Below are positions 1 to 64,000 of a DNA stretch of 64,000 bases, piece after piece. The number at the start of each line of letters is the position of its first letter. The stretch's first letter is position 1. Below the pieces are notes generated by a model. The model was not told the DNA's origin, made no database searches, and saw nothing but the letters and a program-made list of their open reading frames with translations. The translations under genes were made by a program, and so were the position numbers. The stretch comes from a virus (lineage: Duplodnaviria > Caudoviricetes): the IMG/VR virus record IMGVR_UViG_3300034062_005355, one strand, 5' to 3'.

Positions 1-702
1 ATAACATTAGAAACAGGACAAAAATTATGGTTTACATCCGATACTCATTATGGACATACTAATATATGTCGCGGTGTAAGTAAATGGAAGGATTTTAACG
101 GTAATGTACCTATAAAACAAACTCGTGATTTTAAAACATTGTACCACATGAATGATGCTATTGTTGAATCAATCAACAATGTTGTTGGTGAGAATGATAT
201 TTTATTTCACTTGGGTGATTGGTCATTTGGTGGGTTTGAAAATATTGCCGAATTTAGAAACAGAATTGTTTGTAAAAACATCCACTTGATATTAGGTAAT
301 CACGATCATCATATTGAAAATAATAGAGATGATATACAGGACTTATTCAGTTCAGTGAACCAATATCTACGGTTACAAGTATCTGTTTACCCAGGTACTG
401 TATTACATACTGGTAAAGTAGATTTAGTATTAATGCATTATCCAATCGCAAGTTGGCACAACATGAATGATAATGTTATACATTTACACGGACACGTTCA
501 TTTACCTCCAAATAAAAAATTGGCACAAGGTAAAGCTATGGATGTTGGAGTTGATGGAAATGGTTTGATACCTTATTCATTAAATGAAATAACCAGAATA
601 ATGGATAAGCAACCTATCACTAAATTATCTTTACCTCAAGACCACCACGAGGAAAGAATAGAAGGTAATGGTGGAAATAAAAAGGGAGGATCAAAATTTT
701 AA
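1..702 (+). CDS. calcineurin-like metallophosphoesterase (5' end outside the window)
   Basis: Frame 1 is open from base 1 (ITLETGQKLWFTSDTHYGH...). Motifs DxH, GD, GNHD and HGHVH are present. Confidence 0.9.
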   Translation: MTLETGQKLWFTSDTHYGHTNICRGVSKWKDFNGNVPIKQTRDFKTLYHMNDAIVESINNVVGENDILFHLGDWSFGGFENIAEFRNRIVCKNIHLILGNHDHHIENNRDDIQDLFSSVNQYLRLQVSVYPGTVLHTGKVDLVLMHYPIASWHNMNDNVIHLHGHVHLPPNKKLAQGKAMDVGVDGNGLIPYSLNEITRIMDKQPITKLSLPQDHHEERIEGNGGNKKGGSKF

Positions 703-704
703 CT

Positions 705-896
705 ATGAAAAAAGACAATATTATTATCGACTATTATGTTGATTTGAAATCATTAGATTGGATGAAAGACTTATTTAGACAAAATAACTATAGTGCTATT
801 GATGAACTTGAGTTATGGAATTCATTATTAAATGTTCCAAAGGAAAACTTACCTGGACGTGCACCATCTTTAAACTATAATCAAAACGGAATATGA
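705..896 (+). CDS. hypothetical protein
   Basis: ATG ORF tightly packed between neighbouring genes. Confidence 0.6.
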   Translation: MKKDNIIIDYYVDLKSLDWMKDLFRQNNYSAIDELELWNSLLNVPKENLPGRAPSLNYNQNGI

Positions 897-1075
897 ATAA
901 CTATAAAGTAATTGAAGCACAATATATTCTTAGATTGGAAAAGGAAGTTAATGATCATCTTAAAGATGGATGGTTATTATCAGGAGGTGTTAATACCACG
1001 ACAGTCGTTAAACCAACTTTTAATGGTATAGAGTCTTGGATTACGTACTCACAAGCCATTTATAAAATTAACTAA
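893..1075 (+). CDS. small protein resembling DUF1737
   Basis: LEKEVNDHLKDGWLLSGG...YSQAI pattern; ATGA overlap with the upstream gene. Confidence 0.6.
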   Translation: MNNYKVIEAQYILRLEKEVNDHLKDGWLLSGGVNTTTVVKPTFNGIESWITYSQAIYKIN

Positions 1076-1076
1076 T

Positions 1077-1439
1077 ATGAATAGAGAATTCGCACCTTAC
1101 GAACCATCATTAAATTTAAAAGAATTGGGATTTGATGAACCTTGTTTTGGGTATTATTTATGTAAAAATTCTGCATTTGGTGTTGAATTAGAATTAACAA
1201 CAAATTGGATTGATTTACTACCTTATGATTCATCAAGTTGTAAAGCACCACTTTACCAACAAGCATTTAGATGGTTTAGAGAGAAGTATGGTTACTTACC
1301 TAATATCCATGATTTTAATGGAAATTTTAAAGCTACTTTAAGTGGTAATTGTAATTGGTTAGGAAGTTGGACAAAAACTTACGAAGAAGCAGAACTTGCT
1401 TGTCTTAAAAAATTAATTGAAATAGTAAAAAATAAATAA
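1077..1439 (+). CDS. tandem paralogue 1 of 3, unknown function
   Basis: Shared blocks MNxEFxPYE..LKELGFDEPC / APLYxQAFRWFREKY / TYEEAELACL. Confidence 0.85.
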   Translation: MNREFAPYEPSLNLKELGFDEPCFGYYLCKNSAFGVELELTTNWIDLLPYDSSSCKAPLYQQAFRWFREKYGYLPNIHDFNGNFKATLSGNCNWLGSWTKTYEEAELACLKKLIEIVKNK

Positions 1440-1440
1440 T

Positions 1441-1857
1441 ATGAATAAAGAATTTGTACCTTACGAACCATCATTAGCTTTAAAAGAATTAGGATTTGAT
1501 GAACCTTGTTTTGCCAATTATACTGTTATTCCTGAAGACAAAATAAATTGGTTTACTATCCCTGAACAAGGTATTACCGATAAAACTAGTTTTGGTTCAA
1601 GTAAGAATTACAACAGTAAATCTTTTGAAGAAGAAGGTACTATTTCAGCACCACTTTACTCACAAGCATTTAGATGGTTTAGAGAGAAGTATGATTTATT
1701 TGGAGTTGTAGAAGGAAAAGGATATGACTACAAAAGATATTACGTTTATAGTATTAATGGTAAATGGCATCCATCTCGACCTGGGTTAGATACATACGAA
1801 GAAGCAGAACTCGCTTGTTTAATTAAATTAATAGAAATAGTAAAAAATAATGAATAA
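1441..1857 (+). CDS. tandem paralogue 2 of 3, unknown function
   Basis: Same three conserved blocks. Confidence 0.85.
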   Translation: MNKEFVPYEPSLALKELGFDEPCFANYTVIPEDKINWFTIPEQGITDKTSFGSSKNYNSKSFEEEGTISAPLYSQAFRWFREKYDLFGVVEGKGYDYKRYYVYSINGKWHPSRPGLDTYEEAELACLIKLIEIVKNNE

Positions 1858-2224
1858 AGAATTTGTACCTTACGAAGAGTCGTTAGCTTTAAAAGAATTA
1901 GGATTTGATGAACCTTGTTTAGCACATTGGTATAATGAAACACCAACAAACTCAGAAGGTCAGTGTCTTGTTTATTATAAAAAACCTTGGGATAATCAAA
2001 AGATTATAAACGGAGTTATTAGAGACTATTATTTTGCACCAACCTACTCCCAAGCATTTAGATTTTTTAGAGAGAAGTATAACGCTCATATATACCCACA
2101 AAAGTTTACAGATAATACTTGGTATGTTAGTTGGGCAGATTGGGAAAGTCCTGTATTTGAAACCTACGAAGAAGCAGAACTTGCTTGTTTAATTAAATTA
2201 ATAGAAATTGTAAAAAATAAATAA
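1850..2224 (+). CDS. tandem paralogue 3 of 3, unknown function
   Basis: Same three conserved blocks. Confidence 0.85.
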   Translation: MNKEFVPYEESLALKELGFDEPCLAHWYNETPTNSEGQCLVYYKKPWDNQKIINGVIRDYYFAPTYSQAFRFFREKYNAHIYPQKFTDNTWYVSWADWESPVFETYEEAELACLIKLIEIVKNK

Positions 2225-2225
2225 T

Positions 2226-2633
2226 ATGAAAAAAATATATCTAGATGATGTTAGAACACCTGTGGACCCAAGTTGGGTGGTTGTTAGAAATTACGAGCAA
2301 TTTGTAGATAAAATTAATGAAATTGGTTTAGAGAATATTGAATTGATTTCATTAGATCATGACTTGGGTGATAGTGCCATGGTAGAATGGTATAATAATG
2401 TTTATCACAATTATGAATTGAATTATGATAACATCACCGAAAAAACTGGAATGGATTGTACCAAATGGTTAGTGGAACAATGGATGGATGGTAAACCAGT
2501 TGTAGATGTTGTTATTCATTCCGCAAATGCTATTGGTAGTGGTAATATGATGGGTTATATTAACAATTACAGACACATTAATAGATTACCACAAAATTGT
2601 GTTAGAGTTCAAATTGATCACACAGTTTACTAA
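2226..2633 (+). CDS. cyclic-phosphate-processing receiver-domain protein
   Basis: IYLDDVRTP, ISLDHDLG, GMDCTKWL and IHSAN motifs characteristic of this receiver-fold family. Confidence 0.75.
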   Translation: MKKIYLDDVRTPVDPSWVVVRNYEQFVDKINEIGLENIELISLDHDLGDSAMVEWYNNVYHNYELNYDNITEKTGMDCTKWLVEQWMDGKPVVDVVIHSANAIGSGNMMGYINNYRHINRLPQNCVRVQIDHTVY

Positions 2634-2667
2634 ATAATCTTTTTTTTGGAATTGTAATTTTTATGTA

Positions 2668-2675
2668 TATCTTTG
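2668..2675 (+). promoter_or_regulatory. Bacteroidota-type -7 promoter element TATCTTTG
   Basis: Matches TAnnTTTG. Similar sites at 3855, 4654, 8191, 14397 and 25547 (+), and 21299, 23659 and 28809 (-), all upstream of genes. Confidence 0.7.
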
Positions 2676-2696
2676 TAGTGTTAAAAAAATACGATT

Positions 2697-2894
2697 ATGA
2701 AAAACAACCCAACAATCAAAATACCTCAAAATGCGTCTGAAATGATGTTAACCACGAATGATGACATTATTCAATCAATACCACCTGATGATGAGTTCTC
2801 AGAGTGGGATGTAACCTTAATGGATGGTTTAGAAAACGAACCACCGTACAACCTTACAGATGATTGGGATAACATCAACGGAGATTTGGTGTAA
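2697..2894 (+). CDS. acidic hypothetical protein
   Basis: ATG ORF directly downstream of a TAnnTTTG site. Confidence 0.6.
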   Translation: MKNNPTIKIPQNASEMMLTTNDDIIQSIPPDDEFSEWDVTLMDGLENEPPYNLTDDWDNINGDLV

Positions 2895-2910
2895 TTCTAA
2901 ACATCCTAAT

Positions 2911-2984
2911 GGACCCTTAGCTCAGATGGTCAGAGCGGCGCGCTCATAACGCGAAGGCCGCAGGTTCAAGTCCTGCAGGGTCCA
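2911..2984 (+). tRNA. tRNA with CAT anticodon, probably Ile2
   Basis: Cloverleaf GGACCCT/AGGGTCC with loop CT-CAT-AA. G1-C72 argues against initiator; C4-G69 and overall similarity fit Ile2. Confidence 0.85.
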
Positions 2985-3007
2985 CAAACAAATAAAAATA
3001 AACTATT

Positions 3008-3175
3008 ATGCAACTAATATTTAACATTATCGTAACAATTTTATTTTTCTTACTTAGTATTATGTGGGGGAAAAAAAGTCTTTTAGACGTTTCAGTTAAA
3101 ACCTTACTATTTGGGTTATCTATTTACGGATTAATTTTAGTTATGTCGCATTTTGGTTATATCATAAAACAATAA
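3008..3175 (+). CDS. small membrane protein (55 aa)
   Basis: Translated by hand (MQLIFNIIVTILFFLLSIMW...); two hydrophobic segments. Confidence 0.6.
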   Translation: MQLIFNIIVTILFFLLSIMWGKKSLLDVSVKTLLFGLSIYGLILVMSHFGYIIKQ

Positions 3176-3178
3176 TTT

Positions 3179-3454
3179 ATGTACAGCGGAAAAATAATAA
3201 AACAATTTTCGGTAGGGTTATTAACAATAATAATATCAGGTTGCAACTTTGATATGAACAAAAAACCTGAACCAAATACGGTATCACAACCTGTTGAAAT
3301 TAAACAACTTGGTACATCTACAGAACCATATGATAGATATTATCAAATTTACACTTTAGAAGGATGTGAATATATTGTGGTAGATTTTGGAAACAATAAA
3401 TGGGGAACCCACAAGGGAAATTGTAAGAATCCAATTCACAATAAGACAAAATAA
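3179..3454 (+). CDS. putative lipoprotein
   Basis: Hydrophobic N-terminus ending in IISGC (lipobox-like). Confidence 0.55.
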   Translation: MYSGKIIKQFSVGLLTIIISGCNFDMNKKPEPNTVSQPVEIKQLGTSTEPYDRYYQIYTLEGCEYIVVDFGNNKWGTHKGNCKNPIHNKTK

Positions 3455-3457
3455 TTT

Positions 3458-3844
3458 ATGAAAATAGCGGTTATTGCACACGATGGAAAAAAGGCTGACA
3501 TGGTTGCCTTTGTAATGAAAAGATTGGAATTCTTCAAAAGGGTTGATGTTATTGCAACGGGAACAACAGGAAAACATATTGAACACGCAGGATTAGATGT
3601 TCAATGTATGAAGTCAGGACCACTTGGTGGTGATGCCCAAATTGCGTCAATGATTGCCGATGGTGAAATCTCAGGGGTTGTATTCTTTATTGACCCGTTG
3701 GAAGTTCATCCTCACCAAGTTGATGTAAACATGTTGTTAAGGATTTGTAATGTGTATAACACACCTTTGGCAACAAACTACATGACCGCATCATATATTA
3801 TTTCAGGTTTGGAAAAAAAGTTGAACCAGGAGTTGGCAAGTTAG
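3458..3844 (+). CDS. mgsA: methylglyoxal synthase
   Basis: IAHDGKK, ATGTTG, SGPLGGDAQI, FFIDPL, HQVDV and PLATN motifs. Confidence 0.95.
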   Translation: MKIAVIAHDGKKADMVAFVMKRLEFFKRVDVIATGTTGKHIEHAGLDVQCMKSGPLGGDAQIASMIADGEISGVVFFIDPLEVHPHQVDVNMLLRICNVYNTPLATNYMTASYIISGLEKKLNQELAS

Positions 3845-3882
3845 AAAAAAGTATTATCTTTGTATTACCAATTTTAATAACT

Positions 3883-4182
3883 ATGATAAACAATACAACA
3901 AAATTAGCAAAACTAACAAGTTTTTATGATACCACACTCAAAGCAACACCAAATCAACTAGTTGAAATATTAGGTGAAATGACCCATAAAGGATCTGGCG
4001 ACGGAAAGGTGTCAATGGAATGGGTTAGAGAAATGGGTGAAGAAGAAATAATTACAATATATGATTGGAAATATTATCGCAATATTGAGATGGATGAAGA
4101 AATTGAATGGCACATTGGAGGATATAATAAAGCCACTACCGAATTAGCAAAAGAAAAAATTTTAACACTTTTAAATAAATAA
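3883..4182 (+). CDS. hypothetical phage protein
   Basis: ATG ORF after a TAnnTTTG site at 3855. Confidence 0.7.
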   Translation: MINNTTKLAKLTSFYDTTLKATPNQLVEILGEMTHKGSGDGKVSMEWVREMGEEEIITIYDWKYYRNIEMDEEIEWHIGGYNKATTELAKEKILTLLNK

Positions 4183-4186
4183 ACAT

Positions 4187-4444
4187 ATGCCAGAATTTGA
4201 CACATACGTAGATGTTGATGTAGATGACTATATATCAGCATGTAGTAAACGAGAAATTGATGAACTTATTGACGCATTAATTGAGGATGGACATATTAGT
4301 CCAAGCGCAGCAAAACTACCCAATCATCTTGGGTTTTTAGAAAGTCTTTTCTTTGAAAAAATGGAAAAGTTAAAAGAAAAATATTATCGTCTTTCAAAAG
4401 AAGATGAAAGTATTTTGGAAGATTTATTTAAAAAATACTTATAA
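4187..4444 (+). CDS. hypothetical protein
   Basis: ATG ORF in operon arrangement. Confidence 0.7.
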   Translation: MPEFDTYVDVDVDDYISACSKREIDELIDALIEDGHISPSAAKLPNHLGFLESLFFEKMEKLKEKYYRLSKEDESILEDLFKKYL

Positions 4445-4486
4445 GAATTGACTTTTAGGGTTTTTGACTATATTTATAAAAACATT

Positions 4487-4576
4487 ATGAAAAATTTGAA
4501 CACATTTAATAGAACAGAACCAACACCGGCAAACGACGGATTAGGTAATCTATGCTTATGTTCAGATCTTAAATAA
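4487..4576 (+). CDS. putative leader peptide 1 (29 aa, MKNLNTFNRTEPTPANDGLGNLCLCSDLK)
   Basis: Short ORF whose 3' end contains ATGTTCAG, complementary to the downstream terminator arm. Confidence 0.5.
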   Translation: MKNLNTFNRTEPTPANDGLGNLCLCSDLK

Positions 4577-4600
4577 TGGAATAATAAAAAGCCAAATTTA

Positions 4601-4637
4601 AAAACCCTGAACATAAAAAGTTCGGGGTTTTTTGTTT
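4601..4637 (+). terminator. intrinsic terminator with alternative antiterminator pairing
   Basis: AAAACCCTGAAC / GTTCGGGGTTTT hairpin followed by a U tract. Confidence 0.75.
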
Positions 4638-4688
4638 TATAAGGTTTTTTGATTATCTTTGTAGTGTTCTTTGAAATATGGAAAATAT

Positions 4689-4761
4689 AGAGTAGTTGAC
4701 TAATTGGTAGGTCCCTTATTTTGGGGGTAAGTGCGTGCAAGTTCGAGTCTTGCCTACTCTA
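4689..4761 (+). tRNA. tRNA-Pro(TGG)
   Basis: Acceptor AGAGTAG/CTACTCT; anticodon arm CTTAT-TTTGGGG-GTAAG; TTCGAGT T loop. Atypical A1-U72 pair. Confidence 0.8.
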
Positions 4762-4767
4762 CATAAT

Positions 4768-4842
4768 GTCTCTTTAGCTCAGTTGGTTTAGAGCAATTGT
4801 TTGTTAAACAATAGGTCACAGGTTCAAGTCCTGTAGGGGACG
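4768..4842 (+). tRNA. tRNA-Asn(GTT)
   Basis: Cloverleaf; ATTGT-TTGTTAA-ACAAT; G73. Confidence 0.9.
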
Positions 4843-4921
4843 CAAATGTGTCTCGGTCCGCTCTGACGAAAGTCAACGACGAGGTCTCGGTGGACATAAC
4901 GCGTCTGATTCCACCCAAAAT

Positions 4922-4993
4922 GCGAGTATAGTATAGTGGTTATTATGCCTTCCTTCCAAGTAGGATACGCCGTTTCGATTACGGCTACTCGCT
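4922..4993 (+). tRNA. tRNA-Gly(TCC)
   Basis: GCGAGTA/TACTCGC; loop CTTCCAA; U73. Confidence 0.9.
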
Positions 4994-5008
4994 CTGAGTC
5001 GGTTTTTG

Positions 5009-5040
5009 TTCCTTTTCTTGGTATTTATTGAGAAAAGGAA
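5009..5040 (+). promoter_or_regulatory. hairpin over the endonuclease initiation region with TATTTAT in its loop
   Basis: TTCCTTTTCT (5009-5018) pairs with AGAAAAGGAA (5031-5040); ATG at 5044. Confidence 0.65.
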
Positions 5041-5043
5041 TTT

Positions 5044-5724
5044 ATGCCAAGAAAACAACACAAATATCATTACATTTATAAGACAACAAATATTATAAAT
5101 GGAAAATTTTACATTGGGATGCACTCAACCAGTAATTTAGAAGACGGTTATATGGGTAGTGGTGAAAGAATAACAAGAAGTTTAAAAAAATATGGTAAAG
5201 AAAATTTTAAAATTGAGATTTTAGAAATGTTACCAAATAGAGATTTATTAAAAAAAAGAGAGAAAGAAATTGTAAACCAAACATTATTAGAAGATAAATT
5301 ATGTATAAATTTAGTTTATGGTGGGGGTGGAGGTTTTATAAGTCCTGAAGGTGTTAAAAAAGGTAGAAAAACAACTGATAAAATATTACAAGAAAGATAT
5401 GGTGATAATTTTTTAAGTGTGATTTTCAAAAATTATTATAAAACGGTGACACCTGAAAAAAGAAAAATACAACTTGAAAAAATAAAACAAAGTAAGATTG
5501 ATTCTGGTTTTGATTTTGGTGGTACTTTTAGAGGAAAAACCCACAAAGATGAAACAAAAAAAATAATTGGTGAAAAAAATGCAATACATCAAAAAGGTGA
5601 AAAAAATTCACAATTTGGTACTTGTTGGATAACAAATGGAAAAGAAACTAAAAAAATTAAAAAAATTGACTTATATTTGTATCCTGAATGGGAATTAGGT
5701 AGAACTATAAAAAAGACGATATAA
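5044..5724 (+). CDS. free-standing GIY-YIG homing endonuclease
   Basis: YIYKTTNIINGKFYIGMH, GYMGSG and a NUMOD3-like GKTHKDETKKII segment. Confidence 0.9.
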   Translation: MPRKQHKYHYIYKTTNIINGKFYIGMHSTSNLEDGYMGSGERITRSLKKYGKENFKIEILEMLPNRDLLKKREKEIVNQTLLEDKLCINLVYGGGGGFISPEGVKKGRKTTDKILQERYGDNFLSVIFKNYYKTVTPEKRKIQLEKIKQSKIDSGFDFGGTFRGKTHKDETKKIIGEKNAIHQKGEKNSQFGTCWITNGKETKKIKKIDLYLYPEWELGRTIKKTI

Positions 5725-5768
5725 AATAAATTGGAATAAAGTTGGTTCGAAACCGACTATCGTCTCAC
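5715..5768 (+). ncRNA. minimal tRNA-like structure (acceptor stem and T arm only)
   Basis: GACGATA/TATCGTC acceptor and GTTGG-TTCGAAA-CCGAC T arm; no D or anticodon arm. Confidence 0.5.
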
Positions 5769-5769
5769 T

Positions 5770-6058
5770 GAGTAAGAGATACTCATAAGATTTGACACCT
5801 TTGCTTTAAAATGGTGTAGTTGTCGCCCACCACGACTTTAGAGGAGGGGGTCATGGGAATAAAGGATACTGGCATGTTTCCTCCCAGTAATGCTGATTTA
5901 TATTTTCATGTGGTAAGACACTAATGCGTTTGTTTTTAAGAAAACTAAACCGTTAAAATCTACTTATCCGCAATCTCAGGATGGGGAGCCAACCAAGCTA
6001 AACTACGATACGGGTTAATACCTGTGGGTTAGGGGTGACGGTCAGGAAAGACTGACAA
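5770..6058 (+). ncRNA. candidate structured ncRNA(s)
   Basis: ORF-free and GC-enriched, with hairpins TGAGTA/TACTCA, ACACC/GGTGT, AGTTGT/ACGACT, TACTGG/CCAGTA and GTCAG/CTGAC. Confidence 0.45.
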
Positions 6059-6062
6059 TTTT

Positions 6063-6135
6063 GGTCTCATGGTTGAATGGTTACAATTCCACCCTGTCAC
6101 GGTGCGAGATACGGGTTCGAATCCCGTTGAGACCG
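6063..6135 (+). tRNA. tRNA-Asp(GTC)
   Basis: GGTCTCA/TGAGACC; loop CTGTCAC; G73. Confidence 0.92.
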
Positions 6136-6141
6136 CAAAAA

Positions 6142-6215
6142 GCCTCCTTAGCTCAGCTGGCTAGAGCAACTGATTTGTAATCAGTAGGTCGTTGGTTCGA
6201 ATCCGACAGGAGGCT
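6142..6215 (+). tRNA. tRNA-Thr(TGT)
   Basis: GCCTCCT/AGGAGGC; ACTGA-TTTGTAA-TCAGT. Confidence 0.95.
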
Positions 6216-6246
6216 CATTTTTAATTTTAAAATAAACAAAAATTGT

Positions 6247-6354
6247 ATGAAAAAACTAAAAGAAATTTCGGGAAAAGATGTGATAGTTATTCTTGTATTT
6301 ATTGCGTGGGTTGTTGGAATGGTTTATATATTATCTAATACAAAAATCGTATAG
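6247..6354 (+). CDS. 35-aa single-pass membrane peptide
   Basis: MKKLKEISGKDVIVILVFIAWVVGMVYILSNTKIV, translated by hand. Confidence 0.5.
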   Translation: MKKLKEISGKDVIVILVFIAWVVGMVYILSNTKIV

Positions 6355-6362
6355 TAAACAAT

Positions 6363-6436
6363 GGGGATGTAGCTCAGTTGGCTAGAGCGCTTGATTTGCA
6401 TTCAAGAAGTCGTGGGTTCGAGTCCCTCCTTCTCCA
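6363..6436 (+). tRNA. tRNA-Ala(TGC)
   Basis: G3:U70 pair; CTTGA-TTTGCAT-TCAAG. Confidence 0.9.
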
Positions 6437-6454
6437 CAAATAAATAAATAAAAT

Positions 6455-6802
6455 ATGGCACATCCTAATATACACGCAAAAAGTTCCGCAAAAAAGTTTG
6501 GTGGGAAACCTGAAGACTACATTCATTTACACGAGTGGTTAGATGAAACCAAAAGTTGGATGGGAGATTCTTTGCATAGAATGTTCAGACATCATAGTGA
6601 GGGTATTTTTGAAATGGAAAAAAAGTTTGGGACAGAATTCATTAATAGTGATGAAAAAATTGTTTACACTCGTTATGTTGGAGAACAACACGTAAAAGAA
6701 GATTGTAACAATTATTTACCATCGGCAAAAGAATGGATGAACAATATTTTAGAAAATAAACGACCTCAATGGATGTTGAGGACACTTAAAATAGAAGATT
6801 GA
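6455..6802 (+). CDS. protein resembling DUF6915
   Basis: MAHPxxHAKSSAKKFGGKPEDY, RHHSEGI and EQHVKED motifs. Confidence 0.65.
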   Translation: MAHPNIHAKSSAKKFGGKPEDYIHLHEWLDETKSWMGDSLHRMFRHHSEGIFEMEKKFGTEFINSDEKIVYTRYVGEQHVKEDCNNYLPSAKEWMNNILENKRPQWMLRTLKIED

Positions 6803-7533
6803 TATTTATTGTTATGATAGAAATTTTAACTTCAGAAGAAAAAAAATACTTAAACAGAACTTGTAACTATCTTGCGTCATTAGGTATGACAGAAGGTCTA
6901 ATTGGTGTTGAAATGGATTCAGACCAATATGACTTATCACATGAAAATATTGATTGGAAATACATTCAACATTTTGATAATAACTATAGAGCAGAACTAC
7001 CTGAAGGATTACTACCAATTCTTAAAAAAGTAATGAATCATGTTATTGATGAGGATTTATATGATTATCCTGATATTGACTCAATGAGTTATCAAAGAAT
7101 TGAGATTGAAATTGATTGTACCCGAAAAGAACTTACAGTAAGTCACAATTATTCATATTATGGTAGAGGAGATGGTAGCTCAGTTGAATATGATTCTGAT
7201 GAAGATAAAGAAAGATTTGATAAGTGGATGGAAGAAGACATGCAAGATGTTGAGGTCCCAAGTGATGGTATTTTAACTTTAAGTTACAATGGCGGTGGAG
7301 ATTCTGGTTATATTGAAAGTTCATTTGACGAAGTCTTGGATGCGGTTCCTGCATCAATTGAAAATTGGTGTTATAGTCAACTTGAAAGTCATTTCGGTGG
7401 TTGGGAAATCAACGAAGGTTCTGACGGACGATTCATCTTTAATTTCAACAATTCAACCGTTGATTTAGACCATACTTACAACACAGAAGAAAGTGAATCA
7501 AATACTTTGTTTGAGGTTAACTTTTCAATATAA
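6799..7533 (+). CDS. acidic protein resembling DUF6878
   Basis: YNGGGDSG and GWEINEGSDG motifs; adjacent to the DUF6915-like gene. Confidence 0.55.
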   Translation: MIFIVMIEILTSEEKKYLNRTCNYLASLGMTEGLIGVEMDSDQYDLSHENIDWKYIQHFDNNYRAELPEGLLPILKKVMNHVIDEDLYDYPDIDSMSYQRIEIEIDCTRKELTVSHNYSYYGRGDGSSVEYDSDEDKERFDKWMEEDMQDVEVPSDGILTLSYNGGGDSGYIESSFDEVLDAVPASIENWCYSQLESHFGGWEINEGSDGRFIFNFNNSTVDLDHTYNTEESESNTLFEVNFSI

Positions 7534-7587
7534 GTTGTAATCTTTAATTTTATTTCCTAAATTTGTATTAAGAAAGAAACCAAAGTC

Positions 7588-7672
7588 GCCTGGGTGGTGT
7601 AACGGTAGCCACGCTAGACTTAAAATCTAGTGGACATAAACGTCCGTGCGGGTTCAAGTCCCGCCTCAGGTA
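7588..7672 (+). tRNA. tRNA-Leu(TAA)
   Basis: GCCTGGG/CTCAGGT; CTAGA-CTTAAAA-TCTAG; long variable arm. Confidence 0.92.
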
Positions 7673-7679
7673 CAAATAT

Positions 7680-7753
7680 GGTCTCATAGCTCAGATGGAT
7701 AGAGCAACGGTTTTCTAAACCGTAGGTCGTAGGTTCGAATCCTACTGGGACTA
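7680..7753 (+). tRNA. tRNA-Arg(TCT)
   Basis: ACGGT-TTTCTAA-ACCGT within a cloverleaf. Confidence 0.92.
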
Positions 7754-7855
7754 CAAAATCATTATCGTACCTTAGTGAGATACGACGCAATTTATACACT
7801 TAAACAACACGGGAGGGGCGTCTTTCCCGATGTGGCTGAAGCGATAATGATATTT

Positions 7856-7939
7856 GCCCCGATGGTGGAATGGTAGACACTCAAGTTTTAGGAACTTGTG
7901 TCGTAAGACGTGTCGGTTCGAGTCCGACTTGGGGTACCA
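7856..7939 (+). tRNA. tRNA-Leu(TAG), CCA encoded
   Basis: CAAGT-TTTAGGA-ACTTG; long variable arm; ends ACCA. Confidence 0.92.
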
Positions 7940-7950
7940 AAAAAAAATAT

Positions 7951-7980
7951 TTGACAAATACGAAACTTTTCGTATTATTG
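7951..7980 (+). promoter_or_regulatory. promoter with an internal 9-bp palindrome (possible operator)
   Basis: TTGACA (7951) followed by AATACGAAA-CT-TTTCGTATT (7957-7976), upstream of leader peptide 2. Confidence 0.45.
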
Positions 7981-7996
7981 TAATAATTATAAAACA

Positions 7997-8080
7997 ATGA
8001 GAACATCAATTAAACATATGTCGTCGATTATTAAGCAACAAGAGGTATTCTGTAGCTGGTATCGTCATATGCAAAATTGA
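7997..8080 (+). CDS. putative leader peptide 2 (27 aa, MRTSIKHMSSIIKQQEVFCSWYRHMQN)
   Basis: Its stop codon overlaps AGTTCGG, complementary to CCGAACT in the downstream terminator. Confidence 0.5.
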   Translation: MRTSIKHMSSIIKQQEVFCSWYRHMQN

Positions 8081-8131
8081 GTTCGGATATTAGGTAGTAC
8101 GTTAATAACAAGTTAGAAATAACAAGATATT

Positions 8132-8175
8132 AAAACCCCGAACTTTGAAAAAAAAGTTTGGGGTTTTTTGTTTTT
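8132..8175 (+). terminator. intrinsic terminator with alternative antiterminator pairing
   Basis: AAACCCCGAACTTT / AAAGTTTGGGGTTT hairpin plus U tract; similar in sequence to the 4601 hairpin. Confidence 0.75.
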
Positions 8176-8243
8176 ATCAAACTTTCGTATTACCTTTGTA
8201 TTCACAAACAAGAAGAAAGTTCTTTGACATCTTGGAAAAAAAT

Positions 8244-8317
8244 AGTCCTTTAGCTCAGTTGGTTAGAGCATCTGGTTTACATCCAGAGGGTCGTAGGTTC
8301 GAGTCCTACAGGGACTA
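8244..8317 (+). tRNA. tRNA-Val(TAC)
   Basis: TCTGG-TTTACAT-CCAGA within a cloverleaf. Confidence 0.92.
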
Positions 8318-8324
8318 CACAATT

Positions 8325-8396
8325 GGCCCTTTCATCTATCGGTTAGGATATTAGGTTTTCATCCTAAAAAGACGGGTTCGACTCCCGTAGGGGCTA
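8325..8396 (+). tRNA. tRNA-Glu(TTC)
   Basis: TTAGG-TTTTCAT-CCTAA; Glu-type D arm. Confidence 0.88.
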
Positions 8397-8402
8397 CCGT
8401 AA

Positions 8403-8692
8403 AGTCGGGGAGTAGGTTTTTATGTTGGTTGGTACCTACTCCCCCAGACAAAAAGAAATTGATAATGGTTTTCTCCATTCAACGGATGTCGACAATCCAG
8501 AATGGAATCAGAATTCATCACCCTTTGCTGAGGCCTCATTAAAACTCAGGAAGCAATTAAGATTGGGACGAGACGGGTATCCCAACATTATCAACAATAT
8601 TGTGTTGTTCCTGTGAGATAGGAATGAAATAGTCGGACGTATTTTAAATGTAATACTGTTTGCACAACACAGAGGACTTCTCAACCTCAAAT
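8403..8692 (+). ncRNA. candidate multi-stem ncRNA(s)
   Basis: 11-bp GGGGAGTAGGT/ACCTACTCCCC; TTGATAATG/CATTATCAA enclosing three hairpins; TGTGTTGT/ACAACACA domain. Confidence 0.5.
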
Positions 8693-8694
8693 TT

Positions 8695-8767
8695 GGTGTG
8701 ATAGCTCAGTAGGTAGAGCAGTAGACTGAAAATCTACGTGCCGGTGGTTCGATCCCACCTCTCACCA
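8695..8767 (+). tRNA. tRNA-Phe(GAA)
   Basis: GTAGA-CTGAAAA-TCTAC within a cloverleaf. Confidence 0.93.
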
Positions 8768-8843
8768 CGGAGTCCCGAAATAACGGGAAACCCCCACTCC
8801 CACATGGCAGCCAGTCCGTTAACCTGGTGAAGTGGGGTAAAAT

Positions 8844-8974
8844 GGTCAGGTGGCGGAATTGGTAGACGCTATGTGGTAAAGCTAACCACAAACAAAGCTG
8901 TGACGGACTCAAAAGTACAATGAGTTGAAATAGAAGATTACGCACGGTTATAGGTTCGAATCCTGTCCTGATTA
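8844..8974 (+). ncRNA. tRNA-Leu-like repeat element, copy 1 (131 nt)
   Basis: GGTCAGG-TG-GCGGAATTGGTAGACGC...ATAGGTTCGAATCCTGT-CCTGATT-A with a long structured insert. Confidence 0.8.
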
Positions 8975-8983
8975 CAAAAAAGA

Positions 8984-9015
8984 TTTGGTGAATTAAAATA
9001 TTAAACATATCTTTG
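8984..9015 (+). promoter_or_regulatory. repeated promoter cassette (TTTG-20 nt-TATCTTTG)
   Basis: Near-identical ~45-nt copies at 8978-9021, 9599-9642 and 12387-12430. Confidence 0.75.
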
Positions 9016-9034
9016 TATTGTTAAAAAAATAGTC

Positions 9035-9343
9035 ATGGAAGATAAAAAATCATTAAATAAAATCAAAAGAGAAACGCAATTGTTTTGGCTTGGTGAAAAT
9101 CGCCTTATCAAATGGTCGGATATTAAGCATTTACAATTAGAAGATGATGATGTAATCAGGTCATCATGGGAAGAGGACGATGATGACGGACGCGGGCTCT
9201 ATGTCGGAGAAATCACTAGAATGGTTGAAGAAACTGATGAACAATATCAAAAACGTCTATCTAATAATGAACTACATAATAAATGGGAAAAAGAAAGACG
9301 TTACGAAAGTTATTTAAAACTTAAAAAAGAGTTTGAAGAATAA
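9035..9343 (+). CDS. hypothetical protein within the repeat array
   Basis: ATG ORF after the promoter cassette; ends 6 nt before copy 2. Confidence 0.75.
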   Translation: MEDKKSLNKIKRETQLFWLGENRLIKWSDIKHLQLEDDDVIRSSWEEDDDDGRGLYVGEITRMVEETDEQYQKRLSNNELHNKWEKERRYESYLKLKKEFEE

Positions 9344-9348
9344 AATAT

Positions 9349-9439
9349 AGTCAGGTGGCGAAATTGGTAGACGCAGTCCTCGGGATAATGTCAAGAGGGT
9401 CGCGCCCTCAATTTACAGGTTCGAATCCTGTCCTGGCTA
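9349..9439 (+). ncRNA. tRNA-Leu-like repeat element, copy 2 (91 nt)
   Basis: AGTCAGG/CCTGGCT; D and T arms present; GAGGG-TCGCG-CCCTC hairpin; no canonical anticodon arm. Confidence 0.8.
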
Positions 9440-9504
9440 CAAAGGCAGATTGTTACTAATTCATAGCACCTGAAGAAAGTGGGAATGTCATAGAATTAGA
9501 ATTT

Positions 9505-9594
9505 AGTCAGGTTGCGGAATGTTAATAATTAACTTAGTGCAAGAATTAAGCTAACTAATAGTGGCGAGGAACCACAACTAAGTTAATTATTAAC
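9505..9594 (+). repeat. truncated copy (5' arm only) followed by an 18-bp perfect inverted repeat
   Basis: AGTCAGGTTGCGGAAT, then GTTAATAATTAACTTAGT (9521-9538) / ACTAAGTTAATTATTAAC (9577-9594). Confidence 0.75.
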
Positions 9595-9651
9595 CATAAA
9601 AAAAATTTGGCGGATTAAAATATTATACATATCTTTGTATTGTTATAAAAT

Positions 9652-9737
9652 AGTCAGGTGGCGCAAATGGATGACGGTCAAATAGGAGATAATATCAATA
9701 GGATGAAAGTATACAGGTTCGAATCCTGTCCTGACTA
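9652..9737 (+). ncRNA. tRNA-Leu-like repeat element, copy 3 (86 nt)
   Basis: Conserved ends; identical to copy 5 except for the first base. Confidence 0.8.
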
Positions 9738-9752
9738 CTAAAATTAAATGTT

Positions 9753-9917
9753 ATGGAAACGATTAATATTACAACAGAAGAACTAAAAAAATTAGTTGAA
9801 ACAGCAATTCAATTTGGGATCGATAGTCCTGAATTAGTCCCAAACCAAAAAGGAAGAGAAAAAATTGCAAATTGGATGGTAGATAACACCATTAAAGATA
9901 TAAAAGGACAAAGGTAA
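9753..9917 (+). CDS. hypothetical protein (54 aa) between repeat copies
   Basis: METINITTEELKKLVETAIQFGIDSPELVP..., translated by hand. Confidence 0.6.
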   Translation: METINITTEELKKLVETAIQFGIDSPELVPNQKGREKIANWMVDNTIKDIKGQR

Positions 9918-9923
9918 TAAAAT

Positions 9924-10032
9924 AGTCAGGTGGCGGAATTGGTCACCAAAGTAAGCCGTCTCCAAGCTTTGTGTAAAAGAGATGAATGCCTAATTTGAAA
10001 ACTACTTACAGGTTCGAATCCTGTCCTGACTA
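9924..10032 (+). ncRNA. tRNA-Leu-like repeat element, copy 4 (109 nt)
   Basis: AGTCAGGTGGCGGAATTGGT...ACAGGTTCGAATCCTGTCCTGACTA. Confidence 0.8.
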
Positions 10033-10184
10033 CAAAAATATGAAATTGAAAGGATAAATTACGTAATAGTCCAATCAATCAAGGGTTAACATCTCAAATG
10101 GTATGGATTTAGCGGTCCAAAGAGTATGGCAGGGGTTAACCATCAAAAACTTGGGAACGACCGATATGCCTTCATATTTCTTAT

Positions 10185-10270
10185 GGTCAGGTGGCGCAAA
10201 TGGATGACGGTCAAATAGGAGATAATATCAATAGGATGAAAGTATACAGGTTCGAATCCTGTCCTGACTA
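10185..10270 (+). ncRNA. tRNA-Leu-like repeat element, copy 5 (86 nt)
   Basis: Near-exact duplicate of 9652-9737. Confidence 0.8.
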
Positions 10271-10297
10271 CAAAATTAATAATTTAAATAAACAAAT

Positions 10298-10636
10298 ATG
10301 TTACCAAATTATCATACAAAATTAAATTTTGACGATGTCATAATCGTATCAACTAAAGAATTTCCGGGGATATTTTTTCCGGCTAAGATTGAACAAATCG
10401 TTGAATGTAATTTTATGGATAAAAATTCCATTAAAGTGGGTCGACCTGTTGGTGTTTACTATCAATATAATCTTAGAACCGTTGATTACGAAGATAACCC
10501 ATTTATTAATTTTCCTAATGTAGACACTAATTTCCTTACTTGGGACGAACTAAATAGTTTTGACACTTTGGATAGGTGGGTTGAAAATATGGGTTATTTT
10601 ATGAAAGGTGTGATTAAAATAGAAAAGATTGGATAG
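10298..10636 (+). CDS. hypothetical protein within the repeat array
   Basis: ATG ORF with an A-rich upstream region. Confidence 0.7.
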   Translation: MLPNYHTKLNFDDVIIVSTKEFPGIFFPAKIEQIVECNFMDKNSIKVGRPVGVYYQYNLRTVDYEDNPFINFPNVDTNFLTWDELNSFDTLDRWVENMGYFMKGVIKIEKIG

Positions 10637-10685
10637 AATGAAGTTGGATATTTAGAAAATATATTCTCAAAAATCAAATAAAAAT

Positions 10686-10798
10686 AGTCGGGTGGCGGAA
10701 TTGGTTAGACGCTAAGTGTGGGTTCGTAACCCTTGACCGTCTGGTAACAGATACACAGAGTAACACTCGTACAGGTTCGAATCCTGTCCTGACTACCA
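10686..10798 (+). ncRNA. tRNA-Leu-like repeat element, copy 6 (ends in ACCA)
   Basis: AGTCGGG/CCTGACT; branched insert with GGGTT/AACCC, TCTG/CAGA and GAGT/ACTC hairpins. Confidence 0.8.
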
Positions 10799-10987
10799 AG
10801 TTAACCACACTAAGACTAGAAACGTGGTGACGGATCGGAAAGACGACAAAACTACCACGATGCTTCCCGTAAGATCAGCACTATTTTCAGTGGTGATTTC
10901 TCCACGTAAACGAATAGCCCAAGGCATAAGTTATGGTGGATTACCAAACCTATCCTTAATGGACGCATTAAGTGAAGTTTGGGACAT

Positions 10988-11092
10988 AGTCAGGTGGCGG
11001 AATTGGTTAGACGCTAAACCATTAGAGATAAAATGTAGATTCTCAGTAAGGTAATATACTACATTATACAGGTTCGATTCCTGTCCTGACTA
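10988..11092 (+). ncRNA. tRNA-Leu-like repeat element, copy 7 (105 nt)
   Basis: Conserved ends; unique insert. Confidence 0.8.
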
Positions 11093-11109
11093 CAAAATAA
11101 ATAAAAATT

Positions 11110-11367
11110 ATGGAAAGATTAGTGCTTGATTATACTCATTGTTCTGAACCAGAATGTTGGGAACATAATATTCCTTTTGAATATGAATCAAAAGAGAAAT
11201 TTATATTTGATGTGATTGAATATCCAATGTTACTTAATTCTCTAATTGAATGTGTATATGAATGGATGTTGGATCCGGCTTATGAACATAAGATAGAGTT
11301 ATTAGAAAATATTGATCAATATATTTTTACATTAGATGAATGGTTTGAAAAAAATAAAAAAATATGA
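11110..11367 (+). CDS. hypothetical protein within the repeat array
   Basis: ATG ORF after copy 7. Confidence 0.7.
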   Translation: MERLVLDYTHCSEPECWEHNIPFEYESKEKFIFDVIEYPMLLNSLIECVYEWMLDPAYEHKIELLENIDQYIFTLDEWFEKNKKI

Positions 11368-11594
11368 AAGAAATACTTGAAAATAAAGATGTTGGTGATT
11401 ACGTACATGTTGATGGTTATACATCAATGGCACAACAAAACTTCCGTAAAACATCTATAATTGGAGTTGATTATAAATTTGATCCTGATACAGGTGATAA
11501 ATTTAAAATTCTTCAGATTGATAATGGTGAATGGTTTGATAGCCGGAATGGTGGTTGTTACTCAAATGAAAACTCAATGTATTATATTGAATAG
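11364..11594 (+). CDS. hypothetical protein within the repeat array
   Basis: ATGA overlap; ends 6 nt before copy 8. Confidence 0.7.
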   Translation: MKEILENKDVGDYVHVDGYTSMAQQNFRKTSIIGVDYKFDPDTGDKFKILQIDNGEWFDSRNGGCYSNENSMYYIE

Positions 11595-11600
11595 TTATTT

Positions 11601-11742
11601 AGTCAGGTGGCGGAATATAGACGCAGAAGTTAGAAGAGAGGGATTATCAATGTTGGTTAGTGGATTAATTACCTTGTCTAATGGATTAAATAACACACAC
11701 CAACTATTATGTGTTATACAGGGTTGTATCCTGTCCTGACTA
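11601..11742 (+). ncRNA. tRNA-Leu-like repeat element, copy 8 (142 nt, degenerate T loop)
   Basis: ACAGG-GTTGTAT-CCTGT-CCTGACT-A. Confidence 0.7.
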
Positions 11743-11800
11743 CACTAATTAAGCTAGTTTATGAACAGCCTTTGAGGTGAGATGCTCTCATTAGAATGGA

Positions 11801-11870
11801 AGTCAGGTAACTTAACTGGTAAAGGGGGTTGCGATAGTTTCCGTTACAGGTTCGAATCCTGTCCTGACTA
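11801..11870 (+). ncRNA. tRNA-Leu-like repeat element, copy 9 (70 nt, shortest)
   Basis: Conserved acceptor stem and T arm; altered D arm. Confidence 0.75.
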
Positions 11871-12000
11871 CAAAATTAACTGAGGAACCGAATAAGAAAG
11901 TAGGTAATAAGGTGTGGGATAGTTACGAATAACCACGATGGAAATTGGGATTATAACTCAAGCGTAAATAGGTTATAATTAGTAAGTTAATTTTTTAAAT

Positions 12001-12104
12001 AGTCAGGTGAGCGGAATGGCTATCGCACTGCAAAAACAGTTCTTATTTCGACATAAGATAACCAAGTGAAAGGCACTATACAGGTTCGAATCCTGTCCTG
12101 ACTG
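12001..12104 (+). ncRNA. tRNA-Leu-like repeat element, copy 10 (104 nt, G73)
   Basis: Insert of three hairpins: ACTG/CAGT, TCTTAT/ATAAGA and GTG/CAC. Confidence 0.8.
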
Positions 12105-12165
12105 CAAAATTTTTTTTGTTATTTAATATATTTTTTGTATTTTTGTATCCTAATCAAAAGACAAT

Positions 12166-12387
12166 ATGAAAAGAAAGACTATAAATGTGGATTTAGTGAA
12201 AGAAAAGGTTAATAAGTTATTATCTAATCCAAACATTATAATGGAGGAGAAATTGGGTGTAATAACAATGATTGAGTATGTATTACATGAAACCAACAAT
12301 TATAATGGTTTTATGTATTTAACACTTAATAATGGTGAGGCTCCAAAACTTGGTACTGATGAATGGGTAAGTAGGAAATATTTTTAA
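12166..12387 (+). CDS. hypothetical protein within the repeat array
   Basis: ATG ORF after a TAnnTTTG-like site. Confidence 0.7.
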   Translation: MKRKTINVDLVKEKVNKLLSNPNIIMEEKLGVITMIEYVLHETNNYNGFMYLTLNNGEAPKLGTDEWVSRKYF

Positions 12388-12445
12388 AAAAGATTTGGTG
12401 GATTAAAATATTATACATATCTTTGTATTCCAATAATAAAAAAAG

Positions 12446-12793
12446 ATGGAAAAATTAAGTAAAAAATATAAGACCTATTCTATAACAATGTACCGTAGAG
12501 GTATGGAGTTGGAAGTGATATGTGTAACCACAAGTAAGAAAAAATTTGCCGCGTTATGTGATATGCCCATCTCGAATGTTAATAACCATGGTTACTCATA
12601 TGATTTACGTTATCCAATCTGTAATGAAAATCCAGATAAGTTATACGCAAAACCAGGAATGGGTGGTGAAATAATGTATATCACAGAAAGAGGTGTGATA
12701 AAACCGTTGGAGGACTACATTAAGTTAATTGTCGAACATAGGGAAAAATATAAATCGTATAAAGATTATTTAGAAAAAACAAATCAAAGATAA
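12446..12793 (+). CDS. hypothetical protein within the repeat array
   Basis: ATG ORF after the repeated promoter cassette; ends just before copy 11. Confidence 0.75.
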   Translation: MEKLSKKYKTYSITMYRRGMELEVICVTTSKKKFAALCDMPISNVNNHGYSYDLRYPICNENPDKLYAKPGMGGEIMYITERGVIKPLEDYIKLIVEHREKYKSYKDYLEKTNQR

Positions 12794-12800
12794 AACAAAT

Positions 12801-12890
12801 AGTCAGGTGGTTTAAAGTTGGTTCGACTCCAAGATAGGATATGGTATCGTTGCGATTGGAAATTTACAGGTTCGAATCCTGTCCTGACTA
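12801..12890 (+). ncRNA. tRNA-Leu-like repeat element, copy 11 (90 nt)
   Basis: Conserved ends; insert contains a second T-arm-like hairpin TTGG-TTCGACT-CCAA. Confidence 0.75.
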
Positions 12891-13020
12891 CTGACACGCA
12901 CGGCAGCCGAAATGTAAAAGCGCTCAATGATTAGGCAATGCGAACGAACACACGGTCTACCTCACAGTGCGTAGGTAAGCTTCAAGGATCGTTGACAGCT
13001 CGGAATAGACGAGCAAATTT

Positions 13021-13162
13021 AGTCAGGTGGCGGAATTGGTTAGACTCGCTAATATAGGTATCGAAAGATAGACGATTCTACTCCGCAGGGTCATATTAGT
13101 CTATCCTAAAGTGATATGAGTAGACGCAATAGGAGTTACAGGTTCGAATCCTGTCCTGACTA
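13021..13162 (+). ncRNA. tRNA-Leu-like repeat element, copy 12 (142 nt)
   Basis: Conserved ends; insert closed by CTAATAT/ATATTAG with a TATC-GAAA-GATA hairpin. Confidence 0.8.
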
Positions 13163-13251
13163 CAAAAGTGTTGAGTTCAAATCCCAGTAGGGAAGTTTAT
13201 AAAGTATCTAAATAATAATTTAATTTAAAAACAAAAAAATAACTTACGAAG

Positions 13252-13500
13252 ATGAAAAGTTCAAGTAGTATCATTAATAGACAAAAAGAAATAGATAAGT
13301 TAAGAACAGAGTTGGAAACAATTTTAGCTAAAACTAAACACTTATCTAAAGGTGAAATAGGAACAAAAGGATATAATAAGGTTATAGACGAATTGAAAAA
13401 TAAAATATTAGAACTTGAACAGAGAACTAAATTAGATAGGATTAAAATTGGTGAAGGTGTGGATGATTTAAGTGATAATAGATTTAAAAGATATAAATGA
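13252..13500 (+). CDS. coiled-coil hypothetical protein
   Basis: ATG ORF. Confidence 0.65.
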   Translation: MKSSSSIINRQKEIDKLRTELETILAKTKHLSKGEIGTKGYNKVIDELKNKILELEQRTKLDRIKIGEGVDDLSDNRFKRYK

Positions 13501-13573
13501 TATTACTTCTACCGTTTTGCAGCTACCAGAAGGGCGGGATTTAGAACGATAAACTTTAAATAAAAATAAAATT

Positions 13574-13756
13574 ATGGAAAATAAATGTTATCAAGCAACT
13601 AATGAAGATTTACGTGAATCAGATTTAGAACATTACGAAAAATTATCAACAGAATGTCATCATTGGTCGAGTGGTATTCCAAGAGCAATAAACTTTTACT
13701 ATGATTATAAGAGTATGAGTATATGGGAAAAGATAAAATTAGCATTTAAGAAATAG
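13574..13756 (+). CDS. hypothetical protein; stop codon overlaps copy 13
   Basis: TAG at 13754-13756 shares its AG with AGTCAGG. Confidence 0.65.
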   Translation: MENKCYQATNEDLRESDLEHYEKLSTECHHWSSGIPRAINFYYDYKSMSIWEKIKLAFKK

Positions 13757-13868
13757 TCAGGTGGCAGAATGGTAGATGCATGATGATAAAGTAGGGTTCG
13801 GATGTACTCGGAGGAAATTGATTCAGTTAGGTGTACAACTAATACAGGTTCGAATCCTGTCCTGATTA
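13755..13868 (+). ncRNA. tRNA-Leu-like repeat element, copy 13 (114 nt)
   Basis: AGTCAGGTGGCAGAATGGTAGATGC...ACAGGTTCGAATCCTGTCCTGATTA. Confidence 0.8.
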
Positions 13869-13914
13869 CAAATCTCAGGAGTAATTAATCTGAGACTGAG
13901 TGATTCGAAACACT

Positions 13915-14024
13915 CGATTGATTATGGTGTAATGGCGCACAACACCCCCCGCTGAAGTTCGAGTCTTCAGATTAGGTACGGTAACCAGGGGAGTAAGATT
14001 AAGGTTCGAATCCTTTTTAATCGG
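13915..14024 (+). ncRNA. tRNA-like element on a different (Gln-like) scaffold with an insert in the anticodon loop
   Basis: CGATTGA/TTAATCG acceptor; GTG-TAATGGCG-CAC D arm; ACACCCC/GGGGAGT stem enclosing CTGAAG-TTCGAGT-CTTCAG; terminal AAGG-TTCGAAT-CCTT. Confidence 0.6.
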
Positions 14025-14191
14025 CAATTGGTAGTAAAATGCGTAGGTTGATAAGCGTGGAGAGACGTGACGCAAGGGTACACACTAAGGATAGGTAGTA
14101 ATACCCAACTCTCTAATGGTGTGTGAAGCTGGGCCCAAACTTATGGTCGCTAGGCGGGATTCTTGATAAAGTCAACCACTACCTTTTACAT

Positions 14192-14267
14192 GTTGGCTAT
14201 AGCTCAGTTGGTTTAGAGTGCTTGATTGTGGTTCAAGAGGTCACGGGTTCGACTCCCGTTAGTCACC
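14192..14267 (+). tRNA. tRNA-His(GTG)
   Basis: G-1:C73 pair; CTTGA-TTGTGGT-TCAAG. Confidence 0.9.
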
Positions 14268-14423
14268 CAAATAGGTTGGGATCCCTAGTGGTAGCGGCGT
14301 TAATCATGATAATCAAGCCACAAGTATCTAGTAAGAAGTGACAGATGGGTTCGTCACGACCTAAAAATATTTTTTTGTTAATATGGTATTTTTATGTATA
14401 TTTGTATTCCAAACAATAAACAT

Positions 14424-14819
14424 ATGATCAGACTAAATACAAATTTAAATAATTTAAATCACAGAGAAATTAGAAGAATTGTTGATAAAACAATAAGATA
14501 TAGTGTATTTAAATTTGGAATTAACAAAAGAAAAGGATGTTGTACTGTTGTAGTTAAGAATCAAAGTAAAAACGCCGAAATTCAAAATTTTGGTGAGTAT
14601 AATCCTGATACTAATACTATTTATATCTTTAAAAACAATTGTAAGAATGTTAAAGATGTAATTGAAACAACATTACATGAATATGCCCACACATTACAAC
14701 CAATTGTAAGTAGGTATTATAAAATGTTAAAAACACATGGATATGAAAAGCATCCAATGGAAATCGAAGCAAGAAAACATGAAAAATATTGTAAAGAAGC
14801 TTGGATTTTAATAAAATAA
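14424..14819 (+). CDS. zinc metallopeptidase-like protein (HExxH)
   Basis: TLHEYAHTLQ and HPMEIEAR motifs. Start reassigned to the ATG after the promoter at 14397. Confidence 0.75.
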   Translation: MIRLNTNLNNLNHREIRRIVDKTIRYSVFKFGINKRKGCCTVVVKNQSKNAEIQNFGEYNPDTNTIYIFKNNCKNVKDVIETTLHEYAHTLQPIVSRYYKMLKTHGYEKHPMEIEARKHEKYCKEAWILIK

Positions 14820-14843
14820 TTATTAGGTTTGTACCTATTAAAT

Positions 14844-14933
14844 GGAGAGGTGGCAGAGCGGTCGAACGCGGCGGTCTTGAAAACCGTTTTAGGGGAGACT
14901 CTAACGGGGGTTCGAATCCCTCCCTCTCCGCCA
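14844..14933 (+). tRNA. tRNA-Ser(TGA), CCA encoded
   Basis: GGAGAGG/CCTCTCC; long variable arm; G73-CCA. Confidence 0.95.
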
Positions 14934-15530
14934 AGTAAAGAGAACCGTGAGTCCGCGGATGGAAACAACCATAGGACGATCAAACGTCATACTTTACTTA
15001 AGACCCCACGATTAACGAAAAGTACTTGTTCGTTATGGTGTGTGACCCTGACTTGAAGGCTTCAAGGCTATGGGGGAGGTAACACAGAGTGAAACTTGTA
15101 TAATCTTTCATGAACGAGATTAATTGATTGGGTGAAATTCCGTCAGGTACATTGGAATCTCAAATTAGAAGAGTTCCCCATTATGGATTAAGGGGGTAAG
15201 GGGCTTTAATTAGTCGTAATAGAATCCACAAGTCGTAAGAATACTGAACAATCTTACGGTACACACTCTTCTTCCGAGTGAGACTCACCACGTAACTTTG
15301 GGGGTAGGGTGAAGATGTTCTGAGGATAGCACTGAACGCTATGTTGAAAACTCTATGACAAACCGATTAGATAAGTAAACATGGACGGAGTGTGAAAGTA
15401 CAGACCCACCGTGGATGGTTACTATTGTCTAACAAATCTTAGACATATCGGTGTGGGATACTATATCGCCAAATCTAAAACTTAAAAGGTTCTCTCAAAA
15501 TGGCGTGGGGATGATTTAGAACCTTTTTTT
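14934..15530 (+). ncRNA. candidate large ornate ncRNA (~600 nt)
   Basis: ORF-free and GC-enriched with many helices; long-range pairing CCCCACG (15004)/CGTGGGG (15504); ends in a hairpin plus U tract. Confidence 0.6.
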
Positions 15531-15532
15531 AT

Positions 15533-15604
15533 TGTCACGTAACTCAGCGGTAGAGTTCTTCCCTGATACGGAAGCGGTCATAGGTTCAAATCCTATCGTG
15601 ACAA
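15533..15604 (+). tRNA. tRNA-Ile(GAT)
   Basis: TGTCACG/CGTGACA; CTTCC-CTGATAC-GGAAG. Confidence 0.85.
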
Positions 15605-15610
15605 CACAAT

Positions 15611-15685
15611 GTCTTCGTAGCTCAGTTGGTTTAGAGCACTAAACTTTTAATTTAGGGGTCATGGGTTCGAGCCCCATCGGGGACA
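15611..15685 (+). tRNA. tRNA-Lys(TTT)
   Basis: CTAAA-CTTTTAA-TTTAG within a cloverleaf. Confidence 0.92.
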
Positions 15686-15790
15686 CTACCCTATCAAATA
15701 GTTTAATCCACGGGTAAAAAGAAAACACGGGTCCGAGTACCCGATGGTCTCACCGTAATTGTGGTAATCGGTGAATTGATAAAATATTAA

Positions 15791-15861
15791 GGTCGGTTGG
15801 CCGAGTGGTTAGGCATCGGTCTGCAAAACCGCTTACACAGGTTCAAATCCTGTACCGACCT
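15791..15861 (+). tRNA. tRNA-Cys(GCA)
   Basis: GGTCGGT/ACCGACC; loop CTGCAAA; U73. Confidence 0.93.
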
Positions 15862-15873
15862 CAAAAAAAATAC

Positions 15874-15954
15874 ACGTCAGTGGCCGAGCGGCTTAGGCAA
15901 CAGTCTCCAAAACTGTAAGTTAATTTAACGGGGGTTCGAATCCTTCCTGGCGTG
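15874..15954 (+). tRNA. tRNA with Trp (CCA) anticodon and a class II-like variable arm
   Basis: ACGTCAG/CTGGCGT; ACAGT-CTCCAAA-ACTGT; 13-nt variable region AAGTTAATTTAAC; G73. Confidence 0.85.
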
Positions 15955-15958
15955 CAAA

Positions 15959-16092
15959 GGTTGATTAGGGAATGATTGTACTGATAGTTCGAGAGTGAAT
16001 ACTGACTAGTACAATCGGAGTTGGGAGGTATTCACCTAAGTAATGCTAATCGTAAAAACAGATGTCCACTCGACCATCTTCTGTTTTCCTTA
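15959..16092 (+). ncRNA. candidate double-pseudoknot RNA
   Basis: GATTGTAC/GTACAATC hairpin whose loop GTGAATAC pairs with GTATTCAC; 5' GGTTGA pairs with TCGACC in a 3' hairpin loop. Confidence 0.55.
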
Positions 16093-16095
16093 TTT

Positions 16096-16177
16096 GGGAG
16101 CGTCGCATAGCGGCAATTGCTGCGGACTGTAACTCCGCCCTCTTTAGAGTTCATAGGTTCGAGTCCTATCGCTCCCA
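16096..16177 (+). tRNA. tRNA-Tyr(GTA)
   Basis: GCGGA-CTGTAAC-TCCGC; variable arm present. Confidence 0.93.
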
Positions 16178-16184
16178 CAAAAAT

Positions 16185-16257
16185 TGTCCTGTGGTGTAAT
16201 TGGCAACACGTCTGGTTTTGGTCCAGAAGAGTATAGGTTCGAGACCTGTCGGGACAA
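16185..16257 (+). tRNA. tRNA-Gln(TTG)
   Basis: TGTCCTG/CGGGACA; TCTGG-TTTTGGT-CCAGA. Confidence 0.9.
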
Positions 16258-16261
16258 CAAT

Positions 16262-16336
16262 GGTCTTATAGTTTAATTGGATAAAACATTTTGCTACGGA
16301 CAAAAAGACGTTAAGGTTCGAGTCCTTATAAGACTA
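16262..16336 (+). tRNA. tRNA-Arg(ACG)
   Basis: TTTTG-CTACGGA-CAAAA within a cloverleaf. Confidence 0.88.
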
Positions 16337-16341
16337 CAAAT

Positions 16342-16413
16342 TGCGATATAGCTCAGTGGTAGAGCACTTGATTCATATCCAAGATGTCAAAGGTTCAATT
16401 CCTTTTATCGCAA
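16342..16413 (+). tRNA. tRNA-Met(CAT), elongator-like
   Basis: TGCGATA/TATCGCA; loop TTCATAT; lacks the initiator's three G-C anticodon-stem pairs. Confidence 0.8.
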
Positions 16414-16448
16414 CTTATTTTTTTCCAAATGGAAAGGTATTTATTAGT

Positions 16449-16916
16449 ATGGATAAAATTACGATAAGCAAAGAGCAATTATTTAAGGTAATGCATTTAA
16501 ATGAAGCCGAAAAAAAAGAAACTGCTGATGATATTGCTGAGGATGGGGATATTGTTGATATGATTTCAACATTACTTCATTCAAGAAGTCAGACTCATGT
16601 ATTTCATTGGCAAACAAAATCACAATCATCATTTGCTGAGCACAAAGCCTTACAAAAATATTATGAAGGATTAGATGGATTAGTTGATGGTATTGTTGAA
16701 AGTTACCAAGGTAAAAACGATTTGTTAACAGGTTATAAAACGATTAAAATGGTTGATTATAAGTCAACAGAACAACTAATAACTTACTTTAAAGGATTAG
16801 ATGATAATATTGAAAAAAATAGAAAATCGGTTAAAGAGTCTTTTATTCAAAATCAAATTGATACTGTTCAGGAATTAATTTATAGTACTCTTTATAAATT
16901 GAGATTCTTAAAATAA
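16449..16916 (+). CDS. ferritin/Dps-like four-helix protein (DUF5856-like)
   Basis: THVFHWQT, AEHKALQKYYE and IVESYQGK motifs. Start moved to the ATG after TATTTAT; the ORF-track start lies inside tRNA-Met. Confidence 0.7.
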   Translation: MDKITISKEQLFKVMHLNEAEKKETADDIAEDGDIVDMISTLLHSRSQTHVFHWQTKSQSSFAEHKALQKYYEGLDGLVDGIVESYQGKNDLLTGYKTIKMVDYKSTEQLITYFKGLDDNIEKNRKSVKESFIQNQIDTVQELIYSTLYKLRFLK

Positions 16917-16941
16917 GATAATTTTTTATTAGAAATAATTT

Positions 16942-16976
16942 ATCCCTCTGAGTTTGAAATTCAGGGGGATTTTTTT
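16942..16976 (+). terminator. intrinsic terminator
   Basis: ATCCCTCTGA / TCAGGGGGAT plus T tract. Confidence 0.75.
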
Positions 16977-17001
16977 ATATTTGAATTTAAGAAATTAAAG
17001 T

Positions 17002-17319
17002 ATGTTAAAGAGAAATAGAAAATCATTTCAAAAAATTGTTAAAGAATATAAAGACGCCACCCCATACGAAATATGGGAAGGAGTTAGAGATAATTTCATC
17101 TTTGGATTTATAGGTGCAACCTTGGTTGTGTTCATTGCAACCAAGACAGATTTGGCGGTATTGTTAGGATATATTACCTACTATTTTTTTATGGGTAAGA
17201 TTGTTAACAGACCAAAGTATGTTACCGATTTAGGTAAGATGATTGTGTTTCCAATACCGTCCGCTCTCGGAGCATTTACAGGATATAAATTAACTTATGT
17301 CCTATTAGAATTAATATAA
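17002..17319 (+). CDS. membrane protein
   Basis: Three hydrophobic segments. Confidence 0.7.
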   Translation: MLKRNRKSFQKIVKEYKDATPYEIWEGVRDNFIFGFIGATLVVFIATKTDLAVLLGYITYYFFMGKIVNRPKYVTDLGKMIVFPIPSALGAFTGYKLTYVLLELI

Positions 17320-17322
17320 AAA

Positions 17323-17375
17323 ATTATTAGTGTTCCAAAACTCTATTTTTTTATTAATTTTGGAACACTAATAAT
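17323..17375. repeat. 18-bp perfect inverted repeat
   Basis: ATTATTAGTGTTCCAAAA (17323-17340) / TTTTGGAACACTAATAAT (17358-17375). Confidence 0.85.
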
Positions 17376-17379
17376 ACAA

Positions 17380-17465
17380 GGAAGGTTACCCAAGTTGGTG
17401 AAGGGGTCAGTTTGCTAAACTGATAGGATGTAAAAGTCGCGAGGGTTCGAGCCCCTCACCTTCCG
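17380..17465 (+). tRNA. tRNA-Ser(GCT)
   Basis: GGAAGGT/ACCTTCC; TCAGT-TTGCTAA-ACTGA; long variable arm; G73. Confidence 0.93.
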
Positions 17466-17506
17466 CATAGTTTGACAAAAAGAATTTTAAAAATTATAAT
17501 TAATAC

Positions 17507-18772
17507 ATGGAAAAATTATCACACGTAGGAAACAACATTGTAGGTTCTGAAATCATCAAAATCTCTCAACAAATCAAAGAAATTTCAAAAACAAAAAAAG
17601 TCCAAAATTTAACAATTGGTGATTTTGATTCAAGCATAAATCCAATCCCCGAAAAACTTAAAGATTACATCATTGATTCCTACAATGAAAATCTAACTAA
17701 TTATCCATTGTCTGCTGGTCAATTAAATCTTAGACAATCAGTTAGTGAATATCTTAAGAAAAGACAAGGTATAGATTATAACGAAAATGAAATATTAGTT
17801 GGTGGTGGAGTTCGTCCATTAATTTATACTGTTTACAAAGCATTGGTTAATAACGGTGAAGGAGTTATCTATCCTGTACCATCTTGGAATAACAATCACT
17901 ATAGTTTTTTACATGGAGCGGTTAAACAAGAAATTGAATGTAAACCTGAGAACTCATTTTTTCCAACAGCGTCAGATATTGACATGGCAATTAATGATAA
18001 AACATCTTTAATTTGTATTTGTTCACCACAAAACCCAACAGGTCGTGTAATCAATCCTGAGGTATTAAAGAGTATTTGTGAATTGGTGGTGAATGAAAAT
18101 AACGTCAGGTCATCACAAGTTGGATCAAGACCCTTGTATTTGTTTTTTGACCAAATCTATTCTGACTTAACTGTTGAGGGTTTATTTGTTCACCCATTAA
18201 CGTTATGCCCTGAAATCCGTGATTATTTGATTTGTGTGGATGGTATCTCTAAATCACTATGTGCCACAGGTATTAGAGTTGGTTGGATGTTTGGTCCACA
18301 AGACATTATAGGTAAGATGACAGAGATTTTCTCACACATTGGGGCTTGGGCACCAAAACCAGAACAAAACGCAGTTGCAAGGTACCTAAATGATTATGAT
18401 AATATGGTTGAATTTGTTAATTCAAAAACAAAACAATATTCAGATATTTCAAACAAAATATGTGATAAAATCCAAGAATTAAAAGATAAAGGATTCCGTA
18501 TTGATTACCAAAGGCCTGAAGGTGGAATTTATATTTCAATTTATTTGGGTGAGTCTTTATCGTTTCCGACTATTGAAAGTTATATCAAATTTTTAATTAA
18601 TAGATGTAGTATTGGGTTGGTACCTTTTGAATATTTTGGTTCAAAAGAAAACAAGGGATGGTTTAGAATGTCAATTGGAGGTGTAGACCCAAACAATGTT
18701 GAGGAAATTTTAAATCATCTTAATGTCTTAACCTATGAGTCATTAGAAGAAATTGGTTCTTGGATGATTTAA
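17507..18772 (+). CDS. PLP-dependent class I/II aminotransferase (aspartate aminotransferase-like)
   Basis: PQNPTG, FDQIY, DGISKSLCATGIRVGW (PLP-binding Lys) and FRMS motifs. Confidence 0.9.
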   Translation: MEKLSHVGNNIVGSEIIKISQQIKEISKTKKVQNLTIGDFDSSINPIPEKLKDYIIDSYNENLTNYPLSAGQLNLRQSVSEYLKKRQGIDYNENEILVGGGVRPLIYTVYKALVNNGEGVIYPVPSWNNNHYSFLHGAVKQEIECKPENSFFPTASDIDMAINDKTSLICICSPQNPTGRVINPEVLKSICELVVNENNVRSSQVGSRPLYLFFDQIYSDLTVEGLFVHPLTLCPEIRDYLICVDGISKSLCATGIRVGWMFGPQDIIGKMTEIFSHIGAWAPKPEQNAVARYLNDYDNMVEFVNSKTKQYSDISNKICDKIQELKDKGFRIDYQRPEGGIYISIYLGESLSFPTIESYIKFLINRCSIGLVPFEYFGSKENKGWFRMSIGGVDPNNVEEILNHLNVLTYESLEEIGSWMI

Positions 18773-18879
18773 AAAATTAATCATCAATAATTGACAAATA
18801 TGATATCTTTGTCTATACTTATTAAATCAATAACGAAACAATTACAAACAATTTATAAATAAAAAAAAAACAAACAATT

Positions 18880-19050
18880 ATGAAACAAATCGTAGCATTA
18901 TTCGCAATCGTAGCATTAGCCTCTTGTGGAAACGGAACATCAACAACTGAAGTTAAATCAACTGATTCTACCGTGGCAACTGTTGATTCAACATTAATAA
19001 CAGACACAACATTTATCGTTGATTCAACCATTTTTGTTGAGACTAAGTAA
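18880..19050 (+). CDS. small lipoprotein (56 aa)
   Basis: MKQIVALFAIVALASC lipobox followed by a Thr/Ser/Asp-rich tail; not in the ORF track. Confidence 0.75.
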   Translation: MKQIVALFAIVALASCGNGTSTTEVKSTDSTVATVDSTLITDTTFIVDSTIFVETK

Positions 19051-19065
19051 TTAGACCTTAATGAA

Positions 19066-19096
19066 ACAAAAAACCCACCAATTGGTGGGTTTTTTT
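19066..19096. terminator. bidirectional terminator
   Basis: AAAACCCACCAAT/TGGTGGGTTTT between convergent genes. Confidence 0.8.
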
Positions 19097-20189
19097 ATTT
19101 TAATAGACCTTTAATTCTATTTATATTTTCTTCTATTTTTTTAGGGTCTTTCTTTTCAAAAGATTTTTTTAAATTTCTATATGAATTAATGAAAAGTTTT
19201 GAATATTCGTTTTTACCATATAAATCACTGTCTTTATCCTTTTCTTTATTCTTGTCTTTACCTTTTGATTTTTTTTCTTTATCTGTATTAATATTTTCTC
19301 TGTTTTTATTTAAATCGTACAAAGTAACTTTAACATCTGAATCTGTTTTACCTATTGTTGTTCCTTTACTAACAGATTGACCCTTTTGAACTAAAGGTGT
19401 TGAAATACCACAGTATTCTAAATACCCCACGTCACTACCATTATCAAATTTAATAACAATTTGATTATCACAATTTGAATTATAATAACTTGTTATTACA
19501 CCCTCCACAGGACTTTTAATCTTTGAGTTATTTTCTTTTGGTATTACAATTGAACCGTATCTTGATTCTATATTATTACCAAAACTTGAATATACTTTTT
19601 CTTCATTAATCCCAACAGCGTTTAATATGGATTTACCAATTTCTCTTGCGAATGAACCAGCCTTTTCAGTACTTGACGATGTATTGTCTGAAGAAGTTTT
19701 TGGTTCCTCACTTGTAGATGAAGTAATATTTGATATGTGAACGTGGTTATCATGGTTTGGAAATCCAAAAGTTAAAACTGACTTAGGGTTACTTGATCCT
19801 TCGGCATTTTTGGTATAACCCATTGAAACTAATGCACTAACTAATTTGTCGGCATCAGCTCTATTTGAAGGACTAACGGATTTACCATTAATTATTGCAA
19901 TATCAACAGCGTTTCCTGATGGGTGTCTACTTGCATTACCGCTTTTAGTTTTTTTACCATGGCCACTTACTGCGGTTGTAATATCTACTTTAAGACCAAC
20001 GGACTTTGCAGCGACTTGAATATCCCGTAAAAGGGTGGTGTTAATATTGTCAGATGAAGGATTACCATCACCAATACTTTTAAAATCCACGTTATCGTAT
20101 ACATCAATGGCTTCAGACACATTCTTATTTTCAAGAATTGTATCATAAAGTGATATTATATCTTTAATTAATTTTGTTTGACTACTCAT
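19095..20189 (-). CDS. putative peptidoglycan hydrolase (M15-like zinc peptidase plus degenerate M23-like domain)
   Basis: SRHPSGNAVDI...HDNHVHIS; C-terminal KSPVEGVI...VQKGQSVSKGTTIG. Confidence 0.65.
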   Translation of the reverse strand: MSSQTKLIKDIISLYDTILENKNVSEAIDVYDNVDFKSIGDGNPSSDNINTTLLRDIQVAAKSVGLKVDITTAVSGHGKKTKSGNASRHPSGNAVDIAIINGKSVSPSNRADADKLVSALVSMGYTKNAEGSSNPKSVLTFGFPNHDNHVHISNITSSTSEEPKTSSDNTSSSTEKAGSFAREIGKSILNAVGINEEKVYSSFGNNIESRYGSIVIPKENNSKIKSPVEGVITSYYNSNCDNQIVIKFDNGSDVGYLEYCGISTPLVQKGQSVSKGTTIGKTDSDVKVTLYDLNKNRENINTDKEKKSKGKDKNKEKDKDSDLYGKNEYSKLFINSYRNLKKSFEKKDPKKIEENINRIKGLLK

Positions 20190-20353
20190 ATAATATAAAT
20201 AGTTTATTATAAATAAAAAAAAAACCGACTAATTGTCGGTTCTTTTGGTGTAAGTTAATCTGTTAACTTCAGGTTTAATAACCACATCAGATTTAATTTT
20301 TTTAGATTTAAATATTAATTTAAAAAAATTTACAAATATTTCTTTTATTTTTT

Positions 20354-20536
20354 TCATACTATTTTGTTTGGTGTTGATATCCATAGTAATAAATATGTAA
20401 AAATGATTGGAAATGGTGTAAACATTAAAACAACAAATAAAATCCTAATTAGTGAATCATCAATATTAAAATAATTTCCTAATCCTCCACATACACCACC
20501 AATTATTCCTGAATTTGACCTACATAGTTTTTTCAT
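20354..20536 (-). CDS. pspC: PspC-domain protein
   Basis: RSNSGIIGGVCGGLGNYFNID..IRILFVVL. Confidence 0.85.
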   Translation of the reverse strand: MKKLCRSNSGIIGGVCGGLGNYFNIDDSLIRILFVVLMFTPFPIIFTYLLLWISTPNKIV

Positions 20537-20540
20537 AAAT

Positions 20541-20726
20541 TTAATTAAAATTTTTATTATTTAGTTCTTTAATAGTTAAATCATTATTTTTCCAACTTTT
20601 CCAATTTTCAAAATCTTTCAAATCTTCTAATGTTTTTTCATGGACCAAAACAAACCCTTCGGGAGCGATATTAGATAATTTTAACATCGGACCTTCTTTT
20701 TTTAAAATTTCTTTAATATTAATCAT
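20541..20726 (-). CDS. hypothetical protein
   Basis: ATG ORF in operon arrangement. Confidence 0.6.
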   Translation of the reverse strand: MINIKEILKKEGPMLKLSNIAPEGFVLVHEKTLEDLKDFENWKSWKNNDLTIKELNNKNFN

Positions 20727-21294
20727 TTAAAAATTTGATTACTTTTTCTTTTATTCCCGATTGTTTGATCCCTTCATTACCATTTGGAGTTAAGACAAAG
20801 TTATCCAACCCCCAATCCTTCCAAGATTCCCCATTTTTACCCATGTTCAAATCATCAATTGAGACCCAATGAGTAATCTCAGGATGGTCATGTAGGTATT
20901 GTTTAATTTCAATAACTCGACTCATTTCCAAATCCCATTTTGGGTTCCAAACCCAAACATCTTTATTATACCAAGTACAATTACCTAGATTTAATGTAAA
21001 TGCGATAGGTTTTTTAATAATCCCTTTGGATTCATAATATTTACCCATCTCTTCAAGAGTTGCAAAATTTTTCCAATCTGATGAAACCACAATTTCTGCT
21101 CCTGTTTCTTCCAAAATTTCGTTAAGGATGTTAATCGCCTTTTGATTGAAATTATCAAAACGATATTCAAGTGGTATTTCATTCATTGAGATGGATGTAT
21201 TCCGTTCACCCCATTTTTTTTGTTTCTTATGTCGACTTCCCCATTCGGTTAATAAACAAATTACACCGTCATGATCTAAAAATATAACTTTCAT
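20719..21294 (-). CDS. HAD-fold phosphatase (Swiss-army-knife RNA-repair type)
   Basis: IFLDHDGVI, IVVSSDW and WVSIDD motifs. Confidence 0.8.
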   Translation of the reverse strand: MKVIFLDHDGVICLLTEWGSRHKKQKKWGERNTSISMNEIPLEYRFDNFNQKAINILNEILEETGAEIVVSSDWKNFATLEEMGKYYESKGIIKKPIAFTLNLGNCTWYNKDVWVWNPKWDLEMSRVIEIKQYLHDHPEITHWVSIDDLNMGKNGESWKDWGLDNFVLTPNGNEGIKQSGIKEKVIKFLND

Positions 21295-21367
21295 AAAGCA
21301 AAGATAAGATATTTATACTTAAATACAAAGCTTAGTCGCATAAATTTTTAATGCACACATATGGACG

Positions 21368-21592
21368 ATGACAGTAGAAAACAAAACTTGGAGGAGGGTA
21401 TTCCAAGACAATTTATCCCAACTATTTCTAATGATAGCACTATTCTTCAATCCTTTTGGGTTCGATGCTGTTCAGTATGGACTAATCTTATGGACAGGAA
21501 GTTTATGGAAAGCCAACTTTGTGTTGTATTGTGTTGCGGTAGTATTTTTTGGATTATATATCTACTTTCGCAGATTATCTAAAAAACCTTAA
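21368..21592 (+). CDS. small membrane protein
   Basis: Hydrophobic 74-aa ORF. Confidence 0.6.
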   Translation: MTVENKTWRRVFQDNLSQLFLMIALFFNPFGFDAVQYGLILWTGSLWKANFVLYCVAVVFFGLYIYFRRLSKKP

Positions 21593-23106
21593 AGCTCACT
21601 TAATTGTCCTGATTTGAATGCCTCAAAATTCGGACCTTTTTTCAAATAAAACTGATTACCTTTTTTGTCGTAATCTAATATTCCTGCTAATCTTGCTGAG
21701 TTAAATAACCCACTTAGTTGTCCTCTAAATGCTGATGGTATCTGCCAATTATTTTGATTTTTATGAGAATAGTATGGTTTTCCGTTAACGTCTTTTTTCT
21801 GTAGTGAACCTATATCAACTAAAAAATCTAATTTTGTTCCTTTGTTATCTGAGTCTAAATAATCAACTAGTTTTTTAATTAATCCAGAATCTTTTCTTTT
21901 AAATGTGAATCCGTAACTACTTCTATTTGGAGTCCAAGTTGACTTTCCTCCGTGAACTAAAGACATAAATTCAGGAGATTGTTTCATTTTATCAACAACC
22001 CTCCTAGTGATTTGATAGTTTATATCTTCAGATATTTTTTTAATCTCATTATCGGTTTGGAGTTTTGGTATATTATATTCTAAGTTAAAATCTAACTTTT
22101 CAATATGTAAATCAAAGTCAAGAGTGGTATTACTATCATCCCAACTAAATCCGATACTAAGAACTAAAAGAGAGGGGTAGTTAATATCATAATTTAAAAC
22201 AATCATAACCGTATATTGGTCAACATATTCACCATCAATAGAAATGTTCATCTCCATTGCTGCGTGATTTGTCATATCATCATTAATATCTAATGGTAAT
22301 AATAGATTTGGGTTAGAATACTCAATTCCGACTGATTCTTTAGTTTTTAATTCTCCACTCACAGTATATAAACCTTCACTAAAAAGTTTTTCAAATAAAT
22401 CGTATTTTGATTTAAGAACACTTTCCTCGTAATTTTTTCTAACCAGCTCAATAACTTTTGGTGCTCCAAGACTAAAAATATCTTGTTCTCTTGAGCTCAT
22501 TGGAGTGTCTGTCGCGTCATACCAAGTTTCTGTATTGGGTGTTATATGTATTGCTATCTTATAAAACTTATTTGATTGGTCAAAATTCTTTAATATTATG
22601 TAATATAATCCCTGGTTACCAATTGTATGGGTTTCAAAATAAGATGATTGACTTTCCATTGCGGTGCACCATCTTGTACCAGCACCATATTTACAAGATG
22701 CTCTATAAGTTAATGGTTTAACTATTAAAATATTCTTATCTTCAAATATTTTTTCCGCTCCTGATGCATCAAACTTATTTAATTGTGATTTTGAAGATGT
22801 GATATGTGACTGTATCGCATTTTTTAATCTATCAAGGTTGTATTGATTAATATCTTTAATTTCTAAAGATTGTTTGAATCTGTCAAAATCTTTAACAAGT
22901 TCTATCGCGTCGTCAATTTCCTCATTGGATGTGTTTGGGTGTAATTCTCGTAATACGAAATCGGCATATTTGAAATTGGTATCTGCTAAATCAGAAATAC
23001 CTAAAATAAAATCCAATGTTTCAGGATATTCTTTAAATTTATTAGAGTATTTTTTTCGTAAATCTTCTTTACGACCTTCTTTTATAAGGATTGGAGTTAA
23101 TCTCAT
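21589..23106 (-). CDS. conserved large-phage protein with SCxYGxxTxWCT motif (paralogue A)
   Basis: ASCKYGAGTRWCTA. Start set at the ATG (MRLTPILIKE) 3 nt after the TATTTATA motif. Confidence 0.75.
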   Translation of the reverse strand: MRLTPILIKEGRKEDLRKKYSNKFKEYPETLDFILGISDLADTNFKYADFVLRELHPNTSNEEIDDAIELVKDFDRFKQSLEIKDINQYNLDRLKNAIQSHITSSKSQLNKFDASGAEKIFEDKNILIVKPLTYRASCKYGAGTRWCTAMESQSSYFETHTIGNQGLYYIILKNFDQSNKFYKIAIHITPNTETWYDATDTPMSSREQDIFSLGAPKVIELVRKNYEESVLKSKYDLFEKLFSEGLYTVSGELKTKESVGIEYSNPNLLLPLDINDDMTNHAAMEMNISIDGEYVDQYTVMIVLNYDINYPSLLVLSIGFSWDDSNTTLDFDLHIEKLDFNLEYNIPKLQTDNEIKKISEDINYQITRRVVDKMKQSPEFMSLVHGGKSTWTPNRSSYGFTFKRKDSGLIKKLVDYLDSDNKGTKLDFLVDIGSLQKKDVNGKPYYSHKNQNNWQIPSAFRGQLSGLFNSARLAGILDYDKKGNQFYLKKGPNFEAFKSGQLSEL

Positions 23107-23166
23107 ATATATAAATATATGGGAAACAAAAAACCCCATCACAAGGACAGGGTTTTATGTTAAATG

Positions 23167-23554
23167 TGGAGTAGCGCGGATTCGAACCGCGGTCTTCCCT
23201 ACTCAATAATAAATGACTACACGTTTAGGATAATGTTTGCTAACATTCCAAAATTCACAATTCCCTTATTTTTAAAGTGGTTCGGTTTACTGAGAACTAA
23301 TCCTCCACTTGTTTCTTTTAGGATAGAAACCACACCCTATAGAGATTTATGTTCCAAGGTTAATATCTCCCCGACCTGAATATAGTTTTGCTTACGCTAC
23401 TTCTACAAGCTCATCTTGTTTTACAAGACCTAATAGAGCCATTTTGTTTAACACGTTGCCGTATAATTGTTATTACCATAGATTTAAGTGATAGGAAACA
23501 TCTCACTACGTGCCACCGATTACAGACATATGAAATCAATTGCCTTTCTACCCC
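23167..23554 (-). ncRNA. ssrA: tmRNA
   Basis: 5' GGGGTAG..GGCAATTGA; 3' CGCGG-TTCGAAT-CCGCG-CTACTCC-A; G3:U70 pair; internal tag ORF at 23460-23392. Confidence 0.93.
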
Positions 23555-23719
23555 ATAAATTAAAGAACTTAAAAATCACTTTCGCCCCCTGTATAGACTT
23601 TCGTCGGATGTTTAAGGTCAGCCTTAACTATTAAGGGAGCCACCCGTGATTTGTTGTACAAAGGTAATAATAAATATGGAAATTCCAAACAAATATGGTA
23701 TTTATAATAAAAATCAACG

Positions 23720-25534
23720 GTGATAATAATAGAAGGTAAAAAAGAAGATGTTTCAAAACGTCTAAAACAGAGGTTTGAATACGATAGTTCATTCATTGAC
23801 CGTATGCTATCTGTAGACCCAACAGGGTACAAATACGTTGATTATATTGCTAAACAACTTGAAAAATTAATCCCACAACTTGCAGGACGAAAGGGTGGTC
23901 TTAATATAACACAACAAGATGCAATCAAAGACATCTTATCAATGGTTATTCCATGGTTTCATAATAATGTTAATAGAATAACTGAAGACGATATTTGGAA
24001 AGCGGAAACAATTTTTAGAGAACAAAATGGTATGGTACCAAATATTGAAGGGATTGCCAAATCATTTAAAGACATTGCCCAGTATGAAGATCCTGAGTTT
24101 ATTAAAACTTTGATGGATATTATTGATTCTAAAAAAACCGAAAGAGAAAAAGAAAGGGAGTTAAAGAGTCAGGCTGAGAGATTATATGAAGATGATGATG
24201 TATTGGTGATTAGACCAAAATCATATGCAGCATCATGTTATTATGGTGCAAACACAAAATGGTGTACTGCCGGTAAGGGAAGTTCGGGTTATTATGATAG
24301 GTATGCCAATAGAGGTTTGTTATATTACTTTATTAAGAAAAAAGAAAATAAGAAAATGGCCTTATACAGAAATACAGAAGATAGAACAAATGAAGTCTAT
24401 AATGCCCAAGATACTGAAGTAACTGTGAATGATTTAAGAGAGACCTTCCCAAATCAAAATGATTTAATTGACGATTTAATAGGTGTTGGAGAATTTATTA
24501 AAACACTTAGAGAGTTTTCCAAAGGTAAAATTGATTCTCGTGAATTGGAAGATTCTGACGAAGCAATTCTTAAAGTTAAACCTTCAGACCCATTAGGACA
24601 AAGTACAATTATAATTGATTTTGGAGACGATACAAAATTCTTTAAATCACTAGACATATCTGAAGACGACCAATGGTTTTTAAATGGAATAAATTCACAT
24701 TATGGTAGTTATGAATTTATGGATTCATATCAAGTAGAACAAGATTTTAAAGAAGGTTATGTAGTCTATGGTGACCTCAATAAAGAAAATAAGGAAAAGT
24801 TAAAAGAAATTGCCGAATTAATATTACCAGGGGAAGAATTTGATTTGGATAACGACGAATATAGAGTTAGATTATCGGAAACATTATTAAATTTATTTGA
24901 TGATGAAATGGATTGGATTCTTGGTGATTATGTTTCCGAAAAGAATAGTGAGATGCAAACAACCGCTCAAACATCAATTGAAAAAGAAATTAATAGTTTT
25001 TTGGAATCTATTGGGTTTGTACTTTTTAGAGATTACGACCAAATTGCAACTACCGCAGCCAATTTATTAATGTGGTCCGCAAGATTACAACTACCAAAAA
25101 TAGATATAATATCTTTATTTAATCAAATAATTGAATATTCAGGCACTAGACGACTAGGTGGTTGGTCTGAAGATTCATATGAATATCAAGATTATGATAA
25201 TTTTGATTTAGTATCTTTTAATAACTCTGTTGAACGTCAATTTGAAAAAATTTTAGAAAAACTTGATGAGGATGAAGATGCTGGTGGAGAGAAAATTAAA
25301 GAGTTTTTAGGGTTTAGAGGTAGAATTGTTAAAAAATTTGGATTAAATAAATGGAACAAATTGCCTAGTGATAAAACTGTTTCATTTAAAGTTGAAGGGT
25401 TTGACCGAGAAGAAATGAAAGTTATTATTCGTGTTGAAAAACAATATAAAGGTATGAGACAATTAAAATTGTCTGAAGAAAATTTCAATAATTTATTATA
25501 TTCCCCACAATTATTTGATTTATTTGAAGTTTAA
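23720..25534 (+). CDS. conserved large-phage protein with SCxYGxxTxWCT motif (paralogue B)
   Basis: ASCYYGANTKWCTA; GTG start after TATTTATA. Confidence 0.8.
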   Translation: MIIIEGKKEDVSKRLKQRFEYDSSFIDRMLSVDPTGYKYVDYIAKQLEKLIPQLAGRKGGLNITQQDAIKDILSMVIPWFHNNVNRITEDDIWKAETIFREQNGMVPNIEGIAKSFKDIAQYEDPEFIKTLMDIIDSKKTEREKERELKSQAERLYEDDDVLVIRPKSYAASCYYGANTKWCTAGKGSSGYYDRYANRGLLYYFIKKKENKKMALYRNTEDRTNEVYNAQDTEVTVNDLRETFPNQNDLIDDLIGVGEFIKTLREFSKGKIDSRELEDSDEAILKVKPSDPLGQSTIIIDFGDDTKFFKSLDISEDDQWFLNGINSHYGSYEFMDSYQVEQDFKEGYVVYGDLNKENKEKLKEIAELILPGEEFDLDNDEYRVRLSETLLNLFDDEMDWILGDYVSEKNSEMQTTAQTSIEKEINSFLESIGFVLFRDYDQIATTAANLLMWSARLQLPKIDIISLFNQIIEYSGTRRLGGWSEDSYEYQDYDNFDLVSFNNSVERQFEKILEKLDEDEDAGGEKIKEFLGFRGRIVKKFGLNKWNKLPSDKTVSFKVEGFDREEMKVIIRVEKQYKGMRQLKLSEENFNNLLYSPQLFDLFEV

Positions 25535-25558
25535 GAATAAATTTCTTATATTTGCTTC

Positions 25559-26398
25559 ATGAATAATTTAGAACTACTAAAAAACGTATTAAGCGTTCCA
25601 ACTAAGACATATCAAGAAGAAAGAATGGTTGCGTTTTTGGTTAATTGGTTAACCGAAAATAATATTACACATTTTGTTGATGAATATCATAACGTATATG
25701 CAACAAAACAAGAATCGTCAGAATTACCTGAAGATTTTTATTTCCCATGTGTTATTTCCCATACTGACACCGTTCACAACATTGACACAATTAATATTAA
25801 GGAAGAAATGTTATTCAATGCTCAAGGAGAGGAAAAACTATCTTACAAAGCGTATAACGACCAAGGAAACCCAACTGGTATTGGTGGTGATGACAAATGT
25901 GGTGTTTTTGCTTGTTTAACTTTACTACAAGAATTACCAAATGTTAAAGCCGCGTTCTTTGTATCCGAAGAAACTGGTTGTCATGGTTCACTTAAAGCGA
26001 GTAAAGAATTTTTTAAAAATGTTGGGTATGGAATTCAATTTGACGCACCTGAAAATTGGATGATTACAGAAAAATGTTTTGGCCAAGTATTGTTTGACAG
26101 GGATACAGAATTTTTTGAGGCTTGTGATAAAGTTTTGACTGAAGGAATGAATCAAAATGATATGGAGTACATGGTTCACCCTTACACTGACGTATATGCC
26201 CTAAGAAGTAAGTTTAACTTCTCTTGTATTAACATTTCGATTGGATATTACAATTATCACACAAAACATGAATATGTGGTAGTTGAAGATGTTTTTAACG
26301 GAATTGATCTGGGTAAGAAAATGATTGAAAACCTTGGGAATAAATTACACTACAAGAAATCAGTTAATTACGACTGGAAAACTCGGTTAGTATTTTAA
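25559..26398 (+). CDS. M20/M28-family zinc peptidase
   Basis: SHTDTV, GGDDKCG, EETG and H-containing C-terminal motifs. Confidence 0.85.
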   Translation: MNNLELLKNVLSVPTKTYQEERMVAFLVNWLTENNITHFVDEYHNVYATKQESSELPEDFYFPCVISHTDTVHNIDTINIKEEMLFNAQGEEKLSYKAYNDQGNPTGIGGDDKCGVFACLTLLQELPNVKAAFFVSEETGCHGSLKASKEFFKNVGYGIQFDAPENWMITEKCFGQVLFDRDTEFFEACDKVLTEGMNQNDMEYMVHPYTDVYALRSKFNFSCINISIGYYNYHTKHEYVVVEDVFNGIDLGKKMIENLGNKLHYKKSVNYDWKTRLVF

Positions 26399-26586
26399 TT
26401 ATAAGTCGGATGAGAAATTATCCGATTTTTTTTGTCTTTAGGTTCATTGTCATGACCACATTTATGACAAATATATAGGTCATCACCACCATCAGAAATA
26501 TCCCAACTATGTGGACACTCATCACATAAAACTTTACCGTCTTTAACGGTTTCTCTGATAATTCTTCTGATTAACTCTTTCATCAA
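26395..26586 (-). CDS. small zinc-ribbon protein
   Basis: CDEC...CHKC. Confidence 0.7.
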   Translation of the reverse strand: MMKELIRRIIRETVKDGKVLCDECPHSWDISDGGDDLYICHKCGHDNEPKDKKNRIISHPTYN

Positions 26587-26630
26587 ATATAAATATATAA
26601 AAAAAGGGGGATTTTCATCCCCCTTCTTAA

Positions 26631-28646
26631 TTATCGTCCTTTCTTTTGGACCACCACATTTTCATCCACTACTTTGATGAGATAAGTTTTACCCTCAATC
26701 ATCTTACCTGTTAGAACTTCTTCAGACAATAGGTCTTCAACCTTATCTTGAATTGCTCTTTTCAATGGACGAGCTCCGTATAATTCATCATAACCAATCT
26801 TAGCAAGATACTCAACCAATGAATCATCGTATGTGATGTTGTATTTCATGTCTACAAGACGAACTACCAACTTCTTTAATTCAATGTCTGTAATCTTTTT
26901 AATATCCTCTTGAGATAAAGAATTAAATACGATTGTATCATCAATACGATTTAAGAACTCAGGAGAAAAGAAATTCTTCATTTCTTTCATTAACATTTGT
27001 TTCTTAGCTTCTTCATTACTATATGCGTTTGAAGAGAAACCAATACCTGTTCCAAATTCTTGTAGTTTCTTAACCCCTAAATTTGATGTCAAGATAATCA
27101 AGGTATTCTTGAAGTTAATCTTACGACCTAAACTATCTGTCACATGACCATCATCCAAGATTTGAAGTAAAACAGTGAATACATCTTTGTGTGCTTTTTC
27201 CACCTCGTCAAACAAGATAACTGAATATGGTTTGTTTTTAACTTTTTCAGTTAACAATCCACCTTCTTCATAACCAACATAACCCGGAGGAGCTCCCACT
27301 AATTTAGAAATACTATGTTTCTCTTGGTATTCTGACATATCCACACGGATAAGTGAATCTTCAGAACCAAACATTTCCTTAGCCAATTGTTTTGCCAAGT
27401 ATGTTTTACCAACACCAGTAGAACCCAAGAACACGAATGAGCCAATTGGACGGTTAGGGTCTTTAATGCCCAAACGGTTTCTTTTAATAGATTTTGCAAT
27501 CTTAACAACAGCGTTGTCCTGACCAATAACTTTACCAATTAAGTTTTTGTCTAAATCTAACAATGATTTTGTGTCATCAACGCTCATTTTGTTTACAGGA
27601 ATTTTGGTCATGTTTGAAACAACATCGTATACGTGTTCCAACAAGATGGTTTGTTTTTCCTTCGCCAATTGTTCTTCAAACTTAATTTTTTCTTGCTCAA
27701 GTTTTATTAACAATTTCTTCTCCTTGTCACGAAGTTCTGCTGCTTGTTCGTAGTTTTGTTTTTTAACCACATCAATTTTTTGTTGTTTGATATCTGCAGC
27801 CTTCTTTTTAAGGTCTTCAATAACATCAGGAACTTTTAAGTCAGTTTGCATTCTTGCCCCAACCTCATCCAAGATGTCAAACGCTTTGTCAGGAAATTCA
27901 CGGTCAGTGATATAACGGTCTGCCAACTTAACACAAGTTTCAATAACCTCATCACTGTAATTTACCTTGTGGAAGTTTTCGTATTTGTCACGAACATTCT
28001 TAAGGATTTGAATTGTTTCATCAACTGATGATGGATCAACAATTACTTTTTGGAATCTACGTTCTAACGCTCCGTCTTTTTCAATGTTCTTACGGAATTC
28101 ATCCAATGTGGTTGCTCCAATACATTGAAGTTCACCACGAGAAAGTGCTGGTTTAAAGATGTTTGAACCATCCATTGAACCTGAAGAATTACCTGAACCA
28201 ACCAAAGTGTGAATCTCGTCAATAAACACAATGATGTTTGGATTCGCCTGAAGTTCTTCAATAATCACTTTCATTCTTTCTTCGAATTGTCCACGGTATT
28301 TGGTACCAGCAACAACTGAAGTTAGGTCAAGGTTAACAATACGTTTGTCAATTAAGTTACGAGGACATTCCCCATTAACAATTTTAATTGCCAAACCTTC
28401 AACAAGAGCAGTTTTACCACAACCAGGTTCACCAATAATAATTGGGTTATTTTTCTTTCTACGAGATAAAATCTGAGCAATTCTCAAAATCTCTCGGTCA
28501 CGACCAATAACAGGGTCAAGTTTACCCGCCTCAGCTAATTTATTTAGGTCTCTACTGAAGTTGTCTAATACAGGTGTGTTTGAATCTGCAGATGATTTTG
28601 ATTTTTTACTCATCATTTTGTCGTCATCGTCCATTAAGTCGTTCAT
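26631..28646 (-). CDS. clpC: ClpC-type AAA+ unfoldase lacking the N-terminal domain
   Basis: Two Walker A motifs (GEPGCGKT, GSTGVGKT), UVR-type M domain (NYEQAAELRD) and a GIGF ClpP-docking loop. Confidence 0.92.
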   Translation of the reverse strand: MNDLMDDDDKMMSKKSKSSADSNTPVLDNFSRDLNKLAEAGKLDPVIGRDREILRIAQILSRRKKNNPIIIGEPGCGKTALVEGLAIKIVNGECPRNLIDKRIVNLDLTSVVAGTKYRGQFEERMKVIIEELQANPNIIVFIDEIHTLVGSGNSSGSMDGSNIFKPALSRGELQCIGATTLDEFRKNIEKDGALERRFQKVIVDPSSVDETIQILKNVRDKYENFHKVNYSDEVIETCVKLADRYITDREFPDKAFDILDEVGARMQTDLKVPDVIEDLKKKAADIKQQKIDVVKKQNYEQAAELRDKEKKLLIKLEQEKIKFEEQLAKEKQTILLEHVYDVVSNMTKIPVNKMSVDDTKSLLDLDKNLIGKVIGQDNAVVKIAKSIKRNRLGIKDPNRPIGSFVFLGSTGVGKTYLAKQLAKEMFGSEDSLIRVDMSEYQEKHSISKLVGAPPGYVGYEEGGLLTEKVKNKPYSVILFDEVEKAHKDVFTVLLQILDDGHVTDSLGRKINFKNTLIILTSNLGVKKLQEFGTGIGFSSNAYSNEEAKKQMLMKEMKNFFSPEFLNRIDDTIVFNSLSQEDIKKITDIELKKLVVRLVDMKYNITYDDSLVEYLAKIGYDELYGARPLKRAIQDKVEDLLSEEVLTGKMIEGKTYLIKVVDENVVVQKKGR

Positions 28647-28845
28647 ATATTTTATAGATTTTTTACAAAGTAACAACAAATTTTATACATCTCCAAATAA
28701 TTTGTCAAATTGTCAGTAATATTTTTTTATAATGACATAATGTCATATAATATTTGTTTTATCTGAAAAAATGACTTATATTTATCAAAGGAATAAATTT
28801 TGATACCACAAAGATATAAAATAAATTTACAAAAACAAAAAAAAT

Positions 28846-29244
28846 ATGTTTAACAAAAGAAACTTTAATTTTAACTTTGACGAGTTAATAGCTCGTTATG
28901 AAAAAATGATGGAAGATTTCCATAAAACGGATTGGTCGGAAAAAAGTTATGAATCACCTGATGGTTCATATAAAGTGACTAGTTACTATAAGGTATTTGA
29001 TTTATCAGATTTAGACAAGTCAAAACAAATGAGTAAAGAAGAATACCTTAAGATTAAACTTCAAAGGGCAATTGAAACTGAAGATTTTGAATCAGCAATT
29101 AAATTGAGAGACCAAATTAAAAACTTAGAATCAAATCAAGAAGAAATTGAAAAAGTTGAACTTGAATTGAAAAAAGCAATTAAGGAACAAAACTTTGAAA
29201 TGGCGATTGAACTCAGGGATGAATTAAAAAAACTGAAGTCTTAA
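28846..29244 (+). CDS. UvrB/UvrC (UVR) motif protein
   Basis: Two motifs: AIETEDFESAIKLRD and AIKEQNFEMAIELRD. Confidence 0.8.
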   Translation: MFNKRNFNFNFDELIARYEKMMEDFHKTDWSEKSYESPDGSYKVTSYYKVFDLSDLDKSKQMSKEEYLKIKLQRAIETEDFESAIKLRDQIKNLESNQEEIEKVELELKKAIKEQNFEMAIELRDELKKLKS

Positions 29245-29469
29245 ATGAAACCCTCACCAAATGGTGGGGGTTTTGTATTTATATACATGAAACCTTTTGA
29301 ATTATATTTAAATGGATCTTTAACTTTAAGAGAACTACTTAATACATATATTGAGTTAAGACAGCATTTCCAAGAATATTTAAAACCATTAATGGAAAAA
29401 ATAAACGAATTAACCCCACTAAGTAAAGATGGCTATAGTCAAAGAAGAAATCAACGGGACGAAGATTAA
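29245..29469 (+). CDS. hypothetical protein (true start probably at ~29287)
   Basis: ORF; a TATTTATA motif precedes an internal ATG. Confidence 0.5.
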   Translation: MKPSPNGGGFVFIYMKPFELYLNGSLTLRELLNTYIELRQHFQEYLKPLMEKINELTPLSKDGYSQRRNQRDED

Positions 29470-29671
29470 AAACGAAATAAAATCGTCAAATATTAAATCA
29501 ACTGAATACGATACTGAAACAAAAGATTTAGTTGTTGAATTTAATAACGGAGCAAAATACAAATACGATGGGGTTCCCCATCAGGTTTATACAAAACTTA
29601 GGTTAGCAGAATCTCAAGGTAAATTTTTTACCACAGATATCGCAAAAAAATACCCATATAAAAAACTTTAA
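29429..29671 (+). CDS. KTSC-domain protein
   Basis: SSNIKSTEYD...LVVEFNNG..YKYDGVP....L..AESQGKFF. Confidence 0.88.
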   Translation: MAIVKEEINGTKIKNEIKSSNIKSTEYDTETKDLVVEFNNGAKYKYDGVPHQVYTKLRLAESQGKFFTTDIAKKYPYKKL

Positions 29672-29680
29672 TAATCCTAC

Positions 29681-29688
29681 TATTTATA
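29681..29688 (+). promoter_or_regulatory. candidate phage late promoter TATTTATA (representative site)
   Basis: Found 3-30 nt upstream of many morphogenesis and late gene starts on both strands (see findings). Confidence 0.65.
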
Positions 29689-29692
29689 TAGG

Positions 29693-30418
29693 ATGAATAG
29701 TTTTCAAAAAATCCTTGATAGTTTTTCTATTAAGGACACATTAAACCCAAAAATTTGGGAATCCCCAAAAGAACCTAACAAAGCGGTTATGATACCAAAA
29801 GTTAGAAAAGCTCTTACGCGTATTGCGGAAGAGTTTATTGATTATTTGGGTGATGATGTTTTTGTGGACGATATTCATCTCACAGGTTCATTGGCAAATT
29901 TTAATTGGTCAGAATTTTCAGATTTTGATTTACATGTAATTGTTGATTTACAACAATACGAAAACCAAAGTGAATTGTATAAAGAATTGTTTAATTTAAA
30001 AAAACAAGTTTTCAACGACAAACATAATATTAAGATTTTTGGTTATGATGTTGAGTTATATGCTCAAGATGCAGAAGAACCACATTATAGTTCGGGAGTT
30101 TATTCTGTTATGAATGATGAATGGATTAGTAAACCAAAAAAATTCAAGAATGAAATTGATAAAGGTGTGCTTGAAAAAAAGATAAAAACTTGGACAGAAA
30201 AGATTGATACTGCAATTGACGAGGGCAAAGATTTAGAAACAATTAAGACTAAACTCAAAGATTATAGAAAGGCTGGGTTAGAAAAAGATGGTGAATTATC
30301 TTATGAAAATTTAGTCTTTAAGTTTTTAAGAAGGTCAGGTCACATAGAAAAATTATTTGATACCGTGAATAAAGAGACAGATAAAGAGTTGTCTGTTGAA
30401 AGAACAATTCAAGAATAA
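29693..30418 (+). CDS. Pol-beta-superfamily nucleotidyltransferase
   Basis: LTGSLAN...SDFDLH plus a third acidic residue in VELY. Confidence 0.8.
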   Translation: MNSFQKILDSFSIKDTLNPKIWESPKEPNKAVMIPKVRKALTRIAEEFIDYLGDDVFVDDIHLTGSLANFNWSEFSDFDLHVIVDLQQYENQSELYKELFNLKKQVFNDKHNIKIFGYDVELYAQDAEEPHYSSGVYSVMNDEWISKPKKFKNEIDKGVLEKKIKTWTEKIDTAIDEGKDLETIKTKLKDYRKAGLEKDGELSYENLVFKFLRRSGHIEKLFDTVNKETDKELSVERTIQE

Positions 30419-30466
30419 TTAAATTATTCGTATGAATCATATATTTATTAAGAAAAATTAATACAC

Positions 30467-30661
30467 ATGGCAACATATTCCGCAAATACACAATACGAGT
30501 ATACCGTTGAGATTTTAGGTAATTTTAGTGGTGGTTCAATTACAGAGGGAGGTCCAGCTAATGGGTTTGCCCCTCATCCCGTATTTTCTAATGCTGATAA
30601 TGAACCAATCGTGCAACTAAACGCAATAACCTTAGGTGGTTTTAACGGATTAAATAATTAA
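30467..30661 (+). CDS. small hypothetical protein
   Basis: ATG ORF after TATTTAT. Confidence 0.6.
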   Translation: MATYSANTQYEYTVEILGNFSGGSITEGGPANGFAPHPVFSNADNEPIVQLNAITLGGFNGLNN

Positions 30662-30679
30662 AATATAAAATAAAAAGAT

Positions 30680-31912
30680 ATGGCAGATTTAAAACCAATT
30701 GGTAGTGAAAAACTAAAAGGCCAAGACAAACTAAATAGAATTATGGAAATTGCTCGTTTTAACGAAGTAATGCCAAAAGCAATTAACGAAACTGCAAAAT
30801 CTGAATATTCAGTAGCTCTTGCCGACGGAAACAAATATGAAATTGTTAGAGAAAGACAAGGGTATATTATTAAGAAAACTATTTCAGAATCTGAAACTGA
30901 ATATATTGAACCTATGAAAAATAGGAAATATTATTCATCGTATTCACAAGCGTTTAAAAGGTTAAATCTTGTTGCTGGTGAATTAAATAGACTTAATGAA
31001 AATGATGAAGGTATTTCTTTATATGGTGAACAAAAAAAATTCACATTAAAAACACCAAAACCAGCACCATCACCTGAAATGGAGGCTCCTATGGCTCCTC
31101 CAGCAGCACCACCATCAGTACCTTCACCTGAATTACCACCATCACCGATGGGAGGAGAAGAAGACATGGGAATGGAAGACATGGGAATGGAAGACATGGG
31201 AATGGAAGACATGGCACCTGAGACTGATGTTGAAGATATTGATGTTGATACTGAAGAAGGTGGAGAAGACCAAGTTACTTTTAAATCAATCCAAAAACTT
31301 ACAGGTAAATTAACTCAAAAAATTAGAACACTTGATAGTCAAGAAGGAATGACTTCTGAAGACATCAAATATGTAATTAATATGGTATTATCTTCATTAG
31401 ATTTAAAATCATTATCTGAGGAAGATATGGAAGACATTATGTCCAAATTTGAAGAAGATGAAACTGAAGATTTTGGAGCTGAAGATGATATGGACGGTGA
31501 AGATATGACTGACGATACTGAAGTTGAAGATATTCAAACTGATATGGATGTTCCTGTTGAGGGTTATGAAATGGAAGAAGAAGATTATGGTAATGGAGCA
31601 ATCTTTGATAGTATCTTTGGTGAATCAAAAGTAGATAAAGTAATTTCAAAATATTTTGAGGTTTCTAAAAAAGAAATCAGAGAAGGTAAAGAAAAACAAA
31701 TTCAAGAAACTGCTAAGAAAAAAGCTGTAGTTAATCAGATTATGGAATCAGTTGTTAAAATGACTGAAACTATTGAACAAGAATTAGCTGCGAAAAAATT
31801 TATAAAAGAAAATTTAAATTCTAAGTTTGTTGGAATTACAAACAAAAAGAATTTAGTTTTTGAAACTAAAGCAGGTCAAGTAAGAATTACACCAAACGGA
31901 GATTTAATATGA
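30680..31912 (+). CDS. acidic low-complexity protein, probably head-associated
   Basis: Pro-rich and EDMGM repeats; located in the head module. Confidence 0.7.
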   Translation: MADLKPIGSEKLKGQDKLNRIMEIARFNEVMPKAINETAKSEYSVALADGNKYEIVRERQGYIIKKTISESETEYIEPMKNRKYYSSYSQAFKRLNLVAGELNRLNENDEGISLYGEQKKFTLKTPKPAPSPEMEAPMAPPAAPPSVPSPELPPSPMGGEEDMGMEDMGMEDMGMEDMAPETDVEDIDVDTEEGGEDQVTFKSIQKLTGKLTQKIRTLDSQEGMTSEDIKYVINMVLSSLDLKSLSEEDMEDIMSKFEEDETEDFGAEDDMDGEDMTDDTEVEDIQTDMDVPVEGYEMEEEDYGNGAIFDSIFGESKVDKVISKYFEVSKKEIREGKEKQIQETAKKKAVVNQIMESVVKMTETIEQELAAKKFIKENLNSKFVGITNKKNLVFETKAGQVRITPNGDLI

Positions 31913-32304
31913 GCTATTTAACTTATGTTAACGGACTAGGTCCTAACTATAAGGGAGATAATTTATACGAATTTATATTTTCAGATAGTTTGGATGTTTG
32001 GGGAGAATCTTGGGAGAGTAAACCTTCCAACGGTTATCCAACTCCACCTGAATTACAATACATTAAGAAAGTAGGAGTTCTGAGAAATACTGATTTAAAA
32101 TTGGAATTGATTCAGAACTCCGATTTTTTTTGTATGATAGACGCAATAGATGATGTTGTTGCGTTAGCCTGGGAAACTGAAGAATCTGAAGGACAAAAAA
32201 GAATGGTGTTTAGATTTGGAAGTACCGAGCAAGAAATTAAAGATAAACTCTACGAAAGAGATTTGATTTTAGAATTTGAAAAAAAGTTAATATATGAAAG
32301 TTAA
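31909..32304 (+). CDS. hypothetical protein
   Basis: Operon arrangement. Confidence 0.75.
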   Translation: MSYLTYVNGLGPNYKGDNLYEFIFSDSLDVWGESWESKPSNGYPTPPELQYIKKVGVLRNTDLKLELIQNSDFFCMIDAIDDVVALAWETEESEGQKRMVFRFGSTEQEIKDKLYERDLILEFEKKLIYES

Positions 32305-33175
32305 TAAAAAAGCCCTTGAATTGATTGATAAAGGTTTATCATCTAAAACAGTTAGTAAATTAACTGAATCACAGATTAATGTATTACATAAAAAATTATT
32401 TGTTGAAGAAACAATGGTATCAAAAACAGATGCTGAGACAATTAGTAAATTAAAAAGTGAAAAAAAACCATTTCAAGTTTATGAAAAAGAACTGGATGAA
32501 GAAGAAGAAGTAACTTTAGACCCAAATAAAGATACTGAGACTCAAGACCCTCATCAAGTAGGTCCTTCATCAGATGATGGATTTGGTGATGAAACGGATG
32601 GTATGGGAATGATGGAAGAAAAAGATGGTCCAAATCCTTGGGCTATTTGTCATTCACAAGTTGGACCTAAAAAATCAAGAAAATGGGAAAGATGTGTTAG
32701 AGAAGTAAAAAAACAATTGAAAGAAGGGAAAAATCCTGTATCTTTGTTCTTGGAAACTCAAATAGAAAGAATAGTGGAAAAACATATACCCCCAAGAATT
32801 ACAAAAGGAGATTTAATGAAGGTTCTTTCAGAATCAGAACCAACAACTGCTCCAACAAAACCAAAAACAAAACCTGGTACAAAACCTGATACAAGACCAA
32901 GACCATCTCATCCTGGTAAAAATCCAAACCCTGGTGAGAATCCTGCTCCAAAGGCTAAAAAGAGTGAAACAAAGGAACAACAAACCTCACCTGCACCAAC
33001 AACAAAACCAGCACCAACAAAACCTGGTACAAAACCTGATACAAGACCAAGACCATCTCATCCTGGTAAAAATCCAAACCCTGGTGAGAATCCTGCTCCA
33101 AAGGCAAAAAAAGTTTCTCCTGAACAGGCTAAAGATAAAGTGATTGATGTGATAATGAACTTATTAAAGAAATAA
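32294..33175 (+). CDS. Pro/Lys-rich protein with an internal duplication
   Basis: Two copies of TKPGTKPDTRPRPSHPGKNPNPGENPAPKA. Confidence 0.75.
   Translation: MKVNKKALELIDKGLSSKTVSKLTESQINVLHKKLFVEETMVSKTDAETISKLKSEKKPFQVYEKELDEEEEVTLDPNKDTETQDPHQVGPSSDDGFGDETDGMGMMEEKDGPNPWAICHSQVGPKKSRKWERCVREVKKQLKEGKNPVSLFLETQIERIVEKHIPPRITKGDLMKVLSESEPTTAPTKPKTKPGTKPDTRPRPSHPGKNPNPGENPAPKAKKSETKEQQTSPAPTTKPAPTKPGTKPDTRPRPSHPGKNPNPGENPAPKAKKVSPEQAKDKVIDVIMNLLKK
32866..33105 (+). repeat. 90-bp perfect direct repeat within a CDS
   Basis: 32866-32955 is identical to 33016-33105. Confidence 0.85.
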
Positions 33176-33178
33176 TTT

Positions 33179-34465
33179 ATGGCAAAGAAAATTAACGAAC
33201 AAATTGATTACGGGAATACACCTGAAAGAATGGACCCAAACTTAGAAAGAAAGTTAGCAAGTCCTGAAGGACTTTATGCAACAAATCCTGCAATGACAAA
33301 AGGTCCTCAGGATGTTCAAAGATTGGTTAGTAAAAGATTTCAAAAAGTTGCTGATAAATTAAGAGAGGTTACAGGTATTCAAGACCTTAGTTCAAGACAA
33401 GTTCAAGGAATGGTTTATCAAGAAATGATGAGAAAACTTCCTAATATTATGAGAATTGAGAGCGCTCACAAGGATGAACTCATAGAGTTGGCAATAGAGG
33501 CGTCTTTAGATGAGGCCGAAGTTCCTGCAGATTGGTACCAAATCGAGGCGACTTTAGGTATGCCAGATACTGGTAATTTTAGATTTGAACCTGAAGATGA
33601 AGAAGAAGATGAGGAAGAAAAAGAACAACCTTTAGAATTTCCATCTTTTGATGTTGAAGATTTAACTGACGAAGAAATTTTAGAGTTAGAGAAACACAAA
33701 AGAAACATTATCAACGCAATTATTCAAGGTGCTGCAAAAAAAGGACATTACCTTTTCCAAAAACCTGAAATTAAATCGAGATTAGATGCAATTGACCCGT
33801 CTTTATATAGAGATTATTTGGGTATCATGGCAATCAATGATTTCATGTATTTTAGTATGGAGCAAATGATTGAAATGATGAGTCAAACAGGTCAAGGTGT
33901 TGCAGGTAAAGTTGAATTAGGTGACGCCGATGAAGATGAAGATGGTGAAGAAGGTGAATCACAATCCGACACAAAAATCATGGCCACAGGTATGATTTTC
34001 CCAATTCTTTGTCATGAAATTATTAAAGGATTAGAAGAAGCTAAAGGTAGACACGGACTACCAAAAGAGCCAGGTCTTCGTCAAAAAGTACAAGGTCAAA
34101 CAGACATTTTATCTAACGAACCAATGCAATTAAGAATCGGTCCTGAAATAGTTGAAAAAATTAGATTTGCATTACCCGATAAAATGTACGACCAAGATAA
34201 TAAAGGACTAATAAACTGGTTCCATATATTGTTATACCAAATACCAGCACAAGAGTTTTTAGAAATTATTGGAAATGCCATCTCTGAAGATTCTTCAAAA
34301 GTTAGAAAAGCAACTTCAAGATTTGAAGAAATTATGAAAGAAGCTATTCAAATGAAAGAAGAATTTGAAAACTACAAAGAAGAGGAAAATATTGATTCAG
34401 ATGAGGATGAAGATGATGGTTTAGATGACTTTTTAGGTGGTTTAGGTATATCATTACCTAAATAA
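33179..34465 (+). CDS. conserved hypothetical protein upstream of terminase
   Basis: Long acidic ORF. Confidence 0.8.
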   Translation: MAKKINEQIDYGNTPERMDPNLERKLASPEGLYATNPAMTKGPQDVQRLVSKRFQKVADKLREVTGIQDLSSRQVQGMVYQEMMRKLPNIMRIESAHKDELIELAIEASLDEAEVPADWYQIEATLGMPDTGNFRFEPEDEEEDEEEKEQPLEFPSFDVEDLTDEEILELEKHKRNIINAIIQGAAKKGHYLFQKPEIKSRLDAIDPSLYRDYLGIMAINDFMYFSMEQMIEMMSQTGQGVAGKVELGDADEDEDGEEGESQSDTKIMATGMIFPILCHEIIKGLEEAKGRHGLPKEPGLRQKVQGQTDILSNEPMQLRIGPEIVEKIRFALPDKMYDQDNKGLINWFHILLYQIPAQEFLEIIGNAISEDSSKVRKATSRFEEIMKEAIQMKEEFENYKEEENIDSDEDEDDGLDDFLGGLGISLPK

Positions 34466-34471
34466 CATTTT

Positions 34472-36235
34472 GTGAATAGAGAACAACTTATTATAGAATT
34501 AACGAAGTGCATGAGGAATACTCCTTACGCACTTCGAACTTATTTACAGACATACGATAATACCGTATCAAAATACGTCCCATTAGATTTATTCCCAGAC
34601 CAAGTTAGTTTAATTGAAGATTACGACAAATACAATGAGAACATTGCATTAAAGTATCGTCAGGCAGGTGTATCAACAGTAACCGCCGCTTGGATATCAA
34701 AAAAATTGGCATTTGCCCAAAAGAACAAACCTGAAAAAATCCTTATTATTGCCAACAAGTTAGACACATCAATGGAGATGGCTAACAAGGTTAGAGGGTT
34801 TACTGAACAATGGCCCGCGTGGGTTGGTATTTCATTCTCAAAAGAAAAAAACTCCCAAAGACACTTTAAACTTAATAATAATTGTGAAGTTAAGGCTGTT
34901 GCAACATCAAAAGATGCTTTGAGGGGTTATACTCCAACAATTCTTGTTTTTGACGAGGCGGCGTTTATTGAAGCGGACTCAGATTTTTGGTCTGCGTGTA
35001 TGGCATCCCTATCAACAGGGGGTAAAGTAATTGTAGTATCTACTCCAAACGGATATGACCAAATTTACTATGAGATTTACGACCAATCATTAAGGAATAT
35101 GAATGATTTCAAAATATCTGAGATGTTTTGGTATCGTGACCCAAGATATACAAAAGATTTGTATATGGTTAAAACAAACGATTTGGTTCATTTTTTATTA
35201 AATAGAGAAGAATATACTGATAAGGATATTATTAACTTGTCAATGGAAAATCCATATGACAGAGACCATTCAATCGTAACTGATTACATTAGTCAGGGAT
35301 ATAAACCATGTTCATCATGGTTTGAAAGTATGGTTAAGAAGTTAAAGTTTGACCGAAGAAAAGTTGCTCAGGAATTGGAATGTAACTTCTTGGGTTCAGG
35401 TGATAATGTATTTGAATCAGAATTGATGCAAGGTATTGCCAAAAATACTTTACGTGAGCCTCAAGCTAAACTTATGGGTGGTTCATTATGGATATTTAAA
35501 GAACCCGTAAACGGTCACAAATATGTAATGGGTGTGGATGTATCAAGAGGTGACTCTGAAGACTTCTCGTGTATTCAAATCATTGATTTTGATGAAAGAG
35601 AACAAGTGTTAGAATACGTTGCAAAAATCCCACCTGATGTATTAGCAGAAATTGCATATAAATGGGGAACAATGTATAATGCTTATTGTGTTATTGACAT
35701 CACAGGTGGTATGGGTATTTCTACTGCAAGAAAGTTACAAGAGTTAAATTATCAAGCTGGATTATATGTTGATAATGTTGATACAAGTAATAAGTGGAAA
35801 TGGGACCCAAAAATAAATGATAAAATACCAGGGATTAATTTTAATTCAAAAAGAGTTCAAATTATTGCAGCGTTTGAAGAGGGTGTAAGGCATGGGTTTA
35901 AAGTATATTCAAATAGATTATACAATGAAATGAATACATTTATTTATATCAATGGAAGACCTGACCATCAAAAAGGACATCACGATGACTGTATTATGGG
36001 TGTTTCTATGGCATTATATGTTGCAGAAAAATCATTCCAATCTTTAGAAAAAGTTACGAATCATACAAAGGCGATGATAAATTCATGGGCAACAACTGTG
36101 AATGAAAATAAAAACTCTTCCGACTTTTTTAATCCAATGGTTCCACAAATGGGAAGAGACAATAATTTAAATAATAATGGGGCTGCAACTAAGGCCGACT
36201 ATCAAAAATACGGTTGGTTATTTGGATCTCGTTAA
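34472..36235 (+). CDS. terminase large subunit (gp17-like)
   Basis: KYRQAGVST Walker A, FDEAAF Walker B, STPNG, GVDVSRG and HDD nuclease motifs. Confidence 0.95.
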   Translation: MNREQLIIELTKCMRNTPYALRTYLQTYDNTVSKYVPLDLFPDQVSLIEDYDKYNENIALKYRQAGVSTVTAAWISKKLAFAQKNKPEKILIIANKLDTSMEMANKVRGFTEQWPAWVGISFSKEKNSQRHFKLNNNCEVKAVATSKDALRGYTPTILVFDEAAFIEADSDFWSACMASLSTGGKVIVVSTPNGYDQIYYEIYDQSLRNMNDFKISEMFWYRDPRYTKDLYMVKTNDLVHFLLNREEYTDKDIINLSMENPYDRDHSIVTDYISQGYKPCSSWFESMVKKLKFDRRKVAQELECNFLGSGDNVFESELMQGIAKNTLREPQAKLMGGSLWIFKEPVNGHKYVMGVDVSRGDSEDFSCIQIIDFDEREQVLEYVAKIPPDVLAEIAYKWGTMYNAYCVIDITGGMGISTARKLQELNYQAGLYVDNVDTSNKWKWDPKINDKIPGINFNSKRVQIIAAFEEGVRHGFKVYSNRLYNEMNTFIYINGRPDHQKGHHDDCIMGVSMALYVAEKSFQSLEKVTNHTKAMINSWATTVNENKNSSDFFNPMVPQMGRDNNLNNNGAATKADYQKYGWLFGSR

Positions 36236-36272
36236 CTATTTATATTATCAAGGTAATTAGTAAATTTAACAT

Positions 36273-38141
36273 ATGAGCGATAATAATCTTACGGTATGGC
36301 AGAGGCTGTCAAAAACATTTGGACCTAATTCATTATTAAAACAAGATTATCCAACTTTTAAGTTTGATAAGAAAGAACTTTTGCGTACTCCAAATCGTGA
36401 TGATTATGAAAGAGAAAAACTTCAAGCGCAACAAACATTTTATTTAACAAACCAATGGGCTAAGGTTGAAAACAACCTATATTCTCAAGCCATTTACTAT
36501 GAACCATCAAGATTATCTGCTCAGTACGATTACGAATCAATGGAGTACACTCCTGAGATTTCAGCCGCATTAGACATATATTCTGAAGAATCTACAACAA
36601 CAAATGAAGATGGTTTTATCCTTCAAATTTATTCTGAATCAAAACGTATTAAATCTGTATTAGCCGATTTATTCAACAACGCACTTGATATTAACACCAA
36701 CTTACCAATGTGGACAAGAAACACTTGTAAGTATGGTGATAACTTTGTTTATCTTAAATTAGACCCTGAAAAGGGTATTATTGGTTGTCAACAATTACCA
36801 ACAATTGAAATTGAACGTCATGAGGTTGGAGTTAGCGCAAAAATTACTGTGGATATTACACAAGAAAAAGATGAGAATAAAAAGGCTCTTCATTTTACTT
36901 GGAAAAACAGAAATATGGAATTCCAATCATGGGAAGTTGCTCACTTTAGATTATTAGGTGATGACCGAAAACTTCCTTATGGCACTTCCATGTTAGAAAA
37001 GGCAAGACGTATATGGAAACAATTATTGTTATCTGAAGATGCAATGTTAATCTATCGTACATCAAGAGCACCTGAAAGAAGAATGTTTAAAGTCTTTGTC
37101 GGTAACATGAATGATGATGATGTTGAAGCATACGTAAACCGTGTTGCAAACAAATTCAAAAGAGAACAAATTGTTGACGCTAAAACAGGAAATGTTGATA
37201 TGAGGTTTAACCAAATGGCTGTAGATCAAGATTATTTTATCCCTGTTCGTGACCCAGCCGCGCCAGACCCAATTACAACATTACCAGGAGCAACTAACTT
37301 ATCAGAGATTGCCGATATAGAATATATCCAAAAGAAATTATTAACAGCTCTTCGTGTTCCTAAAGCATTTTTAGGTTTTGAAGAAGTTGTAGGTGATGGT
37401 AAAAATTTATCATTACAAGATATTCGTTTTGCTCGTACAATCAACAGAATTCAAAAAAGTATGATTGCCGAGTTAAATAAAATTGCAATTGTTCATTTAT
37501 TCTTATTAGGGTTTGAGGACGAGTTACAAAACTTTACATTAGGTTTGTCTAACCCATCTACACAAGCAGACTTATTAAAAATTGATGTATGGAAAGAAAA
37601 AGTTTTATTGTATAAAGATTTAGTTTCAGATCCAGGAAACGGTATTCAACCTACATCTTCTACTTGGGCTAAGAAACACATCTTTAATTGGTCTGACGAA
37701 GAAATTAGATTAGATTTACAACAACAAAGAATTGAAAGAGCTGTTGGTGAAGAACTTAAAGCAACTCCTACAGTTATCACTAAGACAGGTTTATTTGATA
37801 ATATAGATAAACTTTATGGTAATACCACAGGAGGTACCGCAACAACCGCAGCAACAACTACAGGTGGTGAAGAATCATTTGGAGGTGGAGCAGGATTTGA
37901 AACCGCACCACCACCTGCGGGAGGTGGAGAAGAAGTTGCACCACCAGCTGAAGGTGGGGCACCTGAAGGTGGGGCACCTGAAGGTGGAGAAGCCGCAGTT
38001 ACTCCAGAATCAAGAATGAAAAACATGAATTTATTGATTGAAAGTAACTTATTAGAGGGGTCAACATTTTTAGATTTAGGTCAAGGTCAACAATCTTTAG
38101 GAGAAATTTCAAAAGAATTGGATAAGTTACTAAACTCCTAA
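36273..38141 (+). CDS. portal protein (T4 gp20-like)
   Basis: EDAMLIYRTSRAPERR, QDYFIPVR, ITTLPGA and DIRFARTINRIQ. Confidence 0.93.
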   Translation: MSDNNLTVWQRLSKTFGPNSLLKQDYPTFKFDKKELLRTPNRDDYEREKLQAQQTFYLTNQWAKVENNLYSQAIYYEPSRLSAQYDYESMEYTPEISAALDIYSEESTTTNEDGFILQIYSESKRIKSVLADLFNNALDINTNLPMWTRNTCKYGDNFVYLKLDPEKGIIGCQQLPTIEIERHEVGVSAKITVDITQEKDENKKALHFTWKNRNMEFQSWEVAHFRLLGDDRKLPYGTSMLEKARRIWKQLLLSEDAMLIYRTSRAPERRMFKVFVGNMNDDDVEAYVNRVANKFKREQIVDAKTGNVDMRFNQMAVDQDYFIPVRDPAAPDPITTLPGATNLSEIADIEYIQKKLLTALRVPKAFLGFEEVVGDGKNLSLQDIRFARTINRIQKSMIAELNKIAIVHLFLLGFEDELQNFTLGLSNPSTQADLLKIDVWKEKVLLYKDLVSDPGNGIQPTSSTWAKKHIFNWSDEEIRLDLQQQRIERAVGEELKATPTVITKTGLFDNIDKLYGNTTGGTATTAATTTGGEESFGGGAGFETAPPPAGGGEEVAPPAEGGAPEGGAPEGGEAAVTPESRMKNMNLLIESNLLEGSTFLDLGQGQQSLGEISKELDKLLNS

Positions 38142-38165
38142 TATTTATATTGAAAACACACCATA

Positions 38166-38864
38166 ATGACTTTCGGAAAAATCAAATCCATAATTGAAAA
38201 CAATCTAATTGAATCCTACAAAGATGAAAAGGAATTCAAGAAATCGCTAAAAGAATTCAAACATAATGTTTTGAACAACAAAACCATGTCTAAATTGTAT
38301 TCTTTATACGAACAATTGAGCACACCTCAAGGACTAAACGAATCTGACGCTAAAGACTTTTTAGAAGAAGGTATTAGTTTAATCCAACAATTACTGCCAA
38401 GTATTAAATTACCAAAACCTTTATCAGAGAATGTTAAGAACAAATATTCTGACATTGATGCTCTTGTCTATACAAATAAATTAAATTTGTTAGAGAGAGT
38501 AAATTCTAAAAAAAATATTACAAGTGTGTTAACCTCAACAAATGATATTGTTAAAGAATCTATTAATATTCCATTGAAATCAATGGTTAGTATTGCAAAT
38601 CAAACTTTAAACAAATATGTCGATAATCTTGATGAGTCATCTAAAAAAGAATTCCTTCAATTAATCTCTGAAGATTCTAAATCTCTTGAAGACAAATTTG
38701 AAACTATTCGTGAAAGTGCTATTGGCAAACTTAATATCATCTTAGAAAAAGAAGAGGAGTTTGAATTAAAGACAAAATTGTCTGAAACCATAGATAGGTT
38801 AAAAACTGAAAAGTTTGACCAATTGAATTTCCTTAAGTTAAAGAACTTGGAAGAATCAATTTAA
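38166..38864 (+). CDS. hypothetical head-module protein
   Basis: Located between the portal and bS21 genes. Confidence 0.75.
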   Translation: MTFGKIKSIIENNLIESYKDEKEFKKSLKEFKHNVLNNKTMSKLYSLYEQLSTPQGLNESDAKDFLEEGISLIQQLLPSIKLPKPLSENVKNKYSDIDALVYTNKLNLLERVNSKKNITSVLTSTNDIVKESINIPLKSMVSIANQTLNKYVDNLDESSKKEFLQLISEDSKSLEDKFETIRESAIGKLNIILEKEEEFELKTKLSETIDRLKTEKFDQLNFLKLKNLEESI

Positions 38865-39044
38865 AGAATTTTTTACTTTTTGAACATACGACGCTTTTAA
38901 TATTTGAGATCGTCTTACCACAGATTTTTTAACAAATTCTTTTTTTTCAAATAGAATTTGATTTTGTTTAGTTTTAATAACTTTAGATTTTAAAGTTTTT
39001 AAGGCCTTTTCTATTCCGTCTTTTTTTATTTTTACTATTAGCAT
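38856..39044 (-). CDS. rpsU: ribosomal protein bS21
   Basis: MLIVKIKKDGIEKALKTLKSKVIKT...EFVKKSVVRR; antisense orientation within the head module. Confidence 0.85.
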   Translation of the reverse strand: MLIVKIKKDGIEKALKTLKSKVIKTKQNQILFEKKEFVKKSVVRRSQILKASYVQKVKNSLN

Positions 39045-39142
39045 ATTATTACAAATATCACAATTTTTTAAAAATTTTTGACAATGGGTATAATTTGTGT
39101 TATGTTTTAACAAACAATAAACATTGACATCAATGAAATTTA

Positions 39143-39574
39143 ATGAAAAAAGGAAAAAGTGTAAAGTTAAATCTATTCAGTCCGATAAAATCGGTGTATG
39201 GTACTGTAGATTCTAAAAATTTAAAATCATTATACATAAACATTCAATCATGGGTATCTCCCAAATTTGACCACGACAATTGGAATAGGGTCGTGTGTAA
39301 TTTAAACCGAGAAATCAAACATTCCGTATTTAATTCAATTGATACAAGTCTTTTTAAAGAAAATAGTATTGTTGATTTGGATTTAAGAACAAGTGGGATA
39401 TCCCACGGAAAAAAATCATTTTTTAATTTAGAAGTTAATTTATATACCAACCAAGAATTTGATTTTAAATCTATCGAATTAAAAGAATCGGTTAAAAAAA
39501 TAGTAAGAAGTATTATAAGGGATAATGTTATTGAAAACAAATACTTTGATTTTTCAGTGTCAAAAACTAAATAA
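39143..39574 (+). CDS. hypothetical protein
   Basis: ATG ORF upstream of the protease gene. Confidence 0.75.
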   Translation: MKKGKSVKLNLFSPIKSVYGTVDSKNLKSLYINIQSWVSPKFDHDNWNRVVCNLNREIKHSVFNSIDTSLFKENSIVDLDLRTSGISHGKKSFFNLEVNLYTNQEFDFKSIELKESVKKIVRSIIRDNVIENKYFDFSVSKTK

Positions 39575-39619
39575 AAACAATAAATAACTCCTTTGATATA
39601 TTTATCTTAAAAACTATTA

Positions 39620-40342
39620 ATGAAACAATTAAGAATTTTAGAAGCAAGTGAAGTCGGTCATGGCATATTAATTGAGACGGATGCGGGTTGGGTTTCTCCA
39701 AAAGACATACGTAATTCCGAAATGTTAAAGGAAGCAACTAACTTAGATTATAGAAATCCATTTGAATTTTATGCCGTATTACAAAAGTACGATACTCCAA
39801 ATAGAAACGGAAGATTTTATCCTGAAAGAATATTAAAAAGAGAAGCTGAAAACTATAAGAAGGCAATAGCCAAGGGACTATCAACTTCAGAACTTAACCA
39901 CCCTGAATCATCTTTAATTGATTTAGATAGAGTAGCACATATCATTACTGATATATGGTGGGATAAAAATATCCTAATGGGTAAACTTAAATTATTAACA
40001 TCACCAGGATTCCATGAAAGAGGTATTGTTTCAACAAAAGGAGACCAAGCAGCTAACTTAATGAGACAAGGTGTAACCATGGGAGTTTCTTCAAGAGGAG
40101 TCGGTTCCTTAAAAAAGGTTGGAGAAAGAAATGAAGTACAAGAGGATTTTGAATTAATTTGTTTTGACTTAGTGTCTTCACCATCTACACCAGGAGCTTA
40201 TTTATTTACTAATCCTGAAGATAGAAACAAGTATGAAGAAAACTTAGAAGAAGAAAAAAGACATAAAACACCAGAAAATTCAGAATTCCAATCCAAAGGA
40301 GTTGACTTAATGAGAAAATTAACCGATTATTTGGGAAAATAA
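39620..40342 (+). CDS. prohead core protease (T4 gp21-like)
   Basis: NRNGRFYP, ELNHP, GVSSRGVGSL and FDLVSSPS motifs. Confidence 0.93.
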   Translation: MKQLRILEASEVGHGILIETDAGWVSPKDIRNSEMLKEATNLDYRNPFEFYAVLQKYDTPNRNGRFYPERILKREAENYKKAIAKGLSTSELNHPESSLIDLDRVAHIITDIWWDKNILMGKLKLLTSPGFHERGIVSTKGDQAANLMRQGVTMGVSSRGVGSLKKVGERNEVQEDFELICFDLVSSPSTPGAYLFTNPEDRNKYEENLEEEKRHKTPENSEFQSKGVDLMRKLTDYLGK

Positions 40343-40350
40343 AAATAATT

Positions 40351-40560
40351 ATGGAAGAAAAATTTTTTGTAGCGAAAGTTCAGTACGATTTACCTGATGA
40401 AAACAGCGGTAAAATTAAAAAAATCAGAGAAGAAAAACTTGTAAGAGGATATTCTGTTACCGATGTAGAAGCAAAGGTTACGGCAAAATATGAAGGTTTT
40501 ACTCATGATTGGAGAATTACTTCAGTATCCGAAAGTAAAATAGATGAAGTTATTAAATAA
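40351..40560 (+). CDS. hypothetical protein
   Basis: ATG ORF followed by a terminator. Confidence 0.75.
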   Translation: MEEKFFVAKVQYDLPDENSGKIKKIREEKLVRGYSVTDVEAKVTAKYEGFTHDWRITSVSESKIDEVIK

Positions 40561-40582
40561 TTGATTTAAATTCAATTTATCT

Positions 40583-40612
40583 AAAGTGGTCAATTTTGAC
40601 CACTTTTTTTTT
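40583..40612 (+). terminator. intrinsic terminator
   Basis: AAAGTGGTCAA/TTGACCACTTT plus T tract. Confidence 0.8.
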
Positions 40613-40760
40613 GCTCGAACATATTTATATGTTGATATAATATTGTATTTCCACAAAATTATTAATCATAAAACATTAAAAAATAAAAGATATATAATTA
40701 AAAAACGATATTTTTTGTTTTTTGGTAATATTTATTAGTTAAAATAAATAGATTTTCTAT

Positions 40761-42338
40761 ATGAAAGAAAACAAATTAGTTCAAGAGGCTCTTATTCAAA
40801 TGAAACAAGTTGAAGAAGCTATAGCCGCAAATGCAAAAGGAATACTTGCTTCTACTATGAAGGAAGAAATCAATCAACTAGTAAAAGAATCTCTTTCCGA
40901 GCAATCTGACGAAGATGAGGTTGAATTAGATGCTGACATGGATATGTCCGCTGATAATGATGAAGTAGACATGGATATGGACATGGAATTGGATGATGAA
41001 TCTGACGATATGGAAATGGACTTTGGTATGGATTCAGACGAAAGTCCAATTGATTTAACTGATGCTTCTGACGAAGAAATTTTAAAAGTATTCAAAGCTA
41101 TGGGTGAAAATGACGGAATCATCGTTAAAAAAGACGGTGAAAATGTTCATTTAACTGATAATGATGCTGATGTAGAATATCTTGTTAAGCTTGGTGAATC
41201 TGAAGACGACATGATGGAAGATGATATGATGTCTGATGATATGATGGAAGATGATATGATGTCGGATGATGGAGAATTTGATGAATCAGTTGATGATGTT
41301 ATTGATGCTATTTTTAGTGGAAATATGTCAAAAGTAGATTCTAAAGATATGTCTGAAGAGGATGAAGAAGTTGTTTACGAAATCACATTAGATGACGATT
41401 CTGAAATGATGGAAGAAGATGACATGGAAGATTCTGAAATGATGGAAGAAGATGACATGGAGGATTCTGAAATGATGGAAGAAGATGACATGGAGGAAGA
41501 TGACAACATGATGGAATCTAAAAACACAATTAAACCTAAAGGTGTTGGTATGGGTAAACCTAAATTTAGTTACAAGAAAACAACAGGTGGATTTAAAGAA
41601 GACATGAAACAAGGTCCTAAATCTGTTGGTACTGGTAAAGCTAAATTTGATTACAAAAAAGGTGCTAACATGGAAGGTAAATCTAAAGTTGTTAAAGCTG
41701 AAACTAAGGAAGGTAATTACGGAATGAATAAGGGTGAAAAATCTAAAACCATGAAAGGTAAAGAAGATTACACCACTAAAAAAGGTATGACAAATTCTAA
41801 AGGAGAAAAGGCTTTTGAAAAAGAAGAGACCAAAGAAGCTGCAAGAACTTATGGTATGGGTTCTAAAGAAGGTCGAGGTTTAAGAAAGGGCATCACTAAT
41901 AACAGAAACTATGTTTATGGTAAAAATGGTGTTAAAGTTGAATCCACACAAGAAGAAGTTAGAATGTTGAGAGAAAAGAATGAAGAATACAGAAAAGCAT
42001 TAAATGTTTTCAGAGAAAAACTTAATGAAGTTGCGATCTTTAATTCAAACTTAGCTTACGCTACAAGATTGTTCACAGAACACTCAACTACTAAAAAAGA
42101 AAAAATAAACATCCTAAGAAGATTTGACAATGTTCAAACTTTAAAAGAATCTAAAAGTCTTTATAAGTCAGTCAAAGACGAATTATCTAAGGTAGATACA
42201 AAATCAATTAATGAATCAGTAGGTGCAAAATTAAATAAAACAGTAACTACAGGTTCATCAACTACTCTAATTGAATCAAAAACTTATGAAAATCCTCAGT
42301 TCTTAAGAATGAAAGATTTAATGGGTAAATTAGGGTAA
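40761..42338 (+). CDS. prohead scaffold/core protein (gp22-like)
   Basis: Highly acidic with coiled-coil ends; lies between the protease and capsid genes. Confidence 0.8.
   Translation: MKENKLVQEALIQMKQVEEAIAANAKGILASTMKEEINQLVKESLSEQSDEDEVELDADMDMSADNDEVDMDMDMELDDESDDMEMDFGMDSDESPIDLTDASDEEILKVFKAMGENDGIIVKKDGENVHLTDNDADVEYLVKLGESEDDMMEDDMMSDDMMEDDMMSDDGEFDESVDDVIDAIFSGNMSKVDSKDMSEEDEEVVYEITLDDDSEMMEEDDMEDSEMMEEDDMEDSEMMEEDDMEEDDNMMESKNTIKPKGVGMGKPKFSYKKTTGGFKEDMKQGPKSVGTGKAKFDYKKGANMEGKSKVVKAETKEGNYGMNKGEKSKTMKGKEDYTTKKGMTNSKGEKAFEKEETKEAARTYGMGSKEGRGLRKGITNNRNYVYGKNGVKVESTQEEVRMLREKNEEYRKALNVFREKLNEVAIFNSNLAYATRLFTEHSTTKKEKINILRRFDNVQTLKESKSLYKSVKDELSKVDTKSINESVGAKLNKTVTTGSSTTLIESKTYENPQFLRMKDLMGKLG
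41397..41495 (+). repeat. 33-bp tandem repeat x3 (DSEMMEEDDME)
   Basis: GATTCTGAAATGATGGAAGAAGATGACATGGAR repeated three times. Confidence 0.85.
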
Positions 42339-42382
42339 CAAATAAAAATTTTAAATAAACTAAAAACAAAACAAAAACTAAA

Positions 42383-44188
42383 ATGGGAGCATTATTAGAA
42401 TCAGGTCTTGTTGGTAATATCGGGTTAAAACACCTTAAAGTTATCAAGGAAGACACAATCAACAAATGGGACAAATTAGGCTTTTTAGAAGGTCTTAAAG
42501 GTCACATGAGAGAAAACGTAGCTCAATTATACGAAAACCAAGCATCATTTTTAATTAATGAAGCATCATCTACATCTGATACAGGTGCATTTGAAACAGT
42601 GGTTTTCCCAATTGTTAGACGTGTATTCTCTAAATTATTAGCAAACGACATCGTTTCAGTACAAGCTATGAACTTACCTATCGGTAAATTATTCTACTTT
42701 GTACCTAACATTCAAGCGTACACTGACCCTGCAAACTTGGCAACAACGGGTATTCACTACGCACCGTATGGTTCACCAAACGCGGCTGCTGACCAAACAC
42801 CTAACAGTGGTTACGACTACAACAACACTAAAGACCTTTACGATAGATTCTACGAAGGTAACGAACCAGCATTAGACCCACCAGGTTTATTTGACTATTC
42901 TAAAGGACAATATTCTGCAATTACAGCTAGCGTTGCTACTGTAGCTTGGGATGCTGACCAATTAGTTGGTTCGGCTTATACTGAATCTGATTACAGAAAA
43001 GTATTAATCGCTATGTCAGGTTTCGCATCTGATGGAGCAGGTAAATTAATCGGTCCTGATGGTCAACCAATGGATAACGAAGCTTTCTTATCTGATTTGA
43101 CAATCTACGGAGCTGCTGGAAACGTTTATACTTCAGCAAACACTGCAAACCCTTATTTATTCAGAGTTGTAACTCAAAGATATGGTAAAGGTATTGTACA
43201 ATATGGTAACAACAATTCTACGTTAGTATTCCCTAACAGTAAAACTGATGGTGGTCAATATGACAACTTGTGTGATGCTGCGGGTGTTATCTACTTAGAA
43301 GTTGATTTACAAGTACCAGTATGTATCACTTGTGGTGGTTCTATGGACGGTTACACAGGTTCAACATTCTCTTCATCAACTGCAACTAATAACGCGTTTA
43401 CATCTACTTACAGAATCTACAAAAACTTAGAATTTGAAGATAGAATTGGTGAGGTATCGTTTGACCTTATGTCAGTAACAGTTTCTGTAACTGAAAGAAA
43501 ATTAAGAGCTCAATGGTCTCCAGAAATGGCACAAGACGTTGCAGCGTTCCACAACATTGATGCTGAAGCTGAATTAACAGCTTTATTATCTGAACAAGTT
43601 GCGGCTGAAATTGACCGTGAAATCTTAAGAGATTTACGTAAAGGTGCAGCTTGGAACTTAAGATGGGACTACAATGGTTGGAAGCGTCTGGGTTCAAGTG
43701 CAGTTCCTTACACTCAAAAAGACTGGAACCAAACTTTAATCACAGCAATCAACCAAATTTCAGCACAAATCCACAAATCTACATTAAGAGGTGGAGCAAA
43801 CTGGATTGTTGTTTCTTCTGAAATCAGTGCAATCTTTGATGACTTGGAATATTTCCACGTATCAAACGCGGCTCCTGAGCAAGACCAATACAACATGGGT
43901 ATTGAAAGAGTTGGTACATTAGCTGGTCGTTACCAAGTTTACCGTGACCCTTACTTCCCACCAAACCAAGTGTTAATGGGACACAAAGGAACATCATTGT
44001 TAGACACAGGTTACATCTACGCACCTTACGTACCTCTACAATTAACTCCAACTATGTACAATCCGTTCAACTTTACACCAATCAAAGGTATCATGACTAG
44101 ATACGCTAAGAAAATGGTGAATAACAGATTCTACGGACGTATCACAGTTGATGGTGTTAGAACATTTGACTTAAGAGAATTGAGATAA
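42383..44188 (+). CDS. major capsid protein (T4 gp23-like)
   Basis: VSVQAMNLP, ERKLRAQWSPEMAQDV, EIDREI, YAPYVPL and GIMTRY. Confidence 0.96.
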   Translation: MGALLESGLVGNIGLKHLKVIKEDTINKWDKLGFLEGLKGHMRENVAQLYENQASFLINEASSTSDTGAFETVVFPIVRRVFSKLLANDIVSVQAMNLPIGKLFYFVPNIQAYTDPANLATTGIHYAPYGSPNAAADQTPNSGYDYNNTKDLYDRFYEGNEPALDPPGLFDYSKGQYSAITASVATVAWDADQLVGSAYTESDYRKVLIAMSGFASDGAGKLIGPDGQPMDNEAFLSDLTIYGAAGNVYTSANTANPYLFRVVTQRYGKGIVQYGNNNSTLVFPNSKTDGGQYDNLCDAAGVIYLEVDLQVPVCITCGGSMDGYTGSTFSSSTATNNAFTSTYRIYKNLEFEDRIGEVSFDLMSVTVSVTERKLRAQWSPEMAQDVAAFHNIDAEAELTALLSEQVAAEIDREILRDLRKGAAWNLRWDYNGWKRLGSSAVPYTQKDWNQTLITAINQISAQIHKSTLRGGANWIVVSSEISAIFDDLEYFHVSNAAPEQDQYNMGIERVGTLAGRYQVYRDPYFPPNQVLMGHKGTSLLDTGYIYAPYVPLQLTPTMYNPFNFTPIKGIMTRYAKKMVNNRFYGRITVDGVRTFDLRELR

Positions 44189-44214
44189 TCAATATCTTAT
44201 ATTAGATACCAAAG

Positions 44215-44246
44215 AAAAGGGAGACAAGAAATTGTCTCCTTTTTTT
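44215..44246 (+). terminator. intrinsic terminator after the capsid gene
   Basis: GGAGACAA-GAAA-TTGTCTCC plus T tract. Confidence 0.8.
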
Positions 44247-44383
44247 ATTTACAGAAAATTCAAATTGTTTATATTTATTTTTAGATTTTAGTTTATCAGT
44301 CCCCAGCCATAACAAGCTGTTGAGTATTCACGGACACGAAGGTATTGGTAACATAGTCATTAACTATTATAAAATTAAAGAAA

Positions 44384-45112
44384 ATGTATTACACAACAAC
44401 AAGCGTGGGCAAACCGACAGCTCACATCACAAAGAAAAAGTCGCGTCTTAAAGTCTACAACGGTAACACCGTTTTCCTTGGAGATAAGGATAATTTTGAA
44501 TTTGAAATTCATAACCCGACACAAAAATCAGTTCTCTGTAAAATTAAATTGAATGGTGAATACATCTCCACAGGTGGTGTTGTTATTAAACCAGGTCAAA
44601 GAGTGTTTTTAGAACGTTTCCTTGACACTAACAACAAGTTTGAGTTCAGTACCTACGAAGTAAAAGATACGTCGGCAAACAGGACGGCAATCGATTTAAA
44701 TGGGGACGTAAGGATTGAGTTCTATAATGAACAAACATATCAACCAAGTTATGGGTCAACATTATTTGTTGGTGGTAGTTTAAATACTACTATTAGTAGA
44801 GGTGTTCCCAATTATGGTGATATGACATTTACAACATCAACTTCCGCTCCAATGGCGTATTATTCTAACACGTTATCCGTTAGTAATAACATTGAAACGG
44901 GAAGAGTTGAAAAAGGTGAAAAATCAAAACAAGAATTTACTAATTCGTATCAAAATTTTGAATATAACGCATCTCGTCAAATTATTTTCAAGATATTACC
45001 ATTGGGGGTTAAAAATAAAACTACAGAAGATATTAAACACTATTGTACCGAGTGTGGTACCAAGACGAAATCAAAATATAAATTTTGTCCGTCTTGTGGA
45101 AATAAGTTATAA
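44384..45112 (+). CDS. protein with a C-terminal zinc ribbon
   Basis: CTECG...FCPSCG. Confidence 0.75.
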   Translation: MYYTTTSVGKPTAHITKKKSRLKVYNGNTVFLGDKDNFEFEIHNPTQKSVLCKIKLNGEYISTGGVVIKPGQRVFLERFLDTNNKFEFSTYEVKDTSANRTAIDLNGDVRIEFYNEQTYQPSYGSTLFVGGSLNTTISRGVPNYGDMTFTTSTSAPMAYYSNTLSVSNNIETGRVEKGEKSKQEFTNSYQNFEYNASRQIIFKILPLGVKNKTTEDIKHYCTECGTKTKSKYKFCPSCGNKL

Positions 45113-45115
45113 ATA

Positions 45116-45144
45116 AAAAGGAGTCCCGTGAGACTCCTTTTTTT
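45116..45144. terminator. bidirectional terminator
   Basis: AAAAGGAGTC-CCGTGA-GACTCCTTTT. Confidence 0.8.
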
Positions 45145-45349
45145 ATTTTAACGTTCTAAGTGATTTAGAAATAATTTCTGATTCAGTTAAAGAATACAAA
45201 CCATTTCTGTATGCCATTTGAACTGCTCTAATTAACATAAATTTTGATTGGTCTTCACTTAAATTATCAATCAAATTATCAATGTCTTCAGGTTTGTATA
45301 TTGCTACTTCTTCAAATAGATGTAAAATTGGTTGCTTCTGTTGTTCCAT
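45143..45349 (-). CDS. hypothetical protein
   Basis: ATG ORF convergent on the terminator. Confidence 0.65.
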   Translation of the reverse strand: MEQQKQPILHLFEEVAIYKPEDIDNLIDNLSEDQSKFMLIRAVQMAYRNGLYSLTESEIISKSLRTLK

Positions 45350-45382
45350 AATCTGTTATCCGTATATTTATAGTATAAGTAT

Positions 45383-46075
45383 ATGAAAAAAAATAGAATA
45401 AGTGAAGCAACTGGTTCATCAAATGCGGGAGCGTTTAAAGTACCAATAGTTTTATCTCCACAACCTTGGAAAGAAAATCAAATTGCGCCATTCACAGATT
45501 CTGTATATAATTACGATAATGCCGAATTAGCTTATCAAGAAGCTGATGGTGATTTTAAAGAAACTCCTGAAGAAAGATCAAGGATTGAAAAGAAAACGGA
45601 TATTATGGCTAAAGTTAATGAGTATTTAAAAAGTTTTTATACTGGTCAAAATGATGAGGATGGAGGTGTTCTTGGTGACATTGAAGACCCTGAAAAAATT
45701 ATACAACAAGCTGTGGGTCCACTAAAAGAAGATTTGGCTGTTTGGTTTGGAACAAAGAAAAAACCAAAAGGTAGTAAACAACCTAGTGGTCCTTGGGTTA
45801 ATATTTGTAGAAAAAAAGAAGGTGGTGGTCATCCACCGTGTGGTAGACCTGAGGCAGATTCTAAAGGTTATCCTAAATGTAGAGCCGCAGGTGTTGCTTC
45901 CAAAATGACAGACGCTCAAAAAAAATCAGCATGCTCTCAAAAAAGAAGAGAAGAGAAAAAAGACCCTAAAGTTGGTAAAGGTAATAAACCAACCATGGTC
46001 TCATACAAACCAAAAAATGAATCTTTAAGAGAAACTATCACAACAATACTTAACGAATACAAAAAATCTATTTAA
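45383..46075 (+). CDS. Cys/Lys-rich conserved phage protein
   Basis: WVNIC...PCGR...YPKCR motif. Confidence 0.7.
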   Translation: MKKNRISEATGSSNAGAFKVPIVLSPQPWKENQIAPFTDSVYNYDNAELAYQEADGDFKETPEERSRIEKKTDIMAKVNEYLKSFYTGQNDEDGGVLGDIEDPEKIIQQAVGPLKEDLAVWFGTKKKPKGSKQPSGPWVNICRKKEGGGHPPCGRPEADSKGYPKCRAAGVASKMTDAQKKSACSQKRREEKKDPKVGKGNKPTMVSYKPKNESLRETITTILNEYKKSI

Positions 46076-46397
46076 TAGAATCTGTTGTATTTTTTGTCGC
46101 TGAAATTACCGTATCTTTCTCAGTTAAAACTTTTGGTGATATTTTTGGTTTTATCACACTAATATTTTTAGGACTTTCGTTATTTTTAATGACAGGTCTG
46201 TCAATATAAACAGTATCGTGAATAATTTGTTTTTCAGGTTTAATCTCATGGGTGATAATTTCGATCTTATCATTTTTAAATTTCGGGGATACATAACGAT
46301 ATAGATTAATAAACACTAATGTTATTACTGAAATGGTTAAGGTTAGAACTATCAATCCCAAATAAAAAGTTTTATTGAATGAGTTATTATTTTTCAT
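46068..46397 (-). CDS. membrane-anchored protein
   Basis: N-terminal transmembrane segment. Confidence 0.65.
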   Translation of the reverse strand: MKNNNSFNKTFYLGLIVLTLTISVITLVFINLYRYVSPKFKNDKIEIITHEIKPEKQIIHDTVYIDRPVIKNNESPKNISVIKPKISPKVLTEKDTVISATKNTTDSIK

Positions 46398-46798
46398 TAA
46401 ATATTTTTTAAAATGTTTTGTAATGAGTGTTTTATGTTTGAAGTAATCTCTTTTTCAAATGATTCTCTACGTTTTTCAACCTCAGTGTCAAACACTAAAG
46501 TAATACTATTCCAAAGTTTTTGTTCTAAAAACACAGTATAGGAATATACATGATTAATAACTTTTACTGAACTATTCTCAAGAATTACGAATATTTGTAA
46601 TTCCTCATTTCTAATGTATCTTTTATTTGAAATTGGAGTTAATAAAAGCACTGTGTCTTCTTTTGATATTAATTTTTTACAAATTGCAATACAATCTCTT
46701 TCATATTCAGATTTTTCAACAGTTGGGGTTGAGTATCTGACTAATGAGATAAACCATTTTTGAACTAGTCGTCTTAATTTATGTAGATGTGAATTCAT
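46397..46798 (-). CDS. hypothetical protein
   Basis: Start reassigned to MNSHLHK to avoid overlap with the HNH gene. Confidence 0.6.
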   Translation of the reverse strand: MNSHLHKLRRLVQKWFISLVRYSTPTVEKSEYERDCIAICKKLISKEDTVLLLTPISNKRYIRNEELQIFVILENSSVKVINHVYSYTVFLEQKLWNSITLVFDTEVEKRRESFEKEITSNIKHSLQNILKNI

Positions 46799-46835
46799 TG
46801 TTGTTGGATTAATATAACACAACAAAGATAGTAAA

Positions 46836-47324
46836 TTACTTCTCATTAAACAATAACAATAAAAAATTTTTCCATGTCTCAACGTCATTTTCATTTCTAC
46901 CTATATTTGCAGAATAACAAGTTAAAACTACATTATTTTTTGTATACCCTTTATTTCTATCTATTCTGTCTAATGATGGTTGTTGTGGATGTTTTGAACA
47001 ATTTGAGGGTATTAATGGGACATTAAACCAATAACATAGTCCATTTTGTTTTTCATACATTTCATTAATATCTTTAACAGTTAAAGTATGTTCTTCATTT
47101 CTTTTACTATCGTTTATTAATGTATTTTGCCATAATCTAACTCGTCTTTCTTTTTGTTTAATCCCTTCAGATTTTCTGAAATCTAAATTTTTTCTTTTTT
47201 CTCTTTTATATTCTCTAGTTATGTTTAAAGTACATTCTTTACATTTTAATGCTCTTTGTGATTTATAAAAATCTTCCTCAGTTTTTGTTTCTCCGCAAAT
47301 TTTACATGTTTTTTGTATTCCCAT
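46836..47324 (-). CDS. HNH-type endonuclease with N-terminal Zn finger
   Basis: CKIC..CKEC; SLDRIDRNKGYTKNNVVLTCYSAN. ATG 3 nt after TATTTATA. Confidence 0.8.
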   Translation of the reverse strand: MGIQKTCKICGETKTEEDFYKSQRALKCKECTLNITREYKREKRKNLDFRKSEGIKQKERRVRLWQNTLINDSKRNEEHTLTVKDINEMYEKQNGLCYWFNVPLIPSNCSKHPQQPSLDRIDRNKGYTKNNVVLTCYSANIGRNENDVETWKNFLLLLFNEK

Positions 47325-47392
47325 AGATATAAATATATGGATATAATTAAAGTGCATAAAAAAAGGTTAAATATTTAACCTTTTTTTATGTA

Positions 47393-47860
47393 TTAACAAT
47401 AAGCTCCTGAACAATGTTTTTTACCGTCCAACCCTTTAATTTTTCCTTTACAAACTTGAACGGCGTGACCATTACTATATGCACTAGGGTAGACATCGTA
47501 CTTAGCCTTTGCGGACGCTTTACCTCTAGCACATAAAGGTGTACCTGTTTTTTTTCTACCTTCAGTCATTTCTTCATAATCCACATATTGTGATTCCTTA
47601 TCCATTTCATTTTTTAAGAAATCAAATACTTGGTCCATATTTGTTTTTGCTTCTGAGATGTGGTCATCAGCCCAATCATGACCATTTTGAATAATATCAT
47701 CAATCATGTTAGGGTCCATTTCCATAATCATTTCAATTTGTCTTTTCATTTGCTTTAAATTAGAAAAGAACATATAGTTTGCATTTTCAACTTCTTGTTC
47801 AGATAATACTCTTGTAACTAATCTTGTGATATCTGATTCTGTTAATTTAACTGTTTTCAT
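47393..47860 (-). CDS. protein with a DUF5872-like C-terminus
   Basis: AKAKYDVYPSAYSNG motif; LTE/LSE N-terminal motif. Confidence 0.55.
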   Translation of the reverse strand: MKTVKLTESDITRLVTRVLSEQEVENANYMFFSNLKQMKRQIEMIMEMDPNMIDDIIQNGHDWADDHISEAKTNMDQVFDFLKNEMDKESQYVDYEEMTEGRKKTGTPLCARGKASAKAKYDVYPSAYSNGHAVQVCKGKIKGLDGKKHCSGAYC

Positions 47861-49380
47861 TATATTGTAGGATAATTTTGTTTTTTATTTACTATGTTAA
47901 AGGTTAATTGTTTCTTATAAGTATCTTTCTCACCAGAAGTATTCACTTGAATATCAACATAATATTGATTAGGTATTTTATCTCTCATATCAAATATAAA
48001 GTAATACTCGTTTGGTGTTCTATTAATTGGAGTCCAATCTTGAACTAATACTTCAGTTGTTCCTTCTCTAACATAAACTCTATAGAATGCTGAAATATCT
48101 TGTAATAAAACTTGACCAGTGTATGCCTTTTTAATTGTAACCCCAACTTTTCTGATATCTGAATTTAGTATTTTTTCATCTTGTAATATACCGTAAAAAT
48201 TAAATCCATATATCTCAGGTTCTTTTGAAGTTGAACCTATGTGAATGCCAGCACTATACTGTTGTAATGTAAATTGATTTGTAACATTTGGTAATGGCTG
48301 TCCATTAATTGTTAAACCTGACCATATATCGTAATATTGACATGGTGTTGGTGAACCTGAAAACCCATTTGGAACGATTACCTCATAGATTCCCTTTGTT
48401 CTTAAACAAGTTGATAATGTTGCCATACCCGCAACCGCATCACCGTTTCGGTCTTCAATTCTAACAACAGGGTTTGAATCTAAGTTTTTATAGTCACCAT
48501 TTTGATAAACATACAAATAGAGTTTGTTTTCTTGACTCTTCAAAAATAAAGTTCTATTGTCTTTAATTAAATCGTCATATGTTGTTTGAAGGAATGGTTG
48601 ATAAAATGTTTGAGTATGTCTTGAAAAGAATGCAACACTATAACTGTCAGTTAAACCTGTAATGTTTTCAATTTGTGGTAGATATGCAACACCCCAACCT
48701 GTAACTCCAGTTATTGTACCATTTAATATACCATTTATTTCATTGGTCATGTCCATGTTAATATTTTCATTTCCAAGTTCAAAATGTTGTCTTGCAACAA
48801 TAGTCAGACCTGAGAAATTTACGGAACCTTCATTTTTGTTATCATATACACCTGGTTGAGACCAAGTGTCAAGAGTAGTAGTTTGGTACCAATTTGATGG
48901 TCGAGTTGAGAACGCTCTACTATCAACATAAGTAATTGGTGTAGAACCACCATTAGGACTATTTTGATTAAGATTAGAATCGTTATAATCAAATCCAACA
49001 CCTTCATCCCAATCTTGTGGGTTTCCTGTACTACCTGATGTTTTTGGTATTCTAAATAATATTAAATCAAATGAAGTTGCTCTTCTTCTTTCATTTGACA
49101 TGAATGTGTTTAACAGTTCATTATCAAATGATGACGTATTTGTCATACTAAGAACGTGAGTCATTCCTGTTGTACATCCTGTTGATATTACGCCTGACGT
49201 AATGTTTTCCCTCAATAATTCTAAATCCAAATTAAATAGTAATCTACTATAACCATAATTTGGAACAATGAAATCAGATGAACCAAAATTTAACTCAATA
49301 ATGGGGTTTCTACCAGTATTGACGTATGAGTTTGATTGAATGGTATTATTCTTATCTACGTATGACCTTAAAATTGACAT
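47860..49380 (-). CDS. putative virion structural protein
   Basis: Beta-rich composition; TATTTATA upstream; adjacent to the baseplate-like gene. Confidence 0.6.
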   Translation of the reverse strand: MSILRSYVDKNNTIQSNSYVNTGRNPIIELNFGSSDFIVPNYGYSRLLFNLDLELLRENITSGVISTGCTTGMTHVLSMTNTSSFDNELLNTFMSNERRRATSFDLILFRIPKTSGSTGNPQDWDEGVGFDYNDSNLNQNSPNGGSTPITYVDSRAFSTRPSNWYQTTTLDTWSQPGVYDNKNEGSVNFSGLTIVARQHFELGNENINMDMTNEINGILNGTITGVTGWGVAYLPQIENITGLTDSYSVAFFSRHTQTFYQPFLQTTYDDLIKDNRTLFLKSQENKLYLYVYQNGDYKNLDSNPVVRIEDRNGDAVAGMATLSTCLRTKGIYEVIVPNGFSGSPTPCQYYDIWSGLTINGQPLPNVTNQFTLQQYSAGIHIGSTSKEPEIYGFNFYGILQDEKILNSDIRKVGVTIKKAYTGQVLLQDISAFYRVYVREGTTEVLVQDWTPINRTPNEYYFIFDMRDKIPNQYYVDIQVNTSGEKDTYKKQLTFNIVNKKQNYPTI

Positions 49381-49399
49381 TAATTTTTATTTATAAATA

Positions 49400-50938
49400 T
49401 CAATTAAGTCGGATATTGTTATTAAGAATTTTTGTATACGCATTTTGAAGTTCAGTTAACATATCTGGAATGTTTGACCCATCTTGAGTTACCGATACTG
49501 GAGGTAATCCTGGATACGCGTGAGTGTGTGTGGTTAAGAATCTAACAATCATATTAATTAACTCTAATAACTCTTCACCTCTAACTAAACTTGAAGTTTT
49601 TGGGGTTATTTCGTCAACAAATTGATCTAACGAAATACCATATAATGTATTATCAAAATTAATCTTACCTTTTCCAGGTATTGATGAGTTATGGGATAAC
49701 AAGAATAAATAATCACTAGCTATTGCACCATAAGTTGTTGGGTCCGCATAATATGCTGATTGAGGTACGGTAGTTGATGTTGTATTTAATGGAGTACCAA
49801 CCATATCTTTGGCGTAAATTAAACCATAACCACCAACCCTAAGTGCTGGTTTTAATTTTATTTGGTTGTAAATATCGGTTACGTTTTTTATTGACGCATC
49901 TGAATTTTCGGTTGTACCTGAAGTAGGTACAGATGATTTCATGATTGAGTAAGTTAAATTATTTGGTCTATAAAAAATTGGAAACTTATTGTTAGAATCT
50001 GTGAATAATTGAATTCCTGATTTTGTAACATTTGAATTATTACAAGTTTGAATAAAATTATTAATAAATGCTATAACTTCAGTTTTAGATAATAAACTAA
50101 ATGATTCTGAGGCAATTAATGATTTTAAATTTTCTTTTACAACAGTATCGACTGTTAAGTTTTTAGAATTTGTAGATAAATCACTTTTTAATTTATACAG
50201 ATAAACAGCACCTGCAAATTTTTCTTGAGTATTTTCAGGATTAGTTATAACCCATTCAATTAAATAATTAACTTGAACCACAACTTCATTAAGTTGAGTT
50301 ATTATTTTATCAGGTTGTTTTTGTTTTCTTAATCCAAATCTTGATAGTTGTAAAAATCCTCTTTTAGGGTTACCTACTGGTGGTATATTTGGTTCAAGAG
50401 ATGAACCCCTAAATTTACCCGCCCTTAATAATACTTCATCTTGTTTTATAATTAAATCGGCACTACCACGGCCTAAAATACCATTATCCCCTGGTTCAGG
50501 GAATACTCCTCTGTGAACCGCTTGGTCTGTAAAAGTACCGTCTTGATTTTTTAATGGTTTTGGTGCGGTTAATTGACTACCTGTTCCTGTAAATTTATTT
50601 CCACCAACATAGTACTCAAACTTTGTTGTTGTCGGACTTGAAAAAGTACTTTGTATGTAATATTGATTTAAAAATTTAAAATCTTTATTAACATAAATTA
50701 TCTGTGTTAATTCATCTATTAACGGAACTTGATACATAAAATACGGCATCAAAGGATTAAATACAAATGGGTCTCTTGCTGTCCATTTATCTTTTTCTTC
50801 GTTCCATATTGGGTCATTAATACTTTTTATAATATCATTGTAGTTGTCAATTAGTAACTTGGCTCTAATACGGCCCAACATCATCGGGTCTACATTATCA
50901 ATTACTTGAGCTTGAAAAAATATTGAGTTATCTTCCAT
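49400..50938 (-). CDS. baseplate hub/spike (gp5/VgrG-like N-terminal OB fold)
   Basis: AQVIDNVDPMMLGRIRAK N-terminus; LVRGEELLEL...THTH C-terminus. Confidence 0.65.
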   Translation of the reverse strand: MEDNSIFFQAQVIDNVDPMMLGRIRAKLLIDNYNDIIKSINDPIWNEEKDKWTARDPFVFNPLMPYFMYQVPLIDELTQIIYVNKDFKFLNQYYIQSTFSSPTTTKFEYYVGGNKFTGTGSQLTAPKPLKNQDGTFTDQAVHRGVFPEPGDNGILGRGSADLIIKQDEVLLRAGKFRGSSLEPNIPPVGNPKRGFLQLSRFGLRKQKQPDKIITQLNEVVVQVNYLIEWVITNPENTQEKFAGAVYLYKLKSDLSTNSKNLTVDTVVKENLKSLIASESFSLLSKTEVIAFINNFIQTCNNSNVTKSGIQLFTDSNNKFPIFYRPNNLTYSIMKSSVPTSGTTENSDASIKNVTDIYNQIKLKPALRVGGYGLIYAKDMVGTPLNTTSTTVPQSAYYADPTTYGAIASDYLFLLSHNSSIPGKGKINFDNTLYGISLDQFVDEITPKTSSLVRGEELLELINMIVRFLTTHTHAYPGLPPVSVTQDGSNIPDMLTELQNAYTKILNNNIRLN

Positions 50939-51140
50939 TGGTTCTTGATTGATATTCGTCTAATATTTTATTGTATAATTCTTCAACATTATCCAAATAA
51001 ACGGTTAAATTAATTATGTTATTTTTAGTTAATTCAAAATCTGTGGTTAATTTATCCATATCATCAATTAACTTACTATTAGGGACATTTTTTATATCAC
51101 CTAAATCTTTTAGTATTTCGTCAAATTCTTCTTTTTTCAT
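50928..51140 (-). CDS. small helical hypothetical protein
   Basis: Operon arrangement. Confidence 0.65.
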   Translation of the reverse strand: MKKEEFDEILKDLGDIKNVPNSKLIDDMDKLTTDFELTKNNIINLTVYLDNVEELYNKILDEYQSRTNGR

Positions 51141-53236
51141 TATCTATTTTTTACAAAAACTCTAAATATACCAGGACCTGTAGTTATTACAACACCTTCT
51201 CCTTTACTGTTTTCTGCGGCTTCTTTATCCGCACCTTTATGTGTCATTAAATTATAAATACCCATTAAATTTGGTGAACCATCAGGTAAAGTTCCTGTTG
51301 GAATACCAACCGACTGTAATAATTCAATTGTATTTATTGTCGATCTTTCAGGTGAAGTACCTGGTAAGAATTGTGTTAATAATAGTAAGGGCATTGGAAT
51401 TGAACCATCTGACCTACCAAATATTGTTTTTAACAATAATAATATATCAGTTATTAATGACTTACATTTTCTATAATCGTCGACTAATTGAGCTAATATT
51501 AAAAGAATATTAACTAATCTTAATATTATTGCGTATTTTTTTAATCTCGCAGATTTTGAGATATCTGCAATTACTGAAGTAACAAGATTTAAAATATCTC
51601 TTTTTAAAATATCATACAAAGTTTTTAAAAAAATCGCACCTATTTTAGAAATAACTTCAATATTAAAACTTCTAAACGCAACCAAAAAATCTGTTGAATT
51701 ATTAACAATATTATTAACGCCACCAAGTGATGTATTACCTGATTGAACTATGTTATTCGCCGAAGTTATATTTTGATTATAGTTGTTTTTAGCGTCACCC
51801 TCAACAACCTGTAATAAAGTAAAAATTGGTAATAACACTTTTGGACTAAGTATAGATGATGCAACCGCCAAAGGTATTTGATTTAATATTTCTTTATTTA
51901 CCGCAACCTCTAAATTAAAGTTTGTTGGTAAAAAGGCTTGCCAATCAGGGTTTTGATATATGGTATCTAAAATACTACTCATAGCATTTACCTGTCCATC
52001 TAAATTTAATGTGTCTGATACATCTCTAAATCTACCCAATTCATCGATTAATGTCTCATAATCAACAGGTAATTTAACGTTTTCACAATCTTCAAATTCC
52101 ATAACACCATTTTGAATGTTAGAGATCCTTATATCTATAGTTCTTAAATCAACTTCAGTTAATTCAAAGAAACTATCATCAACACCATCTAATTCCGCGA
52201 CTTTTGAAATGCCACTAACATCTATTTCTCTTCTACTATCAAAACAAAGACCTAAAATCCTTTGAATAATTAATGAAAATTTAGTACCTTGTGATATTTC
52301 TTGAGCACTTAAATTAGAATTAATGCTTATAGCTCCCGAAATAATATTCACTAAAGATTCCGCAACATCAACACTATCTATTAATTTTATCGTGGAATAA
52401 TAATCTTTTAAAAACTCACCTACTTTATTTACAGGCTCACCTTCCGTTACACCAGCAGTTGTTAAACTGTTCGCTGGTTTATTAATTAGAGCCACTCTGT
52501 AACAATCTTGATTAACACCATACTGATTTGTTGGAGAATAAGCAAAATCAAATAAATCTAATCCAGAAGTTCCTTGGTAATATTTACCATATTCTTGGTA
52601 GTATGAACGATTTAAATTTGAGTCCTCCATTCTAAGATTTAATTCCTTATTCATCGGGTATGGTAATGGACCTGAATAAGGTCTAAAAACACCAGATGTA
52701 ACATTAGGTTCTGGCTTTTCATACGAAATTTTACCTAACTTACTATCGACAGGTGTTTTTAATAATGAACCTAAATCTATAGATTGTACGGGTACATATA
52801 TCCCTTCACCCGCAGGAAGTGTAGTTAGGGGATTTACCTGTAAATTTAGTTTATCGTAACCATTAAATGTTTGTTCTTGAGAGCAACCTAATGCCTTTAT
52901 TGCTGCATCACCGATTATTTGTTGAATTTGAGGCTCTATCTTTACAACGACTTCTAAAAGTTTTCTTTTTAAATAAACAAGAGAACTCAATCCGCTACCA
53001 TTTGTAATATTAATTAATTCTAAAAGTTGGTTAAAAGAAGTTGGTTGGTCCCTTAAATATCTTTTTTGTTGATTTGATATCTTATCTAAAGATGTGTTTA
53101 AGCTTGCGGTAGATTGTGCAAATGAATTTCCTGCAGAACGTTTTAATTGTTTTTCTCCAGCAGAAATCTCCTTATAAGTTTTGATTGAGTTTATTTGGCT
53201 TTTAGCACTATCAAAACTCTGATTTAAATCCGCCAT
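51140..53236 (-). CDS. large hypothetical protein, probably structural
   Basis: 698-aa ORF in a late operon. Confidence 0.7.
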   Translation of the reverse strand: MADLNQSFDSAKSQINSIKTYKEISAGEKQLKRSAGNSFAQSTASLNTSLDKISNQQKRYLRDQPTSFNQLLELINITNGSGLSSLVYLKRKLLEVVVKIEPQIQQIIGDAAIKALGCSQEQTFNGYDKLNLQVNPLTTLPAGEGIYVPVQSIDLGSLLKTPVDSKLGKISYEKPEPNVTSGVFRPYSGPLPYPMNKELNLRMEDSNLNRSYYQEYGKYYQGTSGLDLFDFAYSPTNQYGVNQDCYRVALINKPANSLTTAGVTEGEPVNKVGEFLKDYYSTIKLIDSVDVAESLVNIISGAISINSNLSAQEISQGTKFSLIIQRILGLCFDSRREIDVSGISKVAELDGVDDSFFELTEVDLRTIDIRISNIQNGVMEFEDCENVKLPVDYETLIDELGRFRDVSDTLNLDGQVNAMSSILDTIYQNPDWQAFLPTNFNLEVAVNKEILNQIPLAVASSILSPKVLLPIFTLLQVVEGDAKNNYNQNITSANNIVQSGNTSLGGVNNIVNNSTDFLVAFRSFNIEVISKIGAIFLKTLYDILKRDILNLVTSVIADISKSARLKKYAIILRLVNILLILAQLVDDYRKCKSLITDILLLLKTIFGRSDGSIPMPLLLLTQFLPGTSPERSTINTIELLQSVGIPTGTLPDGSPNLMGIYNLMTHKGADKEAAENSKGEGVVITTGPGIFRVFVKNR

Positions 53237-53241
53237 TATTA

Positions 53242-53610
53242 TTACCTCATTTTATAAGTTTCTTCATCATTAGAAACATCCTTATCAATTAAATTTTGAA
53301 TAAGGTCATCATCTAAATCTGCAAGAGAAAACGATTCGTTATTGTTGTTATTAGATTTTTCCCAAATACTTGATTGTAATTTAGATAGACTAATTTTTTT
53401 CTCAACGCAATCATTTACAATTTTTTGTTGTTTTTCAATTACTGGACCAATAGTCATCATGTCATTAGGGTCTTTTAACATTGAAAGCATTTTATTTTGA
53501 ATCCTAATTGCAGTTTGTCTTTGTTCTACAAGTTCATTATAGATTTCTTGCATTAAAGACAATATTGAATCTTTACTAAAATTAATTTCTTTACGTTGTG
53601 GTCTAGGCAT
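53242..53610 (-). CDS. coiled-coil hypothetical protein
   Basis: ATG 3 nt after TATTTATA. Confidence 0.7.
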   Translation of the reverse strand: MPRPQRKEINFSKDSILSLMQEIYNELVEQRQTAIRIQNKMLSMLKDPNDMMTIGPVIEKQQKIVNDCVEKKISLSKLQSSIWEKSNNNNNESFSLADLDDDLIQNLIDKDVSNDEETYKMR

Positions 53611-53625
53611 ATCTATAAATACTTT

Positions 53626-54375
53626 TTAATCGGTTTTCATTTTACTTTGAATGAAAATATACAACTTTTTGAATCTTTTCATTGAGCTACGAATTTCTTT
53701 TGTACTTAAATTTGTCATTTCTCTTAAAGACAAAAGAATAATATTTTTATTAAACTTATTATTATTAGCACCTGAGAATATGGATTCGTAATTATCGAAT
53801 AAATCAATTAATGCGTATCCTAATTTTTTTTCATTATCATTTAAATTTTCCCCCTCAATAAAATCCTTTAATTCTTTTAGATATTCTGTAATTATAATAC
53901 TAGTGTCAACTACGTCGTCATCAATACGATACATCATATCAGGTCTTTCCTCAATACTTTCTGACATATCCTCATAAGAAACTTTTCTGTTAGTTTCTTT
54001 TTGGTCTTTTATTATTTGACCCATTAAGTAATTTTTACAAATAGTTCCAAAATAAGAATATGCTTTTTTTTCCTTTGAAGGTTTAAATTTGTCAACCTTG
54101 GTCATTAAGAATGAATGAGTATCACAATGGATTTCAGTAAAATCCATATCTTTACGATATAACTTATATCGTCTAATAATAGATGATATCATCTTATCTA
54201 AAGGACCTCTTAAGAATTCGTTATATATTTTGTTCTTCTCTTCTGAAGTTTCTGCCAATAAAAAATTTCTTACTGCGGTCTCTTCTCTAACATCAAAATA
54301 ATTTATATTTACCGTTTTCCTACCCCTTTTTTTAGATGAAACATCTTCTGTTGTTGCAGATAGAGTTTCTTGCAT
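53626..54375 (-). CDS. phage sigma-factor-like protein (late, gp55-like)
   Basis: Region-2-like KFKPSKEKKAYSYFGTICKNYL. Confidence 0.7.
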   Translation of the reverse strand: MQETLSATTEDVSSKKRGRKTVNINYFDVREETAVRNFLLAETSEEKNKIYNEFLRGPLDKMISSIIRRYKLYRKDMDFTEIHCDTHSFLMTKVDKFKPSKEKKAYSYFGTICKNYLMGQIIKDQKETNRKVSYEDMSESIEERPDMMYRIDDDVVDTSIIITEYLKELKDFIEGENLNDNEKKLGYALIDLFDNYESIFSGANNNKFNKNIILLSLREMTNLSTKEIRSSMKRFKKLYIFIQSKMKTD

Positions 54376-55214
54376 TATCCATTTTCTGATTGATATTTTA
54401 TGACCCTATCGTCAACAAAGAAAAATTCTTTTTTTGCAGTTTGAACCCAAAATTTAACTTCGTCTTCTAACATTTTGTTTTCACCAAACTTATAATTCCA
54501 AAAAATTGAACCTTCTCTCATGTTGGTGTGTTTATACCCAAGTCTAGGTATTGTCATAATTGATACAGAATTGTAGGTTAATCTTAATAAAAACTCATAA
54601 ACAAACGTTAACTTGATTGAGGGTTTAAAACCTCCAAAGTCTTCAATAACTTGTTTTTTAATAACAGCGCCTGCTGTTTGGAAATTTTGATAGTCTTGTA
54701 AAGTTTCATTAGTTAAAAATCCCATTTCTTGACTAAAGTTTGCCGCAAAGGTTGCTTCATTGGTAAAACCGGCAAATAAACCTTTTTCGTCCGTTTCAAC
54801 AACCACAGGTAAAAATACTTGAGTTTCAGGATATGAACCAATGTATTTTTTAACATTTTTAAACCATATTGACGAGTATTCATCATCAAATTCAAATAAT
54901 GAAACCCAAATACCTTTTGCGTTTTTAACCCCAAAATTAACTTGTTCTGCATAACTAGGTTCTTTATCCCATAATAATTTTGTAACATTTATATCTCCAA
55001 AATCATAACCATTTAAATGGTTAACTAATGATTCTTCAGATGTGTGTACAATTATTAACTCTTCAATATCAACAGTTTGTGATTTAATTGAGGTTATTGC
55101 CTTTTCAAAATAGTCATTAAAATCTCTAGATTTTGATGATTTGATAGGTAGTATGATTGATAGTGATAATTTTTCGTTCATATTATTCTTCTGTTTTAGA
55201 TATTTGTTGTTCAA
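54375..55214 (-). CDS. GT-A (GT2-like) glycosyltransferase
   Basis: LSIILPI...FEFDDEY. Confidence 0.75.
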   Translation of the reverse strand: MNNKYLKQKNNMNEKLSLSIILPIKSSKSRDFNDYFEKAITSIKSQTVDIEELIIVHTSEESLVNHLNGYDFGDINVTKLLWDKEPSYAEQVNFGVKNAKGIWVSLFEFDDEYSSIWFKNVKKYIGSYPETQVFLPVVVETDEKGLFAGFTNEATFAANFSQEMGFLTNETLQDYQNFQTAGAVIKKQVIEDFGGFKPSIKLTFVYEFLLRLTYNSVSIMTIPRLGYKHTNMREGSIFWNYKFGENKMLEDEVKFWVQTAKKEFFFVDDRVIKYQSENG

Positions 55215-56235
55215 ACGACTCTGATCTTACGTTTAGGTAGTTTTCAAATAACGAAATTACCGTAGAGTCAAATTCTTGTTTATTAGTATAGTTTTCAACC
55301 GTTTTCTTCATGTTTTCATAAAGATCAGTCTTGATGTTATCTTCTAACCAATTTTGAATATAGTCAGCAATAAAATCACAAATCATTGTTTTGTTTGTTA
55401 ACCAAACACCATTATCATCATTCATCCATTCAGGTTGAATATTTGGAGTTTTACCAATAACAGGTACTCCTGATGCCATAGATTCTAATGGGAAGGTACC
55501 AAAACCACTCTCGTCATCAATCCAAACACTAACAAAACAATCTCTTAATGAGTTCGCAAATTCTTTTTCAGAAAGTCCTCTTAAGTCTCTAAATGTAAAC
55601 CATCTATATTGTGGAAATTTTAAATAAAAAGTCTTGATAATGTTAATAGTATCTTCTTGATTTTTAGTGTGAACTCCAATGATTGGCATTGGTGGGACAT
55701 TTTTCGGGTAAAAACTATCTGTAATTAAAGGTTTAATAATATCAAAACTTGATTGTCTCATAACCGTTTCAATATACTCCTGTTGTTTTGTTGTTGTTGT
55801 TAAACATTTAAAGAAACCATATTGAGCCCAATTTTGACCAGGTTGTAATGTTTCCACAATGTGATTATAGTTTTGGGTAAAAACTATTTTACCACAAGGT
55901 AAATTTTTAATTTGGTCCATCACGTACCCAAACAATTCAGGAACAACAATAAAATCTTCAGGCGCAATTTCTAAATTTTGACCTTCAATTGCTCTGTGAG
56001 GAATTGACATGTATTCTTCATCAAGCCACGCAACAACACCAGCATATTCTTTTTTCTCGTGAAGAATTATAGGATTAAATCCCGCATCTAATAGCGATTT
56101 TGCCATTTGATAAATTAATCTAACAGAAGCTTTTGCATTACCTTTAGTATCTTGAATAAGAAAATAAATTCTTGATTTTCTATCTTTTAGGTTTTGAATC
56201 GACTGTTTTACTTTTTCGTTTAACGATGTATCCAT
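55183..56235 (-). CDS. GT-B (GT4-like) glycosyltransferase
   Basis: ESGFGTFPLESMASGVPVI. Confidence 0.8.
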   Translation of the reverse strand: MDTSLNEKVKQSIQNLKDRKSRIYFLIQDTKGNAKASVRLIYQMAKSLLDAGFNPIILHEKKEYAGVVAWLDEEYMSIPHRAIEGQNLEIAPEDFIVVPELFGYVMDQIKNLPCGKIVFTQNYNHIVETLQPGQNWAQYGFFKCLTTTTKQQEYIETVMRQSSFDIIKPLITDSFYPKNVPPMPIIGVHTKNQEDTINIIKTFYLKFPQYRWFTFRDLRGLSEKEFANSLRDCFVSVWIDDESGFGTFPLESMASGVPVIGKTPNIQPEWMNDDNGVWLTNKTMICDFIADYIQNWLEDNIKTDLYENMKKTVENYTNKQEFDSTVISLFENYLNVRSESFEQQISKTEE

Positions 56236-56236
56236 A

Positions 56237-56518
56237 TTAATAATGATTTATAAGTTTTTTATTTAATAAGCTATTAAAAGCTAACCTGAAAGGTATACTT
56301 GTATTTGAACTTGATTTCATTCCTAACTGCTCATCAATTTCTTCATGCTCAGTTAAAATGGTGTCCACCAACATTTTTACCATTTCAAATTTTATGATGT
56401 TAATCCTTGTTTCTGTGTTACCTGAAGTTTCACCTTCAGTATATTGGTTAGACATGTCCAAATATTCTTCAATTTTGTCTAAATCAATATAGTAGTTTTC
56501 TCCTAATACTTTAATCAT
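56237..56518 (-). CDS. hypothetical protein
   Basis: Operon arrangement. Confidence 0.65.
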   Translation of the reverse strand: MIKVLGENYYIDLDKIEEYLDMSNQYTEGETSGNTETRINIIKFEMVKMLVDTILTEHEEIDEQLGMKSSSNTSIPFRLAFNSLLNKKLINHY

Positions 56519-57107
56519 ATAGCTCTTTTATTTTTGTTTGTAATTCTTTTATTTTTGTTATCGAATGTTCTGTTTCAACATCCTTGTTATATAATGTTTC
56601 ATATTTTATAACAATTTTTCCTTCAGGATGATTTAATAATAAGTTAGGATTTGCTGTAAGTAAAACGTCTATTGAATTCCACATTGAATTAATTGTTGGT
56701 TCACTATAAAATTTAACCATTTCAACAAGACAACCAAATTTTGAAATGAAGAATAGAGACGCTGGTTTTGATTTACCAATTTCATCGGAAACGATTAAAA
56801 TATCATGATTATCTCTCATATCTAAATAAAAGTCGTTGAAATCCATCATACTTGATACCTCAACTGAACCCGCATGACCGAAGATTTCCATGGTATGTTC
56901 TTTGTATAAAAAATTATACAGTTCATCTTCATCTTTAAATTTCAAGTGTTTACCAATATCTAAACTACTCAAGTCAGAAATTACCTCATATTCAGATTTT
57001 TCCTCGTCTTCTTTGAATGGATTATCCAAATACCATTTTTCGTATTCCTGTTGTATTTTTTTTAAAGTATCTCGTAAAACACCATTTAACTCTATTGCAA
57101 TTCTCAT
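56511..57107 (-). CDS. HAD-like protein with a degenerate catalytic motif
   Basis: MRIAIELNGVLRD (DxD replaced by ExN); resembles 5'-nucleotidase-type HADs. Confidence 0.55.
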   Translation of the reverse strand: MRIAIELNGVLRDTLKKIQQEYEKWYLDNPFKEDEEKSEYEVISDLSSLDIGKHLKFKDEDELYNFLYKEHTMEIFGHAGSVEVSSMMDFNDFYLDMRDNHDILIVSDEIGKSKPASLFFISKFGCLVEMVKFYSEPTINSMWNSIDVLLTANPNLLLNHPEGKIVIKYETLYNKDVETEHSITKIKELQTKIKELYD

Positions 57108-57853
57108 TCTGTTTCGTTATCGTATTTTTGTAATATTTTACTAATTAAAGGATTTCTAACAATATCGTTTTTATCTTTAAATTCAAATGTTGAAATATAT
57201 TTGTCGTCTCTAAATTTTTCAATTGCATCCCATAATCCACTGTGAGTTTTATTTTTGTATCTATCTGATTGCTCAACATCGCCAGATATAAAGAATTTAC
57301 TATTAAACCCAATTCTTGTCAATAGTAATTTCATTTGACTTGGTGTTGCGTTTTGACCCTCTTCAAAAATTAAAATTGAGTTATCAATATTCATACCTCT
57401 CATAAACGCCAATGCAAACACCTCAACAATTTCAAGTTCTTTTAATTTTTCTCTAATTTCTTTTCCTACAATTTTATTTAACAAATAATAAGACGGGAAA
57501 ATATAAGGGTCTAATTTTTCTTCAACATTACCAGGTAAACTACCTAATTTTTCTTCAGCCTCAACTGCAGGTCTTACTATAATAATCTTTTCATAAGGTG
57601 TGTTTGGATCAGCAAGTAAATCAATTGCTGCTTTCATAGTAATATAACTTTTACCTACCCCTGCTGGACCTGAACATACCGTAACTTCACTTGAGGTTAA
57701 TGTATCGTAGTATCTTTTTTGTGTTTGAGTTAGAAATTTTTCTTTGGTTTTCTTTTTTAATATTGAACAGATTACTTCTTTTCTTGTTTTATTGTGACCT
57801 TCTTCCATTGAAGGAGTGGGTACTGGTGATTTTTTTTGTCTTGTATTTGCCAT
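57104..57853 (-). CDS. phoH: PhoH-family ATPase
   Basis: GPAGVGKS, RPAVE, MRGMNI, EEGQNAT, GDVEQSD and DIVRNP. Confidence 0.92.
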   Translation of the reverse strand: MANTRQKKSPVPTPSMEEGHNKTRKEVICSILKKKTKEKFLTQTQKRYYDTLTSSEVTVCSGPAGVGKSYITMKAAIDLLADPNTPYEKIIIVRPAVEAEEKLGSLPGNVEEKLDPYIFPSYYLLNKIVGKEIREKLKELEIVEVFALAFMRGMNIDNSILIFEEGQNATPSQMKLLLTRIGFNSKFFISGDVEQSDRYKNKTHSGLWDAIEKFRDDKYISTFEFKDKNDIVRNPLISKILQKYDNETE

Positions 57854-57868
57854 TTAAATTTGTTTTTT

Positions 57869-58933
57869 TTATAAGTTATCAACTTGAGATTTAATCCATT
57901 CATATGTTTTTTTAAGACCGATGGACAAGGGTTGATTTACTTCCCAACCAATTGCACTTTTATATAATCTATTATCTGAATTTCTTCCTTTAACGCCTAA
58001 AGGGCATTTAAATCCGTATTTATTAAAAAATTCTTCTCCTTCTATATTTTTAATTTTTATGTCTTTACCTGAAATAGCAATTGCCATACTTGCAAGTTGA
58101 TTGATTGTCACCATTTCTTCACTACCAATATTAACTGGTTTTGATAATTCTGAATCCATTAATCTTAACACCGCTTCAACGCACTCATCAACGTATAAGA
58201 ATGAACGTGTTTGCACACCACTACCCCAAACTTCAATCTCACCACCATCAGGTGTTTCGGCAGCTTTTCTACACATCGCTGCTGGCGATTTTTCTTTACC
58301 ACCCTTCCAAGTTCCCATTGGTCCAAAAATGTTATGAAATCTTGCAATTCTAACATTTAATCCATAGTTTCTATGAAATGATAAAAATAATCTTTCCGAA
58401 AATAATTTTTCCCATCCATATTCGGAATCTGGGTTTGCGGGATAAGCAGAATATTCTTCACAATTTGGATTGTTAGGGTCTAACTGATTATGTTCAGGAT
58501 ACATACATGCCGATGACGAGTAAAATACTTTTTTAACTCCTTGTTCGACACATTCTTTAGCAACATTTAAGTTAATCATCGCCGAGTTATGCATAACATC
58601 CGCATCGTGTTCTCCTGTAAAAATATATCCTGCACCACCCATATCTGCTGCAAGTTGATAAACTTCGTCAAACGAAGTTACTTCGGAATAAGGTTGTTTG
58701 AGATATGAAAATGGTATAATTTTATTTTCGTAAGTTTCTACTCTAATAACTGCTTCCACATTTTTTGGGTCACGTAAATCGTAAGTTAAAAATTCATTAC
58801 ACATTTCTTCAGGTGTAAAATATTCGTGACTTTTTATGTCGACTACTCTTACGTAGTTACCTTCATCTTTTAATTTTTTTGCCAAGTGACCACCTATAAA
58901 TCCGCCGCCACCAAGAATTAATATTTTTTTCAT
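57869..58933 (-). CDS. NAD-dependent epimerase, GDP-mannose 3,5-epimerase-like
   Basis: GGGGFIG, QLAADMGGAGY, YSSSACMYP, YGWEK, RFHNIFGP and EKSPAAMCRK. Confidence 0.88.
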   Translation of the reverse strand: MKKILILGGGGFIGGHLAKKLKDEGNYVRVVDIKSHEYFTPEEMCNEFLTYDLRDPKNVEAVIRVETYENKIIPFSYLKQPYSEVTSFDEVYQLAADMGGAGYIFTGEHDADVMHNSAMINLNVAKECVEQGVKKVFYSSSACMYPEHNQLDPNNPNCEEYSAYPANPDSEYGWEKLFSERLFLSFHRNYGLNVRIARFHNIFGPMGTWKGGKEKSPAAMCRKAAETPDGGEIEVWGSGVQTRSFLYVDECVEAVLRLMDSELSKPVNIGSEEMVTINQLASMAIAISGKDIKIKNIEGEEFFNKYGFKCPLGVKGRNSDNRLYKSAIGWEVNQPLSIGLKKTYEWIKSQVDNL

Positions 58934-58935
58934 AA

Positions 58936-59316
58936 TTAATATTCTACGTATTCTTTAACTTCTCTAATTTCAGAAGAAGTTCTTTCGTTTATTTCATTTT
59001 TTAATTTGAATCTTTTATCATTTGTGTGATATACATTTCTTGAAAGTTCAATAAACTTTGAATTAAAAATTTTTTCAGTTTCAATAATTCTTAACATATC
59101 TTCAATCTCCCATAGTTTTGAATTAGTATCAACTAACTCGTGGTATAATTTTGTTATTTCTTCATCGTTTAAATAATCTGAAGAGAAGTTATATAATAAT
59201 TCAAATTCTTTATTAACGTACACCAATTTTTCAAGGTTAGTTATTTTTATTTTTTTAACGTGAAGGATTGATAATTTGTCAATTAATTCTCCAACACTAA
59301 CAGGTATTGTAATCAT
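58936..59316 (-). CDS. DUF6165-like protein
   Basis: IPVSVGELIDKLSIL...N..LWEIED...ND.R. Confidence 0.65.
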   Translation of the reverse strand: MITIPVSVGELIDKLSILHVKKIKITNLEKLVYVNKEFELLYNFSSDYLNDEEITKLYHELVDTNSKLWEIEDMLRIIETEKIFNSKFIELSRNVYHTNDKRFKLKNEINERTSSEIREVKEYVEY

Positions 59317-59318
59317 AG

Positions 59319-59903
59319 TTATTTTTTTTTAAAAATCATTATGGTTTTTAGAAACCAAGATGCAATTGCAGGTGAAACTGAATTACGTGCACTCATACTA
59401 TCATTTTCCAAGTAGTCAAAACCTAAATCATTCATTTTTAAAATAACTTCATCATTATTCATACAATTAACATGACCATCACCTAATTGACCAATGATGG
59501 CCCAAGACAATATTATTTTATTTGTAGTGAGTGATGTAATGTTATCTAAAAAAATTGATTCATATTGCTTTGGTATATGTTCACCAACTTCTAAACAAAT
59601 TGTGTTGTATGCGTTATTTTTTAAATTGTCATAATTTTTATAGTTTTTTATTGGGTTTGACAAATCCCAATTTTTAATAAATTTTAGACTTCCCTTTCTA
59701 ACCTCACCTTCAAATCCGTGTAAGTTTGTGAATCCATTGTTATGTAAATTTTTAAGATAATCCCCAAAACCACATCCAAAATCAATTAATTGTTTATCCT
59801 TATCATCCTGTAGGTAATTTAAAATCCAATTTGCTAAGCTTGGGTCATGCACATGGATTGCTTCTGTGTCATCTGATGTCCAATATCCTGTTTCTGTTAT
59901 CAT
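59319..59903 (-). CDS. SAM-dependent methyltransferase
   Basis: LIDFGCGFG and CLEVGEHI. Confidence 0.8.
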   Translation of the reverse strand: MITETGYWTSDDTEAIHVHDPSLANWILNYLQDDKDKQLIDFGCGFGDYLKNLHNNGFTNLHGFEGEVRKGSLKFIKNWDLSNPIKNYKNYDNLKNNAYNTICLEVGEHIPKQYESIFLDNITSLTTNKIILSWAIIGQLGDGHVNCMNNDEVILKMNDLGFDYLENDSMSARNSVSPAIASWFLKTIMIFKKK

Positions 59904-59904
59904 T

Positions 59905-61692
59905 TTATTTTTTATAAAAAAGTTTATCGTTTTCTAAAGTTTCTCTCACTTCAAAATTATTCTCAATAAGAATAGTTTCCATGTCACCTAAAGAATTCCC
60001 ATTATTTTCTGTTAAGTTTTTATCCCATTCAAGATAAATGTAAACATCGTTACAATTTTTAAGAAATCCTGTCATGCCCTCCAACACTTCTTTTTCAAAT
60101 CCTTGAACGTCAATTTTAATAAATCCAATATTAAGATTTTTATTTTTTTTAATCCAATCATCAAACGTGGTGCAATTAACTGTTTCTTCAATATAATTTT
60201 TACTAAATGACATATTACTTATTGCAACATCTTTATTAAAAGATGTGTTGTCTGAACAATATGGTATGTAGATTGTTTCTTTTTTTGTTTTATTAGAAAC
60301 TCCCATATTTACAATATTAAAATTATTACATTTGTTTTCTTCTCTTCCTAATTCTAACAATTTTATATTCATTCGTACAGGTTCAAAACCGTATACTTCA
60401 TATCCGTTTAGTGAGGATGGAATACTAAATAAACCACAATTTGCACCAATATCAATAATAATTTTTGATTTATCTACCAAACTTATTAACTCTTGTAATT
60501 TACTATATTCTTTATATTCCTCATTTACAACATTAGTTTTTTGGTAATAAAGATTTGTAAAATAATCGTAGTTATATATTACGTAATTTAGATTATAACT
60601 ATTTTTAAATTCATATCTGTTTATACTTGTTGATATCTTATTATTTATTTTTTCAAAATATTTGTCGTAGTCAAAATCATCTTGTTTAATTTTTGTTTTA
60701 TCAAAAATTTTAGATTTAATTTTTTTAGAATCTCTTTCTGAAATATATTTTTCAAAATATTTTTCATAATCAAAATCTTTAAGGTTATTCACGTAATAGT
60801 GTTCACCAACAATTAATTTAAATTCGTTAGGGTCTTTATTACTACCATCAATATCGCTATGACTAACCCTTTGGTTTGCCATTCCTGGAGTAAAAGAATA
60901 ACAATTTAACTTACTTTCAATTTTGGAGCAATACACATGGTCAATTGCATAAGTGTCGGCAATGTTTTCATCAATCAATTTTAAAATTTTATCAATTGAT
61001 TTTGGGTTAACCAAATAAGCATGTGTTGTAAATGCGCCATAAACTCTGTGGATATATTTTGTATCAGTTAATTCAAAATCACCTGAAGGGTTCCATCTAT
61101 CTTTATGTTCATTCAAATGGTAGTACGATGATAAAAAGAATATATCCCAATCTAAATTAAAGTTGTCTTCAATATACTTAAACCTGTCCAAAAAATCTTC
61201 ACATAATTCAACATCATCTTCAAATATACCTAAAATTTTATTACTGTCATGTGTTTTAAGTAATTTATAGTGTGAAAGAAAACAACCCTTTTGACCTTTA
61301 CTGTAAGCCTTTGGAAAATTAACATCATATTCATTATCATCAACAATTGCGTCAAAAAATTCATAGTTTATATTAAACTTTGGTAAATGAGAGTTAATCC
61401 AATCCCTTCTATCATTTCTTTTTTTTAGATTAATACATTTAAAATCTATATCATCTAATTTAATTTTATTAAATTTAGTCTTACTTGGGGGTAAATTTTC
61501 TAAAGAATCTATTTTTTTATTTAAAAACCAAGAAGCTTTTTTTAATTCTTCCAAATCATTAAAATCTTTATTTTTTGAATTTAAAATGTGAAACAATGAA
61601 TTACCAACAGTGTATGACAAATTCCAATTCTCAATAACATCTATTATATTTTTATCTAAATTCATATATTTTTGTTTACCCAAGACTCCCAA
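59905..61692 (-). CDS. fusion: DUF3310-like N-terminus, GT25 glycosyltransferase and FkbM methyltransferase
   Basis: INLKKRNDRR, GCFLSHY and FEDD (GT25); IDIGANCG and IKIDVQGFE (FkbM). Confidence 0.8.
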   Translation of the reverse strand: MGVLGKQKYMNLDKNIIDVIENWNLSYTVGNSLFHILNSKNKDFNDLEELKKASWFLNKKIDSLENLPPSKTKFNKIKLDDIDFKCINLKKRNDRRDWINSHLPKFNINYEFFDAIVDDNEYDVNFPKAYSKGQKGCFLSHYKLLKTHDSNKILGIFEDDVELCEDFLDRFKYIEDNFNLDWDIFFLSSYYHLNEHKDRWNPSGDFELTDTKYIHRVYGAFTTHAYLVNPKSIDKILKLIDENIADTYAIDHVYCSKIESKLNCYSFTPGMANQRVSHSDIDGSNKDPNEFKLIVGEHYYVNNLKDFDYEKYFEKYISERDSKKIKSKIFDKTKIKQDDFDYDKYFEKINNKISTSINRYEFKNSYNLNYVIYNYDYFTNLYYQKTNVVNEEYKEYSKLQELISLVDKSKIIIDIGANCGLFSIPSSLNGYEVYGFEPVRMNIKLLELGREENKCNNFNIVNMGVSNKTKKETIYIPYCSDNTSFNKDVAISNMSFSKNYIEETVNCTTFDDWIKKNKNLNIGFIKIDVQGFEKEVLEGMTGFLKNCNDVYIYLEWDKNLTENNGNSLGDMETILIENNFEVRETLENDKLFYKK

Positions 61693-62279
61693 ACAAAGTC
61701 ATATTTATAATTGATTTCAAATCCATTTCCTTTTAATCCCTCAAATATTTTTTCATAGTTTTCTTCATAATTTTCACAAAAGGTATGAAATTGTATTTGT
61801 AGGTATTTTACATTTTTTAAAAATCCTGTCTCAATCCAATTTAAAAGTAATGGATATTCTTCACATTCAATGTTAATTTGAATTAAGTCAATTTTATTTA
61901 AATTATATTTGGATATAAAATAACCAATGTCGTACGAATCAACACTAATTTTTCTTTTTGAAACTTCAATTGTTTCTGAAGTTGCACACCCATTAACATA
62001 CAAGTTTATTTTTTTATTTGATGTTGATATTGCAACTCCTTCAATGTTAACTTTTGGATTTTCACCAAAATTACGTGTTAACTCATAAACAAAATTAGGG
62101 ACTGGTTCCACAATAATTAAGTTTGGATTAAACTTATCAATAATTTTTTTAGACCATACTCCAGTAAATCCACCAAGTTCAATTACTTGGGAATTAGAAT
62201 CTAACGGATAATCAATAATTTTAATTTCATCTCCTCTATCTCTTTCCCACATTTCTTGTGGGGTTAAAACATTTTCCAT
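61662..62279 (-). CDS. FkbM-family methyltransferase
   Basis: IELGGFTG, VEPV and QINIECEEY. Confidence 0.8.
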   Translation of the reverse strand: MENVLTPQEMWERDRGDEIKIIDYPLDSNSQVIELGGFTGVWSKKIIDKFNPNLIIVEPVPNFVYELTRNFGENPKVNIEGVAISTSNKKINLYVNGCATSETIEVSKRKISVDSYDIGYFISKYNLNKIDLIQINIECEEYPLLLNWIETGFLKNVKYLQIQFHTFCENYEENYEKIFEGLKGNGFEINYKYDFVWESWVNKNI

Positions 62280-62284
62280 ATTTC

Positions 62285-63124
62285 TTATTGATTAATTCTT
62301 TTCCAAGTTATTGGTAATAACGCACTCCTATCGTGTTGAGTGTATGCCGAACCAAACCAATCTTCTTCTTTAGGACAACAAACTATCTTATTTTTATTTT
62401 TACTTAAAAATGATGACCACCAAGAAAATGTACTATTTGCAATAACAAAATGTTGACATAAACTTTGTGATACGAAATCTGTTATATAGTCGCTGTCGTA
62501 ATCAAAATAGACAACTGTAACTCCAAATTTTTCAAACTTACCAAAAATAAAATCTTTGGTGTCTTCGTTATCTGTAAAAATTAAAATTTCATCAATTTTA
62601 GTTTCATTTAAAATAAAATTTATTGCATTTTCATAATAGTTAAGTGACATTGTTGGGTGCCACTTTTCAAAACCCTTATGACCACCACCAGTTTTTCTAT
62701 CATATACATCTCCCCACCTAACATGAACACATAATTTTATTGTGTCTTTGGACATTTTAGATAATGCTTTATCAATCCTTTCTTTAGAAAAAGATAATTC
62801 TTCAATTACCTCATTTTCAAATCCCTCAAGATATTTCCACGATTGGAAAAATCCATTTATTTCCAAAAGACCTGAATTGCTAGGTATGTCGTGATATGCA
62901 AATGATGGTTCTTGGTGTGTTGATGATACATTATGTTTAATATCATTTACTGATATTTTATTTTTTAAATTGGGAAACAAATCGCAGTGATCCCATTCTT
63001 TTGGGATGTAATATTCAACATTACGTTTCATTGATTCTCCAACTACCGCACCAATTCTAAAAAGTTGATTTCCAAATCTACCTTTTTCATGGTGTAATAT
63101 TTCGGTATTAGTTAGTCCTATCAT
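62285..63124 (-). CDS. GT11 alpha-1,2-fucosyltransferase-like protein
   Basis: GRFGNQLF, GFFQSWKY, VHVRWGD and ANSTFSWW. Confidence 0.88.
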   Translation of the reverse strand: MIGLTNTEILHHEKGRFGNQLFRIGAVVGESMKRNVEYYIPKEWDHCDLFPNLKNKISVNDIKHNVSSTHQEPSFAYHDIPSNSGLLEINGFFQSWKYLEGFENEVIEELSFSKERIDKALSKMSKDTIKLCVHVRWGDVYDRKTGGGHKGFEKWHPTMSLNYYENAINFILNETKIDEILIFTDNEDTKDFIFGKFEKFGVTVVYFDYDSDYITDFVSQSLCQHFVIANSTFSWWSSFLSKNKNKIVCCPKEEDWFGSAYTQHDRSALLPITWKRINQ

Positions 63125-63138
63125 AATTTTGATATGTT

Positions 63139-64000
63139 TTAATTAAATTTATCGTATTTCTCTCTATATTCAATATTGTTATAATAATCTAACATTGATT
63201 TATAGTCCATAGCCAATAATTTATCACACAATTTATGATTTTTGTCGTAATATTTATTATCCCCGTTACTAAATGGTGTTCTTGAATGTTCAAAATGATA
63301 CACAAGATTATCTACTCTTGATACATTATATTTTAAAGTTATAAACCTATTTTCTCTTTCTTGGTCTTCAGGTCCATATCCAATAAAATTTTCATTTTCT
63401 CCACCACATTTTCTATATTTTTTTGTATTTGCAAAAACACAATGACCATATTTTGACGTAAAAGTTTTTAGTAAATTAGTATCAATTGAATTTATATCAA
63501 AATTTATATTAAACTCATCCCTGTTAAAACTTAAAGAAATTTCCCTTTGAAATTCACCATCACCGTAAGGATAAACAAAATCTGAATTACCATTAAGTAT
63601 TAAATTTTGTGACTCAACGTAAGAGTCAACAGGTAAAATAACGTCAATATCATAATTAACAACTACAGGTGTTTTTACAATATTTAACATTTCGTTTAAT
63701 TGTTTTGTTCTGTGGTAGTAATCCAAATTATCTTTTTGAAGAATGTGATTTATTTTTAAGTTTTTTAATGAACTAATAAAATCTAATTTACTTTCTTCTT
63801 TAGTTAATTCATGTATAATAACATTTGTTTTAAAATTTTTATTTAAAAACCCAAGTACACTTACAGCGTTATTATATCTGTCCTTGGATTCAACACAAAC
63901 TGGAATAATAAATGTTGTTTTTGTTAAGTCTTTTACGTCAATATCTAACTCATCAGTTTCGTCTTGTAAAGTAAAATCATTATCTTCTAATTTTTGTATT
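63139..64000 (-). CDS. GT2/GT7-like glycosyltransferase (5' end outside the window)
   Basis: Frame stays open to the window edge (TFIIPV...DRYNN); YDIDV, GGENENFIGYGPED and YHFEH motifs. Confidence 0.8.
   Translation of the reverse strand, partial: IQKLEDNDFTLQDETDELDIDVKDLTKTTFIIPVCVESKDRYNNAVSVLGFLNKNFKTNVIIHELTKEESKLDFISSLKNLKINHILQKDNLDYYHRTKQLNEMLNIVKTPVVVNYDIDVILPVDSYVESQNLILNGNSDFVYPYGDGEFQREISLSFNRDEFNINFDINSIDTNLLKTFTSKYGHCVFANTKKYRKCGGENENFIGYGPEDQERENRFITLKYNVSRVDNLVYHFEHSRTPFSNGDNKYYDKNHKLCDKLLAMDYKSMLDYYNNIEYREKYDKFN

Follow-up and report, generated by a model that had tools for sequence, protein, structure and literature searches.

The DNA analyzed here, called the window below, is a stretch of 64,000 nucleotides (64 kb) that is AT-rich (31.6% G+C) and comes from an uncultured lake phage of Bacteroidota. 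It carries 25 tRNA genes between positions 2911 and 17466, all on the + strand, to which the feature coordinates below refer. Strong + strand terminators were found in positions 1-19000 at only three places, 4600, 8132 and 16942, with none between 4632 and 8132, and these three bound two tRNA blocks. Block 1 (4689-7939) holds nine tRNAs, namely Pro, Asn, Gly, Asp, Thr, Ala, Leu(taa), Arg(tct) and Leu(tag), the first three starting at 4689, 4768 and 4922, as well as an inserted GIY-YIG gene and two DUF genes. Block 2 (8244-17466) holds 14 tRNAs between 8244 and 16414 and, in addition, Ser-gct at 17380. A blastn search for cultured phage relatives in INPHARED returned matches to tRNA genes only, and tblastn with a 698-aa protein gave no match. 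Near-identical DNA was present in 19 lake or freshwater metagenome DNA runs from 2016-2024; the sole RNA run in the run search was a peat metatranscriptome, with a share of 0.04, and a second query listed none.

Mobile genes are breaking up the tRNA blocks. Between tRNA-Gly and tRNA-Asp of block 1, at 5044-5724, lies a GIY-YIG homing-endonuclease gene (PF01541, E=5e-5), and a related contig (L001) has a different ORF instead, between tRNA-Asn and tRNA-Gly. In the region 9652-13868, Rfam tRNA models matched weakly about ten times, with long inserts, and there are repeated pseudo-ORFs in which ...YRFESCPDYK corresponds to T-arm sequence; these tRNA-shaped RNAs are inside block 2 and were left out of its tRNA count. 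Further downstream, 19021-19098 shows a sub-threshold match to the Rfam Phe_leader model (32.4 bits against a gathering score of 55; E=0.055).

Anatomy of the element ahead of block 1

Block 1 is preceded by a compact unit, element 1, in which a 29-codon upstream ORF is followed by an intrinsic terminator and then by tRNA-Pro, tRNA-Asn and tRNA-Gly, exactly as laid out in a preliminary description of this DNA. The ORF, uORF1 (4487-4576), encodes MKNLNTFNRTEPTPANDGLGNLCLCSDLK between an ATG at 4487, in an A-rich context, and a TAA at 4574-4576, and there are synonymous third-position changes among its homologues. A putative promoter of the leader transcript, P1 (4448-4476), consists of TTG at 4448-4450, 18 nt and TATATTTA at 4469-4476. 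Its predicted start is about 4-7 nt 5' of the ATG, and its block TTTTTGACTATATTTATA is invariant in five homologues. The intrinsic terminator (4600-4632, with a T-tract to 4638) has 13 pairs including an A/U extension, and its core is formed by CCCTGAAC (4605-4612) and GTTCGGGG (4620-4627) around the 7-nt loop ATAAAAA (4613-4619). Folded alone, it reaches -16.9 kcal/mol.

Four pairing segments can be recognized. Segment 1 (AUUUGAACA, 4494-4502) falls in codons 3-6 and pairs with segment 2 (4556-4567), which holds the invariant GTTCAG at 4560-4565 and has either segment 1 or segment 3 as its partner. Segment 3 (4605-4616) includes the 5' arm of the terminator, and segment 4 (4620-4627) is the 3' arm, with the T-tract next to it. 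Codons 6-22 (4502-4552) make up the stretch that we call the sensor track. In constrained folds, segments 2 and 3 are juxtaposed by a spacer hairpin (4569-4601) with the helices UUAAAU/AUUUAA and UGG/CCA; judged by eye, these helices differ by subfamily (AATCA/TGATT, TTGG/CCAA, TTTTTG/CAAAAA).

Promoters and a boxA-like motif

Scanning the window with the Bacteroidota promoter pattern TTTG-N18-22-TAnnTTTG gave 11 + strand sites and 5 - strand sites. An attempt to read these promoters as sigma-70 sites was given up for this -33/-7 pattern, which fits all 16. One of them is P2 (4631-4661), a near-consensus internal promoter with TTTG at 4631-4634, N19 and TATCTTTG at 4654-4661, whose -33 element is provided by the T-tract of the terminator. 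The preliminary description had cautioned that a TAnnTTTG site at 4654 could drive the tRNAs independently, and this caution is borne out, as the site belongs to a good promoter between the terminator and the tRNAs. A promoter 3' of the terminator is found in the window phage and in most relatives. Genes behind a leader-peptide attenuator usually, though not by strict definition, depend on the leader promoter. The tRNAs of the window phage are not dependent on it alone, and any read-through would here only add to basal tRNA transcription from P2; several further promoters within block 2 are a counterpoint of the same kind.

An own promoter, a terminator and P2 directly after it are also what one would expect of an independent small gene, in which P1, the ORF and the terminator form a unit for a functional peptide or an RNA of about 150 nt and the terminator insulates this unit from P2 and the tRNAs. 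The small stable RNAs in the tRNA cluster of T4 offer a model for such a gene. We consider this explanation unlikely, and part of the evidence against it comes from relatives in which P2 is absent (L089, L071/L095 and L108). The -7 box is deleted in L071/L095 and missing in L108, which has no promoter past the terminator; neither has L089, where tRNA-Pro begins 9 nt past the terminator stem, directly after a T-tract of nine T's. In these relatives, read-through would be the sole route to the tRNAs, which argues that the terminator is conditionally passed.

The region of P1 (4448-4476) resembles that of P2 (4631-4661), and the same is seen ahead of block 2, where 7950-7980 resembles 8167-8198 (e.g. 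GGGTTTTTGACTATATTTAT versus AGGTTTTTTGATTATCTTTGT). The likeness gives the impression that the unit of leader and terminator entered a promoter by insertion or arose from one by duplication.

The boxA-like motif GTTCTTTGAAAT (4666-4677) is situated 13 nt 5' of tRNA-Pro. Sequences of the form GTTCTTTGA(A/C)AT occur exactly twice in the window, at 4666-4677 and 8219-8230, in both cases 3' of a promoter and 13-15 nt 5' of the first tRNA of a block. In related loci (L001, L039, L041, L069, L029, L099, L050, L108 and L124), 14 of 24 boxA-like hits are followed by a tRNA at a distance of less than 40 nt, and they usually come immediately 3' of a TAnnTTTG box. We take the motif to resemble the boxA (NusB/NusE) antitermination site of rRNA operons (TGCTCTTTAACAA in E. 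coli); if this reading is correct, tRNA transcripts would be termination-resistant once past the attenuator. Reading GTTCTTTGAC as the -33 element of a further promoter was rejected, with no -7 box found at the right distance. In L108, a tRNA-like sequence (GGGATGTAGCTCAGTTGG...) follows the boxA-like motif past the attenuator, at about 960-1040; it received no ARAGORN call, and the first called tRNA is 640 nt further.

Alternative pairings

The complementarity noticed in the preliminary description holds to the letter: ATGTTCAG (4558-4565, codons 24-27) is the exact reverse complement of CTGAACAT (4607-4614), which comprises CTGAAC from the terminator 5' arm and AT from the start of the loop. 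The resulting 2:3 duplex has a free energy of -9.0 kcal/mol and finds its equal in 63 of 1000 shuffles of the upstream region that keep the dinucleotides, so that this 8-nt match, taken as a single sequence, is only suggestive; it becomes significant through its conservation in homologues and through the codon/tRNA match described below. Such an unremarkable single-sequence duplex would also fit a coincidence, with an untranslated ORF, a hairpin that is the plain terminator of the upstream gene (4187-4444) and matches that arose by chance. This explanation is scarcely credible and already disfavoured, given 26 distinct conserved sequences from many metagenomes, sampling nulls that were beaten in all but at most 12 of about 12,500 windows for uORF1 and in every window for uORF2, and the recurrence of the pattern in two further leader families.

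The leader hairpin (1:2) reaches -22 kcal/mol, with 1 of 500 shuffles as good by MFE folding, and the leader fold has z=-6.4, which a small RNA gene would equally account for. Segment 1 (4494-4502) pairs with 4559-4567 in this hairpin, and further pairs between 4483-4488 and 4573-4578 lengthen the helix so that it spans the start and stop codons. When the ORF centre was masked as a mimic of a stalled ribosome, 4556-4565 paired with 4607-4616. This antiterminator, whose 5' strand sits at the end of uORF1, excludes the terminator, and a constrained fold with a ribosome placed at the stop codon allowed the terminator to form. A counterpoint is that the 2:3 pairing is weaker than the terminator (-16.9 kcal/mol), both as a bare duplex and as the whole antiterminator fold including the spacer hairpin (-12.8 kcal/mol).

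Conservation in family 1

Four viral contigs that share this arrangement were first reached through the upstream 85-aa gene, and scans of viral and metagenome contigs for the terminator core added further homologues. The resulting family 1 consists of 26 distinct sequences from many metagenomes; one contig (L057) is identical to the window at element 1. A search pattern made of the uORF start and TGTTCAGA was discarded, as it mostly retrieved an unrelated phage gene (L043-L049). All 26 homologues have an open uORF1 frame of 23-33 codons that begins at the same ATG, while stops interrupt the remaining two frames, one in 26 and the other in 25 of the sequences. Such an open frame would not be kept by a pure RNA gene. 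The intrinsic terminator is conserved as well and stands between uORF1 and the tRNA genes.

GTTCAG is invariant in all 26 sequences, and it is so in three contexts: split across codons as T-GTT-CAG, as in-frame GTT CAG, owing to a 1-nt insertion (the L034 type), or immediately 3' of the stop codon (L051/L121). Over GTTCAG, the Cys codons are not conserved and give way to Arg or Ser codons in relatives. Retention of GTTCAG across these contexts, together with replacement of the Cys codons, indicates a constraint on the RNA and not on the peptide. For a small gene it would be hard to explain that the sole invariant nucleotides at the ORF end are the complement of the terminator arm. The high nucleotide conservation of the whole unit, untranslated spacer included, is a point in favor of that explanation, and so is the Rfam search, which gave no hit at E<=0.1 in 4400-4700 or in the leader of block 2 (7997-8080), including the Trp, His, Thr, Leu and Phe_leader and T-box models, making an undescribed RNA possible.

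Both alternative pairings can form throughout family 1. The 1:2 duplex is possible in 26 of 26 sequences at -5.1 to -14.6 kcal/mol, with G-U pairs and flank changes, and the 2:3 duplex in 26 of 26 at -8.6 to -12.4 kcal/mol; a stop codon is near segment 2 in every homologue. From the family alignment, RNAalifold recovered the terminator alone; MAFFT had misplaced GTTCAG in four rows, and the pairings were for this reason counted by anchored duplex folds. The preliminary description had named covariation of the pairing in homologous loci as a check. The pairing itself is kept in every family-1 sequence, but it shows almost no covariation within the family because the search pattern fixed the terminator arms; clear covariation is seen when elements 1 and 2 are compared, and also inside family 2. 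By eye, the outer pair between segments 2 and 3 is A-U or G-C in seven sequence types and mismatched in six.

Across the 26 leaders, 89% of the residues of the central track are P, N, G, D, T, A, L or R, compared with 45% in phage proteins. The order of these residues varies between subfamilies, showing that composition is conserved and not peptide sequence. Drift in residue order under a stable composition is not what a gene for a functional peptide would lead one to expect.

The terminator hairpin (CCCTGAACA...GTTCGGGG followed by a T-tract) was also observed directly after ordinary-looking tRNA genes on apparently bacterial metagenome contigs (L054, L055, L061, L074, L084, L087, L097, L100, L117, L123 and L125). 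L087 has three tandem copies of a tRNA 3' fragment with the terminator. The phage terminator may be derived from host tRNA-operon terminators.

Element 2 and a second leader family

A sister unit, element 2 (7950-8230), is found ahead of block 2, whose first tRNA is tRNA-Val. It has a predicted leader promoter (7950-7980), a 27-codon uORF2 (7997-8080), a segment 2 (AGTTCGG, 8080-8086) that overlaps the stop codon, a terminator (8132-8167), an internal promoter (8167-8198) and the boxA-like motif at 8219-8230. A sub-threshold Rfam match to NsiR1 covers 8111-8171 in its terminator region. The 1:2 hairpin is formed by 8001-8012 with 8075-8084, and AGTTCGG can pair with its complement CCGAACT in the 5' arm of the terminator (-12.1 kcal/mol; 19 of 1000 shuffles as good). 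Comparison of the paralogues reveals a compensatory pair, with CCCTGAAC matched to GTTCAG in element 1 and CCCCGAAC to GTTCGG in element 2. In relatives of element 2, the stop codon TGA is changed to TGT and the ORF reads through the conserved AGTTCGG.

An unrelated leader family, family 2, is represented by L029, L050, L099 and L108 and has leaders of 34-38 codons. Its segment 2 offers 12-14 nt of complementarity to the terminator arm and an A-rich flank, at -17 to -17.6 kcal/mol, and 0-3 of 1000 shuffles give an antiterminator as good. The flanks are compensatory, with AAGAACCC facing GGGTTCTT in L108 and ACAAACCC facing GGGTTTGT in L029. Family 2 also has its own segment 1, and its predicted leader promoters have the consensus TTG-N19-TAnnTTTG in the same place as P1.

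Recurrence of the terminator core 3' of bacterial tRNA genes as well as across leader families that are unrelated, fusion of the terminator to a promoter, the likeness of P1 and P2 in both elements and the homing-endonuclease traffic in the region would all suit cassettes that are shuffled by recombination. T4-type phages have promoter-early stem-loops (PeSLs), many near-identical modules of a stem-loop and an early promoter that flank variable ORFs. By analogy, terminator and promoter modules would serve as recombination sites, and the complementarity would be a by-product of repeated terminators. We regard this as highly unlikely as a full account: the window has only two such modules (4600-4661 and 8132-8198), both before tRNA blocks, and neither the codon/tRNA match nor the 1:2 hairpin nor the placement of the stop codon is predicted by it. 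Shuffling of this kind could moreover coexist with an attenuator instead of replacing it.

Leader codons match the downstream tRNAs

Cognate codons were assigned by simple wobble rules, and sliding windows over the long ORFs of the phage itself (13,517 codons) served as the null. uORF1 contains a cognate codon for 9 of 9 block-1 tRNAs, a coverage reached in 12 of 12491 windows. Altogether 19 of its 28 codons are cognate to block 1, compared with a pool fraction of 0.33, and no window among 12491 reaches 19. Similarly, uORF2 covers 14 of the 15 block-2 tRNAs (0 of 12567 windows, 0 of 100000 iid draws), with 23 of 26 codons cognate at a pool fraction of 0.51 (0 of 12567 windows, 7 of 100000 iid draws). 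The two leaders divide the tRNA set between them: uORF1 has 19 block-1 and 7 block-2 codons and uORF2 has 3 and 23 (Fisher p=1.3e-5), p-values here being post hoc because the codon-match hypothesis was formed after the peptide had been seen. The match was replicated in three independent leader families, and the family-2 leaders cover 11 of 11, 16 of 17 (0 of 12187 windows), 14 of 17 and 8 of 8 tRNAs of their own arrays.

The partition extends to individual codons. uORF2 has Trp, Cys, His, Tyr, Met, CGT and AGC codons and is without Leu, Ala, Gly, Asp and Pro. Its three non-cognate codons, AGA, ACA and AAT, all belong to pairing segments. Arg is encoded by AGA in the centre of uORF1, and block 1 has Arg-tct; in uORF2 it is encoded by CGT or CGC, and block 2 has Arg-acg, CGY making up 16% of the Arg codons of the pool. 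Some observations point the other way. Some relatives are without a tRNA whose codon remains in the leader; L002, for example, has no Asn, Thr or Ala tRNA in 6 kb. Each tRNA is represented by one to five leader codons, so that a marked stall would call for strong depletion.

An independent small gene leaves unexplained why its ORF should mirror the tRNAs of the downstream unit, and why a second unit should mirror the complementary set. The block-specific codon match and the invariant strand at the ORF end are explained by none of the three alternatives, be it a small gene, shuffled cassettes or chance.

A probable multivalent attenuator of phage tRNA genes

The preliminary description had recognized the layout of a ribosome-coupled attenuator, and the features reported here agree with that layout: a conserved ORF, segments able to pair as 1:2, 2:3 and 3:4, a stop codon near segment 2 and cognate leader codons. 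The segment 1 strand, the codon/tRNA match and the boxA-like motif were absent from that description. We regard element 1 as a conserved and real regulatory element. We put the probability at about three in four that it is a multivalent leader-peptide attenuator of phage tRNA genes that senses decoding speed.

Such an attenuator would operate as follows. Transcription from P1 would yield a nearly leaderless 29-codon message that is translated with the polymerase coupled to the ribosome. If no ribosome loads, segment 2 would be held by segment 1, 3:4 would pair and the polymerase would terminate at 4632-4638. A ribosome that has arrived at the stop codon, covering GTTCAG or past it, would sequester segment 2 and likewise leave the 3:4 terminator to form. 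The sensor track has one or more codons for every one of the nine tRNAs encoded up to the next terminator, and a ribosome delayed at codons 6-22 would block segment 1. The freed segment 2 would then pair with segment 3, aided by the spacer hairpin; no terminator would form and the polymerase would enter the tRNA block. The output would be tRNA beyond the supply from P2, with negative feedback on those tRNAs, host and phage, in their charged form, and element 2 would play the same role for the remaining tRNAs. To our knowledge, coupling of transcription and translation has not been established in Bacteroidota. The phage probably makes extra tRNA when ribosomes slow on leader codons; the tie to host anticodon nucleases as a physiological trigger, which the preliminary description had suggested, is speculation.

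Comparison with known systems

Classical attenuation is known from trpL and hisL, and multivalent leaders from the enterobacterial thrL, ilvGMEDA and ilvBN systems. Element 1 is like the thr and ilv leaders in its short leader ORF, its intrinsic terminator and its four segments pairing as 1:2, 2:3 and 3:4, and in regulatory codons that are cognate to what the operon supplies; like them, it would sense several codons with one leader. Unlike them, it would gate tRNA genes and not biosynthetic enzymes, and instead of runs of one to three amino acids it has one to five codons each for nine (or 14) tRNAs. It also differs in belonging to a Bacteroidota phage, in its nearly leaderless message and in the second promoter past the terminator, and it shows no sequence similarity to known leaders, Rfam having given no hit in 4400-4700.

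Attenuation is also known to act on components of the decoding apparatus. The E. coli pheST attenuator, with its pheM leader, senses one amino acid and controls a synthetase, and the T-box leaders of aminoacyl-tRNA synthetase genes dispense with the ribosome and themselves bind uncharged tRNA. Element 1 would share with both the attenuation of such a component by the state of its cognate tRNA; it has no T-box features, in line with the negative Rfam search. The T4 PeSLs and small stable RNAs are alike in that such modules are found inside a phage tRNA region with GIY-YIG homing endonucleases; we know of no report of a codon-matched ORF or of a terminator/antiterminator alternative in them.

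In its general sensing of stalling, element 1 would resemble the mycobacterial whiB7 uORF. Stalling on this uORF leads to antitermination, its amino-acid composition sets which shortages are sensed, and whiB7 is activated by knock-down of tRNAs and tRNA synthetases (PMC10274678). In that system the target of control is a transcription factor and the uORF is alanine-enriched (PMC10274678); the phage leaders, by contrast, match their tRNA block codon for codon, and two leaders divide the tRNA set.

Significance

Our search of the literature on phage tRNA genes found no description of attenuation or leader-peptide control of tRNA genes. Why phages carry tRNA genes, and how these are timed and dosed, is still debated. 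If the attenuator proposed here is real in the sense outlined above, the phage measures its own decoding capacity and corrects a shortfall, and textbook attenuation would be widened from amino-acid supply to tRNA supply. The proposal makes a directly testable prediction, namely that read-through responds to depleting one cognate tRNA or to recoding one codon. A leader composition that equals the downstream tRNA set could serve as a signature to define tRNA transcription units in uncultured phages, and the leader would represent a compact sensor of codon-specific translation speed for Bacteroidota.

On balance, we favor a broader view in which large Bacteroidota phages monitor how fast ribosomes decode each codon class that is served by a tRNA of their own. 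At least two leader test tracks would divide the tRNA set, each gating its own unit and each followed by a boxA-like antitermination site. Such an arrangement would constitute a homeostatic circuit of tRNA supply, and it could answer depletion or cleavage of host tRNAs.

Follow-up and report, generated by a model that had tools for sequence, protein, structure and literature searches.

The analyzed window is a 64,000-nucleotide stretch of DNA from the virus record IMGVR_UViG_3300034062_005355 (Caudoviricetes). It is part of a T4-like phage and encodes a gp20-type portal, a gp23-type capsid protein, and a T4-type large terminase. Its G+C content is 27 to 40% across the window, and identical DNA was found in lake-water metagenomes. 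The host group of this lake phage is Bacteroidota. The window contains 16 Bacteroidota-type promoter-like sites (TTTG, 17 to 22 nt, TAnnTTTG), with 6.0 +/- 2.8 expected, and nine of the 16 lie on the + strand of a tRNA island. From 2.9 to 17.5 kb, the + strand of the island carries 25 tRNA genes, and the window also contains additional tRNA-like units and a tmRNA.

A simple terminator scan retrieved four + strand terminators from the first 20 kb: those of two leader elements, element 1 and element 2, and those at 16942 and 19068. The element 2 terminator is the sole predicted + strand terminator between 4632 and 16942. The two attenuator terminators thus cut the island into exactly two units, whose tRNAs the two leaders spell. 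Polymerases coming from the first unit (A) would be gated by element 2 too. The region of the second block (B) also holds a tRNA-like array and small ORFs, and tRNA-Ser(gct) lies at 17380, past the next terminator after block B. The features are as follows.

7950 to 7980, + strand: leader promoter, with TTTG/TTGACA at 7950-7956 and TATTATTG at 7973-7980.
7958 to 7975: palindrome ATACGAAA-CT-TTTCGTAT, within the promoter spacer.
7997 to 8080, + strand: leader ORF of 27 codons plus TGA (8078-8080), with its ATG at 7997: MRTSIKHMSSIIKQQEVFCSWYRHMQN.
8001 to 8020, + strand: segment 1, with GAAC at 8001-8004, TCAATT at 8006-8011, and CATATG at 8015-8020.
8066 to 8086, + strand: segment 2, with CATATG at 8066-8071, AATTGA at 8075-8080, and GTTCGG at 8081-8086.
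8087 to 8131, + strand: spacer between segments 2 and 3, the antiterminator loop, partially conserved (AAGTTAGAAATAAC) in alignments.
8132 to 8175, + strand: intrinsic terminator, with 5' arm 8132-8146 (segment 3), loop 8147-8152, and 3' arm 8153-8167 (segment 4).
8167 to 8198, + strand: internal promoter of the Bacteroidota type, a near-perfect consensus site (TTTG-N20-TAccTTTG), between terminator and tRNAs.
8219 to 8230, + strand: conserved motif GTTCTTTGACAT, just 5' of the first tRNA.
8244 to 16414, + strand: tRNA block B behind element 2, with Val(tac), Glu(ttc), Phe(gaa), Ser(gga), His, Ser(tga), Ile(gat), Lys, Cys, Trp, Tyr, Gln, Arg(acg), and Met; the first genes are tRNA-Val at 8244, Glu at 8325, and Phe at 8695.
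4487 to 4632, + strand: element 1, the sister element and within-genome control, a 29-codon leader with a T-P-A-N-D-G run (ORF 4487-4576) and its own terminator (4600-4632).
+ strand, behind element 1: tRNA block A, with Pro, Asn, Gly, Asp, Thr, Ala, Leu, Arg(tct), and Leu.

The leader promoter can be read in two ways. The first reading has TTGACA at 7951-7956, 16 nt, and TATTAT ending at 7978, with 11 of 12 matches. The second is of the Bacteroidota type and has TTTG at 7950-7953, 19 nt, and TATTATTG at 7973-7980. TTTGACAA and a TAnnTTTG-like box about 16 to 18 nt 5' of the ATG recur in relatives. The ORF starts 17 nt past the promoter -7 box. Segment 1 is the 5' strand of a hairpin that closes the ORF, found both in MFE folds and as an inverted repeat. 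Segment 2 can pair with segment 1 or, as AGTTCGG at 8080-8086, with segment 3. This heptamer has A8080 in common with the stop codon, and its perfect complement, CCGAACT at 8138-8144, sits in the terminator 5' arm. The terminator is strong. It contains 15 pairs, five of them G-C, followed by T6GT5, and the T tract ends at 8175. The full-length MFE fold of element 2 consists of the 1:2 helix plus the terminator. The original prediction had named a promoter with a palindrome, a 27-codon uORF, an AGTTCGG overlapping its stop and complementary to part of a terminator, and tRNA-Val/Glu/Phe with a tRNA-like array downstream. All of these are present at the locus (promoter 7950-7980, palindrome 7958-7975, ORF 7997-8080, tRNAs from 8244), and the complementarity is exact to the base.

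Two further candidate parts were rejected. The promoter-spacer palindrome was considered as an operator or part of the mechanism. It was found only in the lineage L001/L006, L002/L047, and L200, and one 8+8 palindrome per 64 kb of AT-rich DNA is near chance. The motif GTTCTTTGACAT occurs in exactly two copies in the window, behind element 1 (4666) and element 2 (8219), and was found in many relatives. Its GTTC was considered as a fifth segment pairing with the terminator arm; relatives with GAACC arms retain GTTCTTTG, with no compensating change.

Relatives were collected by homology and by pattern. A neighboring protein led to five viral contigs. In the 182-kb contig L002, element 2 is 98.7% identical over 226 columns; in its flanks, the tRNAs are 70 to 85% identical and the spacers 33 to 70%. 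Of three pattern scans, two covered IMG/VR and the third covered metagenome contigs from JGI/ENA. One scan was anchored on the promoter, and another placed no constraint on either switch position; these two are unbiased with respect to the pairing under test and jointly yielded 145 distinct terminator contexts. The family was defined as 119 distinct relatives with a leader ORF present and a tRNA no more than 400 nt downstream. The element-2 type (MRT..H...QQE.CWY) makes up 72 of the 119. A distant blastn search of the public phage genomes in INPHARED retrieved tRNA matches only and no relative of element 2.

The two alternative helices covary in the relatives. The switch pair is formed by the base 3' of GTTC in segment 2 and the base 5' of GAAC in the terminator arm. 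Elements 1 and 2 differ here (A-U in the TGTTCAG/CTGAACA of element 1, G-C in element 2), and the change of the antiterminator base in step with the terminator arm, originally noted as TTCAG/CTGAA versus TTCGG/CCGAA, proved to be real. In the 119-member family the counts are G-C 61, A-U 54, G-U 6, and A-C 1. The A-C clash is in one relative, L139, and eight of nine A-C cases came from pattern matches outside the family. In the alignment of 56 element-2-type relatives, the pair (columns 99/168) is G-C in 40, A-U in 13, G-U in 2, and A-C in 1. A second position of the 2:3 helix (columns 94/173) is A-U in 24, G-C in 12, and G-U in 3. The perfect 2:3 helix reaches 11 bp in L025 and 12 bp in L062. 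The 1:2 helix joins the ORF start (GAAC and the next bases, codons 2 to 5) to bases before and in segment 2, and its compensatory variants in relatives include CAAT/ATTG, TACAGG/CCTGTA, and TAATA/TATTG.

Alongside these column counts, an alignment-free partner-swap test was based on anchored duplex energies. The 2:3 duplex had a cognate mean of -12.2 kcal/mol versus -9.6 with swapped partners, and the 1:2 duplex -9.0 versus -6.0 kcal/mol. For each of the two helices, 0 of 5,000 permutations matched the observed value. All of the permutation statistics are inflated by the relatedness of the sequences, so the main weight was put on repeated independent switches. G-C and A-U exchange within separate subfamilies (L085 versus L070/L050/L064; L090/L032 versus L060/L020; L022 versus other element-1-like leaders). 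RNAalifold on the 56 MAFFT-aligned relatives returned the terminator alone, since the alignment does not keep the 1:2 helix in register. The terminator itself is kept in 56 of 56 in the consensus fold.

Chance would explain the locus as a fortuitous short ORF in AT-rich DNA beside an ordinary terminator, with a 7-mer complementary by accident. Short ORFs are abundant, and finding a 7-nt complement of a terminator arm no more than about 50 nt from it is not very unusual in any one sequence. However, 119 distinct sequences contain the ORF and both helices in this context, and they differ by covarying bases and by indels that keep the frame. We consider chance extremely unlikely.

A coding signature is visible in the leader ORF. 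Its ATG and Trp codon are 51, 54, 57, or 60 nt apart, a multiple of three in 71 of 71 element-2-type relatives. Conserved residues vary synonymously (TGT/TGC, TAT/TAC, ACA/ACT). Past Trp-Tyr, the reading frame varies among relatives. GTTCRG is never lost, in whichever frame it is read: GGT-TCG-GAA in 51 sequences, GTT-CGG in 20 others, to which this window belongs. Since the frame is kept before Trp and GTTCRG is kept in two frames, the N-terminal two-thirds appear to act as coding sequence and segment 2 as RNA. Translation of the leader is predicted from this pattern. Pfam and PHROG searches with the leader peptides of elements 1 and 2 gave no matches.

The position of the stop codon would let a terminating ribosome cover segment 2. 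The stop lies -6 to +29 nt from segment 2 in 119 of 119 relatives. With a 27-nt ribosome footprint masked and the stop in the A site, the 2:3 pairing is abolished in 101 of 119; with the footprint at codon 5, it is permitted in 117 of 119. For element 2 itself, the 2:3 helix is present in folds with the 27-nt footprint at codons 1 to 23 and absent at codons 26 to 28. The antiterminator is short, with 7 to 8 bp over a 51-nt loop, versus 15 bp for the terminator. In ribosome-free nascent RNA up to segment 3, the 2:3 pairing is preferred in element 2 and in 77 of the 119 relatives. Because it is preferred without a ribosome, segment 1 may not be an anti-antiterminator of the trp style, and read-through could be the default.

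The codons of each leader match the tRNAs of its own block. In the element 2 leader, the tRNAs at 8244-17466 can decode 23 of the 26 sense codons after the ATG, and none of the 13 amino acids of block B is missing. An adjacent E-V-F (GAG GTA TTC) corresponds to Val(tac)/Glu(ttc)/Phe(gaa). The leader also contains TGT-AGC-TGG-TAT, in which AGC is a codon for Ser(gct), and its second Arg codon is CGT, not AGA, which fits Arg(acg). Three codons have no match: AGA and ACA, which form segment 1, and the final AAT. The leader lacks codons for Pro, Gly, Asp, Ala, and Leu, the tRNAs for which are encoded upstream, following element 1. The element 1 leader contains the run ACA-CCG-GCA-AAC-GAC-GGA plus TTA, CTA, and AGA, which fits block A. 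Crossing leaders 1 and 2 with blocks A and B gives 21/7 versus 3/23 (Fisher p = 2.4e-6). Random 26-residue windows of the phage's own proteins reached the observed block-B count with P = 0.0014 and contained all 12 non-Arg block-B amino acids with P = 0.0008. This match of codons to tRNAs was not part of the original prediction.

The match extends to the relatives. For 20 nonredundant leaders, cognate coverage was 0.673, versus 0.504 +/- 0.027 with shuffled blocks. For the element-2 type alone (nine representatives), it was 0.751, versus 0.678 +/- 0.019 (p = 0.0002). A third type of leader, MRTTLLHTLLLDRQGLLRRLMP, uses TTA, AGA, and CTA codons and stands before a separate Leu(taa)/Arg(tct)/Leu(tag) block. 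A Lys-rich leader has four tRNA-Lys genes behind it. The L039 leader, of the element-1 type, contains no Asp and has Ala only in its C-terminal tail, and its block is without tRNA-Asp and tRNA-Ala. The L022 leader, also of the element-1 type, contains Tyr, and its block has tRNA-Tyr in place of tRNA-Asp. There are mismatches. The leaders of L168 and L193 have CCY for CWY, yet tRNA-Trp is present downstream. A strict rule that a leader without Trp has no tRNA-Trp was tried; it is true in L042, but it fails in these two. Single-codon predictions are thus not strict. We consider the codon match the strongest sequence evidence for reading element 2 as an attenuator.

The attenuator may sense something other than its own tRNAs. 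It could respond to general translation status, with a ribosome at the stop codon leading to termination and a lack of translation to read-through. It could also be a TnaC- or Erm-like arrest system that responds to a small molecule or host factor, with the codon match secondary. The conserved H7 and the C-W-Y at fixed spacing are consistent with this, as are the preference of ribosome-free RNA for the antiterminator and a geometry that suits any cause of stalling. The residue order MRT..H...QQE.CWY is kept more strictly than a bag of codons would need, as might also be expected of a functional micropeptide or an arrest peptide. However, unrelated peptides (TPxNGD, the Leu/Arg run, the Lys-rich L026, and the Ser/Leu/His-rich L140) have nothing in common except the architecture and the fit of each to its own block, and an arrest peptide of a specific kind does not predict such leader diversity. 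Leader composition also tracks tRNA content within a type. Sensing of another signal appears quite unlikely.

The tRNAs of block B have a second source of transcripts in the promoter at 8167-8198. A TAnnTTTG box lies between the terminator and the first tRNA in 87 of the 119 relatives, versus about 7% expected by chance. With a promoter at 8167-8198, between terminator and tRNAs, read-through is not the sole source of tRNAs in this phage. Classical attenuators have no promoter between the terminator and the regulated genes. Such a promoter-free stretch is absent from element 2 and present in the 32 of 119 relatives that do not contain the box. In seven of these, the first tRNA lies 6 to 13 nt past the T tract and is thus reachable only through the terminator. 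From this arrangement of the sequences, read-through must occur in some relatives. We read element 2 as an attenuator-like addition to a constitutive promoter, not as the sole gate. Assembled metatranscriptome contigs from four RNA runs contain the element region at depth 3 to 4, where DNA carry-over is possible. One 202-nt contig spans 8024-8226 and bridges the terminator. Another contig ends at 8167 and is 151 nt long, a typical read length. Neither contig bears on transcript ends or on regulation.

Element 2 could instead be a small stand-alone gene that encodes a micropeptide or a structured RNA of about 185 nt. Its terminator would then end this unit and the upstream tRNA unit, and the tRNAs would be made only from the promoter at 8167-8198. 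It has its own promoter and a strong terminator, and an internal promoter follows in most relatives. The order and residues of the peptide are conserved with synonymous changes. The whole unit folds better than shuffles (z = -5.1, with 0 of 200 shuffles as good; z = -5.4 for the element 1 unit), and between two phages it is nearly identical beside much more diverged tRNAs. However, a stand-alone gene leaves unexplained why the leader codons are those of the downstream tRNA set and track it over relatives and leader types. It also leaves unexplained the covariation of segment 2 with the terminator arm, the keeping of GTTCRG in two frames without the C terminus, and the tRNAs that adjoin a terminator without a promoter. 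The lack of a Pfam or PHROG match to the peptide also speaks against it. We regard a stand-alone gene as unlikely.

Element 2 is likely a ribosome-mediated (leader-peptide) transcription attenuator that senses the decoding of codons belonging to the downstream tRNA genes. More of the block tRNAs are probably made when ribosomes read the leader codons slowly. The original prediction of a translation-sensing attenuator over the RNA island is supported in silico by the coding signature, the strong terminator, the covarying helices, and the placement of the stop codon. What the sequences show are the parts of the element, two covarying pairings that exclude each other, the signature of a coding leader, and the match of codons to tRNAs. 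That stalling leads to read-through and that a tRNA shortage is the natural signal are inferences, as is any choice of default state in the absence of translation.

Transcription would start at about 7986, and ribosomes would translate the 27-codon leader. Segment 2 would then have three possible fates. It may pair back with segment 1 at the ORF start. It may pair with CCGAACT, which would hide the loop-proximal half of the 5' arm and hinder the terminator hairpin. It may also be buried inside a ribosome at the stop codon. When decoding is fast, the ribosome would cover segment 2 while the terminator is made; the terminator would fold, and the transcript would end at about 8170. When the ribosome is delayed at any sampled codon, free segment 2 would pair with segment 3, and transcription would read through into tRNA-Val/Glu/Phe and the rest of the block. 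The promoter at 8167-8198 would be a second, unregulated source of transcript, so that the attenuator would top up the supply and not act as an on/off switch.

Element 2 has most features of known leader attenuators: a short ORF that is predicted to be translated, a terminator, an exclusive antiterminator, a stop codon that masks segment 2, and matching regulatory codons. It resembles the enterobacterial ilvGMEDA (Ile/Leu/Val), thrL (Thr/Ile), trpL, hisL, and leuL attenuators, where an intrinsic terminator likewise follows a short translated leader and the 5' arm of the terminator is contested by a segment upstream of it. In these, too, the ribosome position picks the hairpin and the regulatory codons name what is short. 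As in the multivalent ilvGMEDA and thrL leaders, one leader reads out several different codons. In contrast, element 2 would regulate tRNA genes and not biosynthetic enzymes. Its leader covers as many as 13 amino acids, most with one or two codons each, and has no single-codon runs. Segment 1 lies at codons 2 to 5 and not at the regulatory codons, the antiterminator has only 7 to 8 bp, a promoter follows the terminator, and the owner is a Bacteroidota phage. There is no sequence or Rfam relationship between element 2 and these attenuators. In the window, Rfam gave no non-tRNA, non-tmRNA family at gathering score, the Trp, His, Leu, Thr, and PyrG leaders and the T-box included. The best subthreshold matches were driven by the terminator (NsiR1, 31.8 versus 39; PyrG_leader, 26.2 versus 65).

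Two known systems control parts of the translation machinery in a related way. The pheM leader of the Escherichia coli pheST operon provides attenuation control of phenylalanyl-tRNA synthetase and responds to the level of charged tRNA. Like element 2, it is a leader-peptide attenuator of a component of the decoding machinery. It differs in that it is cellular, controls a synthetase, and reads a single amino acid, whereas the genes behind element 2 encode tRNA itself, which would close a direct feedback loop. In the T-box riboswitches of Firmicutes, the choice between terminator and antiterminator is likewise set by the state of a specific tRNA and controls translation-related genes. Unlike element 2, the T-box recognizes uncharged tRNA by direct binding, independently of any ribosome or ORF. 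Neither T-box features nor an Rfam T-box match were found at element 2.

Element 1 is a further comparison. The two elements share the architecture, the GTTCRG, CCYGAAC, and GTTYGGGG segments, the downstream GTTCTTTGAMAT motif, and the match to their own tRNA block. They had been predicted to be homologous, and this is shown for the 3' halves, which align through segment 2, the terminator, and the downstream motif. The two peptides do not align (MRT..H..QQE.CWY in element 2, ..TPxNGD..LC..SE in element 1) and precede different tRNA blocks.

The carriage and control of tRNA genes in phages are the open question that these elements address. Current ideas hold that phage tRNA genes compensate for codon usage or stand in for host tRNAs lost to degradation or to cleavage by defense nucleases. 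Full-text literature searches retrieved no description of leader-peptide control of tRNA genes, and direct feedback from decoding to tRNA gene transcription was not found described in the literature for any cell or virus. A broader proposal, which we hold only tentatively and at somewhat under even chances, is that phage tRNA islands are demand-driven circuits. Each block would be headed by a codon test strip that reports the supply of exactly those tRNAs, and a shortage would lead to more transcription. When a tRNA gene moves to another block, the leaders would change with it. Possible causes of such a shortage are anticodon nucleases of the host, decay of host tRNAs induced by the phage, and a mismatch in codon usage.

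An attenuator with a leader matched to the tRNAs behind it would mean that the phage gauges its decoding capacity codon set by codon set and adjusts its tRNA supply. It would extend attenuation of the trp/his/ilv kind to RNA genes, to Bacteroidota, and to viruses. The leader would also be a compact predictor, readable from sequence, of the tRNAs in one regulatory unit, which would aid operon annotation in uncultured phages. In synthetic biology, it could find use as a natural, modular device for sensing tRNA availability.

The first tRNA gene starts 6 to 13 nt past the terminator T tract in seven relatives from phage and lake metagenome contigs (L210, L130, L137, L145, L068, L124, and L049). 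A promoter cannot fit in this gap, and terminator read-through must therefore, on this spacing, be the required source of the tRNAs in these contigs. Two such arrangements are as follows.

L210:7297-7452, minus strand
L124:8169-8331, plus strand

A third leader type, MRTTLLHTLLLDRQGLLRRLMP/R, was found among the relatives. It was retrieved at four locations.

L100:4795-4925, minus strand, MRTTLLHTLLLDRQGLLRRLMP/R leader
L102:7726-7854, minus strand, MRTTLLHTLLLDRQGLLRRLMP/R leader
L161:4836-4964, minus strand, MRTTLLHTLLLDRQGLLRRLMP/R leader
L214:1258-1390, plus strand, MRTTLLHTLLLDRQGLLRRLMP/R leader

The leader contains 22 codons, with 8 or 9 Leu (mainly TTA) and 4 or 5 Arg (mainly AGA). The Leu(taa)/Arg(tct)/Leu(tag) tRNA block lies directly behind it; in the window phage, no dedicated leader precedes this block. 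An array of tRNA-like units lies within the block gated by element 2, the putative attenuator ahead of tRNA-Val/Glu/Phe. These RNAs are non-decoding and cannot be sensed by a codon-reading leader. A tmRNA gene near the tRNA island is a further translation-rescue function in the same phage genome.

window 8844-13868, tRNA-like unit array with the constant acceptor/T-arm end GGTTCGAATCCTGTCCTGACTACA
window 23164-23554, minus strand, phage-borne gene for a tmRNA (54.8 bits to Rfam RF00023)

Exactly two copies of a 12-mer were present in the 64-kb window, both downstream of an attenuator's internal promoter and upstream of the first tRNA.

window 4666-4677 and 8219-8230, 12-mer GTTCTTTGAMAT

It recurs 3' of terminators in many relatives. 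Pairing with the terminator arm does not account for the motif. Possible roles for it are as a site of processing, pausing, or protein binding.

The promoter spacer of element 2 contains a palindrome.

window 7958-7975, palindrome ATACGAAA-CT-TTTCGTAT

The element 2 spacer shares AAACTTT(T)CGTATTA with the next promoter's spacer (window 8179-8192). The palindrome is confined to the lineage of the window phage (L001, L002, and L200).

In only one family member, L139:1577-1733 (minus strand), do the bases at the switch position, where the end of the leader ORF meets the terminator 5' arm, form an A-C clash (GTTCAG with CCCGAAC). Its 1:2 helix (ORF start with ORF end) is weak as well, and its first tRNA lies 121 nt away across a gap, so this copy may be decaying.

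Element 2 was 98.7% identical between two phages (window 7950-8175 versus L002:5140-5365), whereas their flanking tRNAs were only 70 to 85% identical and their copies of element 1, the sister attenuator, about 86%. This difference in sequence identity points to either very strong multilayer constraint on element 2 or recent cassette exchange.

Follow-up and report, generated by a model that had tools for sequence, protein, structure and literature searches.

Comparative sequence analysis indicates that positions 14934-15532, on the plus strand of the 64,000-nt stretch of DNA from an uncultured lake phage analyzed here (hereafter, the window), comprise a real gene for a heavily knotted non-coding RNA of about 600 bases (hereafter, the large RNA). 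Features by which large, ornate phage RNAs are recognized are present in this molecule, namely a length greater than 350 nt, the lack of an ORF, covarying helices along with pseudoknots, and conserved unpaired nucleotides, and the family to which it belongs, which is absent from Rfam 15 and from the literature that we searched, is likely to be a further class beside GOLLD and ROOL. The joint explanation that we favor, and consider probable if far from certain, is that the large RNA is a stable, multi-pseudoknotted molecule, the maturation of which would be coupled to that of the tRNAs and which would act in trans as a particle resembling those of GOLLD and ROOL.

The locus is intergenic and is bounded by two genes that ARAGORN predicts on the same strand, tRNA-Ser(UGA) at 14844-14933 and tRNA-Ile(GAU) at 15533-15605 (53.8 and 68.5 bits, respectively, with the Rfam tRNA model). 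The last base of the tRNA-Ser gene, which encodes the CCA, abuts the first base of the large RNA, and the tRNA-Ile gene starts 6 nt past the last paired base of the RNA; the gaps, then, are 0 nt on the 5′ side and 6 nt on the 3′ side. Apart from one that overlaps a tRNA, no ORFs of at least 60 aa are present on either strand within 14934-15532, and the GC content of this segment, 0.39-0.48 versus 0.23-0.31 for the adjacent coding DNA, makes it a GC island. These features agree with the description, in an earlier note on this DNA, of a non-coding RNA candidate of about 600 nt inside a tRNA cluster. The large RNA is present in one copy in the window, where ARAGORN predicts 25 tRNA genes, every one of them on the plus strand. 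A homing-endonuclease ORF (5044-5724) belongs to the same tRNA cluster, and the window also carries a tmRNA as well as genes for the terminase and the portal, which identify the source as a phage. Taken alone, the single sequence gives no support for structure because the minimum free energy of its fold is no better than that of shuffled sequences (z = -0.43; 32 of 100 shuffles fold at least equally well).

Relatives of this locus were reached through a neighboring 421-aa protein, by way of 25 related viral contigs. Of the loci on these, only four, on three distinct contigs, contain the large RNA, and its position within the tRNA array varies between them; with the neighboring 141-aa ORF as the handle for related loci, zero confirmed relatives were obtained. 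The closest relative by the 421-aa protein (94% identical, on a 182-kb contig) is without the large RNA, which implies that the RNA is dispensable or replaceable. Conserved words of the first alignment, used as search patterns, retrieved 23, 53 and 69 viral stretches, a pattern scan of metagenomes retrieved at least 119, and nhmmer identified at least 195 copies in viral and metagenome contigs, at least 162 of them full length. Clustering at 99%, 95% and 90% identity reduces these copies to at least 126, at least 105 and at least 66 distinct sequences, respectively. Among the matches listed, the homologs are 58-91% identical to the window copy and the length of the core ranges from 389 to 546 nt, with a median of 465. 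The carriers are uncultured phages, some of them jumbo phages (269-321 kb), and there is one copy per contig, also in the four complete genomes within this size range. A blastn search of 50,697 GenBank phage records gave zero matches to the large RNA, and a pattern scan of one representative genome for each of 185,579 prokaryote species produced only one match. This match, on a Saccharibacteria MAG contig, has no further similarity and no nhmmer match, and it was treated as chance. In the non-redundant loci (117 copies), 817 of the 817 tRNA genes share the strand of the large RNA, and the flanking tRNA species are not constant between copies.

The structure was derived from an alignment of 105 non-redundant representatives (A2). 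RNAalifold, when applied to raw MAFFT alignments, yielded noisy long-range pairs and was replaced by a search of all column pairs for stacked covarying pairs, followed by manual curation. The curated model consists of 13 nested helices and 5 pseudoknots (18 helices with 95 pairs). In A2, 97.0% of the 9857 cells pair, compared with 83.0% for shuffled partners and 36-47% for partners displaced by 1-3 columns. Compensatory change, that is, change on both sides of the pair, is detected in 74 of the 95 pairs and in 1295 cells versus 318 expected, and 0 of 500 shuffles match the observed value on any of five measures. Of the pseudoknots, PK2-PK5 are paired to 95-100%, and every pair of PK3, PK4 and PK5 is compensatory. 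The de novo analysis thus recovered covarying homologs of the kind that the earlier note had called for, and its suggestion that this might be a new large RNA is supported by the existence of a large, conserved and covarying family in phage tRNA arrays.

Core domain 1 (14999-15087, A2 helices 1-4; all coordinates here and below are on the plus strand) includes the invariant 5′ segment GACCCCAC and the invariant GGCUAUGGGGGA. It is built of hairpin Pa (15013-15018/15030-15035), helix P2 (15040-15043/15082-15085), in which a single G-C to A-U double change is seen, hairpin Pb (15047-15051/15062-15067) and pseudoknot PK1, in which the Pb loop pairs with a downstream strand (15058-15061/15078-15081) and the central pair, mostly G-C (78 sequences), is replaced by U-A in 20 sequences and by A-U in 2. 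A GGAGG inside GGCUAUGGGGGAGG resembles a Shine-Dalgarno sequence, and two of its bases take part in PK1. In core domain 2 (15175-15228, A2 helices 5-7), the loop of hairpin Pc (15175-15179/15192-15196) forms PK2 (UGGAU/AUCCA, 15184-15188/15224-15228; 99.8% paired, with compensatory change in 4 of 5 pairs), which takes the form AAUGU/ACAUU in a divergent subgroup, and the loop of hairpin Pe (15202-15205/15212-15215) includes an invariant UUAA. Core domain 3 (15232-15320, A2 helices 8-11) encompasses hairpin Pf (15232-15240/15252-15260; 7 of 9 pairs compensatory), the loop of which contributes GAAC to PK3, with GUUC as the partner (15246-15249/15317-15320; 99.8% paired, 4 of 4 compensatory), hairpin Pg (15264-15268/15276-15280) and hairpin Ph (15283-15290/15299-15305) with the near-invariant loop CGUAACUU. 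A candidate pairing between ACGAUU (15008-15013) and AGUCGU (15231-15236) has one covarying pair and clashes with the strongly supported Pf, and it was dropped. Helix Pi (15329-15332/15390-15393; 4 of 4 compensatory) precedes the 3′ domain (15405-15532, A2 helices 13-18), which contains the invariant GGAUGGUUACUA. There, helix Pj (15405-15411/15449-15456) encloses hairpin Pk (15427-15432/15439-15444; 6 of 6 compensatory), the Pk loop pairs with a 3′ strand in PK4 (15434-15438/15513-15517; 5 of 5), CGCC and GGCG form PK5 (15467-15470/15502-15505; 4 of 4), and the terminal helix Pt (15485-15491/15520-15526; 7 of 7) encloses hairpin Pl (15494-15497/15506-15509; 4 of 4). A U-rich tail follows Pt (15527-15532), with 3-5 T within the first 6 nt past this helix in 100 of 104 copies.

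All eight motif pairs that the earlier note proposed from the single sequence are present where it placed them. Four of them are helices of the family: TAACGAA/TTCGTTA is Pa, supported by covariation in A2, CGTAAGA/TCTTACG is Pf, TGTCTAA/TTAGACA is Pk, and AGTAAAG/CTTTACT closes the optional 5′ domain described below. The other four (GAAGAGT/ACTCTTC, TCACC/GGTGA, ACCGAT/ATCGGT and CCCCACG/CGTGGGG) are not supported: they are jointly 65.8% paired versus 66.0% after shuffling, and they show no covariation excess. With regard to the last of these, a pairing across 500 nt, CCCCAC is invariant, and the supposed partner strand is variable and covaries locally, with GGCG forming part of PK5 and UGGG closing Pl.

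The family has a conserved core of about 390 nt that is decorated by exchangeable peripheral modules. An optional 65-nt 5′ domain (14934-14998), carried by 32 of 115 copies, invariably lies 1-6 nt ahead of the core. Its closing stem AGUAAAG/CUUUACU (14934-14940/14992-14998) is 98.8% paired with compensatory change in 4 of 7 pairs; its interior, which is highly conserved, includes a CCGUG/CGCGG hairpin (98.3% paired, the changes being solely from G-C to G-U), a weak AUGG/CCAU hairpin (84.4% paired, with zero compensatory change) and a candidate third inner hairpin, ACG/CGU. Optional module a (about 80 nt, 15088-15168) is inserted between P2 and Pc; it is missing in 64 of the 105 representatives, which have a linker of 4-7 nt instead, and exists in at least three unrelated versions, with version 1 in the window. 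Optional module b (15333-15389) caps helix Pi, is missing in 29 of the 105, where Pi is then a short hairpin, and otherwise comes in at least four versions, and the 3′ domain likewise exists in several versions. These versions combine in nearly all ways, a pattern of mosaic gain, loss and swap with the core retained; having all three optional parts, the window copy is, at 599 nt, among the longest. Mosaic modules, the patchy presence among close relatives, the differing array positions and the homing-endonuclease ORF in the same tRNA cluster would all be compatible with a selfish or mobile element RNA, or the decaying remnant of an intron or a homing cassette, that spreads in tRNA arrays and does nothing for the phage. 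We consider such an origin highly improbable given that no conserved protein gene travels with the RNA, that there is one copy per genome and no match to an intron model, and that strong purifying selection acts on the structure across at least 66 clusters at 90% identity. The large RNA also interrupts no gene, as both flanking tRNAs are intact.

The ~390-nt core contains 82 invariant columns and 116 further columns that are at least 90% conserved, and many of the invariant positions are formally unpaired, namely those in GACCCCAC, GGCUAUGGGGGA, CGUAACU, CUGAGG and GGAUGGUUACUA. Candidate partners of GACCCCAC are UGGGGG (15071-15076) and GGG (15307-15309); the former pairing cannot be tested by covariation because both sides are invariant, and the latter is unlikely, with GGG varying (UGG, CAG, AGG, GAA) and CCCC remaining constant. 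Positions that are invariant yet unpaired are what one would expect of an architectural core, and equally of a catalytic or ligand-binding one. The number of conserved columns outside helices, the pseudoknot-dense architecture and the strict location among same-strand tRNA genes would be in keeping with a large ribozyme, in which an active site made up of the invariant unpaired segments processes, ligates or cleaves RNAs of the tRNA array or of the host. A ribozyme of this kind nevertheless appears unlikely to us, in view of the comparison with known RNA families. At the curated thresholds of Rfam 15, only tRNAs and the tmRNA are detected in the whole window. When all 4227 Rfam 15 families were run with cmscan at E ≤ 10 against 14800-15650, only tRNAs and noise were returned, and the same scan of nine homologous loci gave no match to GOLLD, ROOL, OLE, HEARO, raiA, RNase P, a ribozyme or an intron. 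For group I and group II introns in particular, there is no model match and both flanking tRNAs are complete. In bacterial RNase P, the conserved regions CR-I (GAGGAAAGUCC) and CR-V (ACAGAA..GGCUUA) form P4. A corresponding reading of the large RNA, with GUCCGCGG/CCGUGGAU as P4 and with ACAGA and GGGUGAAA as the motifs, was rejected: it has no model match at E ≤ 10, the ACAGA-like motif near 15400 is not conserved (GUAGAA and GUAUAG occur in its place), and the 5′ strand of the P4-like helix sits in the optional 5′ domain, which is missing from 83 of 115 copies (72%). Moreover, GOLLD, ROOL and OLE are similarly conserved without known catalysis (PMC12286853).

GOLLD and ROOL are encoded in phages and prophages, often beside tRNA islands, and ROOL ('rumen-originating'), first found in rumen metagenomes, is present in many different bacterial phages and prophages (PMC12286853). 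GOLLD, ROOL and OLE form RNA-only homo-oligomers, with nanocages in the case of GOLLD (a D7 14-mer) and ROOL (a D4 octamer) (PMC12286853). The survey of structured viral RNAs in IMG/VR reports motifs of only 29-151 nt (PMC10690425), and in the literature that we searched, no paper describing the present family was found. Similarly to GOLLD, the large RNA is a large, ornate, pseudoknotted and ORF-free lake-phage RNA that occupies the tRNA-island niche on the same strand as the tRNAs, and both RNAs combine a conserved part with variable parts; unlike GOLLD, it is about half the size (the core is 389-546 nt, compared with more than 800 nt) and has other helices and other invariant motifs. With ROOL, it shares the occurrence in phages or prophages near tRNA islands, the multiple pseudoknots and the lack of a known protein partner, and at 599 nt, the window copy is close in length to the ROOL model (574 positions). 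The differences are that the large RNA has no match to this model at E ≤ 10, that its family is found in uncultured phages with Bacteroidota-type promoters and that, apart from the chance match above, the pattern scan did not detect it in any of the genomes that represent the 185,579 prokaryote species. Non-tRNA RNAs inside a phage tRNA cluster are also represented by species 1 and species 2 of T4 (rnaC and rnaD), which are small (about 140 nt), simple, stable RNAs; we know of no function assigned to them. By description, these are akin to the large RNA in their location and in the co-transcription and release by tRNA-processing enzymes that are proposed for it below, and differ from it in that the large RNA is three to four times bigger and has five pseudoknots.

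The earlier note had considered membership in GOLLD or ROOL, and the shared phage tRNA-island niche, a length close to that of ROOL and the co-occurrence with GOLLD could suggest that the large RNA belongs to one of these classes, as an extremely diverged member or as a domain split off from it, and lies beyond the reach of the Rfam models. We regard this as exceedingly improbable. The covariance-model search for GOLLD, ROOL and OLE gave zero matches, and in the case of GOLLD and ROOL, no Rfam 15 match at E ≤ 10 was found in the window copy or in the nine homologs (10 members altogether). In 10 of the 17 large carrier contigs, the GOLLD model (RF02032, which covers the conserved 3′ region and has a gathering score of 150 bits) detects true, full-length GOLLD genes with scores of 300-328 bits, which serve as the positive control for this model; these genes share the strand of the large RNA and are separated from it by 6-29 kb, and therefore GOLLD and the large RNA are separate genes. 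When six GOLLD loci, variable 5′ halves and 1.5-kb flanks included, were searched with the profile of the present family (nhmmer --max), nothing significant emerged; the best match had E = 6.7 and covered 15 positions. The ROOL model (RF03087, 574 positions, gathering score 99.1 bits) yielded zero matches in the 17 carrier contigs, in a search without a positive control. GOLLD was present in 10 of the 17 carriers versus 0 of 8 related contigs without the large RNA (Fisher p = 0.008, uncorrected for relatedness).

Upstream of the tRNA-Ser gene, 12 nt before its start, we detected a candidate Bacteroidota-type sigma-A -7 box, TAGGTTTG (14824-14831), which, judged by its sequence, is likely to be the promoter of the unit that consists of tRNA-Ser, the large RNA and tRNA-Ile. 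The motif TAnnTTTG is the sigma-A box of Flavobacterium, where it spans -12 to -5 (PMC9723704). Of 115 copies, 31 have such a box upstream of the RNA, and in 29 of them it ends 9-11 nt before the start of the RNA, the background frequency being 0.06 per 60 nt. From the location of the box in Flavobacterium, transcription is predicted to start about 5 nt before AAGACCCC in these promoter-type copies, and the fixed distance implies that they are separate transcription units. The same promoter motif, on which the assignment is based, points to Bacteroidota as the host. In 48 of 103 copies, a same-strand tRNA starts at most 10 nt from the 3′ end of the RNA, and in 19 of 115, a tRNA abuts the 5′ end.

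Given this anatomy, we propose that tRNA-Ser, the large RNA and tRNA-Ile are co-transcribed rightward in one transcript, probably from the TAGGTTTG box, that 3′ processing of tRNA-Ser would cut between 14933 and 14934 to create the 5′ end of the RNA, and that cleavage by RNase P between 15532 and 15533, ahead of tRNA-Ile, would create the 3′ end. In other family members, transcription would start from their own Bacteroidota-type promoter, about 5 nt before the core. The Pt hairpin and the U tail could act as a transcription stop instead of allowing read-through into the next tRNA. The earlier note had described this hairpin as terminator-like: the helix itself stands, as shown by the covariation of Pt, but the loop is 28 nt long and holds a hairpin and two pseudoknots, and the simple intrinsic-terminator rule does not call Pt with the U tail. 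This structured loop, along with the abutting tRNA, makes the role of a simple terminator uncertain.

The gaps of 0 and 6 nt to the tRNAs and the 3′ hairpin followed by a U-rich tail are also what one might see if the segment were a cis-acting spacer of the tRNA operon that steers termination, read-through or the order of processing, with no function as a free RNA. This appears improbable because some 390 conserved nucleotides and five pseudoknots far exceed what termination or processing needs, 31 of 115 copies have their own promoter box at a fixed distance, and both the position in the array and the flanking tRNA species vary between related phages. Our best guess, by analogy, is a particle that acts in trans, a reading favored by the niche shared with GOLLD and ROOL, the single copy per genome and the co-occurrence with GOLLD. 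By the same analogy, the large RNA would fold into a compact particle that acts in trans during infection and that most likely either self-associates or binds a component of the translation or tRNA machinery of the host.

With respect to self-association, the loop of hairpin Pa contains a palindrome of at least 4 nt in 77 of the 105 representatives (46 expected) and of at least 6 nt in 35 (11 expected). These palindromes, GAUAUC, AGUACU, AAGUACUU, ACGU or AUAU, are located at fixed columns. At columns 24 and 27, the combinations A-U (32), G-U (26) and G-C (24) are found, and only 40% of the sequences form the outer pair; with only two bases between columns 24 and 27, pairing within one molecule is impossible. 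Kretsch et al. took such a loop pattern as evidence of symmetric intermolecular kissing loops (PMC12286853). The palindrome in the Pa loop is a hint that copies of the RNA might contact one another symmetrically, loop to loop, the signal being modest and perhaps attributable to shared ancestry. Extending this line of thought, we offer a tentative model, one that we rate as possible but less than probable, in which the family is a third self-assembling class of giant phage RNAs: flat, pseudoknot-braced protomers, folded from the ~390-nt core, would join into a closed homo-oligomer via the palindromic Pa loop and perhaps other loops. In jumbo phages that infect Bacteroidota, this particle and GOLLD would work together and might, for instance, hold or shield phage tRNAs or a host translation factor, with the optional modules tuning assembly or cargo.

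Few classes of large, ornate bacterial and phage RNAs of unknown function have been described, and the present family, which is abundant, with at least 126 distinct members, and has a structure that is very well supported by covariation, would add one. The core, at about 390-460 nt, would be a compact target for cryo-EM, and the natural variants with swapped modules would serve as ready-made mutants. The search for a culturable host is narrowed by the Bacteroidota promoter box at a fixed distance. Given that it occupies the niche of GOLLD and ROOL and frequently resides in the same genomes as GOLLD, the family would provide an independent case for what such RNAs do for the phage.

In most of the 105 representatives aligned for the large-RNA family, the two strands of PK1, the pseudoknot of core domain 1 (alignment columns 65-68 and 87-90; 15058-15061 and 15078-15081 in the window), both read GGCU, so that each strand is self-complementary via G-U pairs. 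The PK1 contact could in principle join two molecules instead of forming inside one.

The large RNA usually has tRNA genes as its direct flanks, whereas ARAGORN identified no tRNA in either 1.5-kb flank of six genes for the known giant phage RNA GOLLD (loci L218-L223) in contigs that carry both RNAs. In the tRNA array of a related phage (locus L032), positions 996-1056 (plus strand) score 61.9 bits with the Rfam model of freshwater-1 RNA (RF02979), close to but below its gathering score of 72. This match lies downstream of the large RNA, at a distance of approximately 470 nt.

Elsewhere in the window, four plus-strand Rfam tRNA matches (10686-10795, 10988-11092, 11801-11870 and 12801-12890; 31-42 bits), none of which was called as a tRNA by ARAGORN and some of which are 90-110 nt long, have the appearance of tRNA-shaped but non-canonical RNAs that carry inserts. 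A second GC island (13800-14190, plus strand; GC 0.44-0.485), which contains only short ORFs and lies directly upstream of tRNA-His, may be another structured RNA. Two GC-rich plus-strand spacers, of about 105 nt between the tRNA genes Lys and Cys (15687-15790) and about 140 nt between Trp and Tyr (15956-16095), are longer than plain inter-tRNA spacers. A phage-encoded tmRNA on the minus strand (23164-23554) matches the full Rfam model RF00023 with 54.8 bits and received no ARAGORN call.

Members of the array are gained, lost and reshuffled between related phages. The tRNA cluster also encompasses a homing-endonuclease-like ORF (5044-5724, plus strand; phrog_314, E = 2.9e-35), which is a possible driver of this gain, loss and reshuffling.
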